64,000 bases of DNA from Myxococcota bacterium (lineage in GTDB: Bacteria; Myxococcota_A; SURF-8): contig OZ223209.1 of the NCBI GenBank assembly GCA_965140415.1, forward strand, positions 2,880,001 to 2,944,000, written 5' to 3'. The notes under the pieces are model-generated. The model was not told where the DNA came from. It saw only the letters and a list, made by a program, of their open reading frames with translations, and did no database searches. Made by a program: the position numbers and the translations under genes. How positions within the stretch are numbered: position 1 is the first letter of the stretch; every line of letters starts with the position of its first letter. Below, in pieces: positions 1 through 64,000 of the stretch.

Positions 1-1030
1 GTGCGATCTGGTTTTTCTGTGCTGCGATGCGAGCGAAAAGGTATGCGCCCGATCCCATAAGAATCACATTGTCTGCTCGATGCCAGAAGTTTGCGTCGTG
101 GGCGAATTGATGGGTTCGCGATGGTCGGTCTCCACGCAAATTGAAAATTCCAATTACCCGTTCCGCCTCGTGATGCTTTTCAAGAGAGTAGCGCCAGATG
201 GTTTTCGTTGATTCTGGATCGTTGGCGGCAAAGCCGTTGATGAAAATGATTTTACGACCATAGAAATTCAATGTATATTCGCTCATCGCTCCCGGATCGG
301 GATGCGTATTCCACATGCCTTGAATCGCTGTTTGCCGATCAATGCCGAAATCGGAGAGAATTCGAAGAACCAAAGCTACGTTTTCCTTGTGCTCGGTATA
401 GCAAAATCCCGCCATTTCCTTGTCTGTTACTGCATTCACATCTGCTTCGTCAACACTGACGACGCGAGTCCCTCGATCATTGGCAGCGAGGGTAAGCGTT
501 TCAAGGTGTTTTTGTTCCGCTGTATAAAGCACACCTTTTATGGGAATCATGCCTGCAAGTGTCAGGGCAACGTCTTTTTCGGTCGGTCCCATAATATCAA
601 GATGATCGGCGCGAGCATTGGTGATGACGCCGTGTGTGGCCTTGATCAACATGTTTTCGGAGACCCAGTGCAGCAAAGGTTGCAATGCCATGCATTCCGC
701 AACCAACGCTTCCGCACCGATGTTGATTGCTGCCGAAACAACTCTCTTCTGTTCGATAATATTCGCGCCCAATGGACGGTATATTGGAAACTCTCTGTGG
801 TCAGGTAATATCATGCGCGCAAGAGTGCCGGTGGTTTTAGCTGCTGTAGATATTCCCCCGGCGTTGAGCCCGGCATGAATCAGGCGGGTAACGCTAGATT
901 TTCCCCTTGTGCCACTGACGTGGATACGTGTCGGGAGTTTATGAAGATGGCTCGCGTGCAGTGCTCGTTCGGCTACTCCAAGACCGATTAGTCCTCCTGC
1001 AAGGAGGCTTAGAACTTCTACTCCGACCAT
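1..1030 (-). CDS. pgsB: Poly-gamma-glutamate synthase PgsB/CapB (Mur-ligase family); 3' end runs off the window start
   Basis: Not in the ORF track. Manual translation from ATG at 1030 (RBS AGGAG upstream) gives MVGVEVLSLLAGGLIGLGVAERALH...RIHVSGTRGKSSVTRLIHAG...AKTTGT...GANIIEQ...ALVAECMALQP...HGVITNARADHLDIMGP...FINGFAANDPEST...FNLRGDRPSR, all CapB/PgsB hallmarks. Confidence 0.93.
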   Translation of the reverse strand, partial: MVGVEVLSLLAGGLIGLGVAERALHASHLHKLPTRIHVSGTRGKSSVTRLIHAGLNAGGISTAAKTTGTLARMILPDHREFPIYRPLGANIIEQKRVVSAAINIGAEALVAECMALQPLLHWVSENMLIKATHGVITNARADHLDIMGPTEKDVALTLAGMIPIKGVLYTAEQKHLETLTLAANDRGTRVVSVDEADVNAVTDKEMAGFCYTEHKENVALVLRILSDFGIDRQTAIQGMWNTHPDPGAMSEYTLNFYGRKIIFINGFAANDPESTKTIWRYSLEKHHEAERVIGIFNLRGDRPSRTHQFAHDANFWHRADNVILMGSGAYLFARIAAQKNQIA

Positions 1031-1055
1031 GGTGTCTCCTTAGGTTCGAATGCGA

Positions 1056-1910
1056 CTAAGCATACGATAAAAGCATTGTGCGCACAAGCTTTGCGGCGAC
1101 AATAGAGGAAACTCCGCTTGGGTCGTAATCTGGTGAAAGTTCGACCATGTCCATACCGACGACATGAAGGGCGTTAAGTTTTCTAAGGCTTCGATCTAAG
1201 TCAAAATAGCTACAACCACCAGGTTCAGGTGTGCCCGTTCCCAGCAGCACAGAAGGATCCAGCACGTCCAGGTCCAGCGTTACGTATACCGGGCGTTGTC
1301 CGACTTTAGCAATAATCTGATCGATCGCTTCACCCGCAACAGGATACACACAATTGGCTTGTCGCATCCGGTTCCACTCTTCACGTGTTCCGGAACGAAT
1401 ACCGATCTGGAATGTTTCTCCGGTTGGAAGTGCCTCGGAAATCAAATTCATTACCGTGGCATGGCTCAGGCGAACACCGAGATAATCCTGGCGCATGTCG
1501 GCGTGTGCGTCGAATTGAATGACGCATAGTTCCGGATAATTTGGAAGTAGCGCTTGAATGGCACCCCAAGTTACCAGATGTTCGCCGCCAAGTAAGAAAG
1601 GCTTAGCGCCTCTTTCAAGAATTCCTTCAGTCCCTTTACGGATAATCTCCAGTACTCGGGCACTGTCGCCCATAGGAAGATCAAGATTGCCGAGATCTGC
1701 AAAAGCAAGATCATCAAGACTTTGAGTACAGATTGGACAGTAGTCTTCAAGACCTTCAGATGCTTCGCGCAACGCGTTGGGACCGCTTCTTGAGCCGGAG
1801 CGAAAACTGCTCGTGCCATCGAACGGAGCGCCGAAAAGAGCCCAACCGCCGCTTATCAATTCAGTCGAAGCACATAAAAAAGGTTTTGCCTTCAGGAATT
1901 CAGCAGGCAT
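1056..1910 (-). CDS. speB: Agmatinase / ureohydrolase (arginase family)
   Basis: GAPFDGTSSFRSGSRSGP, GGEHLVT, DAHAD, DLDVLDP, GTGTPEPGG and VELSP motifs; polyamine operon context. Confidence 0.93.
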   Translation of the reverse strand: MPAEFLKAKPFLCASTELISGGWALFGAPFDGTSSFRSGSRSGPNALREASEGLEDYCPICTQSLDDLAFADLGNLDLPMGDSARVLEIIRKGTEGILERGAKPFLLGGEHLVTWGAIQALLPNYPELCVIQFDAHADMRQDYLGVRLSHATVMNLISEALPTGETFQIGIRSGTREEWNRMRQANCVYPVAGEAIDQIIAKVGQRPVYVTLDLDVLDPSVLLGTGTPEPGGCSYFDLDRSLRKLNALHVVGMDMVELSPDYDPSGVSSIVAAKLVRTMLLSYA

Positions 1911-1912
1911 GA

Positions 1913-2770
1913 TTATTGGCCTTCGGAAATTAATTCCTGATACAGAGTTTGAGCAAATGCGGGAAGGTGGAACGCGCTGTTTTGAGTCTCTGCCGTATAA
2001 TAGCGCAATCCTTTCATATTCTCAACGCGTTGCCGATTGAAATGCTCGTGTGGGGTTCTGCTCTGCGATGCGAAAGCGAATGTCCAGTAGCCGCTCGGAT
2101 ACATCGGTATTGCACCGCCATATGCAGCGATGTTTTTGAAAACCTGACGCAATTCGAGGAACGTACGCTTCCATGGTTCCAATTGGTAAAACGGAGATTC
2201 CGCTTGCTGAACGAAAATACCACCCGATTTTAGGGCTCGGTTGCAGTCTTCGTAGAAAGGTGAGCGGAAAAGGCCTTCTGCAAATCCGATGGGATCGGTG
2301 GAATCCACGATGATGACGTCGAAGCTGTTTTTATGCTGCCGAATATACTCGATTCCATCCCCAACAAAGACTTCCGCTTTAGGAGAATCGAAACCGCAGG
2401 CAACAAATGGAAGATGCTTTTTGCTTTCAGTGATGACCATTTCGTCGATTTCGCACAATACAGCGCGTTCGACTTCGGGGTGTTTGGTTACTTCCCGTAA
2501 GGTGCCACCGTCGCCGCCGCCGATGATCAGTACCTGCGCGGGAGATGGATGGGCAAAAAGGGTAGGGTGCACCAGCAGTTCATGGTAAGTGAACTCATGC
2601 TTTTCAGTCAGCATGAGAAAACCATCTAATGCCATAACACGGCCTACGGATTCATTTTCGAAGATATCCAGTTGTTGCATGCCGGTATGAACGGATACCA
2701 GTTCGTGATCGATGCGAATCGTTTGACCGTATCCCTTTTCGGCTTCTTTGAACCACTTCGCGTTACTCAT
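1913..2770 (-). CDS. speE: Polyamine aminopropyltransferase (spermidine synthase)
   Basis: YHELLVHP, VLIIGGGDGGTLREV, CEID, DVIIVDSTDP and PMYPSGYW motifs. Confidence 0.96.
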   Translation of the reverse strand: MSNAKWFKEAEKGYGQTIRIDHELVSVHTGMQQLDIFENESVGRVMALDGFLMLTEKHEFTYHELLVHPTLFAHPSPAQVLIIGGGDGGTLREVTKHPEVERAVLCEIDEMVITESKKHLPFVACGFDSPKAEVFVGDGIEYIRQHKNSFDVIIVDSTDPIGFAEGLFRSPFYEDCNRALKSGGIFVQQAESPFYQLEPWKRTFLELRQVFKNIAAYGGAIPMYPSGYWTFAFASQSRTPHEHFNRQRVENMKGLRYYTAETQNSAFHLPAFAQTLYQELISEGQ

Positions 2771-2788
2771 CTGTACTACCTCAGCCGA

Positions 2789-3274
2789 TTATTGGTCAAT
2801 GGAAGCCATCGGGAACAGGACGACGCCTGCAAATGATGCTCCGACGGTTTCGACTTCATGTTCTGTTGAGATGGACAGGATACGGTCGAGCTCGAAGTTC
2901 CGGTATTTGAAAGCTTCTTCCGCCATGGAACGGACTACGCGTTCAATATCCTGGGAGCGGCCACGTGCGCTGTATTCCATAATCACACCTGGTAATTCCG
3001 GGTCTTTTGGCACTGCGATAGCCACCGCTGCCGAAATGATATCTTGCGGTGTAGAAGATTCGATGCTGCCGTACGCAATCGGAGTATACCCGCCTAATGG
3101 TAGCTTCACCGGTTTGCTCTCGATCATGCCGGGAGGCAGGATGGAGGACAACTTGATAAGATTGACATTCCCGACGCCTGCATTTAACAAAGCGGCATCA
3201 AACGCATTAAGAATCGTGTATCCTTCCGAGTGACCGGCGCAAAGGAAAAAATGAGTCGGCTTTTCCAGCAACAT
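2789..3274 (-). CDS. pdaD: Pyruvoyl-dependent arginine decarboxylase
   Basis: LNAFDAALLNAGVGNVNLIKLSSILPP with the Ser-Ser self-cleavage site, and GVIMEY. ATG at 3274 overlaps the speD stop (TGATG). Confidence 0.9.
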   Translation of the reverse strand: MLLEKPTHFFLCAGHSEGYTILNAFDAALLNAGVGNVNLIKLSSILPPGMIESKPVKLPLGGYTPIAYGSIESSTPQDIISAAVAIAVPKDPELPGVIMEYSARGRSQDIERVVRSMAEEAFKYRNFELDRILSISTEHEVETVGASFAGVVLFPMASIDQ

Positions 3275-3693
3275 CAAGCATCTCCGTGTTGAAAATGAAA
3301 AGAATTGAGTTCGGTTCGCGGCAGGTCTATATGGGTTTCCGAAACTTCAATAATCCCACGTTTCATTTCTTGATGCGCCGTCCGCCCAGCTTTGAGTTTA
3401 CGTTCGATGTATTCGAACGCGATCCATGGATCTACCGTATCGCCACAGGTGAAGAGATCCAGCGCGGCATATCCACTCTCTGGCCATGTATGGATGGACA
3501 AATGTGACTCGGCGATCACGACCACTCCACTCACTCCTTGTGGGGAAAATTTATGAATGACGTTTCCCACGATGGTGGCTCCGGCTAATTCCGCAGCCTG
3601 CAACATCATGCGGTTTACCGATTCCTGATCGTTCAAAACGACCGGATCGCAGTCATACATTTCCACAAGAATATGACGTCCCAATTCTTTCAT
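3274..3693 (-). CDS. speD: S-adenosylmethionine decarboxylase proenzyme (short SpeD/SpeH type)
   Basis: [38 protein letters not shown] (ESH cleavage site), DLFTCG. Confidence 0.95.
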
Positions 3694-3736
3694 TTCTTAG
3701 ACTCCACTCGAAAACAGCGTCACATGCGCAAAATGG

Positions 3737-3783
3737 AAGAAAAGAGCCGGGGAGGGACTGATCTGCTCAGTCGCCTCTCCCGG
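3737..3783 (-). terminator. Intrinsic terminator-like hairpin between HU and speD
   Basis: Minus strand CCGGGAGAGGCGACTGA-GCAGA-TCAGTCCCTCCCCGG followed by CTCTTTTCTT. Confidence 0.6.
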
Positions 3784-3848
3784 GTCCGTTCGCTTTACCC
3801 TAAAAAGGTAAAAACAGGAAAAGAATCAACTTGTCAGTTTAGTATCCG

Positions 3849-4178
3849 TTATTTTTTGGCTTTCTTAGGCGGAACGATTGATTCCTGGAAAGATTTGGAC
3901 AGTCGCATCTTCACAACGGTCTTGGCGGCAATTTTGATCGTTTCGCCGGTGGCCGGATTGCGTCCCATGCGTGCTGCACGTTTGGTCAGGGCTACTTTAC
4001 CCATGCCGGGAATGGTGAAGGTTCCGTTTTTCTTGGCTTCTTTGGCGGCCAGTTTGACCAACTCATCAAGAAAGTCACCAGCGGTGGCTTTGCTGATTTC
4101 AAACGTGTCGGCGAAATGTGCAATCACCTGAGCTTTGGTCATCGGCTTTTTGGGGGCGGCTGTTTTTTTCTCTGCCAT
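3849..4178 (-). CDS. HU-family DNA-binding protein with Lys-rich tails
   Basis: MTKAQVIAHFA...FTIPGMGK...RAARMGRNPATGETIKIAAK HU signature; RBS AGGAG. Confidence 0.93.
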   Translation of the reverse strand: MAEKKTAAPKKPMTKAQVIAHFADTFEISKATAGDFLDELVKLAAKEAKKNGTFTIPGMGKVALTKRAARMGRNPATGETIKIAAKTVVKMRLSKSFQESIVPPKKAKK

Positions 4179-4419
4179 GTTAAGTCTCCTTAATCATTTA
4201 GAATTAGTTGAATGCTACTATGCAGTTCCTGAAAAAATCGTAGTACATCAAAAGCGAATAGATATTTTCAGAAACCGAAACCATAATTGAATCATCTATT
4301 GCGTTCCTTTTAAGACACTAAAAATGGAACGAGAACCGTTTGCCCGCTGTTGCAATACTAAAAACGCCGCAGCATTGCTTGGCGAGAGCGAATTCTTTTA
4401 TACTCTAAGTCGTATAAAG

Positions 4420-4713
4420 TCAATGTACTTCTTTGCCGCGAATCAATCTAATACTTGAATCTTCGGACATCTCGATCATCAACATGCCGTCATCGCCTTT
4501 ATGGACGATTCCTGTGACTTGAACTTCCTGGCGTAATCTGGAAAATAATTCCTGGGAGGATGGGGTCTCTATGACAAAATATTCTTTTTCACCATCAGTG
4601 AAAATGCTTACTCCGGTGACTTGGTTGTCTTTGCCCCATTTGGAGGCAGTGACAATACCGGTAACCGTTGTGATTTTATCATGCTTCTTTCCAGGCAAAA
4701 TGTACCTCATCAC
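4420..4713 (-). CDS. Small hypothetical protein, beta-rich (possibly OB-fold-like)
   Basis: 97-aa ORF directly downstream of a sigma54 promoter; alternating beta-strand pattern (TVTGIV, VSIFT, VQVTGIV). Confidence 0.7.
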   Translation of the reverse strand: MMRYILPGKKHDKITTVTGIVTASKWGKDNQVTGVSIFTDGEKEYFVIETPSSQELFSRLRQEVQVTGIVHKGDDGMLMIEMSEDSSIRLIRGKEVH

Positions 4714-4758
4714 TCATGGCCAGATATCGAGTCTTGCAAAATCAACGGGCCGCACTAA

Positions 4759-4774
4759 AGCAGAAATCGTGCCA
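4759..4774 (-). promoter_or_regulatory. Sigma54 (-24/-12) promoter
   Basis: Minus strand TGGCACGATTTCTGCT versus consensus TGGCAC-N5-TTGCW, with GG and GC correctly spaced; about 45 bp upstream of the 97-aa ORF and next to a bEBP gene. Confidence 0.85.
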
Positions 4775-4849
4775 CATAAAGAAATTAGAAATAGGTGTAA
4801 CAAATACAATAGGATACTGTTGAGTCGCAAAATTGGTTAGATGATAAAT

Positions 4850-4998
4850 TCGGAACTGTAATGTCCGATAAACCGATTCTGGTTGCATTGAAGGACGAAT
4901 GTTTTCTGTGATTCTCGTTAACACAATGATATTACAGAAGATGTACGAGTCGGAATAAATATGTCCGAAATAGCACTATTCGGAAGCTCAATGTCTGG
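4850..4998. promoter_or_regulatory. Three copies of a 19-bp imperfect palindrome, putative bEBP upstream activator sequences
   Basis: TCGGAActgtaATGTCCGA (4850-4868), TCGGAAtaaatATGTCCGA (4950-4968), TCGGAAgctcaATGTCTGG (4980-4998). Confidence 0.7.
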
Positions 4999-6421
4999 TT
5001 GTGGAGGGGGGCTTGAAGTCCGCCTTGTTAAGACTATGTTTGACCATCAGGCGATGTAGCTGGCGTTCTGTAATGCCAGCGGCTTTGGCGGATAGACCGA
5101 TTTTTCCTTCACATCGCGTTAGCAAGTCATTTAGGTAGCGCTGTTCAAGAACATGATATGCAGACTGGCGGAAGCTGGACAAGGATTGGTTGGTATCAAC
5201 TGGTCGATCCGTTCGCGTGGCATGACCTTCGAAGAGATCGGATGGAAAAGCTTCTTCGGTAAGGATGGAACTCTCTTCCAGCAAATACGCTCGCTCGATC
5301 AGGTTTTCCAGCTCACGAATGTTTCCCGGCCATTCATAATGCTGAAATGCATCCAGTACGTTGGCGTGAATATAATGGATTTCTTTTTGGTATAGAAGAT
5401 TCAAGCGCGAAAGAAAAGTGTCTGTTAATAGTGGTATGTCCTCTCTGCGTTCTCGCAATGCCGGCAGTTCAATAGGAAAGACATTCAGGCGATAGAACAA
5501 ATCACTGCGAAAGGTGCCTTCAAGGCGCCGTTGATTCAAGTCTTCATTCGTTGCTGCGATAATGCGAACATCCACATCGATGTCCTTGGGGCTGCCGAGG
5601 CGGCGAATCTGTTTGTCCTGTAGTACTTGCAGAAGTTTAACCTGCATGGATTGACTGATCGTTCCTACTTCATCTAGAAACAGTGTTCCTCCATCCGCAA
5701 CTTCAAAGCGACCCAGCTTGCGTTCTGTGGCTCCTGTAAAAGCTCCTTTTTCATGACCGAACAATTCACTTTCCAGCAAACTATCTGGGATCGCTCCGCA
5801 ATGTACCGAAATAAACTGGTCCTCTTTGCGTTCGCTGTGACGGTGCAGCAGTTTGGCAAGTAATCCTTTACCGGTACCTGTTTCTCCGGTCAGCAGCACC
5901 GTAACTTTCTTTCCGGCCACGGTTCGGACCTTGTTAAAGATCGCCTGCATTTTGGGACTGTTGGTAGTAACCACTTCCAGCGAATCGTCTTGCCAGAATC
6001 GATCTCGCAGGTAATCCAATTCAAGTTGCAGGTATTTGGATTCGTCCAGGTCCTCTAGCTCGTGGAGGACTTCTTCTCGGACGATTGGATAGGTCAGGTA
6101 GGTGCTGGCTCCAGCGCGAATAATCGAAACGGTTTCTCGGATGCGCTCCGGTGGTGTCAGGATGATGATTTCCACTGATGGAAAAAGCCGCCAGATCCCC
6201 GCCAGTACGCTTTGCATCTCCTTTAAGCTGCGACGACTTTTTGCCGTGCGCAGGATCAAATCGATTTCAAGAAATAAAATCTCATACAGTCGATCCTGGC
6301 GACTTTCAAGAATTTCAAGCGACGGGCCAACAAGAAGGTCCGTCTCGCAGGTGCTTGCCAGCACGTTTTGCAGCGTGCGGCCCATCGCTTGGTTTTCTAC
6401 AGCCACCAGAATCGATTGCAT
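4988..6421 (-). CDS. Sigma54-dependent transcriptional activator (NtrC-like bEBP) with degenerate receiver domain
   Basis: Walker A GETGTGKG, ESELFGHEKGAFTGA, Walker B FLDEV, FYRLNV, WPGNIRELEN, C-terminal HTH. Confidence 0.95.
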   Translation of the reverse strand: MQSILVAVENQAMGRTLQNVLASTCETDLLVGPSLEILESRQDRLYEILFLEIDLILRTAKSRRSLKEMQSVLAGIWRLFPSVEIIILTPPERIRETVSIIRAGASTYLTYPIVREEVLHELEDLDESKYLQLELDYLRDRFWQDDSLEVVTTNSPKMQAIFNKVRTVAGKKVTVLLTGETGTGKGLLAKLLHRHSERKEDQFISVHCGAIPDSLLESELFGHEKGAFTGATERKLGRFEVADGGTLFLDEVGTISQSMQVKLLQVLQDKQIRRLGSPKDIDVDVRIIAATNEDLNQRRLEGTFRSDLFYRLNVFPIELPALRERREDIPLLTDTFLSRLNLLYQKEIHYIHANVLDAFQHYEWPGNIRELENLIERAYLLEESSILTEEAFPSDLFEGHATRTDRPVDTNQSLSSFRQSAYHVLEQRYLNDLLTRCEGKIGLSAKAAGITERQLHRLMVKHSLNKADFKPPSTTRH

Positions 6422-6438
6422 GTTGATCCGTTACCTAA

Positions 6439-9400
6439 TTACCGACTGCTACAGTCGACAGCATCATCAAAGTAATCGTCAGGGAATTCGATTTCACAGA
6501 ATTCGTTGCAATTTCCGTCGTTCTGCAATCCGCAGGGGTCGTCCGCCGAACAACTGCAATTGGTGTAGATGCGTTGTTCGCAGTGGTCCTGGGCTACCTG
6601 ATCGCAATCGTACACACAGCGGCAGGTTTCATTTTCATACCCAGGAGTTGTGTATTCATGACAAACACCCGACAGAGCTTCGCTTACATCGATGCAATAA
6701 CGATTGCAGTCCGCGGCTTTTAACGTGTTCGTGGTTTGGTAGCAATAACAGAGATCCAAGGCATCCATGCAACCGAATGGCGGATTTTCAATGTCACAAG
6801 GACCGGCACAGCCGGTGATTGTGCCTAAATCAGCCTCGAAGGTGAACAGCCCCATGGAGGTTTCGTAAACACCATCGACAATGAGATACACGGTTTGAGC
6901 GCTACCGGTTTCGTTGATGTAATTGATGCGACTGGAGGATGCGGAGATGCAAGTGTCCATATCCGCAGGATCCGTTATCAGCACCAGCCTTGGCCCGAAG
7001 CTGACAGCCGATGTCAAAGCCGCAGCGAAGAAATCTCCACTTTGCAGATCTGCACGATAAACGACATCCGGTCCGATCAGTTCGCTGGATGCACAGCCAT
7101 CGGCACCTGGATCGTAATCGTTGGTTGCTCCGATCGTACTACCTTCGTAAACGCCGGGGCTGTCTATCAGCAGAGCCGTTTCTGCCGTGTTGTTACTTGG
7201 GGCAGTAATCGCTTCGTAAGCAATGTTCAAAGTAAAGGTCGTATCCTCGTTTGGATCGAGAAGGAACGTGTCCACGATCAGGAACGCCGAAAGCAACTCA
7301 TCGGATTCATTAGCGTAGATGAATTGCTCGATACCTGCTTCATAGTTGGTGTCTGCTCCTGCCAGGCAGCTGTCGTTCGCAGCGGAGCAATCTGTTACCA
7401 GATAAATCTGGGAGTCGAAGGGCGCATCGATGATTACCTTAATTGTATGATTTGCAGGAACCTCGACCGAGTAAGCCAAGTCTTTCCCCATGGCTCCCCA
7501 GCCTGTGCAATTGGCAGCGGTGTAATTAGCGCCTGCCCCGCTGAAGTCAAGATCGTGCTCCCCAGCAGCTAACGTGTCTGCACCCGCGCAAGTGCTATTT
7601 TGGGCTAGATTGTAGCGGTCAACATAGAGCAGGAACGGATCGTCGGACAGTCCCACCACATAAGGCGACTGGGTGACCTCGATGTAAACGTCCTGCTCTT
7701 GTTCCGGCTGGTAGCCAATCAACACCGAGAAGTAGTTTCCTCCGTTCGAGCTGATGTCATCGTTGATCCAGCCTTCGATTTCGTTGCCGAAGCGATCCAG
7801 AAGGCGAACGATTGTATCCGCCGCAGTGTCGCAGAAAGGCATAGTACGCACATCCAGTCCTTGTGTAGGACTTACATGGATCTTGAACAGATCGATGTCC
7901 GGGTGCCCTTCTTGCGGGGTAAAGACTTCCGATATTGTAGTTGGGAAATCGTTCAGTTCCATCGCTGAAAGCAGATCGTTGTTGGGTTCTATTTCCATGC
8001 CGTCGATTTCCGGGGATAAATCACAGTAGCCGCCGGAGCAAACCAGCATGTCACATCCGCAATCCGCATCGGAAGAGCAGTTACCCGTTTGGCAGAAGCC
8101 ATTCTGGCAGATGCCACTACCGCAATCCGCCTGTTCTGTACAGGGGTTACCATCCGGCTGGCTTTGTTGGCAATAGCCGTCTTCATTGCATGTTGAGGGT
8201 AGGCTACAAGCGCCGGTTACAGGCAGACAAAGTTTATCGTATCCGTTAATGTTGTAGCAGCGTGTACCGGTGGGACACACTTTATTGAAGTAGCCGCAAT
8301 CCAACGCACAGAAACTGTTGCCGTCTATGCCGGTGACGCATTGATTGAATCCCCAGCCTTCAGCGTTGCATTCGTAATCGAAGTTATCGGGGTCACAAGG
8401 GGTGCACATTCCAGCTTCCTGTGGTTCGATCAGGACCGATCCTTCGCAATGAGTGGCGTTATCGCAGGTGGTGGTGCATTCACCATTTATACATTGACCG
8501 GTTTCACAGTCGATGTCGTTGCGGCAGTAACCGAATAGGTAACGTTGATTCTGGAAGCTCAATACACAGCGATTGTCGAAGCAGGACATACCATCCGGGC
8601 ACTGATCGTCGCTCTGGCAGGCATCGCTACAGTAAGTGACTTGGAAATTGGGGTCAGGGTAGCATTCTCCGCTGCATTGTTCTTGTGATTCACAGTAATC
8701 CATGCAGCTGTTCCAATAGCAGTATAATCCCTCTTCACATTCCAGTGTGGCGTTGCAGTACGCGCCGACCGGCTTGATGTGAACCTTTGCAGAGGGGACG
8801 CAAGAAGAAACATTGTCTTCCTCCAGGCACTCTCCGCTTGAGCAGGTCGCACTTTCACAGTCGTCAGTGCAGATCATTTCCCCCAGAACCTCGCGGCACA
8901 GCCCTGAAGTACATTGCCAGTCGCCGACACAAGCCTGACCAAAGCCGAGGTTCATGTCTACATCGCGAGTGCATACGCCGGTGTCTGGGTTCGCCATCAT
9001 ACCGAAGACGCAACTCATGCCCGCAGGGCAGGTATCCACTCCAGCAAATACCCAACATTGGCCGGAGCAGTAATTGTTCAGACAGTATCGGCTATTGCAA
9101 TCCGCGCCGCTGGCACAAACCTGGTTCATGGTATTGCTGCCTTGGGGAACGCAAATATACCCGAATTCACCGGATTCCAGGCATTTTCCGCAGCCTTCAC
9201 ATAACAGATCGCTGCCACCGATTCCGGCAACTTCACAATTTTTGGTGCAGAAACGATAGCTGCCATATGCCAGGCAGGAACCTTCGGTACAGTCCGCATC
9301 ACTGTTGCAAACGTTAAACAGACCTAAACTACTGTCGCCAGGCAGGGTGTCATCGATCAGGATCGGACGGCAGATTTTCCCGATGTCCAGACCGCCCCAG

Positions 9401-10206
9401 GCGCAGGCCATGTTTTCGGGGCAAGCCGGCATATCTTCGCCGCAGCGCTGGGCGCAGAAAGTGTTCCAGTCGTTATTCAAATCGATACACAGTCCGCTTT
9501 CGCATTCACTATCGTAATTACAGGGATAATTGGTAAGTTGGTCGTAGGTGCGATGGTCACAGACTCCGAAACCGTAACAGGTTTCAGCCAAACACATGCC
9601 GCTTCCCTCTAATCCGTCAACGAATTCACAGGCATAGTCGTCTGGGGCGGGCTCGTAGGAACACTGGCCCGTTTGAGGATCGCAGACGCCGGGTAAGGTG
9701 CAAGGATCGCCCTCAGAGCAAACTACCGGTTCAATTCCAGTGCAGGTTCCTAACTCGCACTGTCCATTCTGCTGACACAAATCGCCTTCATGGCAAACTA
9801 GACCTTCATTGATGGGTAGGCATCCATCGCAGCAGTCGTTGACTACGGAACAGGTGCATTGTACGACTTCATCGATTTCCTCATCCCCATCAACAATTAT
9901 GTCACCATCGGGAATGTCACCATCGGGAGTATCTCCATCTATAATATCGCCGTCTGGAGTGTCACCATCCGTTTTGTCACCGTCCACGGATTGATCGCCA
10001 TCGGAATTGTCTCCATCTGTCTGATCACCATCTGGCGTATCGCCATCGGCAGGGGTATCCTGGTCACCATTAGAGGTGTCGCCATCGATAATGATGTCAC
10101 CATCGTTTTGATCGCCGTCGGGGGTGTTGTCATCACTGCCGGAGCACCCCGCAAATGTGATCAAAAACAATAGGAGGGTGATAGACGTCAAAAAAGTATA
10201 ACGCAT
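6439..10206 (-). CDS. Large Cys-rich lipoprotein with DGD-repeat linker, many small disulfide modules and PPC-like domains
   Basis: Lipobox FAGC; about 13 xDGD motifs after the lipid Cys; repeated C-x4-C-x3-C modules; EIEPNND...DIDLF PPC-like motif and further beta-sandwich repeats. Confidence 0.8.
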   Translation of the reverse strand: MRYTFLTSITLLLFLITFAGCSGSDDNTPDGDQNDGDIIIDGDTSNGDQDTPADGDTPDGDQTDGDNSDGDQSVDGDKTDGDTPDGDIIDGDTPDGDIPDGDIIVDGDEEIDEVVQCTCSVVNDCCDGCLPINEGLVCHEGDLCQQNGQCELGTCTGIEPVVCSEGDPCTLPGVCDPQTGQCSYEPAPDDYACEFVDGLEGSGMCLAETCYGFGVCDHRTYDQLTNYPCNYDSECESGLCIDLNNDWNTFCAQRCGEDMPACPENMACAWGGLDIGKICRPILIDDTLPGDSSLGLFNVCNSDADCTEGSCLAYGSYRFCTKNCEVAGIGGSDLLCEGCGKCLESGEFGYICVPQGSNTMNQVCASGADCNSRYCLNNYCSGQCWVFAGVDTCPAGMSCVFGMMANPDTGVCTRDVDMNLGFGQACVGDWQCTSGLCREVLGEMICTDDCESATCSSGECLEEDNVSSCVPSAKVHIKPVGAYCNATLECEEGLYCYWNSCMDYCESQEQCSGECYPDPNFQVTYCSDACQSDDQCPDGMSCFDNRCVLSFQNQRYLFGYCRNDIDCETGQCINGECTTTCDNATHCEGSVLIEPQEAGMCTPCDPDNFDYECNAEGWGFNQCVTGIDGNSFCALDCGYFNKVCPTGTRCYNINGYDKLCLPVTGACSLPSTCNEDGYCQQSQPDGNPCTEQADCGSGICQNGFCQTGNCSSDADCGCDMLVCSGGYCDLSPEIDGMEIEPNNDLLSAMELNDFPTTISEVFTPQEGHPDIDLFKIHVSPTQGLDVRTMPFCDTAADTIVRLLDRFGNEIEGWINDDISSNGGNYFSVLIGYQPEQEQDVYIEVTQSPYVVGLSDDPFLLYVDRYNLAQNSTCAGADTLAAGEHDLDFSGAGANYTAANCTGWGAMGKDLAYSVEVPANHTIKVIIDAPFDSQIYLVTDCSAANDSCLAGADTNYEAGIEQFIYANESDELLSAFLIVDTFLLDPNEDTTFTLNIAYEAITAPSNNTAETALLIDSPGVYEGSTIGATNDYDPGADGCASSELIGPDVVYRADLQSGDFFAAALTSAVSFGPRLVLITDPADMDTCISASSSRINYINETGSAQTVYLIVDGVYETSMGLFTFEADLGTITGCAGPCDIENPPFGCMDALDLCYCYQTTNTLKAADCNRYCIDVSEALSGVCHEYTTPGYENETCRCVYDCDQVAQDHCEQRIYTNCSCSADDPCGLQNDGNCNEFCEIEFPDDYFDDAVDCSSR

Positions 10207-10379
10207 GGATCGATCCTTTCCTGGTCGAGCTGGAAAACCGTGGCGGTACGTTCCAAATTAGCAATTCAATACGATAGCTTTATATCAGAAAGTGAAGATT
10301 CATAGAAACGAAAAGTTAACATTTAATAGAGAGATATGCAGATTTTAGCGAGTGTGTGAGTTGTACTGTATTGAGGATT

Positions 10380-13300
10380 TCAGATACGCTTGGCATTCGA
10401 TTCGTCGATCAGGCGGTAGCCCTCGAGAAGCAGACTTTCCGTAGGAAGATAGATCTCGGCTTTGGGCAGGGGGGCATGCCCATCGAAATGGAAATTTCCT
10501 TCAGTCCAGGTTAGCAAGTCGTAAAAAGCTTTTTCACCCATGGAATCCTGATAGATACATTGGATAATAGCCCCATTTTTGAAAAACAGGCTGGCTTGGC
10601 TTTGTTGTTGTTCGAACATCAATGCTCCGCTTTTTTTAGTAGCGGAGAGTAATTGAATGATGTCGGCCATCGCGACTTCGGAGAGATCTCCGGATAGAGC
10701 GGCTTCACTACGGGGAGAGATCGGGGCCTTGGGTAAATGGTTTGGCCTGTTGCTACGGCTGCTCATGATCAAACGCTCCAGTTTTGCATCGATAGCATAG
10801 GCCCGCAATGGCGGTAACAGGACATCATCACAACCGACACTGAAAACATGTTTTACAATCTCTTCAGATAATTCATTGGGAGAATAGAATACGATAGGAA
10901 TAAAAGACGTGTCCGGATAGGATTTCAGCAAGGAGTAAAGTTCCCATTGGCTTTTTTGTTTAGGTACGTCAGAGAGAATCAGGTCCACATCATACATTTC
11001 CAGAGAGTGGATCGCTTCTTCCTGGCTGGATACGGTGATGACGGCAATGTCCAAATCATGCAAAAGCAGTGGTAGGACATCTCTGTCATTGATTCCTAGC
11101 CAGAGATACAAAGCCATGGGACGAGACTCTTTTACCAGTGTGACAGGCGGGCTTTCAACCTGTTGTTGAACCAAAGGTGTTGGTCTGTCGGGAGTGGACA
11201 GTTCAACAACATCTGCATTGTTTTCCTGCTTGTGCGGCGTTTCTTTACGCTCTCTATTCGATGATTGGTTAAGGTGTTCTGTGGAAGCTGTTGGTATTCC
11301 TTCACTTATTCGCTTGGCAGAAGATGTGGTATCTTCTTGGGCCGGGTCAAGAGGTTTGGGCTTGACCGTTACTGGATCGATACTGAGTTCCATTTTTATC
11401 GTATTGGTTGTTTCAATAGGTAAATCATGGATCAACCTTAGATTTCCGCGGCGCAGGTATACCCGGTGAGAACCGGTGGGAAGCAAAAAATGCTGGGTTT
11501 CATCTCGCAGCATTTGTCTTCGAGTCAGTGGGTCGCCATCGATTTCGATTTGAGCGAAGTCTCCTCTTGTTCTGGCATTAGCCCCTATTGCTTCTGTAAG
11601 TGGTTGATTCCATTTCGGTCGAATGCTTACAAGTGCTTGCTTGAGCTTGATGGCCCGATTGACTCTTGCACCGCTATATGGATCAACAGAAAGCAAAATA
11701 TGATTTTCTTCACTGCCTATCAGTTTTCTCGTGCGTGCATCTAGTATCAGGGTGAGAATCGTGAGGTGATGTTTACCCGCTGATACGTGAGGGATGACAA
11801 GTTGTCCGCTTACGCTCGCTGCCGTCCGGGTCGCTCTGCGTTTGAAGAAACGAACCAATTGCCGATCGATATCGACAGCTTTGAATAAGTCCTGCTGACT
11901 GTATAGGGATGATACATTCAAGGAATGCCGCGATTTGGCACGTGAAAGTTGAATTACGAAAATTGCAGACAAAGGTGGACGATCGAATTGGAGATCAATA
12001 TGTACTGGCCCTTTGCGACGATACGAGAAGAGTACAACAACAAGTAGAATGAATATCGATATCAAGCCAAAGGCAAGGTGATTTCGCTTCAATAACTGAT
12101 CGCGTCGAGTGACGAGTAAGACTTGTGCTTCTAAAACACTCTCATCCTGCTCTTCTTGAATGTAGCTGTATATGTGAAGGGTGAAGTCATCGTCCGCGCC
12201 GTCGATGCGTTTTTCACGTTGCAGGGAGAGGCCAACGGCTGCGTCTAGATTGAATTTCGCTGCAAAATCACGCAATATTTCCAGATTTGAAGGGGACGAA
12301 TGTTGTTGTTTGGCATGTTCTTTGAGATAAGTTTCGAACCTCGGCGAAATCTGAACGCTGGCGTTATGATCTAGAATTCGTTTTAAATCGTCCCATACCG
12401 GGGTAACATTCAGGTTAGTGAAAGCTAGTAAAGAAAGAATTCCATCCTGAGATTCTCCATTTGCAGCTTTGTTATAATCGAACAATCCTATAGTCTCCCC
12501 GTCGCGAGGTAAAATGTCTGCGATATCCAGTATTTCGGGAAAGTTCAGGCTTTTAGTTGGAATAGGGGGGCGTTTAAGAATTTGCTTTGGGGGTTCCGGG
12601 AGCGATTCAAAGAAAGCTGCTCGATCCGGAGCTACAGCTTTTAGTTGCTCAATTGTACGCTTGAGCTTATTCCTATCATGTAGTTTCCATGAAAGATCGG
12701 CCTGCATTGCCAGAGCTTCCACATGATCAGGGTATGTTTTTAAAAGCGCTTGCAGTGTTCTTTTCGCTAAACGCATCTCACCACAGGCGATTTGGAGTCG
12801 GGCATGTTCAAGTTGCCACTTTTCAGCGTTCGGTTCTAATTCCAATATCTTCTGAAACGTGTTCAATGCCAGGTTTAAATTGCCGTCTTGAAGCAAGATC
12901 CACACAAGCCCGATTCGGGCTGGAAGATTCTGGGGTTCCCGATCCACGATATGCTTATAAAGATATTGAGCTTTGCGTAAGGACCGCTTATCCTGGGCAA
13001 GGTAATTTGCGGCTTGCAATTGAATAGCGAAATCGTTTGGTGCGATTTCCGCAGCACTTTCGAAATAGTTGATTGCTTGGGGAACATCTCCCTGGGCTTG
13101 TGAAATTTGAGCTAGAGTCAAAAGAATGGATCGGTTGGCACGATCTTTCAAGGGAGATAAAATTTCGGATAGATATTCAAGTTGCTTTTTATCAAGCAAG
13201 GCAATCTTAAGTCGATCAAGCAGGTCGAGATTTAACCTACGTTTAATAGCTTTCATATAGCACCGATTTGATTGAACAAAATCGCGCAACTCGAAATACA

Positions 13301-14423
13301 AGTCACCTGCTTGAGAATAAAGCTTGGAGGAGTTCTTGCGGTTTCTTGTTGAGGCGAGGTGCTCTAAAATATCTGGCCGGGTCGTACCGAGTTGAACCGC
13401 TTTTTTCCAGGCTCTGGTAAGTTTATAGGATTGTTTTTGCTTAAGGTAAAAATCACCTTTCAATGCGTAATAATCAGCGGAAGAAGAGTAAATCCGTTCC
13501 CCTTTGTCAAAAAATTGCTGTGCCTCTTCAAGTCGTTGGTTTCGTAATAGCCATGATGCATAATCTAAACAAAGCATCGCGCTGCTTTTGGATGGACAAT
13601 TCAATTTGCTGTATGACCTATTGGCTTGTTCCTCATTGTCAGTCAGATCGTACAACATCGTCGATGCTTCGAGTTGTTGAGCTTTGTTGGAAATCTCAGT
13701 GATGAGGTGCTCAAGTTCTACGACATTGGGAATAGAAGTCTGGGGAATATTTCCTGCTAAGCGGCGAGTGTTTGTTAAAATATTCAAACCTTCGAGGGCA
13801 TTGCCTTCCGATAACTGTTTCCAGCCTCTTCCAATCGCCTCGGCGATACCGGTGCCGTAAGATTCCGCGTCAGGAACATTCTTCTTGGTTTTAGTCTCTC
13901 CATAAATGTCGATCAATCCTTGTGTACTACGAGCCACAAGTGCACCCACATCTCCGTTTGTTTGCGTGATTTCAATCGCTTTGTTTTGAGATGGGTTTAC
14001 CTGATCATAGTTGCGTATCACTAAGGAAATTGAATCTCCTTTTTGTTTGAGCCAGCCCAGAGCGGTCCGGTTTGCATGTGTGGTCAATGTTAAATATGGG
14101 AGGTCTTGTACGAGGATTCGCTGCTTGGGTTTTAATATGTTTCCTTTGCGGGCTTGAATAAGAATTTCATGTAAAGGGACACATGAAATACCATGTTTTT
14201 GCAGTCTGTCTTGTAATAATAAGTTGATTCCGTTTTTAAGAAAATCGATTTCAGTGTCGGCCATCAGATAGAGCACAAGCTGAATCGAGTTTGCTTGGGA
14301 GGATGTGGCTTTCGGCGTTTGCGCCTGAACTGGTGTTGTGTGCACTAGCAGTGATACCATAATGAGAATAGAATAAAAATAGAAAACACAATGGGTTGCG
14401 ATTGGCTTGGTAATGGTTGTCAT
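10380..14423 (-). CDS. Membrane protein: signal peptide, TPR repeats, TM helix, pseudo-receiver, DUF4388 (start uncertain; ORF open to 14588)
   Basis: Signal-like region ending VQA-Q; TPR-like helices; TM segment LAFGLISIFILLVVVLFSYRRK; REC-like DLILSD...IPIVFYS; C-terminal LSGDLSEVAMADIIQLL...SGAL...FFKNGAI...LLTWTEGNFHF...ESLLLEGYRLIDE typical of DUF4388. Confidence 0.8.
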   Translation of the reverse strand: MTTITKPIATHCVFYFYSILIMVSLLVHTTPVQAQTPKATSSQANSIQLVLYLMADTEIDFLKNGINLLLQDRLQKHGISCVPLHEILIQARKGNILKPKQRILVQDLPYLTLTTHANRTALGWLKQKGDSISLVIRNYDQVNPSQNKAIEITQTNGDVGALVARSTQGLIDIYGETKTKKNVPDAESYGTGIAEAIGRGWKQLSEGNALEGLNILTNTRRLAGNIPQTSIPNVVELEHLITEISNKAQQLEASTMLYDLTDNEEQANRSYSKLNCPSKSSAMLCLDYASWLLRNQRLEEAQQFFDKGERIYSSSADYYALKGDFYLKQKQSYKLTRAWKKAVQLGTTRPDILEHLASTRNRKNSSKLYSQAGDLYFELRDFVQSNRCYMKAIKRRLNLDLLDRLKIALLDKKQLEYLSEILSPLKDRANRSILLTLAQISQAQGDVPQAINYFESAAEIAPNDFAIQLQAANYLAQDKRSLRKAQYLYKHIVDREPQNLPARIGLVWILLQDGNLNLALNTFQKILELEPNAEKWQLEHARLQIACGEMRLAKRTLQALLKTYPDHVEALAMQADLSWKLHDRNKLKRTIEQLKAVAPDRAAFFESLPEPPKQILKRPPIPTKSLNFPEILDIADILPRDGETIGLFDYNKAANGESQDGILSLLAFTNLNVTPVWDDLKRILDHNASVQISPRFETYLKEHAKQQHSSPSNLEILRDFAAKFNLDAAVGLSLQREKRIDGADDDFTLHIYSYIQEEQDESVLEAQVLLVTRRDQLLKRNHLAFGLISIFILLVVVLFSYRRKGPVHIDLQFDRPPLSAIFVIQLSRAKSRHSLNVSSLYSQQDLFKAVDIDRQLVRFFKRRATRTAASVSGQLVIPHVSAGKHHLTILTLILDARTRKLIGSEENHILLSVDPYSGARVNRAIKLKQALVSIRPKWNQPLTEAIGANARTRGDFAQIEIDGDPLTRRQMLRDETQHFLLPTGSHRVYLRRGNLRLIHDLPIETTNTIKMELSIDPVTVKPKPLDPAQEDTTSSAKRISEGIPTASTEHLNQSSNRERKETPHKQENNADVVELSTPDRPTPLVQQQVESPPVTLVKESRPMALYLWLGINDRDVLPLLLHDLDIAVITVSSQEEAIHSLEMYDVDLILSDVPKQKSQWELYSLLKSYPDTSFIPIVFYSPNELSEEIVKHVFSVGCDDVLLPPLRAYAIDAKLERLIMSSRSNRPNHLPKAPISPRSEAALSGDLSEVAMADIIQLLSATKKSGALMFEQQQSQASLFFKNGAIIQCIYQDSMGEKAFYDLLTWTEGNFHFDGHAPLPKAEIYLPTESLLLEGYRLIDESNAKRI

Positions 14424-14730
14424 TCGCTCACTTAGTCGAAACAGACCAATCCTGAAAGACATGGCTCTGGCTTTATATCGGTCCCGTTCCATCGGTGGTA
14501 ATCGTTTCCTAAAAAGAGAATCGTGTTCTTTTTCTACGACTTCAGTGCTGCAATACGGCCCCTTCAAAATGTAATCGATACAATCCAAAAGTTACGTTAT
14601 GCTAATACATCATTGAATGTCAAGACAATGCGGACGGCTTGTTCTCATTCTAAAGCGGATCTCCATCAAACTCGGATTTGGTTTGTTGTGTTGCAAGCTG
14701 CGCTAACGTACCACTTTCGGTAATGCGAGT

Positions 14731-14759
14731 TTGACAAATGATTCATCATTGAATACAAT
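14731..14759 (+). promoter_or_regulatory. Sigma70-type promoter with a palindromic operator in its spacer
   Basis: TTGACA-17 bp-TACAAT; the spacer contains AATGAT-TC-ATCATT (14737-14750). Confidence 0.75.
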
Positions 14760-14821
14760 TACTTTCGCTGATTCAGAAAAATCGTGATCGTTGTGGCCCC
14801 AACCTAAAAAAGGGGAATGCG

Positions 14822-16828
14822 ATGAAGGTTTGTTTTTTCCTTCTGTGGATGGTGTTTTCTCTTTCGATAGTCAATGCCGAGGAAATCTCGAAAGAAGCGG
14901 ATTTTGCCGAGATTTTTAACGAGGCTTCGGTCCCTGCTTCTTCGGAAACGATAACAGAAAGCCAAAAGGAGAAGCAGGGGACGCTTTCGGAAACTCCTCC
15001 TGTTTCAATTGAGCAGGAGGGGGGGGCCGTCCCGGATTCTTCTGATTCTGGTGAAAGAGAATCTAATCCGTCGATTGGTAAAACAGAAGTTCTTCCAGCT
15101 AAACCGGAATCTGCCGCAGTGAAAGAAGTTGAACCCTCTAGGGATATGACTGGTTCTGAAGAAACATCCGATTCCCTGTTGATTACGCCTGGCAGTATCG
15201 AGGATGTCTTTTTTAATGAGATGCTGGCGCCACGCGGGAAACCGCGCAAACCCTTGGTTCTGACCGATGGAGGATTTTTATTCGATCTTTCCGCAGAATA
15301 TCGATTCCGTACCATTTATATCAAGCCGCTGGAACTGAGCGGAAAAGATGCAGCGGAAGTTCTGTATGGAGTGCAGCGCGGGCGTACCAAGTGGACAATG
15401 GGATATAAGGACTACGTCAAGCTCGTTACCGAGTTGGATCTTGTTGCTGGAGCGTTGTTTGGTGACAATGGGAAACTGACAGGAGACGCTCCTTATCCGA
15501 ACGATGGCATGAGTACCACGGCCAGAACCCCGAACAATGCAGGAATCGGTATGGGATTAAAACCCGGTGAAGATCCACTGGAGGCCGATTCCTACACCTA
15601 TGACCTGGTTCCTATTGATCCTGTCAACATTCGCAGGATCTGGGGAGAGGTTTCATTGATGGCTCTGGTCCTTCGTGTAGGGCGTCAACCGGCCAGTGAT
15701 GGACGTGGCATCCTTCTAAATAACGGCGACAACGACGACAATCGCTTCGGAGTCTGTGGTAGTGGCCAAACGGCGGACCGGATTTCGTTGGGCACAAAGC
15801 CTCTGGAAATTGCCAAAGCCATTTCTGCACACTCCGCGTCTGCGGCGGATACGCGGGAGGATCGTGGTTTTTTCATTGGATTTGCATACGATCATCTTGT
15901 CTACGACAATATTGCTTCCACTGCCGATGATGCCCGTCAGTTTGGAGGATCCATCTACTATTTACAGCCGGAATTTACTCTTGGAAATGTTTCCGGTGGT
16001 GATTTGAAACTTTCATACCAAGTTGCGTATCGATACAGCAAGGCGGTTGATCTGAAATTGCTAATCAACGTATTGGAATTGAAGGTGCGATTGGCCGATT
16101 TTCATTTCGAAGCGCAGGCGGCGGTCACGTCCGGAGAAACGCGCGAAATCTCGGATGCCCTCAGTTTGATCCGACAACGAACACCTACAAAGCAGGATGT
16201 ACTGGGCTGGGGTATGTTCATGATTGCCGATTACGATGTCGGTCCCGTCACGTTCACGTTGGAATTTGATTATGCCACAGGCGATTCGGACCCACGTCCC
16301 GACAATACCGTGAAAAACTTCTATTTTTCCGAGGATACACAAGTCGGTTTGTTGTTGTTCCCTCACGTATTGGCCTATGAAACTGCGCGTTCTGCGGCCG
16401 CAGCGACAGCCAATTTAAAAGGACTGGGCGCGGATAGTCTACCCAGTACACGAATGGCGACCAAGGGTGCCGTCCACAACGCCATCATCTTCTTCCCTCA
16501 ATTGACTTACAACATTACGGAAACGATCTTTTTGCGGGGAGGTGTATTGGCTGCCTGGACTCAGGAACCGCTTGTCGATCCATACTCCACGTTGAGGCGG
16601 GAGGATGGCGAGCGTATCGATGATGATGCCATCAATTATCACGGTGGAAAGCCGGGGGACTATTACGGTACGGAATTCGATTTGCGTCTGTCGATCAAGT
16701 TGTGGCGTGAGTACTTTCTTTTCGATTTAGAAGGTGCGTTGCTACTGCCGGGTGATGCGCTATACGATATCAATGGCGATGCGGCGATGAGTGGTCTGAT
16801 TGAGGGCCGTATTACGTTCCGTTTCTAG
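14822..16828 (+). CDS. Outer-membrane beta-barrel protein with acidic disordered N-terminus (alginate-export-like or myxobacterial barrel)
   Basis: Signal peptide (VNA-E), amphipathic strands, LRVGRQP, EFDYATGD and YYGTEFD motifs, C-terminal GRITFRF beta-signal. Confidence 0.75.
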   Translation: MKVCFFLLWMVFSLSIVNAEEISKEADFAEIFNEASVPASSETITESQKEKQGTLSETPPVSIEQEGGAVPDSSDSGERESNPSIGKTEVLPAKPESAAVKEVEPSRDMTGSEETSDSLLITPGSIEDVFFNEMLAPRGKPRKPLVLTDGGFLFDLSAEYRFRTIYIKPLELSGKDAAEVLYGVQRGRTKWTMGYKDYVKLVTELDLVAGALFGDNGKLTGDAPYPNDGMSTTARTPNNAGIGMGLKPGEDPLEADSYTYDLVPIDPVNIRRIWGEVSLMALVLRVGRQPASDGRGILLNNGDNDDNRFGVCGSGQTADRISLGTKPLEIAKAISAHSASAADTREDRGFFIGFAYDHLVYDNIASTADDARQFGGSIYYLQPEFTLGNVSGGDLKLSYQVAYRYSKAVDLKLLINVLELKVRLADFHFEAQAAVTSGETREISDALSLIRQRTPTKQDVLGWGMFMIADYDVGPVTFTLEFDYATGDSDPRPDNTVKNFYFSEDTQVGLLLFPHVLAYETARSAAAATANLKGLGADSLPSTRMATKGAVHNAIIFFPQLTYNITETIFLRGGVLAAWTQEPLVDPYSTLRREDGERIDDDAINYHGGKPGDYYGTEFDLRLSIKLWREYFLFDLEGALLLPGDALYDINGDAAMSGLIEGRITFRF

Positions 16829-16838
16829 GAGTATACCC

Positions 16839-18098
16839 ATGTCATCTTTTCAATCTGTAAAAGGCTGTGGGCTGGTTGTCTTGGTACTTACTGTCTTATT
16901 GCCAATGATGGCCTGCGAGTATGATCCTCCGCCGGAAATCGTTTCTTCCGTTCCGGAAAGAGGTGGAAATATGACGGGCGGTGATGGAAACCTGGAAATT
17001 GAGTTTTCAGAGGCCATCAAGCCGGAAACGTTGGAATTGGGGCTATGGACCTTGCAACTGGATGAAGAACAGGAACTGCTGCCCCCCTGTAGCTCTGAGA
17101 AAACCGAGCAATGTTCAAAGCGACTGGCTGGACCCTGTCGTTTTGATTTGTCTTCCGATCCCACTATCAGCGATCAAGACAGTTGCTTGTGCAGCCTCGT
17201 TCAAAATTGTCCGGGCGCTGAAATGAGCCTGCAACTGGATTGTCGCAATTTCATAAAATATCAAAACAGTTGCGCTCAAGTTGATCAAAGCGTTGAAAGT
17301 ACAGAAGAAAAGTCTCTATTGACAGTCAACCCAAAACAGGATTTGGGAATTGGAACATACGTGTTGCGTGTTTCTGCGGGCCTTTCGGATTTGTCAGGAC
17401 ATGATACCGGCGCTCCCTTGGATTTTACTTTCGGTGTAACACCGGATGTAGGTGATACGGATGGTGATCAGACGGATGGGGATGGGACAGATGGAGATGA
17501 AGGGGGAACTCCCACCGAATTTGAGTCAGGGGTTTTTGTCACCTGGATGGATCTGGATCAACCCTTCGATTATCCACTTGAAGTGTATTGGATTTTCGAT
17601 GTGAATCCAAATACGGGGCGTGTCACCGGTACGGGGTGTGATGCCGACCCGATCGATGTCAACAACTGGAATCGCGACCTCCACAAGCATGAAGAGGTTA
17701 TGCCATACCCTTACTATGTTTCAGGGTACTATTTCAATTTTACTGCCACCGTGAGCGATATCGACGTAGATGGTGAACCTGGTTACTATTTCGATACCGA
17801 TCCTTTCGTGATTTATTCGGCGACTCCGATTACCGTTGAAGTGGCCGATGGCAAGATTCAGGTTAGTATTGTCTATGATGAGGCGCTTGGGCGGGAAAAG
17901 ATGATCGGTCTGCTCAATTCTCCTGAAACATACGTTTTCGGCGATCATACCAACAAGGAACCCAGTGTTGCCTCCGGGGCGGTTTATGGGTATCGCTTGA
18001 CTGATGAGGAAGTGGCCGCTTTGAAAGATGCTTTTCCCGATGCCTATGGAAAATGCGAATCCAGAGATTATGTGCCCAGCCCGGAAGATGGACCATGA
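16839..18098 (+). CDS. Lipoprotein with Ig-like (Big_5-type) domain
   Basis: ATG 16839 with AGGAG RBS; lipobox MMAC; PEIVSSVP...IEFSEAIKPETL...YVLRVSAGLSDLSG Big_5 pattern; DGD linker. Confidence 0.75.
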   Translation: MSSFQSVKGCGLVVLVLTVLLPMMACEYDPPPEIVSSVPERGGNMTGGDGNLEIEFSEAIKPETLELGLWTLQLDEEQELLPPCSSEKTEQCSKRLAGPCRFDLSSDPTISDQDSCLCSLVQNCPGAEMSLQLDCRNFIKYQNSCAQVDQSVESTEEKSLLTVNPKQDLGIGTYVLRVSAGLSDLSGHDTGAPLDFTFGVTPDVGDTDGDQTDGDGTDGDEGGTPTEFESGVFVTWMDLDQPFDYPLEVYWIFDVNPNTGRVTGTGCDADPIDVNNWNRDLHKHEEVMPYPYYVSGYYFNFTATVSDIDVDGEPGYYFDTDPFVIYSATPITVEVADGKIQVSIVYDEALGREKMIGLLNSPETYVFGDHTNKEPSVASGAVYGYRLTDEEVAALKDAFPDAYGKCESRDYVPSPEDGP

Positions 18099-18305
18099 AT
18101 CTTATTTGGCAAGGGAAAGGCATCGAACTGACCTTCTTTGCTTCTTATCTTAAAAAATTAGAAAAAACCGTATGATCGGTATCATTTTTCTTTTGGTCTG
18201 CAAGTTGTAAACAGTCTATAGTAACGTCACGTATTACCGAAGTAACCATTTTTCATAAGAGCTGGGCTCCCCGGCTTCTTATCTTTGTATTGCTGGAGGT
18301 ATGGA

Positions 18306-21300
18306 ATGAAGAAGTTATTTGTATCTTGGGTGCTGTTGTTAGCTTGTGTGTTCCTGATCGTTTCCGGATGTTCCGACTCTTCCGAGCAGGACGAAAACCC
18401 GGATGGGGATTCTATTGTTGATGGCGATGGAACGGATGGAGACGGAACGGAAGATGAACCGGAATGCCGCTTCATCGAAGATTGCGAGCAGGGGCAAGAC
18501 TGTGTCAACAACGAATGTGTAGGAACCGATACTTGTCGCGATCAGTATGATTGTCGCGACGATCAGATCTGCTGGTACGATGAGGATTCCGTAAACGGCC
18601 GGTGTTTGGTGTATTGCGCCACGGATATGGACTGCGATGAAAGCGGGCAGTGTATCCGAGGTCTGTGCGAGAAGTATATCGGAATAGAGGAGGGCGACCC
18701 GCCACCGAAACATGAGGACTGGAATGGCAAACTGCATGCCCAGTTTGTACAGGATTTCCTTGAATTCCCAATGACCGTCACAATGGGTGGGTATGGCTTA
18801 CGCAAAGGACCACTCGGGCCTTACCAAATTGCAATGGGCGGCTCGGCTGGCATTTACGATCGATTGTTTGTCAAGGCTCTCACGCTGGATGACGGTAATG
18901 ATCGCGTGACTTTCGTCAGCATTCCAATGTGTTTCCCCACGGATTATCTTGTGATGGGAATTGTCAAGGAAGTGATCGCATTGGGTGGTCCGGATCTTCG
19001 TCACAATCTGGTTGTAAATGCTTCCCATACGCATTCCGGTCCGGCGGAATATTGGAACCTGCTGCCGGGGATGGGATTTGGTACGTTGGGATTCAGTGAC
19101 TTCAGCTACGAAATGTACCAGCGGTTGACGAAATCGATTGCAAAGGTTGTGTATGCTGCACAGCAAGAATTGAAACCGGCGGCCTTTGGTTACAAGATCA
19201 ACGAAAATTTCGATCCTGATGATCAAATCAATGCGGATCGACGTTCCTTGTCCGGTCATCTTAAAGACAATCGCCTCGTAGTCTGGCGCATTGATGACAT
19301 GTCAAGTGGTTCTGCTGAACCCTGGGTGATAACGCTGAATTATGCGACTCACGGCACCGTGGAAGGGCAAAGCGATACTCGATTGACCAACGATTCGGCT
19401 GGTGGCGCGGAAAACATGACCAAGTTGCTCTATGAAAAAGACCATCCCGGAAAAACCATCAATACGATGTTTTTCAATGGGATGGCCGGAAATGTCAGCC
19501 CGCGCGGTGGTGACAAGGGGCATAGTCATGCTCAGCGCATGCAGGTTATCGGCACGCGTGTGTATGACAAAGTCATGGAATTGTTTGAACAAATCGACCC
19601 AAGCGATGAAATCGATGTAAAAATGGTCTCCAAGCGGGTACCGATCGATCGCAATTACATTGGTTATGCCGACGATGAATTTTACAGCGATGGCGTTAGT
19701 TTATTCGAACCAAAACCCGGTGGTCCGTTCCGTTTCGGTGCATTCTATTGCGGCTCATCCACCACGGAGCCTGAGGAGAACCTGAATATACATGTATATG
19801 ATTCTTCTCAGAATTTAGTTAAAGAGGCAATGGATACCACTTCCAATGGAAAAACCGACAAGTTGGAGGATGGTACCGAGGTGCAGTGGGATGGTGAAGA
19901 AGTGATTTTCACCGCTAGCGAAACAGGGAAACATACCATCCTGGTCGACGGGTACAAGGGCTGCATGAGCGATTATGTTCTGAGAATCACCAAGGTTAAC
20001 GTGGGCAGCAAGCGTGGGGCGTTGTGCTTGGATGCAAGCTGTGGCGCGATCTGTGGTGCCTGTCCGACTATGAAAAGCGATCTGCCGCCATTGGTTTGCA
20101 ACGAAGATACAATGGAAGAAAACGATTCCAGTTCCGCCGCGAAAGATTTGAGCTTTACGGATGGAAGTATTGAAGTTCAGAATTTGCAGGTTTGTCCGAA
20201 TGATGAAGACTGGTTCTCTTTCGATGTCGTCGAAGGAGAGCAATACAGCGTGAGAGTGATGTGGCATCAGGATGATGAAGCCTATAATCCTGAAACTCAC
20301 ATTAAAGACGGAAACCTGGGTTGCATGTTGAATATCGAGATCATGAACCATGGTCCAATGCCGATGTTCGGCAAAACGCGCTTCACCGGAATTTTGCTTG
20401 GCGATCTGTATTTGGCTGGTCTGCCGGGTGAATCGAGTTCCCGTATGGGATATGATGCCATCGAGGCCCTTTCCGCAGAAACCGATTTCGCTGATATCGT
20501 CATTTTTGGATACACTAACGACCATCACTTCTACATCTCCACAGAGCAGGATTGGATGCAGGGTGGCTACAACACCATGATGTCCATTTGGGGAATGAAA
20601 TTCGGCCAGTTCTGTATCGACCACCTGAAAGAATTAGCAATTGCCGTTTCAAATGGAACGGAAGAAGAGACCGTAAATGAGTTCCCACAGGTTAAGCCCT
20701 TGGTTTATAAAAACCTGGAAGCTCCTCTTCGCGTACCCATTAAAACCGCCAAACCCACGGAAACCTCTATTCTCATTCAGCCGGTGGATCATCGTCGCAT
20801 GCAGCAGATCGCAACCATGCAGTGGATCGGCGCCGACCCCGGCGTAGATTTCCCTCATGTTTACTTGGAACGCGAGAATACTTCTGGAGAATTCGAGCCT
20901 GTGTTGCGTGAGTCCGGGTTGGTATATGATGATCGTTACTACGAGATATCGCTTACCTATGCCAATGAATCCTTTGCCTACCCCGGCATTCAGGATGCAG
21001 ATACCAACAATTACTGGACGTTGTATTGGGACGAAACAACAGATTTCCCCCTTGGAACCTATCGTTTCCGGGTCGAGGGGCACTACTACAATGGTCCGGA
21101 AGACAGTTTCGACAATGAGACGGGTATCGAAGCCTATGAATTGCTAAGCGATCCCTTTGAGCTGTTGCCGGCAACAATCGAAGCGCAAACCGCGAAAATC
21201 GAAGAAGGTGTGTTTAAATCGTTCCTGCTATACGGGCATCCGGCCACCAATGATGATGGCGAATCGGACTTCGAACGCTTCAGTCCGGTTGGAACCAAAC

Positions 21301-21635
21301 TGCATAGCGTGGAAGTGCATCCCATGGTTGGACCGAGACTATCGGAAAACGTGGATGACAGCACCATCGCGATAACGATTTTCGACGATCAGGACCAGGA
21401 AGTGTCCACCATTGACAGCTATACGCTTGAGCGACTGGAAAGCGGAGTTGTACAGTATCCGGCAGGACGAACGGAAGGTGTTGTATTCATGAGTAATTAC
21501 GGTGGTCCGGTCACGCAACTATCTGCAACCTTGCCCGCGTTGGATGCTGGTGATTATCGTTTGCATCTTGATATGGAAGATAGTTTTGGCAATGCCGGTG
21601 AGTTCGACTACAACTTCACCGTAACTGTACCGTAA
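18306..21635 (+). CDS. Neutral/alkaline ceramidase-family lipoprotein with Cys-rich N-terminus and PPC-like insertion
   Basis: GGAGGT RBS; lipobox VSGC; MGGYG, ASHTHSGP, NYATHGT, FFNGMAGNVSP, LPGE, GYTNDHHFY and GGY motifs of the ceramidase family. Confidence 0.8.
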   Translation: MKKLFVSWVLLLACVFLIVSGCSDSSEQDENPDGDSIVDGDGTDGDGTEDEPECRFIEDCEQGQDCVNNECVGTDTCRDQYDCRDDQICWYDEDSVNGRCLVYCATDMDCDESGQCIRGLCEKYIGIEEGDPPPKHEDWNGKLHAQFVQDFLEFPMTVTMGGYGLRKGPLGPYQIAMGGSAGIYDRLFVKALTLDDGNDRVTFVSIPMCFPTDYLVMGIVKEVIALGGPDLRHNLVVNASHTHSGPAEYWNLLPGMGFGTLGFSDFSYEMYQRLTKSIAKVVYAAQQELKPAAFGYKINENFDPDDQINADRRSLSGHLKDNRLVVWRIDDMSSGSAEPWVITLNYATHGTVEGQSDTRLTNDSAGGAENMTKLLYEKDHPGKTINTMFFNGMAGNVSPRGGDKGHSHAQRMQVIGTRVYDKVMELFEQIDPSDEIDVKMVSKRVPIDRNYIGYADDEFYSDGVSLFEPKPGGPFRFGAFYCGSSTTEPEENLNIHVYDSSQNLVKEAMDTTSNGKTDKLEDGTEVQWDGEEVIFTASETGKHTILVDGYKGCMSDYVLRITKVNVGSKRGALCLDASCGAICGACPTMKSDLPPLVCNEDTMEENDSSSAAKDLSFTDGSIEVQNLQVCPNDEDWFSFDVVEGEQYSVRVMWHQDDEAYNPETHIKDGNLGCMLNIEIMNHGPMPMFGKTRFTGILLGDLYLAGLPGESSSRMGYDAIEALSAETDFADIVIFGYTNDHHFYISTEQDWMQGGYNTMMSIWGMKFGQFCIDHLKELAIAVSNGTEEETVNEFPQVKPLVYKNLEAPLRVPIKTAKPTETSILIQPVDHRRMQQIATMQWIGADPGVDFPHVYLERENTSGEFEPVLRESGLVYDDRYYEISLTYANESFAYPGIQDADTNNYWTLYWDETTDFPLGTYRFRVEGHYYNGPEDSFDNETGIEAYELLSDPFELLPATIEAQTAKIEEGVFKSFLLYGHPATNDDGESDFERFSPVGTKLHSVEVHPMVGPRLSENVDDSTIAITIFDDQDQEVSTIDSYTLERLESGVVQYPAGRTEGVVFMSNYGGPVTQLSATLPALDAGDYRLHLDMEDSFGNAGEFDYNFTVTVP

Positions 21636-21671
21636 CGTATTAAAAGTCCAGAGATCATTTGAAGCAAAGCG

Positions 21672-21725
21672 AAGGCCGGAAGTGGAAAGGCGCAATAAGC
21701 GCCGATCCATTTCCGGCCTTTTTAT
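21672..21725. terminator. Long hairpin between convergent genes (probable terminator)
   Basis: AAGGCCGGAAGTGGA-AA-GGCGC-AATAA-GCGCC-GA-TCCATTTCCGGCCTT followed by TTT. Confidence 0.75.
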
Positions 21726-21791
21726 CATTCTGAGTGATGGGCTTGGATTTACAGGGTTTTCACCTTCATTTCCTGTCAACCAAAGTTTTAC

Positions 21792-23588
21792 TTACTTTTC
21801 TTGCGGAAGCTTCGTCCAGCGACCGATCCAGTAGGCGGACATGAAATCAACGCCAGGAAGCAAGCGACTTCCATCGCTTCCACTATTGGGACGGTAGGGG
21901 TTACTGCGCCATTCATAATTACTGGGAGGGCGAATTCGTTTCGGAACTGGCTCTTCGCAGATGAGGTCACCTTTTCGACCGATTGTTCCTAGTACCACCA
22001 TCTCCGAATCATCGACCATTGTACAGATACCGTTATTGATTTCTTCCTCATCGCAATTCATGATGCCGTTTTCCCAATAAGGTGCGTCTGAGAATTCTTT
22101 CAATGTTTCCAAGCCTCTAGCCACGACATCTTCATGTAATGCCCCGTCAGGATCGGAAAAGGCGGTCCCATCCAATTCAGAGGCTGCATAGATGAAATCA
22201 TAAAGGCTCATCTTTTGTTCCACCGGCTGCATCACCATGTCCGGCGTGTCGTATAATTGGACGGCGATGGCTTCGCGCAGAATGTCGCGGGCGGCTTGAT
22301 CGTCGATGTAACGCATGGCAAGCCAGGCGGATGTGAACGCCATACTGTAATTACTGAAATTCGTTTGATATTCCATATTAATGTAGATCATGCTGTCGCG
22401 AGCGAGTTCCGGCAGTTTTCGTTCTGCGATCAGTTCGTCATACAGGTAACTTTGAGCGTCTGGGTCACCGGAAGCATAGGCATAGGCACCGACAATGCCC
22501 AGTGCCATCATGGCGTAGAACCCGTTTTCGAAGGTTTCCAGGTGCATGGCTCGTTCAACGCAATGCTCGTTGATGTAACCGTGGAAGGTGATTCGACCAT
22601 CGGCATCCGGGAATTGGAGATCGTAGCCATCCTCTCGAACGACACGCATGGCGTCTAATGCCTTTTTCGAGTCGGAGCGGATGCGAGTTTTCAACTCTTC
22701 AGGGAAAGAGTCATCTGGACCGATTACTTCCATCGTGACCGCGCTGGCTGCCGCCCAGCCCAGCATCATGTCGCGGCTACAGGAATCTTCCCAGAAATAA
22801 TCGGGATATTCGCCGGAATTGTCTTCACGCCATTCGCCGTTGCTCTTTTCTTCCGGTAGGGGATTGCCACTCCCATCGAAAAGGGGCACCAGTTCATCGT
22901 TATCTCGAATGGCCTGTGCATCGCCGGGAAGCGTGTTTTTTATGAAACCACGTGCCACGACACCGGGAACACCGCCAATAGTGAAGGCGATATGCAGGCC
23001 ATCGATCGCTTTAAGCAATTGTTGGCGAGCGATTTCGATTTCATCACAGTCTGCGCCACGGTCACGAAGCACCGCGTAGCGAATGGCATCGGCAACGATT
23101 CCCATGCCGCCATATAGCCCAGCTACTTTTTGCCAACCGCTCACGACATCCAGTGCGGTTTTGCCACCGGAATACTCTTCGAAACTCCATAAATCACTAT
23201 CGCGTACAAAGGAGTTGATTTCATCACGCGAGGCTGTGTCGTCAAGTGGAACTGCCACATCGACACTGACGGCCATCGGATAGCCGTTAAAATTGTGAAA
23301 ACTACGTTCGTAGCGGCGAACCTTGGCAGCGAGATCCGCATCATAGCCTTCTTCGTCCGGACCGGGAATCATGTGGCGATCGGTAGTCGCGTTTGTGCCA
23401 CAGGCTGGCCAAGCCGAGGTTGTGTCTTCGTTATCGGTTTCCGAATCTCCATCGACGGGGTTGTCATCATCTCCATCCACGTTATTGTTATTGCCGGAAT
23501 CCGAGCATGAAAAGACTAGGAGTGCAACAATAACAAGTAATAACAAGTGGATATGCGGGGTTTTAATGCATCTTGAACGTGCAGTCAT
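21792..23588 (-). CDS. Hypothetical lipoprotein, predicted helical (possibly alpha/alpha barrel) domain
   Basis: Lipobox VFSC, DGD linker, 598-aa ORF with GVPGVVARG, WEDSCSRD and NYEWRSNPY segments. Confidence 0.7.
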   Translation of the reverse strand: MTARSRCIKTPHIHLLLLVIVALLVFSCSDSGNNNNVDGDDDNPVDGDSETDNEDTTSAWPACGTNATTDRHMIPGPDEEGYDADLAAKVRRYERSFHNFNGYPMAVSVDVAVPLDDTASRDEINSFVRDSDLWSFEEYSGGKTALDVVSGWQKVAGLYGGMGIVADAIRYAVLRDRGADCDEIEIARQQLLKAIDGLHIAFTIGGVPGVVARGFIKNTLPGDAQAIRDNDELVPLFDGSGNPLPEEKSNGEWREDNSGEYPDYFWEDSCSRDMMLGWAAASAVTMEVIGPDDSFPEELKTRIRSDSKKALDAMRVVREDGYDLQFPDADGRITFHGYINEHCVERAMHLETFENGFYAMMALGIVGAYAYASGDPDAQSYLYDELIAERKLPELARDSMIYINMEYQTNFSNYSMAFTSAWLAMRYIDDQAARDILREAIAVQLYDTPDMVMQPVEQKMSLYDFIYAASELDGTAFSDPDGALHEDVVARGLETLKEFSDAPYWENGIMNCDEEEINNGICTMVDDSEMVVLGTIGRKGDLICEEPVPKRIRPPSNYEWRSNPYRPNSGSDGSRLLPGVDFMSAYWIGRWTKLPQEK

Positions 23589-23730
23589 GAATGTACTCCT
23601 TAGCGGAAACCGATAATAGTTGAATTAATTTGTAAAACTGATCGCCAATGGCGTATCGTTCGCTCGCTACGATACTTTAAAAGCTCAGGTATCGGCAAGA
23701 TGATTTTTCGTCTCTTTTCGCAACTTTTCC

Positions 23731-23758
23731 TTGCATTTTGAGTCCAAATCTTTATACT
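23731..23758 (+). promoter_or_regulatory. Putative sigma70 promoter of the rpmE-prfA operon
   Basis: TTGCAT-16 bp-TATACT, about 55 bp upstream of rpmE. Confidence 0.5.
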
Positions 23759-23814
23759 TGGCTGCCTTCGTTGTAAAAGGCGGGCTTTATTTTCGAGTCT
23801 GCAAGGAGAAGAAC

Positions 23815-24030
23815 ATGAAAGAAAAAATCCATCCCAAGTATGAAGAAGCTACGATCCGGTGCGCCTGTGGGGCCGAATACAAGACCCGCACCACCAAAGG
23901 TGACTACGCGGTTGAAATTTGTTCGGCTTGCCATCCGTTTTTCACCGGAAAGCAGAAACTCCTCGATTCCGAGGGCCGCGTGGAACGATTCAACCGCAAG
24001 TACGGTCGCAAAAGTTTCGCAGAAAAATAG
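23815..24030 (+). CDS. rpmE: 50S ribosomal protein L31 (Zn-binding type)
   Basis: MKEKIHPKY...CACG...[15 protein letters not shown]...[19 protein letters not shown] before ATG 23815. Confidence 0.97.
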
Positions 24031-24195
24031 AGCCCTTTCCCATTCGCCGATTCAATTTGCCGGTGCGGATTTCGAACAGTGGTTTCGGTCCGCCCGGACT
24101 ATCGGGTCCGCCTGGAGATTTGGGAGGGAATGTTTACCCTGCCAGAAGGCTCTAAGGTAATGTCGTTATGAACGTACTAACCCAGGTGGAGCAAG

Positions 24196-25293
24196 ATGAG
24201 TAATAAAGTTAATGTTGGTGGGCAGGCTATTATTGAGGGTGTGATGATGCGTTCGCCCAAGTCGCTGGCGGTGTGTGTGCGTCGTCCGACCGGGGAAATC
24301 ATCGTTACCGAACGTGTTTGGGAATCTCTGTGGGAGAGATTTACCTTTTTGCGCTGGCCGTTTTTACGTGGCGCCATTGTGCTGATCGAATCGTTGATCA
24401 ATGGCATTCAGGCGTTGATGTTTTCCGCAAATCAGGCGATGGTTGCGGAAGAGGCAGCACAAAAAGCGGAGAAAGAAGCCAAGGCTTTAGAGAACGACGG
24501 AACTAGGAACGAAGTAAGCGTAAGTGAAGTTCCCTTAGCGGATGCCTCAAGCGATGACGATTCCGTCAGGCATGAAATCAACGAAGAGCCTCCGATGTCT
24601 CGCTGGTGGCTGATCGGGACGATTGCATTCTCGCTTGGTTTTGCCTTTCTGGTGTTCAAGGGAATCCCGCATCTGTTGGCAACGCTTCTTGGGCTGTCCA
24701 CGGATTCCGTCCTGTTTCACATTTCAGACGGCGTGATCAAAATCACCATGTTTGTAGCCTATGTGTTGGCGATCAGCTTCATGCCGGATATTCGCCGGGT
24801 TTTCCAGTATCACGGCGCGGAACACAAGGCGATCAAGACCTACGAACACGGCGAAGAGCTGATTGTAGAAAACGCCAGGAAATACAGTACCTTGCATCCA
24901 AGGTGCGGGACCAGTTTTATCATCATCGTGCTCTTGTCATCCATAATCACGTTCATGGTTGTATTTCCTTTCCTGCCGCAATTTCATCCCAACACCTGGG
25001 TGAATGCCCTGATTCAGATTGCGATCAAGCTTCCCCTGATGCTGCCGATTGCCGGGATTTCCTACGAATTCCTGCGCTGGTCTGCCAAACATATGGACAA
25101 TCCGATTGTTGGATCTCTGGTCAAGCCTGGACTTTGGCTGCAACTGATCACAACGCGAGAACCAGACGACGAGCAACTGGAAATCGGGTTGACTTCTCTG
25201 CGTAAAGCGCTATGGCGTGAACAGGTCGGAGCGAACGATCTGGACAGTAAGGAAATCGAAATCTATCCTAGTTTCAAGGACGTTCCCTTCTAG
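24196..25293 (+). CDS. DUF1385 family membrane protein
   Basis: VGGQAIIEGVMMR, RVFQYHGAEHKAI, HPRCGTSF and GLWLQLITTREP; conserved rpmE-DUF1385-prfA synteny. Confidence 0.92.
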   Translation: MSNKVNVGGQAIIEGVMMRSPKSLAVCVRRPTGEIIVTERVWESLWERFTFLRWPFLRGAIVLIESLINGIQALMFSANQAMVAEEAAQKAEKEAKALENDGTRNEVSVSEVPLADASSDDDSVRHEINEEPPMSRWWLIGTIAFSLGFAFLVFKGIPHLLATLLGLSTDSVLFHISDGVIKITMFVAYVLAISFMPDIRRVFQYHGAEHKAIKTYEHGEELIVENARKYSTLHPRCGTSFIIIVLLSSIITFMVVFPFLPQFHPNTWVNALIQIAIKLPLMLPIAGISYEFLRWSAKHMDNPIVGSLVKPGLWLQLITTREPDDEQLEIGLTSLRKALWREQVGANDLDSKEIEIYPSFKDVPF

Positions 25294-25410
25294 CTGTGTG
25301 GCTCATTCGATGAATTTTCTGGCGGCGACGAATTCTCCTGCTTTTCCTATGCAGGCTGAATTCGCAGGCTAAATGGATTGTTGAACCCAAATTAAGTGAT
25401 TGAATACGCT

Positions 25411-26478
25411 ATGTTGGAAAAACTGGATGCCATCGTTGAAAAGTACCGGAAATTGGAAGAACAACTGTCCGATCCGGCTGTGATTTCCGATCGGAAGAGA
25501 TTCCAGGAAGTGGGTAAAGAACATTCGGACTTGTCCGAACTGGTCGAAAATTATGAGAAATTCAAAGACGTGATTCGTCAGATTGCGGATAACGAAGACC
25601 TGTTACAGGAAAGCGATCGGGAAATTCGCGAGATGGCTCGTGAGGAACTGGATGAGTTGCACCAGCGTCGCGATGAGCTGCAAGAACATATGAAGCTTTT
25701 ACTGCTTCCCAAAGATCCGAATGATTCTAAAAACGTGATCGTCGAAATCCGGGCGGGAACCGGTGGTGAAGAGGCGATGCTGTTCGCAGGGGATCTGTAT
25801 CGCATGTACCTGCGTTACGCCGAAAACAAAAACTGGAAAGTTGAAGTGTTGAGCGCCCATGAAAGCGATCTGGGCGGTGTAAAAGAAATCGTGATGCTTA
25901 TTGCCGGTAAAGATGTGTATAGCCATTTGAAATTCGAGAGTGGTGTGCATCGTGTACAGCGCGTACCGGAAACCGAGTCTCAGGGACGCATTCATACTTC
26001 AGCAGCAACGGTCGCGGTATTGGCAGAGGCGGAAGAGGCTGATGTCGATATTCGACCGGAAGATCTGCGTATCGATGTGTATCGCTCCAGCGGTGCAGGC
26101 GGGCAGCACGTTAACACAACCGACTCCGCGGTTCGAATTACTCACATTCCTACCGGGATCGTGGTTGCTTGCCAGGATGAACGCTCGCAGATCAAGAATC
26201 GCTCCAAGGCGATGAAGATCCTGATGTCGCGTCTGTTGGAAAAAGAACAGGAAACGCTGGCCAAGGAACGGGCCGACAGTCGAAAAAGCATGGTAGGCAG
26301 TGGAGATCGATCCGAGCGCATTCGTACCTACAATTTCCCACAGGGGCGTTTGACCGATCATCGCATTAACTACACCGTTTATCGGCTGGAAGAAATTCTA
26401 CAGGGCGATATGGATGAGTTGATTGTGCAGACGCGCACCTTTTTCCAGGCGGAAGCGTTGAAAGGGAGCGAGGTGTGA
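25411..26478 (+). CDS. prfA: Peptide chain release factor 1
   Basis: [19 protein letters not shown] (PxT), [20 protein letters not shown]. Confidence 0.97.
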
Positions 26479-27365
26479 GCGGGAACCCGTCCGATTCGCC
26501 ACGTGAAGTGTTAGAAGTTCTGCGCTTGAGCGAAGACTATTTTTCACGTAAAGGTGTGGCTTGTCCACGCGTGGATGCCGAGATTCTATTGGCCCATGTC
26601 CTTGGGTGTAAACGTTTTGAATTGTACATGCGACACGATCAGCCGCTCAAGGAAGAGGAATTGAGTGTCTATCGGGAGCATATTCGCAGGCGTGGCAGTG
26701 GCGTGCCTGTACAGCATCTTACCGGCGAACAGGATTTTTACGCCTTGAAGATGCAGGTGTCTGACAAGGTTTTGATTCCACGACCGGAAACGGAGATCCT
26801 GGTCGAAACCGCCTTTAAAAAAGTAGCTCCAGAAGGAGACTCAAATAGAAGGCGGGTGCTGGAAATTGGTTCAGGAACCGGAGCGATTTCGATTGCGCTG
26901 GCGGTTGGATGGCAGCAGGCTGAACTTTGGTCGGTGGATTTGTCGCTGGATGCTCTTGATGTTGCACGAGGCAATGCAAGGTATCATGAAGTATTGGGAC
27001 GCTTACATCTGCTCCACGGGGATTTGTTCGAACCCGTTATGGATCAGCCTCCCTTCGATCTGATCATCTCCAATCCTCCCTACATTGTCAGTTCTGAAAT
27101 CGAGGAACTGGACGTTGAAGTTCGTACTCACGAACCTCATTTGGCGTTAGATGGCGGTTCGGATGGTCTGGATATCATCCGACGGATCGTCGCGACGGCA
27201 CCCTCTAAATTGTTGGAAAAAGGTTGGTTGTTATTGGAGATCGGTGCCAATCAAGGGGTTGCAGTATTGAAATTACTGGAGGAATCCGGCGAATTCGAAA
27301 CGACTGACATCCAAAAGGATTTAGCCGGTCGTGATCGCATCGTTTGCGCGCAGAAACACCCCTGA
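26475..27365 (+). CDS. prmC: Release factor glutamine methyltransferase
   Basis: [28 protein letters not shown]; overlaps the prfA stop. Confidence 0.96.
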
Positions 27366-27622
27366 GCGTCGTAAAAGCTTTGCACTGTCAGAGAATCCCC
27401 GCCCGCGTCCCCCGCTGTCACGTTGCTTGCGCTTCGTAGCGCATCTTGCAAAACAGATTGCCAAATTTGTCTCAGAAAATGATGGTATACGCTTGATGAT
27501 TCTATCAAAATGCGTGCGCCAGCAAGATGCTCTCCGAGACAAGCACCGCGCCAGCGAGTTGTTGGAAGTGCTGATCGGTTGAGAAATTCTATTTTTTCAA
27601 ATTGGGGATAGGGCGATTTCTT

Positions 27623-27955
27623 CTATTCGTCTTCGAGATACGACAACGGAGGCGCTTCCTCTAATTCTGAAGCGTTGGTTTCGTCTGGGTTTTCCTGGAT
27701 TTTTCGTTTCCGCTCGTTATGTGCCAGCGTGTTGATATTGATAATATGAGTGTTTCCGCAGGTGTTGCAGACGAGTAGGACACAGCGAACCTGTTTATTT
27801 TTTATTTCGCGCACGTTTGACATGGTGCCCAAACGCAGGAATAACAGTTCGGGTTCAAGTTCCCAGTCGCTGCCACCGCAAAGGGCGCAGGTATCGACCT
27901 TTTCTTGAAGAATTCGCTGGATTTCCGAGATTGAGATCGAATTTTTTGTCGCCAT
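27623..27955 (-). CDS. Small zinc-ribbon-like hypothetical protein
   Basis: ATG 27955 (MATKNS); CALCGG...CNTCGN CxxC pairs; acidic tail. Confidence 0.65.
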   Translation of the reverse strand: MATKNSISISEIQRILQEKVDTCALCGGSDWELEPELLFLRLGTMSNVREIKNKQVRCVLLVCNTCGNTHIININTLAHNERKRKIQENPDETNASELEEAPPLSYLEDE

Positions 27956-28081
27956 TCGTTTCCCGATTCGTATAGTTATGTGGTGACACTTGCATTCTGC
28001 ACGAAAAGATGAGAGAAAAATAACAGGTTTTTTAGGTAAATTCAATATAAAAAAGATTTTGACGAAAGGCGTGGGAATCTC

Positions 28082-29341
28082 ATGGATAAGCTGATTATCA
28101 ACGGTGGGGCAAAACTGAAAGGCGAAGTGGAGATTTCCGGGTCGAAAAACGCGGCTTTGCCGATATTGTTGGCATCTATCCTAAATGGCGGAAAGACTGT
28201 TTTACGCAACGTGCCGGATTTGTGGGATGTGGATACGACGCTGAGGCTATTACGGCAAATCGGAGCGGAAGCGGCACGGGCAGAGAATGGGGATATACAT
28301 ATCGACACGGAGGAAGTCAATCATCTGGAAGCGCCTTATGATCTGGTGAAGACGATGAGAGCTTCCGTGCTGGTATTGGGACCGCTTTTGGCGCGATTCA
28401 ATCAGGCCAAAGTGTCGTTGCCGGGTGGTTGTGCCATCGGGGCGCGTCCGGTCGATCAGCATCTAAAGGGAATGGAGCAACTGGGAGCGGAAATTCGCTT
28501 GGAGCATGGGTATATCAAGGCACGTGCTCCACGTCGCTTAAAGGGCGCTCGCATCGTGTTCGACGTACCTACGGTTGGAGGTACGGAAAATGTGCTGATG
28601 GCTGCCGTGCAGGCACAGGGAATCAGTGTGTTGCAGAATTGCGCACGAGAGCCGGAAGTGTCGGATCTGGCGAATATGCTAAATGCGATGGGAGGCAAAA
28701 TCAGCGGAGTTGGGACATCGGAATTGATTGTTGAAGGTGTTCCAGAGTTGCATGATATCGAATATTCGGTAATTCCGGATCGTATCGTTGCCGGTACGTA
28801 TATGATTGCAGCGGCGATGACTGGTGGTGATGTTGTCTTGAAAAATTGCCGAGTGGACCACATGACGGCGTTGATTGAAAAATTGACGAGAATGGGAGTG
28901 TTAATTGAGGAAGTTGAGGGTGGTGTTCGTGTGCGTCGTGTCGGGGCGTTGGTGTCGGCGAATGTGACAACGGGACCATATCCCGGATTTCCAACGGATA
29001 TGCAGGCGCAATTAATGGCGCTGATGAGTGTTACCGAGGGGCAGAGTGTAGTAAATGAAACGATTTTCGAGAATCGCTTCATGCACGTCAGCGAGTTGCA
29101 GCGCATGGGAGCGGATGTTCGTCTGGAAGGTCGCACTGCGGTAGTAAGTGGTGTGGGGCATTTGCAAGGAGCGAACGTGATGGCTACGGATTTACGTGCC
29201 AGCGCTTGTCTCGTTTTGGCAGGGCTCGTGGCCGATGGTTTTACCGAGGTGACACGTATTTACCACCTGGATCGCGGATATGAACGGTTAGAAGAGAAGC
29301 TGAATCGCCTGGGAGCCGAGATACGGCGAGAAAGCGCCTGA
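28082..29341 (+). CDS. murA: UDP-N-acetylglucosamine 1-carboxyvinyltransferase
   Basis: GSKNAALP, LPGGCAIGARPVDQH (catalytic Cys), PGFPTDMQAQ, IFENRFMH, DLRA, HLDRGYE. Confidence 0.98.
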   Translation: MDKLIINGGAKLKGEVEISGSKNAALPILLASILNGGKTVLRNVPDLWDVDTTLRLLRQIGAEAARAENGDIHIDTEEVNHLEAPYDLVKTMRASVLVLGPLLARFNQAKVSLPGGCAIGARPVDQHLKGMEQLGAEIRLEHGYIKARAPRRLKGARIVFDVPTVGGTENVLMAAVQAQGISVLQNCAREPEVSDLANMLNAMGGKISGVGTSELIVEGVPELHDIEYSVIPDRIVAGTYMIAAAMTGGDVVLKNCRVDHMTALIEKLTRMGVLIEEVEGGVRVRRVGALVSANVTTGPYPGFPTDMQAQLMALMSVTEGQSVVNETIFENRFMHVSELQRMGADVRLEGRTAVVSGVGHLQGANVMATDLRASACLVLAGLVADGFTEVTRIYHLDRGYERLEEKLNRLGAEIRRESA

Positions 29342-29345
29342 TCGG

Positions 29346-30008
29346 CTAGCGCAGGGATGAGTCACCGACACTTTTTGACACGGGTTGAAATGCTGCTCTG
29401 ACGCGAGGGCGCATTAGATAGTAAACGATTCCTGCATGAAGAATTACAAACGTGATCACGACCAAGGTCCAGACCCGAAGAAATGTCGCGACCATGTTTT
29501 CCTGGTTTACATCCAGTCCCATACCGGAATACAGGGTATAGATGACACGTGCAAGATCGGGAAGAATGTAATAGCCGGAAACGGCCAGGGTGACGGTGGC
29601 TGAAACAATAAACCAGATTTCCAGTTGGCGTCCCCAATCGCGACGCATCAGGATGCCTATTCCGGCGATCAAGCCAAGCAGAGAAAGTAGAAAACTAGCC
29701 GTGTCGTATAGAGGACGCTGTGGGAAAATATGCTTGATTTCCTCCATGGATTTGTCTAATAGCTTTTCCGTTCTCGGGTCTGCGCGGAGTTGATTTAACT
29801 GCTGTTTGATTTCTTGTGGCAGGCCTTTTGTAAATTCATCAAATAAGGATGGGGATTGCTCGACGTCGCTGACTTCAACTGTCAACCAGCCGTTAACGGT
29901 ATACCAGCAGCCGATTGCCCCTAAAATGATCCCGGTTATGGCGAGCAGGAGCAATCCGTCGGGCAAAGGCAGCGGTTTGTGATTGAGTTTAAATTGCTCA
30001 TCCAACAA
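29346..30008 (-). CDS. Hypothetical membrane protein (about 4 TM)
   Basis: Four hydrophobic segments; C-terminal YYLMRPRVRAAF. Confidence 0.7.
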   Translation of the reverse strand: MLDEQFKLNHKPLPLPDGLLLLAITGIILGAIGCWYTVNGWLTVEVSDVEQSPSLFDEFTKGLPQEIKQQLNQLRADPRTEKLLDKSMEEIKHIFPQRPLYDTASFLLSLLGLIAGIGILMRRDWGRQLEIWFIVSATVTLAVSGYYILPDLARVIYTLYSGMGLDVNQENMVATFLRVWTLVVITFVILHAGIVYYLMRPRVRAAFQPVSKSVGDSSLR

Positions 30009-30699
30009 AGCGATCTAGTCCTTTTCTGCGTGTGAACCACAGGGTCAACCGCGCTCCGGTCAATAAGATAAGCCAGAACCAGAGACTGGGTGCGCCTGTT
30101 TGATTCCCGCAGGAGAAGGGGCTGTCGCTGCCACTGTCATCGTCTTCCTCCGTATCGTCACCATCCGTACTGCTGGAACTACTTCCCCTGGGACAATCCA
30201 TATCGGCAGGCAGGCAGACTTTATCCCCGGTGACGACATCCGCGCAGCAACCAGAGGAGCAATCGGAATCGGATTCGCATAGGGATGCACACGCGGTTCG
30301 ACCGGATTCGATGACGATGCACAGTTCCCAGGAAGTGCAAGTGTTTTCGCCGCAATCGCTGGTTTCAACGGAATTGCCGTCATCACCATCGGTGCTGTAA
30401 GTTACGTCGCCGTCCGACATCGTTCCGCCATCACCATCGGTGGTGGTGGTCATACCGCAATCATCTTCGGTACCGCAGATCCAGGCGGTGTATGGTACAG
30501 AAATCCGCGTGCAACAAGTAGTTGGACATTGCAGATTGGTTTGGCAGATCATCCAGCAGGATTCTCCATCACCGCGATCCAGGCACAAATAGTGTTCCGG
30601 GCAGGTCGTGCCACCACAGGCGACGCCGGCATGTGCGGGGAATGTTTGCAATAGAAAGAAGACGCATAGGAATGTTGCTATGGCGATAGCTTTAATCAT
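29998..30699 (-). CDS. Secreted Cys-rich protein with MYXO-CTERM-like C-terminal anchor
   Basis: Start at ATG 30699 (MIKAIAIA...AHA-G signal); two Cys-rich modules, TDGD linkers, tail GSDSPFSCGNQTG-hydrophobic-TRRK. The ORF extension to 30888 overlaps yjbQ. Confidence 0.75.
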   Translation of the reverse strand: MIKAIAIATFLCVFFLLQTFPAHAGVACGGTTCPEHYLCLDRGDGESCWMICQTNLQCPTTCCTRISVPYTAWICGTEDDCGMTTTTDGDGGTMSDGDVTYSTDGDDGNSVETSDCGENTCTSWELCIVIESGRTACASLCESDSDCSSGCCADVVTGDKVCLPADMDCPRGSSSSSTDGDDTEEDDDSGSDSPFSCGNQTGAPSLWFWLILLTGARLTLWFTRRKGLDRFVG

Positions 30700-31102
30700 C
30701 TTGTTCGTTTCCTTCCAAGTGGAGGTACATGCGCCTGGAGCGAGGGCCGTCGAACTCACAGAAATAGATTCCCTGCCAGGTTCCCAGTAGCAGTTTGCCA
30801 TTGTGAACCAGTATGCGTTCGGACGCTCCAAACATAGAAGCTTTGACATGTGCATCCGAATTGCCTTCGGAATGGTGATAATTTCCATGATGAGGGATCA
30901 GGCGAGCCAAGGTTGTAAGCATGTCGCGTTTGACTGTCGGATCGGCATTTTCATTGATTGTGACAGCGGCGGTGGTGTGTGGAATGAAGACCGTGATGCT
31001 GCCTTGGTGAATGTTCGCTTCGTGAACGGCCTGTTGTAGAAGGTCCGTGATCTCGACTAGGCATTCTCTTGCTGGAGTACTTAGTGAGCGCTCATGAATC
31101 AT
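30692..31102 (-). CDS. yjbQ: YjbQ/UPF0047 family protein
   Basis: FIPHTTAAVTINENADP, HSEGNSDAHVKAS, LGTWQGIYFCEFDGPR. Confidence 0.95.
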   Translation of the reverse strand: MIHERSLSTPARECLVEITDLLQQAVHEANIHQGSITVFIPHTTAAVTINENADPTVKRDMLTTLARLIPHHGNYHHSEGNSDAHVKASMFGASERILVHNGKLLLGTWQGIYFCEFDGPRSRRMYLHLEGNEQDD

Positions 31103-31835
31103 GATTCGACTCCGTAATCTCGGGTTCTTCAGCCTGTAGCTTGTCCAATGCTTCGTTTGCCGCCTGTTGCTCGGCTACTTTGATACTTCTTCCCGTACCC
31201 TGACCATAGCGGACCTGGTCAAGCATACAGTCAACGGAATAGCGTGACTCATGGTCGGGACCGGTTTTGCCAGTACGAATATACCTGGGAATCGGGCGAT
31301 GCGACTTCGCACAGATTTCCTGTAACAGGGATTTAGCGTCACGGCGACCAAGAGACTTCATCCTCTGTCGAATGCGTGGGCGCATGTCCCGTTCTATCAG
31401 CGAAGTAACGGCAGGCAAGCCTCCATCCAGAAATACCGCAGCCAAGAGAGATTCATAGGTGTCGGCTAAAACGGACGATTTTTCCGCTCCGCCGCTCTTT
31501 TCTTCTCCGACGCCGAAAAAGATAATCTGACCGATATCCATTTCTTTTGCGATATGAGCCAGCGTTTTTTCGTTTACCAGACTGGAGCGTAACTTCGTCA
31601 TCTGACCGGAGCTATGATTGGGGTGTTCCAGGTATAGTATTTTCGCGATAACCATATCCAGTACGGCATCACCGAGATATTCTAGGCGATCATTATCGTG
31701 GATGGACGGATCTTTGGATTCATTGGCATATGAACGATGCACCAAGGCTTCCATCAGTAAATCTTTGGACTGAAAGGTGTGCCCCAATGCTTTTTCTGCG
31801 GCGGCAAGGCGTCGTTCGATTTCCTGCTGCTTCAC
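31092..31835 (-). CDS. rnc: Ribonuclease III
   Basis: ALVHRSY, NDRLEYLGDAVL, ADTYESLLAAVFLD; dsRBD KSLLQE...GPDH...AEQQAA. Confidence 0.96.
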   Translation of the reverse strand: MKQQEIERRLAAAEKALGHTFQSKDLLMEALVHRSYANESKDPSIHDNDRLEYLGDAVLDMVIAKILYLEHPNHSSGQMTKLRSSLVNEKTLAHIAKEMDIGQIIFFGVGEEKSGGAEKSSVLADTYESLLAAVFLDGGLPAVTSLIERDMRPRIRQRMKSLGRRDAKSLLQEICAKSHRPIPRYIRTGKTGPDHESRYSVDCMLDQVRYGQGTGRSIKVAEQQAANEALDKLQAEEPEITESNHDS

Positions 31836-31859
31836 GCCCAGGTTCTCCTTATAGTTTTA

Positions 31860-33140
31860 TCAGCGAAGCTTCGCAATCAGATGATGAGAGTGATTGTACA
31901 AGTCACCTGCAATTACATCTACGATATTATTGCGAATATCTTCTTCAGAGTCAATCAGGACATGGTAATAATTTGTAGAGAAGCCCTGGTACAATCTGCT
32001 TTCTCTGTGCTTGTCCTGTTCAACCAATACGGTAAGTGTTTTTCCGAACTGGCGTTTGGCGCTTTGCAGGCGCGACTGCTGGTCTAATTCGATAAGGCGT
32101 CGGGCGCGCTCGCGCCTTTGTTGAACCGGAACCTGATCCGGCATGGAGGCGGCAGGAGTGTCGGGACGCTCGGAATAGGGGAAAACGTGCAGATAGTCTA
32201 TCGGGAGTGTTCGGATAAAGTCTTCCGTTTGTTTGAATTCATCCTCGCTTTCACCGGGAAAGCCGACAATCACATCCAAACCGATTCCGACATCTAATAT
32301 TTCCGAGACGGCTCGCTCGATGCGCTGGGCATAGTGGCGGGTGCGATAGGGGCGTCGCATTCGTTCAAGAATCGAATCGCAGCCGCTTTGTAATGGGATG
32401 TGTAGATGTGGGCATATCGAATGAGCGTACTTGATGATATCAATAACCCGATCCGTCAATTCCAGTGGCTCAAGAGAACTGAGCCGAATTCTCGGAATGT
32501 GCTTGCTTTCATCCAGGGCTTGTAGGAGATCTGAAAATACCGGCTTGCCGGGTAAGTCGCGTCCCCATTGGCCGATATGAATGCCGGTCAACACAACTTC
32601 CTTGTAACCCTGTTCACCAAGTGCAGAAAGTTCCTCTACAGCTTGGTTAATGGGTTTGCTGTTTACCGGACCTCGCGCACGAGGAATGATGCAATAAGAG
32701 CAATGCGCTTCGCAACCATCCTGCACCTTAAGGTAGGGACGATCTCTGGTGCTGAAGCGGGGACCGTGATCGTTTATGCTTGGCTTGTAACCATGACTTC
32801 GGGCCCGTTCGAGGAGCAGTTGTATTACGCCGTTTGTTTGCTCTCGGGTGACAATCTGGTCGATTTCTTGAATTTTGAGCAATTCGTTTTTGGCGGTATT
32901 GGCATAGCATCCAGTCAGGATAACCAGTGCCTCCGGTGAGGTGCGTCGTGCGCGATACGCAAACTGACGGCTTTGTCGGTCTGCCGTGGCTGTAACGGTA
33001 CAGGAGTTGATGATATAGGCATCCGCCTGTTGCTTGAAAGGAACCTGTACGAAAACCGCTGGATCCAGTTGACCCAGCAGACGTGCAGAATCGTAGTGGT
33101 TGGTTTTACAACCCAACGTAGTGATTGCGATACGAAACAT
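31860..33140 (-). CDS. mtaB: tRNA t6A37 methylthiotransferase
   Basis: TLGCKTN, INSCTVT, LKVQDGCEAHCSYCIIP, HIPLQSG, LHVFPYSERP, TRAM domain. Confidence 0.92.
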   Translation of the reverse strand: MFRIAITTLGCKTNHYDSARLLGQLDPAVFVQVPFKQQADAYIINSCTVTATADRQSRQFAYRARRTSPEALVILTGCYANTAKNELLKIQEIDQIVTREQTNGVIQLLLERARSHGYKPSINDHGPRFSTRDRPYLKVQDGCEAHCSYCIIPRARGPVNSKPINQAVEELSALGEQGYKEVVLTGIHIGQWGRDLPGKPVFSDLLQALDESKHIPRIRLSSLEPLELTDRVIDIIKYAHSICPHLHIPLQSGCDSILERMRRPYRTRHYAQRIERAVSEILDVGIGLDVIVGFPGESEDEFKQTEDFIRTLPIDYLHVFPYSERPDTPAASMPDQVPVQQRRERARRLIELDQQSRLQSAKRQFGKTLTVLVEQDKHRESRLYQGFSTNYYHVLIDSEEDIRNNIVDVIAGDLYNHSHHLIAKLR

Positions 33141-33182
33141 GAATGTTGGTCCAAAGCCGTTACAGGCTTGGATGCGCGCCCG

Positions 33183-34826
33183 TTAGCGAGAGAGGAACCG
33201 GCTTTTCTTCATTGCGAACTTGATCTGTTTGACCATACGCGGGTCCGTTTCTTTTTCAAGCAGCCATTTGAGGCATTCGTAGGCGCTGGGGGATTTAATC
33301 TGTGCGAGGGCTTCAACGAAGAATTCTCGCGCCAGGCGGTTACTTTCCTTGAAATAAATTTCGCGGAATTCCGAAACGGCTTTCGGGTCGCCCAGTTTTC
33401 CAAGTGCGCGAGCGGCAGCTTGGCGCACAACCGGGCTGGGATCGTGCAGACCGTTTTTCATAAGGAATTCTACGGTGCTTTTAGGTTCTTTATAGTCTTC
33501 GAAGACTTCAATAATGCTTTTACGGATGAACTCCGAGCCTGCTTCCGGAGAGACGAACAAGTCCTTAAGACCCTGGATTGTCACGTCATCTTTGATGGAA
33601 CGGAAATATTCAAGAATCGCCACCTGGCGGGGGAGGAAATTGCGGTCCTGCAACAGATCCAAGAGCAACAAGTTCAGATCCATATCTGCGTAATCACGGA
33701 ATATTTCCAGAATCACGCGGAAGGAATCGACTTTGTTTTTGAGCAGTTCCCGTTCCAATACATCCAACGAATCTTCACTTTCGAACTCGATGACGGCACG
33801 CAATACGGCGCTCATCGAGGTTTCCAGGCCGCGAGCCGGATACAATTCGCACTGTTCGAGCTGTTTGTCTTCTGTCTTATCGATCATATCGGCCAGCACC
33901 GGAATGGCGCGCTGATCCTGAATGATACTGAGTGCTTTTGCCGCAACGGAGCGAACTAGCTGTGAGGAGTCTGATTGTAGGGTGGAACTGATTTGATCGA
34001 AGATCAGATCCACCTTCGATTTTTTTTCCGTTTTTCCTTTGCGAGATTTGCTTCGCTTACGTTTTTTTGTTTTCGCACTTTTGTCTTTTGCCGGAGTCGC
34101 TTTTCGAAGTTGCAGAGACAAGTCTGTTAAGGTTTGAATGGCTAGCAAACGGGCATTGATGTCTTTGCTCTTTAACAGATTGAAAAGGATGTCCGTATTG
34201 TCATAACTTGGGGAAAGTTGGGCGACCATCTTCAGATAAGAGGCCGCCATGGTGTCATTGGCGTTTTGGGAAGCGGCCTCGAGTTTTTCAAGCAAACGGC
34301 CAAGAAAAACCGGATCGACTGGTCGCTGGTTCAAGCGCTGGGCCAGATTACTTAAATACCCATCGAAGATTTCATAATCGAACTCGTGGAAATATTGGGG
34401 AAACGCGGGAGAAAGCACCGAAGTTCGGATAGTGCCGCGATCCACTTTCAAAGCAACAGAATTACGAACGGGTTCAAAGGGAACAGAACCGATCATCGCA
34501 GCATTCAGGAAAAAGAAGTAGTCTTCTCCTGCTTTAAAAAAAGACCGGGAGTCTTTTATGGGTTGATATTTCAGCTTGTTGAAGCTGATAATACGAATTT
34601 CATCTCGTACGCTGCCCTTGATCGCTTTGCTGATCGATGCCCGCACTCCGGTACCGTCTACTGCTGTAATCTGAGCGAAAACAACATTGGGTGCATCAGC
34701 AATGATCTCCGCGAACGTAGGGCCGGAGCCATCCACACGCCATTGCGTATCACCGGCAAAGCCGGGGACAGACCACAACATCAAAAAAACGATTAGTATC
34801 GAAAATGCCAAACCTCGCGTCATCAC
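33183..34826 (-). CDS. Exported HEAT-repeat protein
   Basis: Signal peptide (GFA-G); HEAT-like repeats VRSVAAKAL, DPSPVVRQAAARALG; Lys/Arg-rich insert. Confidence 0.75.
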   Translation of the reverse strand: MMTRGLAFSILIVFLMLWSVPGFAGDTQWRVDGSGPTFAEIIADAPNVVFAQITAVDGTGVRASISKAIKGSVRDEIRIISFNKLKYQPIKDSRSFFKAGEDYFFFLNAAMIGSVPFEPVRNSVALKVDRGTIRTSVLSPAFPQYFHEFDYEIFDGYLSNLAQRLNQRPVDPVFLGRLLEKLEAASQNANDTMAASYLKMVAQLSPSYDNTDILFNLLKSKDINARLLAIQTLTDLSLQLRKATPAKDKSAKTKKRKRSKSRKGKTEKKSKVDLIFDQISSTLQSDSSQLVRSVAAKALSIIQDQRAIPVLADMIDKTEDKQLEQCELYPARGLETSMSAVLRAVIEFESEDSLDVLERELLKNKVDSFRVILEIFRDYADMDLNLLLLDLLQDRNFLPRQVAILEYFRSIKDDVTIQGLKDLFVSPEAGSEFIRKSIIEVFEDYKEPKSTVEFLMKNGLHDPSPVVRQAAARALGKLGDPKAVSEFREIYFKESNRLAREFFVEALAQIKSPSAYECLKWLLEKETDPRMVKQIKFAMKKSRFLSR

Positions 34827-34996
34827 TGCCTCCCCACAAAAAGTTTCCTCTTCTCAGATTTCCGGCATGATACCAACTTCATCCTATGTCGGAGTGTATC
34901 CAAAATCAAGGAAATCATACAAAAAATCGGGGCTTCTAAACAAGATTGAGCAGGCGGGCAGAGGAATGTTTCCGAGAACTGTAAAAAGATCGCAGT

Positions 34997-36370
34997 TTAG
35001 GGCAATGCTTCAGTATCAAGATCGGAGTCTCCGGCACTTTCCCATTCGCCATCTCCCTGTAAGCACAAGGAAATATCGCAAACCGCAGATAGACCGTCTT
35101 CGCTACACTCCCATGTTCCGGTACAGCCGCTTTCTGCATCTTCGCATACTTCCCCAATTTCGGGCAATTGCGGTCCGCATACTCCGCAAGCGTTGAAAAG
35201 TTCGGCATCGCAGACCGATTGCAGCCCGTTAGCGCTACAAATGTAATGCCCCTGGCATCCATCTGTGCTGAAGCAAAGAGATCCAAGGTTGGGTGGATTG
35301 GCACCGCAGACGCCGCAGTCATTGATAGACGGTGCATTGCAGCCTAGAGATTGGCCACCTGGACGACAAAAATAGACGCCCGTACAGCCTGAAGCATTTG
35401 TGCAAATCTGGCCCATATTCGGCAGGTCCGGGCCGCAGACTCCACACTGGTTGATTTGCATCCCATCACACAGAAGGGCATCGTTGGTGCTGTTACACAC
35501 ATACGTTCCTGGGCAATTGGAGGAGTTGGTGCAAGTTGTTCCATGGTCAGGCAGCGCAGGACCGCCGCAAAGACCGCATTCGTTGGGGACGATATCTGTA
35601 TCGCAAAGACTGTCTGTGCCGTTGGTGTTACAAACGTAATTAGAGGGACAACCGGAACTGTTTACACAATCAAGCCCGATTTCAGGCAGATCCGGACCGC
35701 CACAACGCTCGCATTGATTGGCCAGTGGTGCGGAACAGACTAGCGATAAACCATCCTGGGCGCACTCGTACATTCCATCACAGCCTTCATCGCTGACGCA
35801 TGAATAGCCGAAATCGGGAAGGGCGGCGCCACAGACGCCGCATTCGTTGCTGCCGGGATCATCGCATTCGGCATAGCGTCCATTTTCGCTGCAAATACGA
35901 ACGCCGCAGACGCCACACGCATCGCCGAGGTTGCTCAACTCCGGGCCGCAGACATCGCATTCGTTGAAACCGGGATCATCGCAAACAAGAGATAGGCCGT
36001 CCTCTGAACATCGATAGGTTCCACAGTCGCCACAGGCGTGACCATGCAAGGGCAAGGGCGGTCCGCCGCACACATCACATGCATTGGGTACACAGGGCGT
36101 TTCTTCGTCAATTGCGTCCGTGTCGCCATCTTCCGAATTTTCCGAGGTGTCGTTTTCTTCGTCTGCTTGTTCCGAGAGCAGATCGGTATCTAGATCGGTT
36201 TCAAGATCGAAGTCGCCGTCGGTGTCTGTCGTATCCAAATCCCCATCGGAAATGGAATCTTGATCGTGATCTTGCGGGTCAGAAGAGGAGCTACAAGCTA
36301 TTAGCAAGGATACAGATAAAAGAAACAACAGCGTAAGGCGCATGACAGATCGTGGCTCGAAATGGTACAT
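34997..36370 (-). CDS. Cys-rich repeat lipoprotein
   Basis: AAGGAG RBS; lipobox LIAC; acidic DGD linker; eight 35-40-aa repeats centred on N-x-C-x-x-C-G. Confidence 0.8.
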   Translation of the reverse strand: MYHFEPRSVMRLTLLFLLSVSLLIACSSSSDPQDHDQDSISDGDLDTTDTDGDFDLETDLDTDLLSEQADEENDTSENSEDGDTDAIDEETPCVPNACDVCGGPPLPLHGHACGDCGTYRCSEDGLSLVCDDPGFNECDVCGPELSNLGDACGVCGVRICSENGRYAECDDPGSNECGVCGAALPDFGYSCVSDEGCDGMYECAQDGLSLVCSAPLANQCERCGGPDLPEIGLDCVNSSGCPSNYVCNTNGTDSLCDTDIVPNECGLCGGPALPDHGTTCTNSSNCPGTYVCNSTNDALLCDGMQINQCGVCGPDLPNMGQICTNASGCTGVYFCRPGGQSLGCNAPSINDCGVCGANPPNLGSLCFSTDGCQGHYICSANGLQSVCDAELFNACGVCGPQLPEIGEVCEDAESGCTGTWECSEDGLSAVCDISLCLQGDGEWESAGDSDLDTEALP

Positions 36371-36415
36371 CGACTTCTCCTTACTGCCTCCGCTACGATA
36401 TCAGGTGTGGATTCT

Positions 36416-37912
36416 TCAGCGGAGAATGGCCGATGGAGGGATGATTTCTGCGTCACTTTGCTCGCCAGAAAATTCCTGGTCACCATCGGTAACAGATAGA
36501 TCATTCTCTATAGTATCCGCTTCCAGCTCGGCTGCGTCAAGTGTATCTAGATCAATGTCTCCATTTGGAATTACATCTCCATCAGGAGTGACGTCTCCGT
36601 CAGGAGTGACGTCTCCGTCAGGAGTGACGTCTCCGTCAGGAGTGACGTCTCCATCAGGCGTGACGTCTCCATCAGGAGTGACGTCGCCATCGGGAGTGAC
36701 ATCGCCATCAGGCGTGATATCTCCATCAGGAGTGACGTCGCCATCAGGAGCGACATCCCCATCAGGAGTGACGTCTCCATCAGGAGTGATATCTCCATCT
36801 GGTGCGACATCTCCATCAGGTGTGATATCTCCATCTGGTGTGATATCTCCATCTGGTGCGACATCTCCATCTGGTGCGACATCTCCATCAGGTGTGATAT
36901 CTCCATCTGGTGGGACATCTCCGTCAGGTGTGATATCTCCATCAGGGGAGAAATCCCCATCGGGTTCGTCGCAGGCAATCATGGTGTAATCCATACTGCA
37001 ACTCAAGCAATCAAGCGTCAACGCCTGTTTTTCGTCCGAATAACTGAGTTGGCATCCTTGGTTTCCTAGCATTGGAAGAGGAGCTTGTTGCAAAGTAGTG
37101 CAGTCGGAAGTGGCAAACAATGAGGTTTCTGCACCAGATGCGCTAACGGACAGAATCTGATAGGAACAGAGATCCGGAACTAACGGTTGGTTGGTGTCGT
37201 CCAGATCTGCTGATTCGAATCGGAAAGAGGCAACTCCCACACAGCCGGTCACGTTTCGCGCACACCAGTCACCACTAAATGCTTCGCAGGAACAGGCATT
37301 ATCTCCATCGGTTTCCTGGTCGCCATCCGATACGATTTCCTGATCCGAATAAAAAAGGGCGAAGATGCTGAAATGAATCGTGTCGAAAATGCTCAGATGA
37401 CCATCTGTCTGTACCGATCCCTGCAACGGTTGCCAGTCGGTTGAGTATGGATTGCTGGTTGTAAAGGCACGGACGTTTTGAATCTGCTGTTCGTTCGACA
37501 TGGTGCCGGGAGAATAGGGCATTTCGATTGTAACCGGTTTGGCAAAAGTTAGACCTTCCGGTCCCAGCCACAGCCCGATTGAAATTCGTTTGTATTGCGC
37601 CCGTTCTAGATCGCTTTCATCGATACTCTCCGAGTCGATTCCATCCGAATAGAATGCAGGTACTTCTTCACTAACGATTTCAAAGGCTTCCAAAATGGTG
37701 GGCTGAGTCAATGCATTGGGTGGCACGATGATTTTCGTCCCTTTTGGCCCAAGCATGGTACCTCCCGCCTCGCCGATGGTTTGATACACCACCGTTTCGG
37801 TAACGGCCTTTCCATCCGAGCAGCCGGCTGTTACGAGTGGGATCGTACAAGCCAGAAAAAAGAAAAACGTAAGCGAGGCGCGAATCGATCGTTTCATAAA
37901 CTCTGCTCCCAT
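36416..37912 (-). CDS. Lipoprotein with ZU5-like domain and (PDGDxx)23 tandem repeat
   Basis: Lipobox TAGC; IGEAGG...IIVPPNAL...LGPEGLTFAKPVTIEMPY...HFSIFAL ZU5-like pattern; C-terminal PDGD array. Confidence 0.8.
   Translation of the reverse strand: MGAEFMKRSIRASLTFFFFLACTIPLVTAGCSDGKAVTETVVYQTIGEAGGTMLGPKGTKIIVPPNALTQPTILEAFEIVSEEVPAFYSDGIDSESIDESDLERAQYKRISIGLWLGPEGLTFAKPVTIEMPYSPGTMSNEQQIQNVRAFTTSNPYSTDWQPLQGSVQTDGHLSIFDTIHFSIFALFYSDQEIVSDGDQETDGDNACSCEAFSGDWCARNVTGCVGVASFRFESADLDDTNQPLVPDLCSYQILSVSASGAETSLFATSDCTTLQQAPLPMLGNQGCQLSYSDEKQALTLDCLSCSMDYTMIACDEPDGDFSPDGDITPDGDVPPDGDITPDGDVAPDGDVAPDGDITPDGDITPDGDVAPDGDITPDGDVTPDGDVAPDGDVTPDGDITPDGDVTPDGDVTPDGDVTPDGDVTPDGDVTPDGDVTPDGDVTPDGDVIPNGDIDLDTLDAAELEADTIENDLSVTDGDQEFSGEQSDAEIIPPSAILR
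36551..36964 (-). repeat. Coding tandem repeat, 23 x 18 bp (PDGD[VI][TA])
   Basis: Plus-strand units such as AGTGACGTCTCCGTCAGG repeated; several adjacent units are identical. Confidence 0.95.
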
Positions 37913-37961
37913 GCGCCTTGCTTAAGGCGCGGGTTGATAAACCGGAAAAGTCCGGTAGAAA

Positions 37962-40352
37962 TTATTCTTCGCCGCGAATCGGCATGTTGGCGTCTCTCAA
38001 TGCCTTCAACAAACCTTCATGCAAAGCAGCGGTTTCTTCATGAGCCAGGGTGCAATCTTTAGCGCCGAAGACCACGCGATAAGTAACAGCCTTTTTGCCT
38101 TGTGTCAGGCGTTCTCCTTCATATTTGTACAGGAATGCCATGTCGAACAATCGTTTTCCTGCGGCCTTTCTGATCACTTGTTCGATTTCCGCTACCGGGC
38201 GGGTACGGTCGACCACGACTGTAATTTCAACCGGGTTGACAGGGAAGCGTTGCAGCGGTTCAAAAGCCAGCTTCTTTCTGGGTAGATTGAAAAGAAGATC
38301 GACATCCAGATCGAACAGCGCCACACGTTTTTTCAATTCGAAACGATCCGCAATTCGCGGATGCAGTTCTCCAAGCAGGCCGATGGTCTTTTTCGCGAAA
38401 TTCAATTGGATGGATCTGCCCGGATGCAGCCAACTCGGCAGATTCTGAGGAATCGTCACCTGCACGTTGGGAAGGCGGATTTCTTCCAGTAACTGGAGGA
38501 TCAACCCCTTAGTAACGTAGAAAGGCGTTTCTTCTTCACCATATACCGCGCCGCACAAGCGGGTGGTTTCATTTGCAAGTGCCTTGTCGTTTCGATCCTG
38601 TTTGCGAATGGTACGGCCTAGTTCGAACAGGCGGAACTGCTCGAAATGCTTCTGGTTTGTGGCGCAATTGGCGATAATTTGCGGAATCAGGTCGCCCCGC
38701 ATACGATCTGCATCCACCGAAATCGGATTTCGCAAGCGCAAGTAACCTTCCGTATCAAAGCCCGCCTTCTCATAAGTCTGTGGATTGGCAAAGGAGTAAT
38801 TCGACACTTCGTCGAAATTCAGCTTTTGACAAAGGATATCGCGGAGTTGCCATTCCAGTTCTCGTTGAAGGTTGGCTCGCGGAGGATCGGAAAGAACCAA
38901 GGGAGCAATTGGCGTGATGTTGTCGTAACCGTAAATACGACCGATTTCTTCTACGATGTCGGCTTTCATGCTGACGTCACCGGTGGCGCGATAAGAAGGA
39001 ACTGTCAAATGCAATTGTTGACCGTTGCGTTCCACTCCATATCGCAGGCTTTCCAGGATACCGATGATCTGCTCTTCCGGCAGCCGTTCTCCAAGCCGGG
39101 TATGAATGTGTTCGAAATCGATATCGATCTTAATCGTTTCTGGCGGTGAGGGCCAAGCATCTAGAAATTCAGATACTACTTGAGCCTGCGGGCAGGTTTC
39201 GCGAATCAATTCCACTGCCCGGATAATCGACGGATAGGTGGCGGCGGGATCCTGTCCTTTTTCGAAACGCTGCGCAGAATCGGTACGCAGGTTCAGCCGG
39301 TTCGCGGTGCGACGAATCGTTGCAGGGTGGAAATTGGCGGATTCGAGCACCACGCAAGTGGTGTCGTCCACGATTTCCGAATTCATACCACCCATGACAC
39401 CGCCCAGCGCTACGGCCCGTTGTGTGTCAGCGATGACGATATCGCTCTCAAGCAGTTTGTGTTCGTTTTCATCGAGAGTCGTGAAAATCTCATCTGCCTT
39501 GGCTGTGCGAATCACGATGCAATCACCCTGAATTTGTCGGCGGTCGAAGGCATGCATCGGCTGACCCAACTCAAGCATCACGTAGTTGGTCACATCCACA
39601 AGGTTGTTTATGGGTCGCAATCCCACGCTACGCAAGCGGTGTTGCATCCATGCCGGACTGGGTTTGACTTCTACGTTATTGACTACCAGTGCAGAATAAC
39701 GCGGACACAACTCCGACGTTTGATTGTCGATGCGCAACGGGTCCGGATTTTCCGGCTTTACCAAAAGCGATTCGTCCACGCTGAAGCGTTGCGGCTTGTT
39801 GTAAATGGCGGCCAGTTCACGTGAAAAACCGACGTGCCCCCAAAGGTCCGGGCGGTTGGTCAGTGATTTATTGTCTACTTCCAATACGATGTCCATTGGA
39901 CCATAGAGCTTGTCCAGGGTGATACCGATGGGCGTGTCTTGCGGGAAGATCAAAATGCCTTCGTGGCTTTCTGAAAGTCCCAGTTCATCTTCGGCGCAGA
40001 TCATTCCTTCCGAGCGAATGCCGCGAATCGAGGAGGCTTTCAATTCGCCACCAGGTAACTTCGTCCCGATCTTGGCCAGGGCGACGATCTGGTCCATGGC
40101 GACATTTGGGGCGCCGCAGACCACTTCCATTTCGCTCTGTCCGTCGTTAACGCGCACCAATCGAAGTTTGTCCGCGTTGGGATGAGGATTGATCTGTGTG
40201 ACCCGCGCCGTGACGACCTGATGCAAATGCTCCCAGCAGGTTTCCACTTCCTCGACTTCGGCGGTAGCCATGGTTACGCGTTCCATCAATTCCGCCGGTG
40301 TAATGTCGGCCAATTCTACAAAATCTCGAATCCAGTTCAGCGATATCTTCAA
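37962..40352 (-). CDS. pheT: Phenylalanine--tRNA ligase beta subunit
   Basis: MKISLNWI, HPNADKL...VVCGAPNV, INNLVDVTNYVMLELGQPMHAFD, TDSAQRFEKG, DIVEEIGRIYGYDNI, FDX-ACB C-terminus. Confidence 0.97.
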   Translation of the reverse strand: MKISLNWIRDFVELADITPAELMERVTMATAEVEEVETCWEHLHQVVTARVTQINPHPNADKLRLVRVNDGQSEMEVVCGAPNVAMDQIVALAKIGTKLPGGELKASSIRGIRSEGMICAEDELGLSESHEGILIFPQDTPIGITLDKLYGPMDIVLEVDNKSLTNRPDLWGHVGFSRELAAIYNKPQRFSVDESLLVKPENPDPLRIDNQTSELCPRYSALVVNNVEVKPSPAWMQHRLRSVGLRPINNLVDVTNYVMLELGQPMHAFDRRQIQGDCIVIRTAKADEIFTTLDENEHKLLESDIVIADTQRAVALGGVMGGMNSEIVDDTTCVVLESANFHPATIRRTANRLNLRTDSAQRFEKGQDPAATYPSIIRAVELIRETCPQAQVVSEFLDAWPSPPETIKIDIDFEHIHTRLGERLPEEQIIGILESLRYGVERNGQQLHLTVPSYRATGDVSMKADIVEEIGRIYGYDNITPIAPLVLSDPPRANLQRELEWQLRDILCQKLNFDEVSNYSFANPQTYEKAGFDTEGYLRLRNPISVDADRMRGDLIPQIIANCATNQKHFEQFRLFELGRTIRKQDRNDKALANETTRLCGAVYGEEETPFYVTKGLILQLLEEIRLPNVQVTIPQNLPSWLHPGRSIQLNFAKKTIGLLGELHPRIADRFELKKRVALFDLDVDLLFNLPRKKLAFEPLQRFPVNPVEITVVVDRTRPVAEIEQVIRKAAGKRLFDMAFLYKYEGERLTQGKKAVTYRVVFGAKDCTLAHEETAALHEGLLKALRDANMPIRGEE

Positions 40353-40404
40353 CGTAAAACTCCCTTGGATAAGGATGTTGGGTGTTTGCCTTTTTTAATA
40401 AAGC

Positions 40405-41424
40405 CTAGAATTGTCGGATAAAGCGCAGATCGCCGGACAGAAAATGCCGGATATCGTCGATCCCATAGCGCATCATCACAAGGCGGCTCAGTCCCAGACC
40501 AAATGCGAATCCCGAGTAGACGTCCGGATCGATTTGCGCCATCGACAAAACATTGGGATGCACAAGGCCGCAAGGTAGAAGTTCTACCCAGCCGGTTTGC
40601 TTACAGACCGAGCAACCGCTGCCGCCGCAGATCTGACATTGAATGTCCAACTCGAAGCCCGGTTCCACGAAGGGGAAAAAGCCGGGGCGCAGCCGGATCT
40701 TCATGTCTTTTCCGAAAATCTCCCGCAATAGCGAACGCATGAAATGGATGAGATGCGCAACCGAAATGTTACGATCCACCATCAATCCTTCCATTTGCCA
40801 GAAAGTGTTCTCATGGCTGGCGTCTGTGGCCTCGTAACGGAAAACGCGCCCCGGTGCGATCAGTCGCAGCGGCGGTTTTCGATTAGCCATGCCGCGAATC
40901 TGAATGCAGGATGTATGCGTGCGCAGCAGGTTGCCGTCTTCCGTCCAGAACGTGTCTTGCATGTCGCGTGCCGGATGATCTCCGGGGATGTTCAGTGCTT
41001 CGAAATTGTTGTATTCGGATTCCGTTTCCGGACCATCCAAAATCTCGAATCCCATAGAAGTGAAGATGTTCTCCAGTTCCCGCTGAACTAAGTGAATCGG
41101 GAACAGGTGACCCAACTCATTTGTGACGCCGGGTTCGGTTACGTCAATCCATTCACGCTCGCCGATATCATCGTAGCGGCCTTCCACCAGAGCCACTTTA
41201 CGTTGTTCTATTGCCGCTTCTACGGACAGTTTGGTCTCGTTGATCCATTTGCCGATCTCGCGCCGCTCTTCGGGAGGAAAATCGCGCAGGGTTTTCATTA
41301 GTGACGTGATCGAGCCCTTTTTGCCGAGATAGTTCACCTTGCACTCGTGCAGTTGCGTATCATCCGTACATGCTTCGATGGCGATCTGCGCCTGCTGTTT
41401 GAGTTCTTCCAACTTCTGCTGCAT
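40405..41424 (-). CDS. pheS: Phenylalanine--tRNA ligase alpha subunit
   Basis: ATG 41424 (MQQKL); YLGKKG, NFEALNIP.DHPARDMQDTF, LLRTHTS, FFPFVEPG, GFAFGLGL. Confidence 0.97.
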   Translation of the reverse strand: MQQKLEELKQQAQIAIEACTDDTQLHECKVNYLGKKGSITSLMKTLRDFPPEERREIGKWINETKLSVEAAIEQRKVALVEGRYDDIGEREWIDVTEPGVTNELGHLFPIHLVQRELENIFTSMGFEILDGPETESEYNNFEALNIPGDHPARDMQDTFWTEDGNLLRTHTSCIQIRGMANRKPPLRLIAPGRVFRYEATDASHENTFWQMEGLMVDRNISVAHLIHFMRSLLREIFGKDMKIRLRPGFFPFVEPGFELDIQCQICGGSGCSVCKQTGWVELLPCGLVHPNVLSMAQIDPDVYSGFAFGLGLSRLVMMRYGIDDIRHFLSGDLRFIRQF

Positions 41425-41802
41425 AGCCGCTGCCTTTCCTGACTGCAAACAACATCGTTTGCATCCGCAACAATGAATTACAATCAACCGGAAATTCGTT
41501 TGTCCGGTTTGATGTATCCTAACAGATATTTTCCCCTCCACCACGAAAATCGAGGTCATCCAGCGATCCTGTCGGGCGAAGAATGGACGCACTATTATAA
41601 AGGTTTTTATTTTAAAAGAAAGATTTCTCCTATGAAATCAGCCTAAAACTTGTAGACGGCAATTTTGCTCGGAATGCGTTGAAATCAAACGAAGTTTGCG
41701 TTGGCTAACGATTTCTAGGTCGACTGGATACGCGTCCGACTTTTCCCTTGCGATGCGCTTCATTGACCGTTATACCAGATAGTAAGGGGTGTATCGTTTA
41801 TA

Positions 41803-43179
41803 TTGTATCGGGGTATTCAATTGACGGATATTAAACAGGTATTTCATGTTCAGGCTGCTTTCGATCCCAAACGTAAACAACTGTTTCGGGATGCGGAACT
41901 CTTTGTTGAAAATGGGATTTTAAAAGCGATATTGGAAGCAACGGATAAAAGTCCGGCTGCCGAAACGATTCGACGAGAATTTGAGCATGCCAAACGTGTA
42001 AATGAACAAAATGCAATCGCGTTGCCGGGACTTGTGAATTCGCATCAGCATGCCTACAGCGCGTTAGCACGAGGTATGCCCATTACGGAACCGATGCCGG
42101 ATTTTCCATCACGATTACAAGTGCTTTGGTGGAGATTGGATCGGGCCTTACAGGAAGAAAGCATAAAGTATTCTGCTTTGACTACCGCTATCGAAGCGGT
42201 TCGTCATGGCTGCACGTCGATCGTCGATCATCATTCCTCACCGAACGCCACCAGGGGAAGTCTTGACGTTATAACGAAGGCATTTTCTAAGTTCAATTTG
42301 CGCTCCGTGCTGTGTCACGAAACATCGGATCGAAACGGTTCGGACAAATTCGAACAATCGATAGAGGAAAACCTGGCATTTTCCCAAACCCACAAAACCT
42401 CGAATAGAGTTCGTGGGCTTTTAGGTTTGCACGCCGGTTTTACACTTTCCGAGCAATCTCTTAAGGAGGTGGCTGCCAGGAGACCGAGCGATCTTCCCAT
42501 TCACATTCACCTAGCAGAAGATCGTTGCGATGTCACGTTTGCAAAAGAGCTTGGCTATGACGGTCCGCTGGCGCGTCTGCATGCTTACGGATTGTTAGAC
42601 AAGCACAGTCTGCTGGCTCACTGTGTTCACTTGAGCAAATCCGAGCAGGATCTTGCAAAAGAGTTAGGGGTATGGGTCGCTCACAATCCCGAGTCCAACT
42701 TGAACAATCGAGTTGGCTATGCTGAAGTGGATCAACTCGATCCGAATCGGATATTATTGGGAACAGACGGCATGAGCGGTGACATGCTGACTTCCGCTCG
42801 GGTCGCCTTTCTGCTTTATTCCGCTTTCGGTGGAGGTGCGCAGGCTCCGTTGGAATTTGCATGGCGGATTTTGTTTGAAAACACATATGCATATCTATCT
42901 GAAATGTTTGGAGAAACCCTAGGCGGATTTGAAGTCGACCAACCAGCCGATTTCGCAATCTTCCCTTATCCCTCTCCAACATCGATCATGGAAGAGAATA
43001 TCCAAGCACATGTCTTTTACGGGCTGTCAAATCATACACGAGCCCGTTGGGTCATGGCGGGAGGCACTGTCGTTCTGGAAGATGGGAGGCTAACGGTTCT
43101 GGATGAACGTGTCGTGATGCAAGAAGCCAGGGCCTGCGCCGAGAAACTATGGAATGAATACAAATCTCCAAGTTGTTGA
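41803..43179 (+). CDS. ssnA: SsnA-like amidohydrolase (purine catabolism); start uncertain
   Basis: PGLVNSHQHAYSALARG, LWWRLDRAL, IVDHHSSP, ETSDRNG, HIHLAE, HNPESNLNN, LGTDG; cluster context. Confidence 0.85.
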   Translation: MYRGIQLTDIKQVFHVQAAFDPKRKQLFRDAELFVENGILKAILEATDKSPAAETIRREFEHAKRVNEQNAIALPGLVNSHQHAYSALARGMPITEPMPDFPSRLQVLWWRLDRALQEESIKYSALTTAIEAVRHGCTSIVDHHSSPNATRGSLDVITKAFSKFNLRSVLCHETSDRNGSDKFEQSIEENLAFSQTHKTSNRVRGLLGLHAGFTLSEQSLKEVAARRPSDLPIHIHLAEDRCDVTFAKELGYDGPLARLHAYGLLDKHSLLAHCVHLSKSEQDLAKELGVWVAHNPESNLNNRVGYAEVDQLDPNRILLGTDGMSGDMLTSARVAFLLYSAFGGGAQAPLEFAWRILFENTYAYLSEMFGETLGGFEVDQPADFAIFPYPSPTSIMEENIQAHVFYGLSNHTRARWVMAGGTVVLEDGRLTVLDERVVMQEARACAEKLWNEYKSPSC

Positions 43180-43260
43180 AATACAAAGGGATCGTCTGTA
43201 TATTGGTGGCAGGTTGTACGGCTTTTCTGGCAACCATTAACTGAAGAAAGGTACGTTCGC

Positions 43261-44169
43261 ATGGCCATTGATTTTTCCGTGAATCTGGCAGGGATGACGC
43301 TGGCCAACCCTTTGATGCCGGGCGCAGGACCGCCTGGAGATAATTTACGCAAGCTGCTCGCTCTGGATGCGGCGGGTATTGGTGGTTTGGTAACGAAAAC
43401 GGCTTCTGTGCTGTTGCCCCACGTGCCGAAACCGGCCATGGCCAGTGATGATATCCTGTTTTTCAACGTCGAAAAATGGTCCGAAAAACCATACACGGAA
43501 TGGCTGGAAACGATCCTGCCCGCACTGGAAAAACGGCAAGCGCCGCTAATCGCTTCATTGGGTTATACACCGGAAGATCTGGAAAAATTGATTCCGCTGT
43601 TCGATCCGCTGGTCGATGCGTTTGAGTTATCCACTCACTACGTTTCCGGCAGCGCAGCAAATCTGTTGGCAACGGTGAAACTTGCAAAGTCGATGACGAA
43701 CAAACCGGTGTTCATGAAATTGAGTTGGCATGCCGGGGATATCGTAGCGAATGCCATTATCTGCGAAAAGGGAGGTGCGGACGGCATTACTGCCATCAAT
43801 TCGGTGGGACCGGTGATGTCCATCGACATCAACAAGCGCGCGGCTCGGCTGGGTGAAAGCGAACCGTACATGTGGCTATCAGGACCGGCGGTCAAACCGA
43901 TGGCCTTGCGGGCCGTCTACGACATCGCCTGTGCCGTGGACATTCCGGTGATTGCCTGTGGCGGCGTACAGAGCGGCGAAGACGTGATCGAATTCATGCT
44001 TGCAGGTGCAACGGCAGTAGAAAGCTGCACCGGATTTATCCGCATGAAATCGGACTTGGTACAACTGGCGCTTGCCGAAATGGAAGCCTGGTGTGACGAT
44101 CAGGGCGTTGAAAATATTTCGGATATTATCGGTACGGTCATTCCTCATTTCTTGAAGCGGGAGAAATAA
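43261..44169 (+). CDS. Dihydroorotate/dihydropyrimidine dehydrogenase (PreA)-like FMN barrel, atypical active-site loop
   Basis: LANPLMPGAGPP, VTKT, PVFMKL, AINSVGP, LSGPAVKP, IACGGV, EFMLAGA; ELSTHY in place of ELNxSCP. Confidence 0.8.
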   Translation: MAIDFSVNLAGMTLANPLMPGAGPPGDNLRKLLALDAAGIGGLVTKTASVLLPHVPKPAMASDDILFFNVEKWSEKPYTEWLETILPALEKRQAPLIASLGYTPEDLEKLIPLFDPLVDAFELSTHYVSGSAANLLATVKLAKSMTNKPVFMKLSWHAGDIVANAIICEKGGADGITAINSVGPVMSIDINKRAARLGESEPYMWLSGPAVKPMALRAVYDIACAVDIPVIACGGVQSGEDVIEFMLAGATAVESCTGFIRMKSDLVQLALAEMEAWCDDQGVENISDIIGTVIPHFLKREK

Positions 44170-44170
44170 C

Positions 44171-45382
44171 GTGAGCGATGAACAGCATTCCAGCATTCTT
44201 GAACAGGCCAGAAATCTGCAAGACGAAACCGTTCGTTTCCTTTGCGACATGGTGCGTACGCCTTCTTTCAGTGGCAAGGAAAAAGATGTAATCGAGGTGA
44301 TTAGCAAGGAAATGGAATCCACCGGATTCGACGAAGTCCGCGTGGATGGTATGGGCAATGTCATTGGGCGAATCGGCAACGGTCCGCGTGTCTTGGCTTT
44401 CGATGCGCACATCGACACGGTTTATCCGGGAGACTTGGTGCAGTGGAGTTTCGATCCTTTTACTCCTAAAGTTGAGGACGGAAAGGTCTGGGGGCGGGGT
44501 ACTGTGGATCAGGAAGGCGGTATGGCCTCGATGGTTGCTGCCGGTAAACTGATCAAGCAAATGAAACTGAACGAGAAGTTTAGCATCTACTTTACCGGTA
44601 CGGTGATGGAGGAAGACTGCGACGGATTGTGCTGGCAATACCTGATTCAGGAAGAGAAACTCCGCCCTGAACTGGTGGTGATTACCGAACCGACCAACAT
44701 GAATCTCTATCGCGGTCACAGAGGCCGTATGGAAATGGAAGTTCATGTCAGTGGCGTGTCCTGTCATGGTTCGGCACCGGAACGTGGTGACAACGCCATT
44801 TACAAAGCTGCGCGCATTGCCCTGGAAATCGAGAAGTTGCATGAACGATTGCATAGTGATCCCTTTTTGGGAAAAGGTAGTATCACCGTGACGCAGGCAA
44901 GTTCAAATTCGCCGTCACAGTGCGCTGTGCCTGATGGCGCGGGATTGTATCTGGATCGACGATTGACGTTGGGAGATACAAAGGAAAGCGCGATGGCCGA
45001 AGTACAGGATGCCGCCGCACGCGCCGGATATCCAGATGCCAAAGTGTCAGTGCCGATGTACGAAGAGGCTGCGTACACCGGGTTGGTTTACCCGGTAGAA
45101 AAATACTATCCGACCTGGGCTATCGAGGAAAACTCTCCTTGGATTCGCCATGCACAGAAAGCCTATCAATCGGCTTTAAGTCGAGCTGCGTTTGTGGATA
45201 AGTGGACCTTCAGCACGAACGGTGTGGCCATTTGCGGCATGCATGGGATTCCCTGTATCGGTCTGGGACCGGGTAATGAGATTTACGCACACGCCGTTAA
45301 CGAAGCCTGTCCCATCGAGCATCTAAACGAAGCGGCTGCATTTTATGCGGCCTTGGTGGCTGAATTGAACGAGAACGGCTAA
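44171..45382 (+). CDS. ygeY: YgeY-family M20 hydrolase
   Basis: DAHIDTV, GRGTVDQEGG, EEDCDGLCW, YRGHRGRME, GVSCHGSAPERGDNAI, DKWTFSTNG, GPGNE. Confidence 0.93.
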   Translation: MSDEQHSSILEQARNLQDETVRFLCDMVRTPSFSGKEKDVIEVISKEMESTGFDEVRVDGMGNVIGRIGNGPRVLAFDAHIDTVYPGDLVQWSFDPFTPKVEDGKVWGRGTVDQEGGMASMVAAGKLIKQMKLNEKFSIYFTGTVMEEDCDGLCWQYLIQEEKLRPELVVITEPTNMNLYRGHRGRMEMEVHVSGVSCHGSAPERGDNAIYKAARIALEIEKLHERLHSDPFLGKGSITVTQASSNSPSQCAVPDGAGLYLDRRLTLGDTKESAMAEVQDAAARAGYPDAKVSVPMYEEAAYTGLVYPVEKYYPTWAIEENSPWIRHAQKAYQSALSRAAFVDKWTFSTNGVAICGMHGIPCIGLGPGNEIYAHAVNEACPIEHLNEAAAFYAALVAELNENG

Positions 45383-45387
45383 GCAAA

Positions 45388-46596
45388 ATGTCCGGGTTTC
45401 ACTATCAGTGCAGTCATTGCGGAGCAATCTTTGAACGGGATGAAGTTCGCTATCTCTGTCCTTATTGCGAAAAGGATTGGAAGACGGGTGAACCTCTGTT
45501 GGGAATACTACTGGCTCAATTTGATTACGAAAAACTGGGTGGCACCTTTAAAAAAGAGCGACCCGACTGGCAGTGCTTGTGCGCAGTTGAGAAAAAGTTC
45601 CATCCGCCATTGGCCGTCGGTTGTACGCCATTGGTTTCAGCGGTACGGCTGGGAAGGCGCTTGGATATCGAGGGGTTGTGGATCAAGAACGACGGACTGA
45701 ATCCGAGTGGTTCTTTGAAAGATCGGGCAAGTTTTCTGATGGTGGCCGAAGCCTTGCGGTTGGGAGAAAAAACCGTGGTGGCGGCCTCGACCGGAAATGC
45801 CGCCTCGGCACTAGCCTCGCAATGTGCAGCCGCCGGTTTGAAGGCGCTGATCTTCGTTCCTGAAAATGCGCCACGAGCCAAGCTGCTACAAATTGCACTT
45901 GCCGGAGCGCATTTGATACGTGTTCGTGGCAACTATGATGATGCGTTTCGGTTGTCCGTGGAGTATACGAAAAAGTATGGTGGGCTGAATCGCAACACGG
46001 CCTATCATCCACTGACGATTGAAGGCAAGAAAACGGTGGCTCTTGAGATTGCGGAGCAGTTTGCGTTCGATCCGCCGGATTCGGTTATTATTCCGGTTGG
46101 GGATGGCGTGATCCTCTCTGCGGTATACAAAGGCTTCTGGGATCTGCTGAAAATTAACGCGATTGAAAAAATGCCCCGAATGATTGCCGTACAGGCAAAG
46201 AGTTCCAATGCGATACACCAATTGGTAGAAAGTGGAACGTATCGGGATGCAAAAAATCCGAGCACCTTGGCGGATTCTATTTCGGTTCGGACACCGTCGG
46301 CGGCTTTTCTGGCAGCGGAGGCTGTAAAGAATAGCGGTGGCTGTTCCGTGCAGGTGCGAGATGAAGAGATCTTGTCTGCACAGAAGACCTTGCTGGAATG
46401 CACCGGGGTGTTTGCCGAACCGGCGGCAGCGGCTACCGTGGCGGGTGCTGTTAAACTGCGAATGAAGGAATACAATCTTGGTAAAAAAGTCGTATTGCTG
46501 ATCACCGGGCATGGTTTGAAGGATATCGATGCTCCTTTAAGTACGCTTTCGTTACCGGAAGCAATTGAACCGGATCTGAACGCATTAAAAGGATAA
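45388..46596 (+). CDS. Threonine-synthase-family PLP enzyme (fold type II)
   Basis: CSHC...CPYC N-terminal knuckle, NPSGSLKDRA, ASTGNA, EGKKT, PVGDG, EPAAA, TGHGLKD. Confidence 0.85.
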   Translation: MSGFHYQCSHCGAIFERDEVRYLCPYCEKDWKTGEPLLGILLAQFDYEKLGGTFKKERPDWQCLCAVEKKFHPPLAVGCTPLVSAVRLGRRLDIEGLWIKNDGLNPSGSLKDRASFLMVAEALRLGEKTVVAASTGNAASALASQCAAAGLKALIFVPENAPRAKLLQIALAGAHLIRVRGNYDDAFRLSVEYTKKYGGLNRNTAYHPLTIEGKKTVALEIAEQFAFDPPDSVIIPVGDGVILSAVYKGFWDLLKINAIEKMPRMIAVQAKSSNAIHQLVESGTYRDAKNPSTLADSISVRTPSAAFLAAEAVKNSGGCSVQVRDEEILSAQKTLLECTGVFAEPAAAATVAGAVKLRMKEYNLGKKVVLLITGHGLKDIDAPLSTLSLPEAIEPDLNALKG

Positions 46597-46605
46597 AGAA
46601 TCACC

Positions 46606-47955
46606 GTGGATCTGATCGTCACCAATGGAATCTGCTATACGCCGGAAGGGCCGAAACAAGCCGATGTCGGTGTTCTGGAAGGACGCATTGCGGCGATTGG
46701 TGAACTTCGATCCGAATATCCAAGTGCAAAAGTTTATGATGCTCAGGGACGCGCCGTGCTGCCGGGCTTGATCGATATGCATGTCCATGCGGACGATCGC
46801 ATCGGTGAATTCAACTTGGCGGACAACTGGGTAACGGTGTCATCTGCTGCAATAAAAACGGGAGTGACCAGTCAACTGGGATTTTGTACGCAGCACAACG
46901 CAGAAACTATGCAACAGGGATTGTCGCGTTGCTACGGTAGAGCGTTGGGGCGCAGCTATTGTGACGTTGGGTTTCACGTTACACCAACAGGGTATACCGA
47001 TTCGATGTGGCAGGAGATGCGACATCTCGGATCGGATGGCTTGCATACACTGAAATTGTATACCACCTACAAGCAGGCCGGATTGTATGTGGACGAGCAT
47101 CGAATGGAGAAAGTGTTTTTATTAGCCGCCCGAATGGGATGGACCGTGCTCGTTCATTGTGAAGATGAAGATGTCTTGCAAAAAAGCAAAAAGACTCCAA
47201 CTGATGCATCCAATGCGATGCTTCACGCTGTAATCAGACCGGAGGAGGCTGAGGTGGCTGCCGTGCGAAAGGTGGTGCGACTGGCCAATCGCACGGAAAC
47301 TCGGGTTCACATCGTTCACGTTTCCAGCCCGGAGAGTGTCAACGCGATCCGAGAGTGGGACACCCATGAACTGGTTACCTGTGAAACGGCGATGCAGTAC
47401 GTGTTGCTTAATGAAAAACGCTTGGAAGGCGCGAGAGGACATCGTTACTTGTGTACTCCTCCCTTACGTAGCGAGCAGAGCCGATCGAGCTTGTTGCAGA
47501 TCGTAAAATCCGGCGGGATTGATTGCCTGGCTACGGATCATTGTGCGTTTAGTCCGCAAGACAAGGATCTGCACAAGGATGATTTCCAGCGCGTACCAAA
47601 TGGCCTGGCTGGCGCCGGTTCGCTTGTTCCTCTTGCTGTGGAATTGCTGGTCGGTGGAGATCCGTCAGGTTGGTCAGACGTCGTGCGGATGTTATCGGAG
47701 AATCCTGCAAGAGTATGCGGATTGTATCCAAAGAAAGGTTGCTTGGCTGTCGGGTCGGATGCAGACCTAGTCGTAGTGGATGTGCAGGGGGCAAGTCGTC
47801 CTGTGATAAGCAGTGAGCAGGATTGCTACGAACCATATGGCGATTTCGAATCACGCTTGAACGTGCGATTGGCACTGCTGCGTGGCCGGGATGTGGTGAG
47901 AAATAACCGCTTGGTACGGCCTACCGTGCCGACGGGAGGGAATGTATGGGACTAG
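46606..47955 (+). CDS. hydA: Dihydropyrimidinase/hydantoinase (HyuA/YgeZ-like)
   Basis: PGLIDMHVH, KLYTTY (carbamylated Lys), VHCED, HIVHVS, PPLR, ATDHCAF, PNGLAG, GSDADLV. Confidence 0.82.
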   Translation: MDLIVTNGICYTPEGPKQADVGVLEGRIAAIGELRSEYPSAKVYDAQGRAVLPGLIDMHVHADDRIGEFNLADNWVTVSSAAIKTGVTSQLGFCTQHNAETMQQGLSRCYGRALGRSYCDVGFHVTPTGYTDSMWQEMRHLGSDGLHTLKLYTTYKQAGLYVDEHRMEKVFLLAARMGWTVLVHCEDEDVLQKSKKTPTDASNAMLHAVIRPEEAEVAAVRKVVRLANRTETRVHIVHVSSPESVNAIREWDTHELVTCETAMQYVLLNEKRLEGARGHRYLCTPPLRSEQSRSSLLQIVKSGGIDCLATDHCAFSPQDKDLHKDDFQRVPNGLAGAGSLVPLAVELLVGGDPSGWSDVVRMLSENPARVCGLYPKKGCLAVGSDADLVVVDVQGASRPVISSEQDCYEPYGDFESRLNVRLALLRGRDVVRNNRLVRPTVPTGGNVWD

Positions 47956-50201
47956 AAAATCAGAAAGCCTGGCGTAACGATGCGTATGCAAAAGTGACCG
48001 GGCAGGCGCGATATACAGACGATTACAAGATGCATGGACAGTTGTATGCCGCGCCGGTCTATACAGAGTATGTTCACGCACGAATTCGTTCATTCGACAC
48101 CTCCGATGCGAGCAATGCAGCCGGGGTGGTGAAAGTCATTACTGCAAAGGATATTCCAGGAACGCATCGCTTTGGCCAGATTCGTCAGGACTATCGCCTG
48201 TTGTGCGACAAGACGATTCGTATGCATGGCGACGTGGTCGCTTTGGTTGTGGCAGAGACTCGAAAAGATGCGGAAGCGGCGGCGCTACTAGTAAAAGTGG
48301 ATGCTGAACCATTACCCATTCTCACAGATCCTGAACTGGCTATGTTGCCGGATGCGGTGCAGATTCATCCAGAATACGAAAACAACATTACCAACCACCA
48401 CAAAATCCGTCGAGGAGAAGTACAGTCAGGGTTCGATTCTTCAGATGTGATTATTGAACAGGAATTTCAAACCCAGCGTATCGAGCATGGATATCTGGAA
48501 CCGGAAGCGGCCTTGTGCTTTCCACGACCGGATGGCGTTATGGAAGTGATGGGCAGTATGCAGCATCCTTTCAGTACGCGGCGTTTCGTGGCGGCGATCC
48601 TTGGAGTTACACTTTCAGAGGTAGAGGTGCGTTCCGTTTCGATGGGCGGAGGATTCGGCGGCAAGGATGATACGGCGGCCATTGTCTGCGCCCGCTGTGC
48701 GTTAGCGGCAAAGCTATGCGGTAAGCCGGTCAAACTGATTTACAAGCGTGAATGGTCGATGCGCGAGAGTTATAAACGGCATCCCTATAACGTGCAGTAC
48801 AAAATGGGATTATCGAAAGACGGGTTGATTCAAGCTGTCAAGGTTCGAGCCGTCGCCGATGCCGGAGCGTACTGCTCGGTCACGCCCTGGGTGACATGGC
48901 GCTCCACGGTGCAGTGTTGCGGACCTTACAAGGTTCCTAACGTCCATTGCGATGTGTTCGGCGTTTATACGAATAACGTATTCACGGGGGCCATGCGCGG
49001 TTTCGGTTCTCCGCAGATGAACTACTGCGTGGAGCAGATGATCGAAATGGCGGCGGAAAAGCTGGGCATAGGTGGAATCGAGTTGCGACGGAAAAACATG
49101 CTGCATCAGGGAGATGTTACCATTACCGAGCAGATTCTCGATGGTCACACTGTGAGCCTGGAACCGGTTATGGACAAGGTGCTAAAAGCTATCGATTACG
49201 ATAGAAAATTCACTCAGTGTACCTTTGGCAAGGCTCAGGATGGCGAAGATTACGGCATCGGACTGGCCATCAGCTATCGTGGAATGAGCCTGGGTGCGGA
49301 AGGTAAGGACTTCAACGGTGCGGTGATCAACGTGCAGTTCGATGGCTCGATTCTGCTGGAAGTGGCGATCCACGAAAACGGGCAGGGAGCCGAGTCGGCC
49401 ATGGTGCTGTTGCTGGCTGAAAAACTGGGCGTGAAACGGGAGCGTATCCGATATAAGCAAGGCTCCACCAGCGCTATCCCGGATGGTGGAACGACCGTCG
49501 CTTCGCGTGGAACGCTGATGGGCGGAGGTGCGGTGGTGCATGCTGCCGAGAACCTGAAAAAGAAGATGGCGCGAGTGCTGGCTGATGTATTGGATTGCAC
49601 GCCAGACCAGGTCCGTTTTGAAGAAGATGAAATTAAAGGACCGAATAAGGTTTTGAGTTTTGAGGATGCAATCACACAGATGTTCTTGAAGCAGGAGTAC
49701 CCCTATGCCTTCGGTTCATTCAAAGCACCGCGTGTCAGTTGGGAAGAGGAAAAAGGCGTTGGTAATGCCTATTTTACTTGGGTGTATGGTTGCCAGGCTG
49801 TGGAACTGACTGTGAATAGAGATACAGGAAAAGTGACATTGTTGAATGCCGTTGCCGCTCATGATGCAGGCAAGGTTGTCAATCCCCCCATGCTGCTGGG
49901 ACAGTATTATGGCGGCATGGCCATGGGTGTAGGCTACGCACTAAAGGAGGAAGTCACTTCGGAAGAGGGGAGAGTGACCTCGCTGAATTTCAATCGTTAC
50001 CATATTCCGCGTTCTACCGATCTGCCGGAAATGCAGGGAATCATTGTAGAGAATCGTGATGAGCAATCTCCTTCGGGAGCGAAGGGGATCGGTGAGCCGG
50101 TGACGGAACTAATGGCTCCGGCGATCGCAAACGCCTTGTATCATGCCACCGGAAGGCGACAGACTACGCTGCCGATGCGTAGCAAGGAGAGTCGCCAATG
50201 A
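47946..50201 (+). CDS. Xanthine-dehydrogenase-family molybdopterin-binding subunit
   Basis: KVTGQARYTDD, EHGYLEPE, MGGGFGGK, AMRGFGSPQ, ENGQG, TVASRG, GAKGIGE. Confidence 0.93.
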   Translation: MGLENQKAWRNDAYAKVTGQARYTDDYKMHGQLYAAPVYTEYVHARIRSFDTSDASNAAGVVKVITAKDIPGTHRFGQIRQDYRLLCDKTIRMHGDVVALVVAETRKDAEAAALLVKVDAEPLPILTDPELAMLPDAVQIHPEYENNITNHHKIRRGEVQSGFDSSDVIIEQEFQTQRIEHGYLEPEAALCFPRPDGVMEVMGSMQHPFSTRRFVAAILGVTLSEVEVRSVSMGGGFGGKDDTAAIVCARCALAAKLCGKPVKLIYKREWSMRESYKRHPYNVQYKMGLSKDGLIQAVKVRAVADAGAYCSVTPWVTWRSTVQCCGPYKVPNVHCDVFGVYTNNVFTGAMRGFGSPQMNYCVEQMIEMAAEKLGIGGIELRRKNMLHQGDVTITEQILDGHTVSLEPVMDKVLKAIDYDRKFTQCTFGKAQDGEDYGIGLAISYRGMSLGAEGKDFNGAVINVQFDGSILLEVAIHENGQGAESAMVLLLAEKLGVKRERIRYKQGSTSAIPDGGTTVASRGTLMGGGAVVHAAENLKKKMARVLADVLDCTPDQVRFEEDEIKGPNKVLSFEDAITQMFLKQEYPYAFGSFKAPRVSWEEEKGVGNAYFTWVYGCQAVELTVNRDTGKVTLLNAVAAHDAGKVVNPPMLLGQYYGGMAMGVGYALKEEVTSEEGRVTSLNFNRYHIPRSTDLPEMQGIIVENRDEQSPSGAKGIGEPVTELMAPAIANALYHATGRRQTTLPMRSKESRQ

Positions 50202-50671
50202 AGACAATCGTAAACCGTAAGGAAATTGTAATCAGTGATCAATTGCGGGAAATGAACCTGCTGGAGTTTCTGCGCGAAGAACTGGACCTGACCGGATCGA
50301 AAAACGGTTGCGACGGTTCCGGCATTTGCGGTGCTTGCACGGTGTTGCTCGATGGAAAAGCGGTTAAGTCCTGTAAAAAAATTGTGGGAGACATCGAGGG
50401 CAAAGAGCTTTTGACGATAGAGGGTATGCAGGATGAACAAGGAAATCTGCATCCACTGCAACAGGCATTTATCGATTGCGGCGCGATTCAATGCGGATTC
50501 TGTACGCCCGGCATGGTGATGCGCTCCTATGGATTGTTATTGAAAAACCCGAAACCCGGTCAGGAAGAAGTGCGGCGGGCATTGGGAACGAATTTGTGCC
50601 GTTGCACAGGATATCAACAAATCATCGATGCGGTCATATCCGCTGCGGAAATTCTTTCTAAAAAGAAATGA
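50198..50671 (+). CDS. (2Fe-2S) subunit of xanthine-dehydrogenase-family enzyme
   Basis: GSKNGCDGSGICGACTV, QCGFCTPG, NLCRCTGY; overlaps the Mo-subunit stop. Confidence 0.95.
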   Translation: MKTIVNRKEIVISDQLREMNLLEFLREELDLTGSKNGCDGSGICGACTVLLDGKAVKSCKKIVGDIEGKELLTIEGMQDEQGNLHPLQQAFIDCGAIQCGFCTPGMVMRSYGLLLKNPKPGQEEVRRALGTNLCRCTGYQQIIDAVISAAEILSKKK

Positions 50672-50694
50672 ACATCAAGACGGTTAGGTGAACC

Positions 50695-51891
50695 ATGACG
50701 ACAGAAACCATAAAAAAGAACCTGAAGCGCTTGCAGAAACTTTCAACGGATATGCAGCATAAGGATTTTCTGCTGACCTGGGAAAAAAGCGACGAAGAAA
50801 TCAAAGCCGTTTGTCATACGGCGCAGTGTCTCAAGGAAATGAACAAGCAGGGCTTGAGTTTCCGTATGTTCGATACCGGACTGGCGATTTCGATTTTCAG
50901 GGACAACAGCACGCGTACGCGCTTCAGTTTCGCTTCGGCGGCAAATGCATTGGGCTTGACGGTTTCCGATCTCGATGAAAAGAAATCTCAAATCGCCCAC
51001 GGAGAAACCGTTCGTGAAACGGCCAACATGATTTCTTTCATGACCGAGGCCATCGGTATTCGCGATGACATGTATCTGGGAGAAGGCAATGCGTACATGC
51101 GTGAAGTCGGACAGGCGGTGCAGGAAGGTTTCGATAAAGGCGTGTTGCATCGACGCCCAACCTTGGTGAACCTGCAATGTGACATCGATCACCCGACACA
51201 AACACTTGCCGATTTGATGAAATTGCGGAATTACTTTGGATCATTCGAAGAGATGAAGGGCAAGCGTATCGCCATGACTTGGGCGTATTCGCCGAGCTAT
51301 GGAAAGCCGCTGTCCGTGCCGCAAGGGATTATTGGTTTGATGACCCGGCTTGGAATGGATGTGGTTCTTGCGCACCCGGAAGGTTACGATCTCATTCCAG
51401 AAGTGGAAGAGATTGCACGAAACAACGCGGCACGCTCTGCGGGATCGTTCAGGAAAGTAACGACAATGGAGGAAGCTTTCGAAGGCGCTTATGTCGTCTA
51501 TCCGAAAAGCTGGGCTCCGTATCGCATCATGCAACAGCGTACACCCTTGTTGAAAAATGGCGATCATGAGGGCTTGAAACAACTTGAAAAAACGTGTTTG
51601 GAAAATAACGCCGAATTCATGAATTGGGAATGTGACGAAAAGAAGATGGCTAAAACGCATGACGGCAATGCCTTGTACATGCATTGCCTGCCTGCGGATA
51701 TCAGTGGTGTAAGCTGTAAGCAGGGAGAAGTGAGTGCCGAAGTCTTTGAAAAATACAGGCTGGAAACTTATCACGAGGCAAGCTATAAGCCTTATGTCAT
51801 TGCAGCCATGATTCTACTCGCAAAGGTTTCCGATCCTGCGGAAGCGATTCAAAACTTGCTGGAGCGAAACAGTATTAACCAGTTCGTGTAA
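50695..51891 (+). CDS. ygeW: Knotted carbamoyltransferase YgeW
   Basis: FRDNSTRTRFSF, NLQCDIDHPTQ, WAYSPSYGKPLSVPQG, YPKSWAP, HCLPAD. Confidence 0.95.
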   Translation: MTTETIKKNLKRLQKLSTDMQHKDFLLTWEKSDEEIKAVCHTAQCLKEMNKQGLSFRMFDTGLAISIFRDNSTRTRFSFASAANALGLTVSDLDEKKSQIAHGETVRETANMISFMTEAIGIRDDMYLGEGNAYMREVGQAVQEGFDKGVLHRRPTLVNLQCDIDHPTQTLADLMKLRNYFGSFEEMKGKRIAMTWAYSPSYGKPLSVPQGIIGLMTRLGMDVVLAHPEGYDLIPEVEEIARNNAARSAGSFRKVTTMEEAFEGAYVVYPKSWAPYRIMQQRTPLLKNGDHEGLKQLEKTCLENNAEFMNWECDEKKMAKTHDGNALYMHCLPADISGVSCKQGEVSAEVFEKYRLETYHEASYKPYVIAAMILLAKVSDPAEAIQNLLERNSINQFV

Positions 51892-51923
51892 AAACAAACA
51901 ACTTTAAGAAGGCGTAGCGATCC

Positions 51924-53414
51924 ATGACATCATTTCAATCACGCATCATCGATCACATTGATCCGGAAACCGTTTCCAATAATGCCCAGCGCTGTCGCGA
52001 GCGGGGAATCGTCATTCCTACTTTCAAGCAACTGAGAAATCCGGAGACGATTCCGCAGTGCATCACGCGCCGCCTGCCCGAAATCGGTTTATGGGATGTC
52101 AATCCGCTCAATCTCTTTCGCATCACTTGGAAAAACGATGTCGCCAGCGGCTTGTTTGGTGGCGTCAACTATCTCGAGATCCCATCCGAAATTAGCGGAG
52201 TAAAGGCGCGCATCATCGGGTTGACCGGCAAGTTCTTTCCAACCGGTGCTCACAAAGTAGGGGCGGCTTTCGGTTGTCTCGTGCCACGTCTGGTAAGTGG
52301 TGCTTTCGATCCGACTAAGCATAAGGCCGTATGGCCATCGACTGGAAATTACTGCCGGGGTGGCGCCTATGATTGTGCGCTGTTGGCTTGTACTGCGGTG
52401 GCGATATTGCCGGAAGAGATGTCGCAGGAACGTTTCAATTGGTTGCGCGAAATCGGATCGGAAGTGATTGCTACGCCGGGCTGCGAATCCAACGTAAAGG
52501 AAATCTACGATAAATGCTGGGAGTTGCGTGACGATCCCGACAATATCATCTTCAACCAGTTCGATGAATTCGGAAATCCGATTTTCCATTACTCAGTTAC
52601 CGGTCCGGCAATCGAAGAAGTATTTAACGAATTGGATGGGGATGCATTGCGTCTGGCTGCGTATGTTTCAGCAACCGGTTCGGCAGGGACCATTGCCGCC
52701 GGTGATTATCTTAAGTCGCTTTACCCAACGGCAAAGACCATCGCTGCCGAGGCGTTGCAATGTCCGACATTGCTGATGAATGGTTTCGGCGGACATCGCA
52801 TCGAAGGCATTGGCGACAAGCATGTCCCCTGGGTGCATAACGCTCGTTCTCTGGATGCGGTCGCGGCAATTGACGACAACGACTGCATGAAAATAATGCG
52901 CTTATTCAATGAAGATGTGGGTCTGGAACTGTTGAAATCGCAAGGATTAGATGACGAAAAAGCGGAGAAGCTGTCTCTGCTTGGTATCAGCAGTATTGGA
53001 AACCTGTTGGCTGCAATAAAGACCGCCAAGTATTACGAAATGGATGAAAACGATGTGATCTTTACCGTTTTCACCGATTCGATGGAACTGTACGGGTCAA
53101 GAATCGAGGAAATGCGGGCGGAGCAAGGCAGCTATGAAACGATTCAGGCTGCACAGGACTTCTCCGGCTCGGTGATTGCACAGGGAATCGACTATTTTAA
53201 GGAACTGGGCTATTACGACCGCAAAGCCGTTCATAACCTTAAATATTATACCTGGGTGGAGCAGCAAGGGAAGACCTACGAAGAAATCCTTGAATTATGG
53301 AAACCTGAATTCTGGCGTTCCATGTTCGAGGATGAAGTGGCTGTATTCGATCGCATGATCGACGAGTTCAATCGCGAAGTCGGATTGCTGGATACATGGA
53401 AAAGGGAAGGGTAA
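51924..53414 (+). CDS. PLP-dependent fold-type-II enzyme (cysteine-synthase-like), purine-cluster associated
   Basis: FPTGAHKVGA (PLP Lys), WPSTGNYCRGG, NQFDE, TGSAGT, HRIEGIGDK. Confidence 0.85.
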   Translation: MTSFQSRIIDHIDPETVSNNAQRCRERGIVIPTFKQLRNPETIPQCITRRLPEIGLWDVNPLNLFRITWKNDVASGLFGGVNYLEIPSEISGVKARIIGLTGKFFPTGAHKVGAAFGCLVPRLVSGAFDPTKHKAVWPSTGNYCRGGAYDCALLACTAVAILPEEMSQERFNWLREIGSEVIATPGCESNVKEIYDKCWELRDDPDNIIFNQFDEFGNPIFHYSVTGPAIEEVFNELDGDALRLAAYVSATGSAGTIAAGDYLKSLYPTAKTIAAEALQCPTLLMNGFGGHRIEGIGDKHVPWVHNARSLDAVAAIDDNDCMKIMRLFNEDVGLELLKSQGLDDEKAEKLSLLGISSIGNLLAAIKTAKYYEMDENDVIFTVFTDSMELYGSRIEEMRAEQGSYETIQAAQDFSGSVIAQGIDYFKELGYYDRKAVHNLKYYTWVEQQGKTYEEILELWKPEFWRSMFEDEVAVFDRMIDEFNREVGLLDTWKREG

Positions 53415-53417
53415 CGG

Positions 53418-54350
53418 TTATTCCGATGTGAGAATTCGCTTGATGATCTCTTCTGCATCGCGGTGTTGCGGGCGTAATTCAGATGCATCGTAAGCTCCCC
53501 CGAGATCCCACAGACCGGCGCAGATGTCCGATAAACTACATAGATCGCAGATTGGTGCTTTCTGGTAACGCCAGCCCTGCTCGCGGTAATCGCCACGGTC
53601 ATCCAGAAAATGAATGATGCGTTCATCGCCTTTGACGATGGCGCGGGTTTCCGTGCTGGCGTAGGCGAATTCTCCCATGTAACATAACGGCACCTTTTCC
53701 AAACGGAATGTCCGACCGCTTCCTTCTAGAAATTCCATGCAGGCTAAAAGTGAGCTTTCGCATTGAGCCAAAGTAGGGATGGTCTCCGGGTGATCGGCCA
53801 CACGGTTCATGTACGGGTCTAGGAAAGTCCAACTGAAATGGTGCACGAAAGGAAAGTTGTCGCAAATCCAGCGCGCCGTCTGATCCAGATGATCGGCATT
53901 CTGGGCGCAGATCGTTTGGTTGATATCCACGGCTGTTGATGTGTTTCGAAGCAAAAACAGGCTGCGAACGATATTGGATAGCGAATCGTGATTTCCGGTC
54001 AGTTGCGCCTGGACAGAAGCATGATGACTGTGAATCGAAAGATGGATGTGCCGTAGACCGGCATGCAATAGCGAGTTCAAATAAGCGGGGTCGGCTGTTT
54101 TCTGTCCGTTGGTGATCACACGGCAGGGCATATCTTTTTCATGGCAATACGCAATCAACTCGGCCAGGTAGGGAAATAAGGTCGGTTCACCACCTGTTAG
54201 AATAACACCGTCGTAGCCCTGGCGGATGTGCACGTCGATCATGTCCATGGCTTGTTGAACGGTCAATTCCTTGCCGGTTTCCGGATTCGAACAAAACCGG
54301 CAATTCTGATTGCATTGCCGGTTGACTTGTATATATCCCAGGTTGGCCAT
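53418..54350 (-). CDS. Radical SAM protein with C-terminal Cys cluster (HxsC-like architecture)
   Basis: CNQNCRFC, LTGGEPT, ITNG, VPLC, C-terminal CDLCSLSDICAG...Y...EL.P. Confidence 0.9.
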   Translation of the reverse strand: MANLGYIQVNRQCNQNCRFCSNPETGKELTVQQAMDMIDVHIRQGYDGVILTGGEPTLFPYLAELIAYCHEKDMPCRVITNGQKTADPAYLNSLLHAGLRHIHLSIHSHHASVQAQLTGNHDSLSNIVRSLFLLRNTSTAVDINQTICAQNADHLDQTARWICDNFPFVHHFSWTFLDPYMNRVADHPETIPTLAQCESSLLACMEFLEGSGRTFRLEKVPLCYMGEFAYASTETRAIVKGDERIIHFLDDRGDYREQGWRYQKAPICDLCSLSDICAGLWDLGGAYDASELRPQHRDAEEIIKRILTSE

Positions 54351-54527
54351 CGATCGCCTTTTCGATTCATGCTCAGCTCTTCAACGCAGCGGATTGTACA
54401 CCAAGCTGTATCAAAAAAACATGTTCAAATACAAATCGGAATGATTTCTTAAAAGATGAAAAAGCATCCCGATCCATAGCAGGCTATGGTATATACGAAT
54501 TCGAAACGTACTAGTTGGAGGTAGGGA

Positions 54528-57500
54528 ATGTCCCCGAATGCATGGTCACATCCTGTTTATCGAAAGCGCTTGCGTAGCTATGGGCTACGTTTTGCGTTGA
54601 CGGATGCATTCGGTACGCGATTGGAGCCGGAAGAGATCGAGAGTAATCTACGCGAATTTGGGCTGGAGGATTTTCAGATCGTGCTGTCAGATGACGGCTG
54701 GACGCTGCATCATCCAGGATTGACCGCCAAATGCGATGCCGTTTCGTTTTCAGCAACGTGGTTACGGGAAAAACTCTCTCCGTTATTACCTGTGTACTTA
54801 CAGGCAGAAATGTTTCCAAACGAGAACGAGTTTAAAAGTGTTTTTATCGATCAACGTTCTCACGAATTTGAAACGATAGCGCTCGCAGAAGTTCGACAGT
54901 CAGAAGCATTTTCGAATGAAATCATTGAAGAACTGTTGTTGAGAATATTTGAGAAATCGGCTGCTTTTAACAAACCGCAAAAATGCTCCCTCAAAATTCA
55001 AGATGGTAATGAGTGGCAACATCGCTTGAATTCCTTGCAAAAAGTTATAAATGAAGCCTTTCCCAAGATGGGCTTAAATCCAAAGAATGTTTCATTGCGG
55101 ATTCGCATGAGAAACGGTCGAATCGAGACTGTTGAAAACAACCATGTAAATCGCGCTAAAAAGGACAAGAGCGTTTCCTTCCTTTTGTGGGAAAAACCGG
55201 AAACAGAAGAAAACGGACAAGCCACCCTCGTTTTTGCCATGTCGCAGTCTGAGGCTGCCATCACATGGCTTTGTAAACAGTTCGACGAAGGTTTGGAAGA
55301 GCAAGCTCCTAAGCATCCGATCTTGTTGGATGGACTGCAATGGGAGATCGCTCGCAAACCTACGATCGCCCGAATCGGTGGAAAATCGTTAGCAGGTGCG
55401 ATCTGTCTTGATGCATCCTCCTGCGATGCCTGCAAATTATGCGAGCGCGCCTGTCCGATGCAGTGCTTGACAATCGATGATGGAAAACTGGAAATCGATC
55501 GAGAACGCTGTTTGCAATGTTATGATTGTATCGAGGTCTGCCCGGCCAGTGCTTTTCGGCCAATCTACAATCAAGCCAGTGCGATGTGGAGTGAACGGGT
55601 GATGGAACGCCCCGGCTGGCTGGGACGTTTGGCTGGCCTACCGGGACCGGCTTTCCCTGCCCCATATCCGCCGTCTTATCTTTTACCGAAAACAAAAAGT
55701 TCTCGAAGCGTGATTCTTGGCCTGGCGATTACGACAATGCAGGAACATGCGGCGGCCTTGATCATCGATGGTGAGGTGGTTGGGGCTATCGAGGAAGAAC
55801 GCATCAATCGGCTGCGTCACTATGGTTGGACGCCCACCGGACGAGACGGCGTAACCCTGGCCGTCGATCCGACGATCTGCCTGGAAGAGGCATTGTGTCG
55901 CAGGTCGATTCGCGGATTGCTGTCCGAGCATGGACTCACCCTGGATGATGTGGACTGCTTTGCATTGAATGGCATTCCTGCCAAATATCGCCGCAGTTAT
56001 TCTCTGACGGATCAACATCGGCCCCCACAGGTGTTGGATTCGGGAAGGATCGTTTGCATTCCTCATCATCTCGCGCATGCCGCATCCGCGTTTAGAATGT
56101 CGGGAATGGAAGAGGCGTGGGTGTTGACTGTCGATGGACGCGGGGACCGCGAAACGGCGGCGCTATTTCATGGTGAACGTGCAACGCTAAGCAGAAAAGC
56201 GGATTGGCTTGCGTTGACGGACCGCAGTATTGGCAGTGTATACGAAAACGCCACACGCCTTTTAGGATTTGGAACGCATGGGCAGGGCAGTTTGATGGCC
56301 CTGGCAGCCTTTGGTTCGACAACCGTGGATGTTAGCGAGTTTTTACGCGCGGATGATGATGGACGTCTCCACGTTCAAGAAAGCGGTCTTCAGAAGAAGT
56401 TTGACAATTTGAAACAAGAGGAAACACAAGAGATCAATCAAGAACAGATGGATCTTGCCTCCTCCATTCAGCAGGCACTGGAGGACGTTGTGTTTTCCAT
56501 GTTGCGCGAAAACGGTGTTGAAAACGGTGCTAAGGGCTTGTGCCTGGCTGGTGGCGTCGCTTTGAACTGTCGTCTGAATCAGCGCCTGCTCGAAGAATTC
56601 TCTCCAGTCGAGTTGTACGTGCAACCGGCGGCAAATGATGCAGGAACGGCCCTGGGCGCGGCGCTTGAAGCATGGAGTCGAAAGACAGATGAGCCGGAGA
56701 ACGTTTGTTACGGTCACAGCTATTGGGGACCGGCATTCGATGAAGAGGAGATGAATTCCGTGTTGGCCAGATACGGCTTGGACTATCGCCGTAGCGACAG
56801 ACTGGAACAGGAGTGTGCCGAACTGCTGGAGCAGGGCCAGGTGTTGTGCTGGTTCCAGGGACGTATGGAGTTCGGTCCGCGTGCACTGGGCGCTCGCAGC
56901 ATTCTTGCCGATCCCAGAAAAGCTGAGTTGAAAGATCGTGTGAACCGCATCAAAACAAGGGAATCCTGGCGGCCCTTCGGTCCCAGCGTTTTAGCGGGTC
57001 ATGAAAACGACTGGTTCGAGCCCGGCCTGGACAGCAACTACATGCTTTTCACCTTGAAAGTTAATGAAGAAAAGAGAGATAGGATTCCGGCGGTGATGCA
57101 TATCGATGGCAGCACACGTCCCCAGGTGGTTCATCGTGAAACGAATGAGCGCTACTTCGATCTGATCGATGCCTTCTTCGCACGCAGCGGCGTGCCGATG
57201 GTTTTGAACACCTCTTTCAACCGACGCGGTGAGCCGATCGTCTGCACGCCACAGGATGCCGTAGACTGTTTCCTGGATACGGACGCAGATGTGCTGGCGC
57301 TTGGACCATTCATCGCTACACGAGCGGAGGCGCAACATTCTGCAACTGAAAAAGATGATTGCGGCGAATTGGAAACGCTACGGGCGTATCCGACTGATCG
57401 GAGACTGTTGCTACGTGTCACCACGGATTGCGATAACGACTGTTCTTTCTGTACGCTAAGGGATTTGCGTGGTCACAGGGAAAGATCGTTGTTGCAGGTG

Positions 57501-58289
57501 GAAAACTCGTTACAGCAGGGACGCCAAACTGGTTGTGGTGAACTGGTGATCATGCGTGGAGAAGCCACACAGAATCCGAACTTGATCAGTTTGGTGCGTA
57601 TGGCCCGAAACATGGGCTATCGGAAAGTACAGTTGCAAACCAACGGACGACGCCTGGCGGAACCGTCCTATCGTCTTCGATTGCTGGATTCGGGTGTCGA
57701 TACCTTTGAGATCGGCCTGGCTGCTGCAAATGAAAAATTGCATGACAATCTGGTAGGACGTGCTGGGGCGTTTCGTGAAACGGCACTTGGTATACGGGCG
57801 CTCATTCGGGCGGGTGCCGATGTATTGATTACGATTCCGGTGCTAAGAAAAAATCGTCATGAACTTTCGCACATTGTTGCGCTTGTTCATAAGCTTGGTG
57901 TAAGCAGAGTCCAGTTTAATTTCCCGCGTCCAGTAGAGATCCCCCGGCAGGTCGTTACGAAACCGCTCTCACGCCTTTCTGTGGTTTCTCCCTTTGTACG
58001 GGAAGCCGTCAAGTTGGCGCAGAGCCTGGGATTGTTTGTCTCCACAGAGGCGTTTCCCTTTTGTCATCTCGATGAAAGCCTGCATGCAACGCCGGATGCC
58101 ACCGAAGACTGGCGTCGCTATCGGGTGGACGATCTCCACCTGTTGCACGACTCCTTGAAAGAAGAAAGAAAACGTGCCAGATTGCAAGCGGAACCTTGTA
58201 AAGAATGTCGATTGCAGGAGGCCTGTCCTCGTACCTGGGCGATTTATCTTGAACTGTTCGGAAGCGGAGAATTGATCCCGTTTCGCTGA
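54528..58289 (+). CDS. Fusion: unknown N-domain, 2x[4Fe-4S] ferredoxin, CmcH/NodU carbamoyltransferase, radical SAM
   Basis: GGAGG RBS; CDACKLCERACP and CLQCYDCIEVCP; EEERINR, HHLAHAASAF, VDGRGD, LAGGVALNC, PAANDAG, GRMEFGPRALGARS, RESWRPF, HIDGSTRPQ, LNTSFN; CDNDCSFC, QTNGRRL, FPFC, CKECRLQEACP...YLELFGSGELIPF. One uninterrupted frame. Confidence 0.92.
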   Translation: MSPNAWSHPVYRKRLRSYGLRFALTDAFGTRLEPEEIESNLREFGLEDFQIVLSDDGWTLHHPGLTAKCDAVSFSATWLREKLSPLLPVYLQAEMFPNENEFKSVFIDQRSHEFETIALAEVRQSEAFSNEIIEELLLRIFEKSAAFNKPQKCSLKIQDGNEWQHRLNSLQKVINEAFPKMGLNPKNVSLRIRMRNGRIETVENNHVNRAKKDKSVSFLLWEKPETEENGQATLVFAMSQSEAAITWLCKQFDEGLEEQAPKHPILLDGLQWEIARKPTIARIGGKSLAGAICLDASSCDACKLCERACPMQCLTIDDGKLEIDRERCLQCYDCIEVCPASAFRPIYNQASAMWSERVMERPGWLGRLAGLPGPAFPAPYPPSYLLPKTKSSRSVILGLAITTMQEHAAALIIDGEVVGAIEEERINRLRHYGWTPTGRDGVTLAVDPTICLEEALCRRSIRGLLSEHGLTLDDVDCFALNGIPAKYRRSYSLTDQHRPPQVLDSGRIVCIPHHLAHAASAFRMSGMEEAWVLTVDGRGDRETAALFHGERATLSRKADWLALTDRSIGSVYENATRLLGFGTHGQGSLMALAAFGSTTVDVSEFLRADDDGRLHVQESGLQKKFDNLKQEETQEINQEQMDLASSIQQALEDVVFSMLRENGVENGAKGLCLAGGVALNCRLNQRLLEEFSPVELYVQPAANDAGTALGAALEAWSRKTDEPENVCYGHSYWGPAFDEEEMNSVLARYGLDYRRSDRLEQECAELLEQGQVLCWFQGRMEFGPRALGARSILADPRKAELKDRVNRIKTRESWRPFGPSVLAGHENDWFEPGLDSNYMLFTLKVNEEKRDRIPAVMHIDGSTRPQVVHRETNERYFDLIDAFFARSGVPMVLNTSFNRRGEPIVCTPQDAVDCFLDTDADVLALGPFIATRAEAQHSATEKDDCGELETLRAYPTDRRLLLRVTTDCDNDCSFCTLRDLRGHRERSLLQVENSLQQGRQTGCGELVIMRGEATQNPNLISLVRMARNMGYRKVQLQTNGRRLAEPSYRLRLLDSGVDTFEIGLAAANEKLHDNLVGRAGAFRETALGIRALIRAGADVLITIPVLRKNRHELSHIVALVHKLGVSRVQFNFPRPVEIPRQVVTKPLSRLSVVSPFVREAVKLAQSLGLFVSTEAFPFCHLDESLHATPDATEDWRRYRVDDLHLLHDSLKEERKRARLQAEPCKECRLQEACPRTWAIYLELFGSGELIPFR

Positions 58290-58321
58290 CCGTCGCATTT
58301 TCTGAATCATCAAGAATCGAT

Positions 58322-60385
58322 TTACTCGATCCGTTCCGGTATGACATAAAGTGCATCCGCCATTGCAGATGTCCCGACTTCGGAAAGTTCGCTGGATACG
58401 ATCAGGCGGACGGAGGCTGCGCCTGCCGGAATTCGGGTTCGGTTTTGCAAGGGTCGCCACTCGGCATCGAAAAGTTCTCCGCCCGGAATCGTTCCCCACA
58501 GGCTGCCGTCGCCATCGTAGATCTCCAATGCAAGTGACAAAGTGTTGGCAGCATCTACCGTTCTAAACCATCCCCCCCAATGCAAGGCCATTTGATCGCT
58601 TGCGAGTTCGTCCGAATAGGATGACAAATCGACAACCTGTGCAAGAAGGGATGTTCCTGCTTCACCAGCCTCCACACCAAATGCACCACCACCGTAAAAG
58701 AATCGTTCCCCGGAGAACGAACAAGGCGGGAAGAAGATAAAGCCGTATGGAACCATGCTCGGTAACGACTGCCAGCCGGTGGTTTCCCAGTGAGTTGATT
58801 CGATATCTTCCGCACCGGGATTTTCCAGAAGGTTGCCTCCCAATCGTTGATGCGACGTTTCGAGCAGATCTATTCCGAGATAGAGTTCGTCGAAGGCGGC
58901 GTCATTGCCTGCTCCATTGTACGCTTTATGATGGGCAATCCAGCTCAACCGGGCTTTTCGCGTGTTCGGAGGTAGTTCAAGAAAATCGGCGTATGGATGC
59001 CAGTTCAATGTGTCGCGACGTTTGGAATGAAGTTGCAGCAGCACTTGGCCGTTCTCATCCAGTGCTTCCGTAACGATTTCCGCTTCATCATTGGGTTTTG
59101 GAATGTTGCTGCGAATGTCGCCTTCTTCATCGATGGTGAAACCGGTTCGCATATAGCCGGAAACAAGCAGGCGGGCTTTCATCGCGTCGATGTCCGCAGC
59201 CCATTCGGATAAATCAACGATTTGCTCCCCTGTCGAAAAACGGGTTTCGTCATCCGGCGCTGTGGAAAATCCGGTAAAGAATGCCGATCCCTTATATGGG
59301 GTTTGATTTTCGCGTTCGGCAACGGAAACCGCTTCTCCGCTTAGTGTCCAGCCGGTCGTGCCATCTTCCGCACCGGGGTTGATCAGCAGATTGGCTGGAC
59401 GGTTGTCTACTGTTGGAAAATCGGCAAAAAGATCACGTTGGGCTTCGAATGGATCGCTGGAAAAAGGGCTGTCCGGATCGGAAGGATAGAGCAACTCCGC
59501 CCACACCGGTTTATGATCGGAAAGAACCGGCGATAAGTTAACGACATCTGCATCAAGTACCAGGGCCGGGAGTTCTTTTCTGAACCAGATCAAATCGATC
59601 AACTGCGAACCCTCGGTATCGTCGAAACCGGTGGAAGGCCAGGAGATACGCTCGCCGGGATACCAACCTATTTTAGTAAAGGCGTCCGTGGCGACTTCTT
59701 CCATAATTTCAACTTGACTGCTGTAGTGTTCATCGTTGAAGTCACCCACTAAAACCATATGCTTGGTCGTATCTTGTTTCAGATGCTCGTCTACAAACTC
59801 GCGAAACTGGAGATCCCCCTCCGCATTCCAGCCTAGGTGAGCCACGTAAAAGGAGAACATCACACCGGACACCTCGGAATGTGCATGGAGGAAACTGCGT
59901 CCGACGGACAGTGGAACCAGTTCGGTATCGTTCAATTCCGTTTTGGAAAGCAGAGCGATACCGGAACCGTAAGAATAGGGAAATCCACCGGCCTGGGCGA
60001 TGGGGGCAACGAAGCTTTCCGGGCATTCCTGTAGTCCGACCATGTCAAGATTCAGGGTTTTAAGCATATTGCCAATCGCTTCCGCATCGGCAAAATTGCC
60101 GCCGTAAATATTATAGCTAGCAACTCGCAGGCGGATTCCTTCGGGTAGTTCCGGTGAAAAAGGAGTTTCCGGCTCTAGAATCAGGTCTTCAACCTGAACG
60201 CTTGGATCGATAAGGACCGGAGAGTTATCTAAATCGCCATCCTCATTTTCCGACGTGTCGGAATCGCTGTCTCCTAAGTCATTAGAATCAGTGGAAGAAT
60301 CTGTGCATGAAAAAGCAAGGGAAATCAGGAGGATCGAAATGATTGTATGTAGGAAGAATGCATGCTTCACGGGTTTTCCTTTCAA
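58322..60385 (-). CDS. Lipoprotein: endonuclease/exonuclease/phosphatase domain plus two carbohydrate-binding-like domains
   Basis: Lipobox AFSC; RVASYNI, GLQE, VGDFND, IDLIW, SDHKPV; two NLL.NPGAED-initiated beta-sandwich repeats. Confidence 0.82.
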   Translation of the reverse strand: MKGKPVKHAFFLHTIISILLISLAFSCTDSSTDSNDLGDSDSDTSENEDGDLDNSPVLIDPSVQVEDLILEPETPFSPELPEGIRLRVASYNIYGGNFADAEAIGNMLKTLNLDMVGLQECPESFVAPIAQAGGFPYSYGSGIALLSKTELNDTELVPLSVGRSFLHAHSEVSGVMFSFYVAHLGWNAEGDLQFREFVDEHLKQDTTKHMVLVGDFNDEHYSSQVEIMEEVATDAFTKIGWYPGERISWPSTGFDDTEGSQLIDLIWFRKELPALVLDADVVNLSPVLSDHKPVWAELLYPSDPDSPFSSDPFEAQRDLFADFPTVDNRPANLLINPGAEDGTTGWTLSGEAVSVAERENQTPYKGSAFFTGFSTAPDDETRFSTGEQIVDLSEWAADIDAMKARLLVSGYMRTGFTIDEEGDIRSNIPKPNDEAEIVTEALDENGQVLLQLHSKRRDTLNWHPYADFLELPPNTRKARLSWIAHHKAYNGAGNDAAFDELYLGIDLLETSHQRLGGNLLENPGAEDIESTHWETTGWQSLPSMVPYGFIFFPPCSFSGERFFYGGGAFGVEAGEAGTSLLAQVVDLSSYSDELASDQMALHWGGWFRTVDAANTLSLALEIYDGDGSLWGTIPGGELFDAEWRPLQNRTRIPAGAASVRLIVSSELSEVGTSAMADALYVIPERIE

Positions 60386-60551
60386 ACGGAAAAACTAATA
60401 AAATCTTAACGAAAGAATAGTGCGCTTCATGATCCCAGGCAAGGAAATGATTCTTGGCTATAGTGAAATCGAAACCAATTGCTTACAGAAATTACGTCTT
60501 TAAGCTGGACAATACAAAATGAAATGCAAGTTGTGCTTGCCTGTATTGAGG

Positions 60552-60580
60552 TTGACAACCAAGCGGAATCGCGGTAGATT
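60552..60580 (+). promoter_or_regulatory. Sigma70-type promoter
   Basis: TTGACA-17 bp-TAGATT, about 60 bp upstream of the Ig-repeat lipoprotein gene. Confidence 0.65.
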
Positions 60581-60643
60581 TTAGTCAGATAGAAACACGG
60601 AAAAGTCTGAATTGTCATGGAATACTTAAGCAGGAGGAGTGGC

Positions 60644-63600
60644 ATGAGTCGCCTTACACGGATGGACTGGCTTCTTTTTTGTATGGCAGTAAGCCTGCTG
60701 TTTGTTTTCGTTGCCTGCTCGGATGATGGCAGCGCCGATGATGTCGCCCCTGACGGTGATAGAGAACAGAATCCTATCGTGGATGGAGATTATTCCTGCC
60801 CGGAAGGATATTCGTGTTCTCCCTGTACAAGTGATGTCGATTGCGATCCGGGAATGCTTTGCGATCTTGAGGACGGAATTTGCAAACCCTCCGGTATACC
60901 CGGTGATGAGGACGAGGAAACTCCAGACGGAGACATCATTGTAGATGGAGATCTGGCCGATAGTGACAAACTGCAAGACACGGACGGGCGAAGAATCGTT
61001 GTCGAGCCAACCTCCGTGGATTTCGGCGCGGTGCAATGGGGACGATCGAGCACTAAAGAGGTTGTCGTCAGTAATGAAGACGCCGCTACTTTGGATTTGG
61101 AAATTCAGGATATGCAATTCGTTACCGAAGGCGCACTTGATTTCTCCTTCGAAATCTGGAACCCGGATTCCGGTGTGGTTTCGGATCTTCCTATTTCTCT
61201 CGCTCCAGGAAAAAGCTTAATCGTCAAACTGACTTACAGCCCGACAGATGAAATCGACGATGCAGGCGAACAGTTGTTGATATCGAGTAATGACGGAGAT
61301 CGTCCCATCGTTCGCGTGACGATGAACCCGCAGTACAAAGGCGAGGCCAAGCTGGTTGTGTCTCCGGATCCAATTGCGTTTGGTGACATCCCGATATACA
61401 GTTCCAGCATCATCGATGTGACGATCAGCAATCAACCGGTGGATGAAGATACCAACCGCGTGCTGAAAATCACCAATCTGTCTCTTCAGAACGGGCAGTA
61501 TGTCGATGCATCTCTGGTAATGACTCCCACTAGCACTCCCAGCAGCGATCAGCCGGTTTTCTTGATCCCCGGCGACTCGATCTCTGTGAAAATGGAATAT
61601 TCACCTGCGGTTATGGGAACCTTGCTGAATGGATTGTTCCTGACATGTAACGATCCCAATGCCGGTCCGGTCGTAGAGATTCCCATCACCGGAAAGGGTG
61701 TGCAAGCCGACTTGGCTGTGATTCCCACTCCGATCGACTTCGGCGCACGAAGAATTGGGGAAACCCACTTCTTGTCTGTGGAAATCGCGAACGTGGGAAA
61801 TGAAAGTTATCCCATCGAAGCCGTGTCCCTGGTCGATGAAAATCCCTTGTTCGCACTGGCTTCGATAACGCCAGACTTGCCTTGGCTGCTGCTGCCAAGC
61901 GAAACAGCCACAATCAATGTGAGCTTCTCGCCGGAAGAGCTGACGCAGGTTTTCGATAAATTGTGGTTACAAGGTGGCGTAAACGACGAGGGTGAAAGAA
62001 AACCGGACTACTTTATCGATGTCAAGGGGTCCGGTTCGCAAGCCTTGATTCGGTTGGAACCGGCGGACGTGATCGATTTCGGCAATGTGCAGCATGGTCA
62101 AACGGAGGTTCAGCAACTTCGAGTCTATAGCGAGGGAAATGAGTCGCTAACGATCTCCAGCTTGCAGATGAGCACGGATGGCAGCGCCGATTTCGCCTTT
62201 ACGGATGTTCCCGGAATTTACGAATCCATTCCGGTGGGGCAGTCGCGCTTGATCGATTTTACCTATACGCCCGATGAGGGCGGACTGCGCAGTTCCTGCA
62301 AGATCTTTTCGAATGCCGGCAACGCCGCAGAAGATGGCTCCGTCACTCTACAATTGCAAGGCAGCAGTAACGATCCCATTTTCTTCGCACAGCCCGACAG
62401 CATCGAATTCGACTCCATTCCGCAGGGAGACCGAGACACCGTTCAGGTAATGGTCAAGAATATCGGCAATGGAAGTCTTACGATCTACTCGGCAGGCATC
62501 GATATCGGCTCCAGCCCTTATTACGGTGTCGAAAATTTCCAGGTCGGTGGAAATGCCGTCTCATTGCCCTTGGAATTGGGACAAAGCCAAACGATGACAT
62601 TCGATGCCTTTTACGAGCCTTACGGACCGGGGGAAGCCACCGGGGCGCTGTCGATTGTCCATAATGACTACGATGAGTTCGGCCCTGGAGATCTGGACCG
62701 AACGGAACATACGATTACTTTACATGCTTCTGGTCCGGCCAATACCCGACCGGTGGCGGTGCTTCGCGCCAATTATTCCGAAGAGGATATTTCGCTGCCG
62801 AAAGATGCGGTGGTGATACTTGATGGTGTGGAAAGCTACGATGACGACGAAGGCGACACGATCGCAGATTATGACTTCACGATCGACACCGCACCTGCCG
62901 GTCATAATACGTTGGAAGGCACGGGCGACAGCCGCCATGTCATTCTGAATGCTGCGGGAGACTGGATCTTTTCGCTTCGAGTGCAGGATAGCAATGGCGA
63001 ATGGAGTTCCAGCGATACCTTGCGTGTGACGGTGACGTCCAAACCTGTCGCGGTGATTCGCGCCAATACTGTTACTGAATTATTGGAAGATGCACGCGCC
63101 GGTGCCGAGTTGTATCTGGATACGGTCGGGAGTGTCGACCCGGATGGCGGAAATATTATGGATTGGGAATTTCGCATCGATTCGCTACCTGCCGGTGCAA
63201 CTTCAAGTTTAACCGGCAGCGCCGGTTCTCGTTCGATTTTCCCGGATCGGATCGGCACCTGGACCTTCATGGCTCGCGTTCAGGATGATGAGGAAGAATG
63301 GTCGGATTGGGCGACGGTGGTCGTGGACGTCATCCGTCCACAGACGATAGATATCGTCATGCAGGGGGTAAATACCTGCTGGGGCGATCTGATCGGTTAC
63401 CGCCTGTTCTTTGAAAGCAAGGATGGCGAAAATTGCGGACCGAGTGAATGTTTGTGGGGGCCGCGTCATTCCGGTAATTGCAACAACTTAGGGAACAACG
63501 AAGGGGACTCGGAAATCATTTGGGACTACTCCGAGTTATTGAACAGTTATCCTTCCGGTATGGATGGCGAGTACCACATTCGCGTGGAGCGGGTCGGTTT

Positions 63601-63781
63601 CAGTATCCTTTTGGGAGAGCATGTCACAGTTGCGCTTTATGTCGATGGTGAAGAGCAGGTCTGGTGGGATCTGGAGCATGATTTCGGCTCGTCCGTAGGT
63701 AACAACTGGGATATTTACCTCTTCCGTCATGATGGTCTATGGGAAATTCCGCACAATTGTGTGCCGGGAGGATGTCTCTGA
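60644..63781 (+). CDS. Surface lipoprotein with five choice-of-anchor-D/ASH Ig-like repeats and two PKD-like domains
   Basis: AGGAGG RBS; lipobox FVAC; PTSVDFGAV, PDPIAFGDI, PTPIDFGAR, PADVIDFGNV, PDSIEFDSI; two PVAV.RAN...LD...S.D.D repeats. Confidence 0.82.
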   Translation: MSRLTRMDWLLFCMAVSLLFVFVACSDDGSADDVAPDGDREQNPIVDGDYSCPEGYSCSPCTSDVDCDPGMLCDLEDGICKPSGIPGDEDEETPDGDIIVDGDLADSDKLQDTDGRRIVVEPTSVDFGAVQWGRSSTKEVVVSNEDAATLDLEIQDMQFVTEGALDFSFEIWNPDSGVVSDLPISLAPGKSLIVKLTYSPTDEIDDAGEQLLISSNDGDRPIVRVTMNPQYKGEAKLVVSPDPIAFGDIPIYSSSIIDVTISNQPVDEDTNRVLKITNLSLQNGQYVDASLVMTPTSTPSSDQPVFLIPGDSISVKMEYSPAVMGTLLNGLFLTCNDPNAGPVVEIPITGKGVQADLAVIPTPIDFGARRIGETHFLSVEIANVGNESYPIEAVSLVDENPLFALASITPDLPWLLLPSETATINVSFSPEELTQVFDKLWLQGGVNDEGERKPDYFIDVKGSGSQALIRLEPADVIDFGNVQHGQTEVQQLRVYSEGNESLTISSLQMSTDGSADFAFTDVPGIYESIPVGQSRLIDFTYTPDEGGLRSSCKIFSNAGNAAEDGSVTLQLQGSSNDPIFFAQPDSIEFDSIPQGDRDTVQVMVKNIGNGSLTIYSAGIDIGSSPYYGVENFQVGGNAVSLPLELGQSQTMTFDAFYEPYGPGEATGALSIVHNDYDEFGPGDLDRTEHTITLHASGPANTRPVAVLRANYSEEDISLPKDAVVILDGVESYDDDEGDTIADYDFTIDTAPAGHNTLEGTGDSRHVILNAAGDWIFSLRVQDSNGEWSSSDTLRVTVTSKPVAVIRANTVTELLEDARAGAELYLDTVGSVDPDGGNIMDWEFRIDSLPAGATSSLTGSAGSRSIFPDRIGTWTFMARVQDDEEEWSDWATVVVDVIRPQTIDIVMQGVNTCWGDLIGYRLFFESKDGENCGPSECLWGPRHSGNCNNLGNNEGDSEIIWDYSELLNSYPSGMDGEYHIRVERVGFSILLGEHVTVALYVDGEEQVWWDLEHDFGSSVGNNWDIYLFRHDGLWEIPHNCVPGGCL

Positions 63782-63882
63782 TTCGGCGATGAAAAGCAAC
63801 GCCCCTTGACTCTTCTTCATATACTGGGCATGATAGTCCTGGAATTGGAAAAGCCTTATTGCTGGTAGGGGGTTCGGTTATT

Positions 63883-64000
63883 ATGTCCTGTAACTCCGCA
63901 GTCAATGCACTTTTAACGGACTTATACCAGATCACTATGGCCTACGCCTATTTCAAAGCGGGACGCCATCAAGAAACCGCCACCTTCGATCTGTTTCTGC
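63883..64000 (+). CDS. pncB: Nicotinate phosphoribosyltransferase, 5' fragment
   Basis: Manual translation [39 protein letters not shown] matches the LLTDLYQ.TM...A.FDLF N-terminus; runs off the window. Confidence 0.85.

Follow-up and report, generated by a model that had tools for sequence, protein, structure and literature searches.

A conserved fusion of ferredoxin, carbamoyltransferase and radical SAM domains and its radical SAM partner: a possible module of the Group VI nitrogenase-like pathway

The window (the whole stretch of 64,000 nucleotides analysed) encodes a four-part fusion protein, P0001, transcribed divergently from the gene of a standalone radical SAM enzyme. The fusion is real and conserved and is not a chimera. 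We propose, at about even chances, that the pair supplies a carbamoylation and a radical step to the uncharacterised Group VI nitrogenase-like (Nfl) pathway, as a two-gene module of its radical SAM suite. No characterised protein combining ferredoxin, carbamoyltransferase and radical SAM was found in the literature searched, in line with the original prediction, which knew of none. The features are as follows.

53418..54350, minus strand: partner, a standalone HxsC-like radical SAM enzyme of 310 aa, paralogue of the fused C-terminal domain
54351..54527, no strand: divergent intergenic region of 177 bp, with GGAGG at 54517-54521, 6 nt 5' of the ATG
54528..58289, plus strand: whole fusion gene P0001, 1253 aa, four parts in one chain
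54528..55382, plus strand: family-specific N-terminal domain (residues 1-285), alpha/beta fold in the AF2 model, with conserved motifs
54567..54866, plus strand: first subdomain (residues ~14-113), PaaK-lid-like by a weak structural likeness
55395..55577, plus strand: 2x[4Fe-4S] ferredoxin domain (residues 290-350; Pfam Fer4_7, Fer4, Fer4_9)
55578..55712, plus strand: conserved proline-rich linker (residues 351-395; RPGWLxRLxGxPGPxxPAPxPPSYLLPK)
55713..56666, plus strand: Kae1/ASKHA-like, putative transfer half (residues 396-713; Pfam PF02543)
56817..57320, plus strand: YrdC-like half, predicted to form carbamoyl-adenylate (residues 764-931; Pfam PF16861)
57390..58289, plus strand: HxsC-like radical SAM domain (residues 955-1253; PF04055), with its triad at nt 57429-57452 and four auxiliary cysteines at nt 58062-58226

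The single-frame, four-part reading was confirmed: the frame runs from its ATG start through 1253 codons with zero internal stops, and Pfam recognized the ferredoxin, both carbamoyltransferase halves and the radical SAM domain. For an assembly chimera, joined at ~55600 and ~57350, or a decaying pseudogene, no support was found beyond the lower G+C of the N-terminal part (0.46, against 0.54-0.55 in the carbamoyltransferase part). A Logan contig of run X1 (33,588 nt), possibly from the window's own source data, spans 53400-58300 with neither a gap nor a difference, and short contigs of run X2 bridge both junctions (55280-55715 and 57235-57611). A survey of the 119 best non-self homologues revealed all four parts in 84, from many independent assemblies and at 37-52% identity, with invariant catalytic motifs. 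These results refute a chimera at the junctions and leave either artefact with a negligible probability. The radical SAM domain was wholly absent in four of the 119, and in genome G004 the parts are spread over three adjoining genes: the C-terminal radical SAM domain has a gene of its own, as do the ferredoxin-carbamoyltransferase and the small radical SAM enzyme. Upstream of the fusion, Rfam gave no match in 54200-54700 at E<=1, and no sigma-70-like site was present within the intergenic region.

The centre of the protein is a complete carbamoyltransferase of the CmcH/NodU/TobZ type, as originally predicted. Carbam_trans_N matched residues 508-713 with 127 bits and Carbam_trans_C residues 764-931 with 231.8 bits (profile positions 1-169 of 170), and the protein aligned with the class III O-carbamoyltransferases TobZ (3ven, E 2.5e-81), GdmN (7vyj, 2.3e-76) and NovN (9s2t, 1.3e-72). 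HHxxH, DG.G, GPRALG, WRPF, RPQ and NTSFN are kept as in the TobZ class: the Kae1-like half carries HHLAHAASA (H513/H514/H517), VDGRG (D536) and ANDAG (D704), invariant in 25/25 homologues, and the YrdC-like half carries GPRALGxRS, WRPFxPS, HxDGSxRPQ and NTSFNxxGEP, identical to TobZ in the alignment and likewise invariant. The motifs held in common with TobZ are thus unchanged in all 25 homologues. By this homology, the enzyme would transfer carbamoyl groups. TobZ, GdmN, NovN, NodU and CmcH are, however, stand-alone proteins of ~570-700 aa, whereas the window enzyme adds ~395 residues in front (N-terminal domain, ferredoxin and linker) and ~300 behind (radical SAM), and differs from TobZ by an insertion near residues 428-450. 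With the profile of NodU itself it scores 162.7 bits, where the cut-off is 1000. HypF, a carbamoyltransferase that serves to mature [NiFe]-hydrogenases, belongs to a metal-cofactor pathway and has YrdC-like and Kae1-like parts in common with the window enzyme, with chemistry that runs through carbamoyl-adenylate. HypF_C_2 matched residues 627-710 weakly, with 21.8 bits, below the cut-off of 27. Pfam found no acylphosphatase or zinc-finger domain in the window protein, and the sequence of the carbamoyltransferase is far nearer to TobZ.

The two CxxCxxCxxxCP motifs expected at about 55400-55550 lie at nt 55422-55544 (C299/C302/C305/C309-P310 and C328/C331/C334/C338-P339). Fer4_7 matched residues 299-342 with 32.4 bits (cut-off 27), the fold superposes on 1dur_A (Z 9.2, rmsd 1.4 over 55 residues) and 9bt4_H (Z 9.6), and the eight cysteines were invariant in 25/25 and 64/64 homologues of two alignments. 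Linker residues W364, L365, R367, G370, P377 and P382 were invariant in the homologue alignments as well. A pattern scan started from the neighbouring ferredoxin motif recovered the loci of the fusion family.

The predicted features of the fused radical SAM domain were all located in residues 955-1253. PF04055 matched residues 964-1118 with 68 bits (cut-off 29.5); CxxxCxxC (C968/C972/C975, with F974 preceding the third cysteine) is intact, MRGE at residues 1009-1012 occupies the expected site of GGE, and the terminal CxxCxxxxxC (C1224/C1227/C1233) is followed by YLELFGSGELIPF. Across 110 homologues, MRGE or LRGE replaces GGE in 98 and the triad is intact in 81 and lost in 29, so this domain is not a conserved catalytic core. 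The four C-terminal cysteines (C1179, C1224, C1227 and C1233 in the window protein) are kept in all 110. Pseudo-radical-SAM proteins offer a parallel (TIGR04347, pseudo-SAM/SPASM, a weak match of 40.8 bits), in that the 29 family members without a triad still conserve the domain; unlike them, the window protein retains its triad. The best PDB match of the domain was BlsE (7vob, E 2.4e-7).

The N-terminal 285 residues, originally described as having no recognizable motif, indeed matched zero Pfam or NCBIfam families. The homologue alignment revealed the conserved motifs TDAFGTRL, TWLRxRLSPL, VDxR, ALAE and LLDGLxWxxxRRPT. The AF2 model is confident (pLDDT 86.7, pTM 0.83), and structure searches with it, Foldseek included, returned neither a clear known fold (top matches weak, at Z 6.1 and 5.9; Foldseek E >= 1e-2) nor the RRE-like match that had been suggested. 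With the domain as query, phmmer found 24 matches at E <= 1e-3 among 1.84 billion representatives, 16 in proteins of 114-440 aa and eight in proteins of 664-1580 aa; six of these eight (P0003, P0017, P0021, P0052, P0090 and P0114) are also among the homologues of the whole fusion. Residues ~14-113 superpose weakly on the lid of PaaK-type (ANL) acyl-CoA ligases (3lax, 4r1l, 6hdw and 6siw, Z 5.0-5.9; 3lax_A Z 5.9, rmsd 3.3, 91 aligned residues; 4r1l_A Z 5.7), and Foldseek weakly matched 2y27_A (E 1.2e-2, prob 0.99). PaaK-type ligases carry a large adenylation domain, which the window protein is without. Such a domain (NF045666, 120.8 bits; 9s3l, E 2.1e-13) stands just ahead of the equivalent position in the long-form homologues L012/P0096, P0091, P0097, P0103 and P0107, while the best NF045666 match in the genome studied here, 27 bits, lies elsewhere. 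Profile comparison of the long-form and window-form N-termini was not significant (Prob 0.2, E 0.3). The domain probably descends from a PaaK-type lid and serves to dock or to hold a substrate.

The fusion had been predicted to be a self-contained tailoring machine. This fails, because the partner is conserved and the fused domain is degenerate in 29/110 homologues and missing in 4/119. The partner has CxxxCxxC (C13/C17/C20), GGEPT and four C-terminal cysteines (C223/C268/C271/C277), all invariant in 13/13 orthologues; it matched Pfam Radical_SAM with 73.6 bits and is a paralogue of P0001 residues 962-1237 (20% identity, E 2e-11). In 15 of 32 unique loci, orthologues of it (45-63% identity) are immediate neighbours of the fusion; the flanks of the remaining 17 contain no close orthologue. 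Starting the search from the small gene revealed an adjoining fusion in 9/10 loci. The small enzyme is fused N-terminally to the large one in P0017, P0047 and L009, and it adjoins the fusion in four of the five degenerate-triad loci with flanks.

Both radical SAM units have maturases of the HXS antiphage system, HxsB/HxsC (TIGR03977, NF038332), as their top NCBIfam families. They also have in common with these maturases the occurrence as pairs and two cluster sites, described for HxsB/HxsC in the available part of PMC13128918 as an N-terminal triad and C-terminal cysteines. The same part of that source has HxsB/C maturing a protein effector, HxsA, and the genome studied here has more HxsC-type paralogues: at two sites they form pairs, in tandem or fused, and a third site has a single copy. 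It is nevertheless improbable that the window pair matures a protein or peptide, with the HxsC-like pair modifying a side chain, the carbamoyltransferase capping it and the N-terminal domain recognizing the protein substrate. Scores fall well under the cut-offs (TIGR03977, 86.7 bits for the partner and 67 for the fused domain against 267.9; NF038332 HxsC4, 93.5 for the fused domain against 500). Further differences from the HXS system are that the fused copy has RGE in place of GGE and that no HxsA- or HxsD-like gene adjoins the pair within the window. The small enzyme begins directly at its radical SAM core (triad at residues 13-20) without a leader-binding domain, the N-terminal domain of the fusion is not RRE-like, and PADLOC hits were only weak and viperin-type. 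The targets originally listed (peptide, cofactor, glycan or protein) are narrowed in one respect: a peptide is not favoured, because the window has no space left next to the pair for a gene encoding a precursor.

Gene neighbourhoods link the fusion family to Nfl genes. Oxidored_nitro and NifH-like genes lie <=12 kb from the fusion in 10 of the 32 unique loci, and in L019 nflD-like, nflK-like, radical SAM, fusion and small radical SAM genes follow one another in the same orientation, either overlapping or separated by 55 bp. The fusion family occurs in MAGs titled Elusimicrobia, Myxococcales/Myxococcota, Polyangiales and Deltaproteobacteria, the same rare range as the Group VI NflHDK clusters of groundwater Elusimicrobia and Myxococcales, as far as these are described in the available part of Meheust et al. 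2020. The available parts of two papers (bioRxiv 10.1101/765248; PMC13474568) describe Group VI Nfl genes as accompanied by numerous radical SAM genes in Elusimicrobia and Myxococcales and as having no characterised member; 'carbamoyl' has 0 occurrences in the main text of both. A pathway to a tetrapyrrole-type cofactor has been proposed for these genes in the literature. In this genome the pair is detached from the two Nfl loci, which lie ~1.8-2 Mb away and have no flanking radical SAM genes. To our knowledge, there is no known carbamoylated tetrapyrrole. The NflK-like protein of this genome matched the proteins encoded near the fusion in Elusimicrobia with E values of 1e-35 to 1e-50 and solved nitrogenase and DPOR chains with only 21-53 bits, and NflH bit scores fail to separate Group VI from true NifH. 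Among 41 relatives, PF00148 was present in 5/5 fusion-bearing genomes against 8/36 others, a co-occurrence that overstates independence because the relatives are kin. Ten further fusion-bearing genomes included four (G041, G042, G045 and G050, of unknown completeness) without a PF00148 match.

Those four genomes, together with the 22/32 loci that have no Nfl gene within their flanks and the isolated position of the window pair between convergent genes, would also suit a tailoring module that stands alone, has no relation to the Nfl genes and acts on a secondary metabolite, glycan or lipid, with the Elusimicrobia co-location reflecting radical-SAM-rich islands only. The nearest characterised relatives, TobZ, GdmN, NovN and NodU, act on secondary metabolites or oligosaccharides, and BlsE, the nearest solved radical SAM match, works on a sugar nucleoside. 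However, clustering of the neighbours revealed no recurrent polyketide, NRPS, glycosyltransferase or sugar-nucleotide gene family, and the operon-like string of L019 and the rare phyletic pattern are hard to explain as chance. We consider such a module rather unlikely, if the strongest of the alternatives. A maturase of the Nfl catalytic cluster, in which carbamoyl delivered as by HypF would yield a C/N-derived ligand or atom on a (pseudo) radical SAM Fe-S scaffold, is more doubtful still, and less likely than a protein maturase. The four auxiliary and eight ferredoxin cysteines persist even where the SAM-cleaving triad is gone, the weak HypF_C_2 match agrees with it, and organisms with only Group VI Nfl are without NifB in the available part of PMC13474568. 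The same part of this review, however, deduces that Group VI enzymes carry simple [4Fe-4S] clusters, the recurrent neighbours included no HypE-like dehydratase or HypC/D-like partner, and the four genomes without PF00148 count against this reading too.

Under the preferred reading, a role in the Group VI pathway, the fusion would be a working class III carbamoyltransferase, in which the YrdC-like half would convert carbamoyl phosphate and ATP to carbamoyl-AMP and the Kae1-like half would use this to carbamoylate a small-molecule acceptor at a hydroxyl or amino group. The ferredoxin domain may act as an electron relay. Of the two radical SAM units, the divergently transcribed partner would be the canonical enzyme; the fused domain, intact in the window protein, may cleave SAM too, although its family-wide role would be to hold the auxiliary four-cysteine cluster and probably to pair with the partner. 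The analysis shows the domain identities, the conserved residues and the gene linkage; the chemistry is read from homology to TobZ, and the route of the electrons, the sequence of reactions, the substrate and, in this genome, the connection to Nfl are inferred. The two genes would then form a portable module within the radical-SAM-rich gene set found with Group VI Nfl genes, most likely acting on an intermediate of the Group VI pathway through a radical step and carbamoylation.

The fusion is encoded by a single open frame, with GGAGG 6 nt ahead of its ATG, and lies next to a second, divergently transcribed radical SAM gene (the partner). The two genes, and the Pfam domains of the fusion, are as follows.

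53418..54350, - strand: partner radical SAM gene, 310 aa, divergent from the fusion, paralogue at 20% identity
54528..58289, + strand: fusion gene, 1253 aa
Fusion residues 299-342: 2x[4Fe-4S] ferredoxin (Fer4_7, 32.4 bits, cut-off 27)
Fusion residues 508-713: Carbam_trans_N (PF02543, 127.1 bits, cut-off 24)
Fusion residues 764-931: Carbam_trans_C (PF16861, 231.8 bits, cut-off 27)
Fusion residues 964-1118: Radical_SAM (PF04055, 68 bits, cut-off 29.5)

Every motif listed in the original prediction was found in the translation: the two CxxCxxCxxxCP motifs are C299-P310 and C328-P339, the CxxxCxxC triad is C968/C972/C975, MRGE occupies residues 1009-1012, and the CxxCxxxxxC motif is C1224/C1227/C1233, followed by YLELFGSGELIPF. 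Within the length band covered, 810 matches came back from a search of 5.8 billion proteins; leaving out the fusion itself, the top 119 share 37-53% identity with it. BLASTP against each part recovered all four parts in 84 of these 119, ferredoxin, carbamoyltransferase and radical SAM in a further 25, carbamoyltransferase and radical SAM in 6, and everything except the radical SAM domain in 4. The junctions, which the original prediction had named as places to check by read mapping, held up in assembled contigs. A Logan contig of 33,588 nt from run X1 (possibly the window's own source data) spans 53400-58300 with 0 differences, and both junctions are bridged by short contigs from run X2. The four-part homologues and the contigs spanning the junctions together rule out a chimeric assembly, and that the fusion is an artefact is next to impossible.

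To gauge rarity, 185,579 species genomes were scanned with one ferredoxin-motif pattern; at least 28 loci carry the whole ferredoxin-linker stretch, a minimum since the scan relied on a single pattern. All 28 come from MAGs titled Elusimicrobia, Myxococcales/Myxococcota, Polyangiales, Deltaproteobacteria or Proteobacteria. Literature searches returned no relevant description of a carbamoyltransferase, radical SAM and ferredoxin fusion, nor the combination of carbamoyltransferase, radical SAM and Elusimicrobia. Rfam gave 0 matches on 54200-54700 and therefore no riboswitch clue, and a promoter/terminator scan found 2 promoter-like sites against 4.4 expected, none within the intergenic region. 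The G+C content is 0.46 across the start of the partner gene, the intergenic region and the N-terminal domain (54000-55500) and 0.54-0.55 over the carbamoyltransferase part (55500-57500); identity to Elusimicrobia orthologues is 60-63% for the partner and about 47-52% for the fusion. This G+C step, together with the closer resemblance of the partner to its Elusimicrobia orthologues, suggests that the module may have been transferred laterally. A different carbamoyltransferase fusion was seen at L110:6102-9716 (-) in genome G006, with similar frames of about 1200 aa in G008, G009 and G017, genomes of the same order and phylum. It consists of an N-terminal carbamoyltransferase (42-45% identical) and about 650 residues without a Pfam match beyond a sub-threshold DUF483.

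Its profile matches place the fusion in the class III carbamoyltransferase family (NodU/CmcH/TobZ). TobZ (3ven) aligned to the carbamoyltransferase part at E 2.5e-81, and GdmN and NovN align too. HHxxH, DG.G and xxD.G, which we take from ligand roles in the TobZ literature to be metal-site motifs, and GPRALG, WRPF, RPQ and NTSFN, presumably nucleotide-site motifs, aligned identically in the fusion and TobZ. Residues H513, H514, H517, D536 and D704, as well as the C-half motifs, were unchanged in 25/25 aligned homologues, all of which keep HHLAHAASA, VDGxG, ANDAG, GPRALGxRS, WRPFxPS, HxDGxxRPQ and NTSFNxxGEP. Since all 25 preserve the TobZ motifs, the carbamoyl-adenylate chemistry of the fusion is very probably intact. 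The score against the NodU equivalog NF041651 was 162.7 bits, under the curated cut-off of 1000, and the fusion is therefore not NodU proper.

The ferredoxin part is of the bacterial 2x[4Fe-4S] type. Its eight cysteines are invariant among aligned homologues, and its model superposes on clostridial-type ferredoxins with Z 9.2-9.6 (1dur_A, Z 9.2, rmsd 1.4). Residues 1-285, the N-terminal domain, matched no family in Pfam or NCBIfam, and residues 1-290 gave no usable match in the ESM Atlas. The model of this domain is confident (pLDDT 86.7, pTM 0.83) and shows an alpha/beta fold of strand pairs and long helices. Its top structural matches had Z 6.1 and 5.9, with Foldseek E of at least 1e-2, and no RRE-type chain was among the best 50 matches of each of two structural searches. 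The recurrent match was the C-terminal lid of PaaK-type acyl-CoA ligases (ANL/PaaK lid), which aligned weakly to residues about 14-113 (Z 5.0-5.9, Foldseek E about 1e-2). Searching residues 1-290 with phmmer against 1.84 billion representatives gave 24 matches at E <= 1e-3, of which 8 were proteins of 664-1580 aa, six of them recurring among the fusion homologues, and the remaining 16 were proteins of 114-440 aa.

Long forms of 1420-1690 aa (P0096 at L012:7931-12997, P0091, P0097, P0103 and P0107) carry a PaaK-like adenylation domain ahead of the ferredoxin. It scored 120.8 bits against NF045666, under the cut-off of 300, and matched PDB 9s3l at E 2.1e-13. Such a polypeptide would combine two adenylate-forming modules with ferredoxin and radical SAM domains. 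The long forms fit the idea that the short N-terminal domain descended from the lid end of a PaaK-like ligase; hhalign of its profile with the long-form N-terminus was not significant (Prob 0.2, E 0.3), and the aligned stretch starts just past the adenylation-domain profile match. A separate PaaK-like gene in the genome carrying the window was considered as a partner of the fusion and rejected, the single 27-bit match lying far away.

The Radical_SAM match and the CxxxCxxC triad likewise assign the fusion to the radical SAM superfamily. The GGE SAM-binding motif is missing, with MRGE in its place, and among the 110 homologues with a full tail GGE is replaced by MRGE or LRGE in 98. The triad is kept in 81 of these and lost in 29, and the four C-terminal cysteines (C1179, C1224, C1227, C1233) are present in 110/110. 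A putative auxiliary cluster would thus be a conserved feature of the fused domain, as pairing with the partner appears to be. No SPASM family was among the 15 Pfam families matching the fusion at E <= 0.1. The fused domain is HxsC-like, scoring 67 bits against TIGR03977 HxsC (cut-off 267.9) and 93.5 bits against NF038332 HxsC4 (cut-off 500); since these curated cut-offs were missed, the fusion is neither HxsC nor HxsC4. The partner scored 86.7 bits against TIGR03977, again below 267.9. These resemblances would suit a protein maturase of the Hxs kind. PADLOC gave no Hxs match, only weak viperin-type matches of 26 and 57 bits, and neighbours of the HxsA (His-Xaa-Ser repeat effector) or HxsD type are absent, the pair being directly flanked by PALP-family and Exo_endo_phos genes. 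We consider an Hxs-type maturase improbable. By analogy, the fusion may work like a TobZ/NodU enzyme to which an HxsC-type pair of radical SAM units is added.

The partner has a canonical triad, GGEPT and four C-terminal cysteines of its own, all invariant in 13/13 orthologues. A search with the partner found 10 close orthologues (60-63% identity), and a fusion immediately and divergently adjoins 9 of them. We compiled 32 unique loci, de-duplicated and each with the ferredoxin-linker and carbamoyltransferase, and 15 of them have a partner orthologue (at least 45% identity) next to the fusion. In homologues P0017 and P0047 and at locus L009, a more distantly related radical SAM unit is joined to the N-terminus, and genome G004 encodes the three units in separate genes side by side. 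Where the triad of the fusion is dead, a live partner is next door in 4 of the 5 loci with flanking sequence. The fusion had been predicted to be a self-contained enzyme. This was not borne out, because at part of the loci a second radical SAM unit is adjacent, N-terminally fused or split, and stands beside dead triads.

In the window, the pair stands alone between convergent genes, with the following neighbours.

46606-47955, + strand: amidohydrolase
47946-50201, + strand: xanthine-dehydrogenase-family molybdopterin subunit
50198-50671, + strand: [2Fe-2S] subunit
50695-51891, + strand: knotted carbamoyltransferase YgeW (NF005538, 682.6 bits, above the 453 cut-off)
51924-53414, + strand: 496-aa CysK-like PLP enzyme
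58322-60385, - strand: 687-aa Exo_endo_phos protein, downstream and convergent on the fusion

The first five form a co-directional ygeW/xanthine-dehydrogenase-type cluster (46606-53414) upstream of the pair. YgeW-type enzymes handle carbamoyl phosphate, the predicted co-substrate of the fusion. A link between this cluster and the fusion was rejected: its genes are near the fusion in 0 of 13 other loci, and we regard the adjacency as a coincidence. The downstream Exo_endo_phos gene is not recurrent at other fusion loci. Elsewhere in the window are a 1054-aa protein of HYDIN/ASH/DUF1573/PKD Ig-like repeats (60617-63781, +) and another radical SAM gene (about 32214-32729, -).

Clustering of neighbours across 33 loci yielded two recurrent families, both nitrogenase component-1-like (Pfam Oxidored_nitro). 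With homologues from the window's own genome as probes, 10 of the 32 unique loci were found to have genes for nitrogenase-like (Nfl) proteins of the NflD, NflK or NflH type no more than 12 kb from the fusion. At locus L019, five genes follow each other in the same direction, overlapping or 55 bp apart.

6781-8424: nflD-like
8372-9820: nflK-like
9802-11952: radical SAM gene
12008-15553: fusion
15553-16497: small radical SAM gene

The members at L116 (P0115, 888 aa) and L119 (P0104, 923 aa) end after the carbamoyltransferase, without a radical SAM domain, and are convergent on an nflH-D-K operon ending within about 100 bp. We take the fusion-linked Nfl system to be the 'Group VI' of groundwater Elusimicrobia and aquatic Myxococcales. 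According to the main text of Meheust et al. 2020 (bioRxiv 10.1101/765248), Group VI Nfl co-occurs with many radical SAM genes and is proposed to act in tetrapyrrole reduction; 'carbamoyl' has 0 occurrences in that main text, and supplementary Figure S6/Dataset 2 may already draw the gene. According to a 2026 review (PMC13474568), Group VI has no characterised member and gene context has been of little help so far; 'carbamoyl' again has 0 occurrences in its main text.

The genome carrying the window (G000) comprises 5.98 Mb in one contig and has two Nfl loci.

L202, G000:C1:915799-919053: D-K-H (737, 438, 273 aa)
L203, G000 1056413-1060658: H-D-K (280, 723, 430 aa)

The D-like proteins have about 300-350 extra N-terminal residues, and the gene after the first set encodes a PAS/histidine kinase; as functional clues, the Nfl neighbours (histidine kinase, unknown protein) were uninformative. 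The NflK-like protein matches fusion-adjacent Elusimicrobia proteins at E 1e-35 to 1e-50 and solved nitrogenase/DPOR chains at 21-53 bits (at most 52.9). NflH scores were 171-231 bits to Elusimicrobia neighbours and 188-222 bits to true NifH, ranges that do not discriminate Group VI. We consider the Nfl genes of this genome likely to be Group VI. Among 41 relatives, PF00148 was found in 5/5 genomes with fusion or split forms (G000, G001, G002, G004, G005) and above cut-off in 8/36 others, a contrast that is only suggestive because the genomes are kin. Ten more fusion-bearing genomes were reached through the loci, and PF00148 was present in 6 and not found in G041, G042, G045 and G050, whose completeness is unknown.

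Both Nfl loci lie 1.8-2 Mb from the window (2880-2944 kb), so that Nfl genes are not adjacent to the fusion here, and no radical SAM gene is beside them. At E <= 1e-5, radical SAM domains were matched 91 times in the genome. HxsC4-like paralogues occur in tandem or fused pairs at 4676148-4677948 and 4263280-4265028, the latter a 710-aa double radical SAM protein; the contexts of the paralogous genes (FadB, DnaX and aminotransferase neighbours) were uninformative, and the 716-aa radical SAM gene of L019, considered as an orthologue of the 710-aa protein, shows generic similarity only. The distance in this genome would suit a metabolite or glycan tailoring module unrelated to Nfl, and the L019 gene order and the 10 Nfl-linked loci speak for a link; we hold such a module possible, on balance unlikely. 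As a further alternative, a cluster maturase like HypF/NifB is very improbable.

With belief and doubt about evenly balanced, we propose that the fusion is a TobZ-type carbamoyltransferase sharing an acceptor with a radical SAM enzyme in a Group VI pathway. The fusion would carbamoylate an intermediate also worked on by a radical SAM enzyme, and its built-in ferredoxin would pass electrons to the radical SAM and auxiliary clusters. The partner would perform the live radical step, in this genome possibly together with the intact fused domain, and all this would belong to the pathway in which Group VI Nfl reductases act. A bolder version, which we hold only tentatively and think rather doubtful, is that the pair provides dedicated Group VI steps coupling carbamoyl-adenylate and radical chemistry in one complex. 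It would make an undescribed carbamoylated or carbamoyl-derived ring- or ligand-bearing cofactor or, in the boldest form, act as a hybrid maturase of the HypF/NifB kind that supplies the Nfl catalytic cluster with a carbamoyl-derived C/N ligand.

Six points are new here: a complete genome of a Myxococcota-labelled lineage encodes the four-part form, the partner gene is conserved, the N-terminal domain has a modelled fold, long forms bear a PaaK-like domain, other forms lack the radical SAM domain, and the Nfl link is frequent, not universal, and not physical in this genome. In the carbamoyltransferase, Group VI Nfl has a neighbour of specific chemistry, from which one would expect the pathway product to bear a +43 Da (CONH2) mark or a group derived from carbamoyl, and carbamoyl phosphate and ATP to be the co-substrates, a concrete target for metabolomics and enzymology. 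The copy described here has an intact triad and comes from a single-contig genome that also contains the two Nfl loci, and would be a good gene source for heterologous work. Across the family, the fused radical SAM domain ranges from intact to dead next to a live paralogue, a natural series in which to study how such domains become scaffolds.
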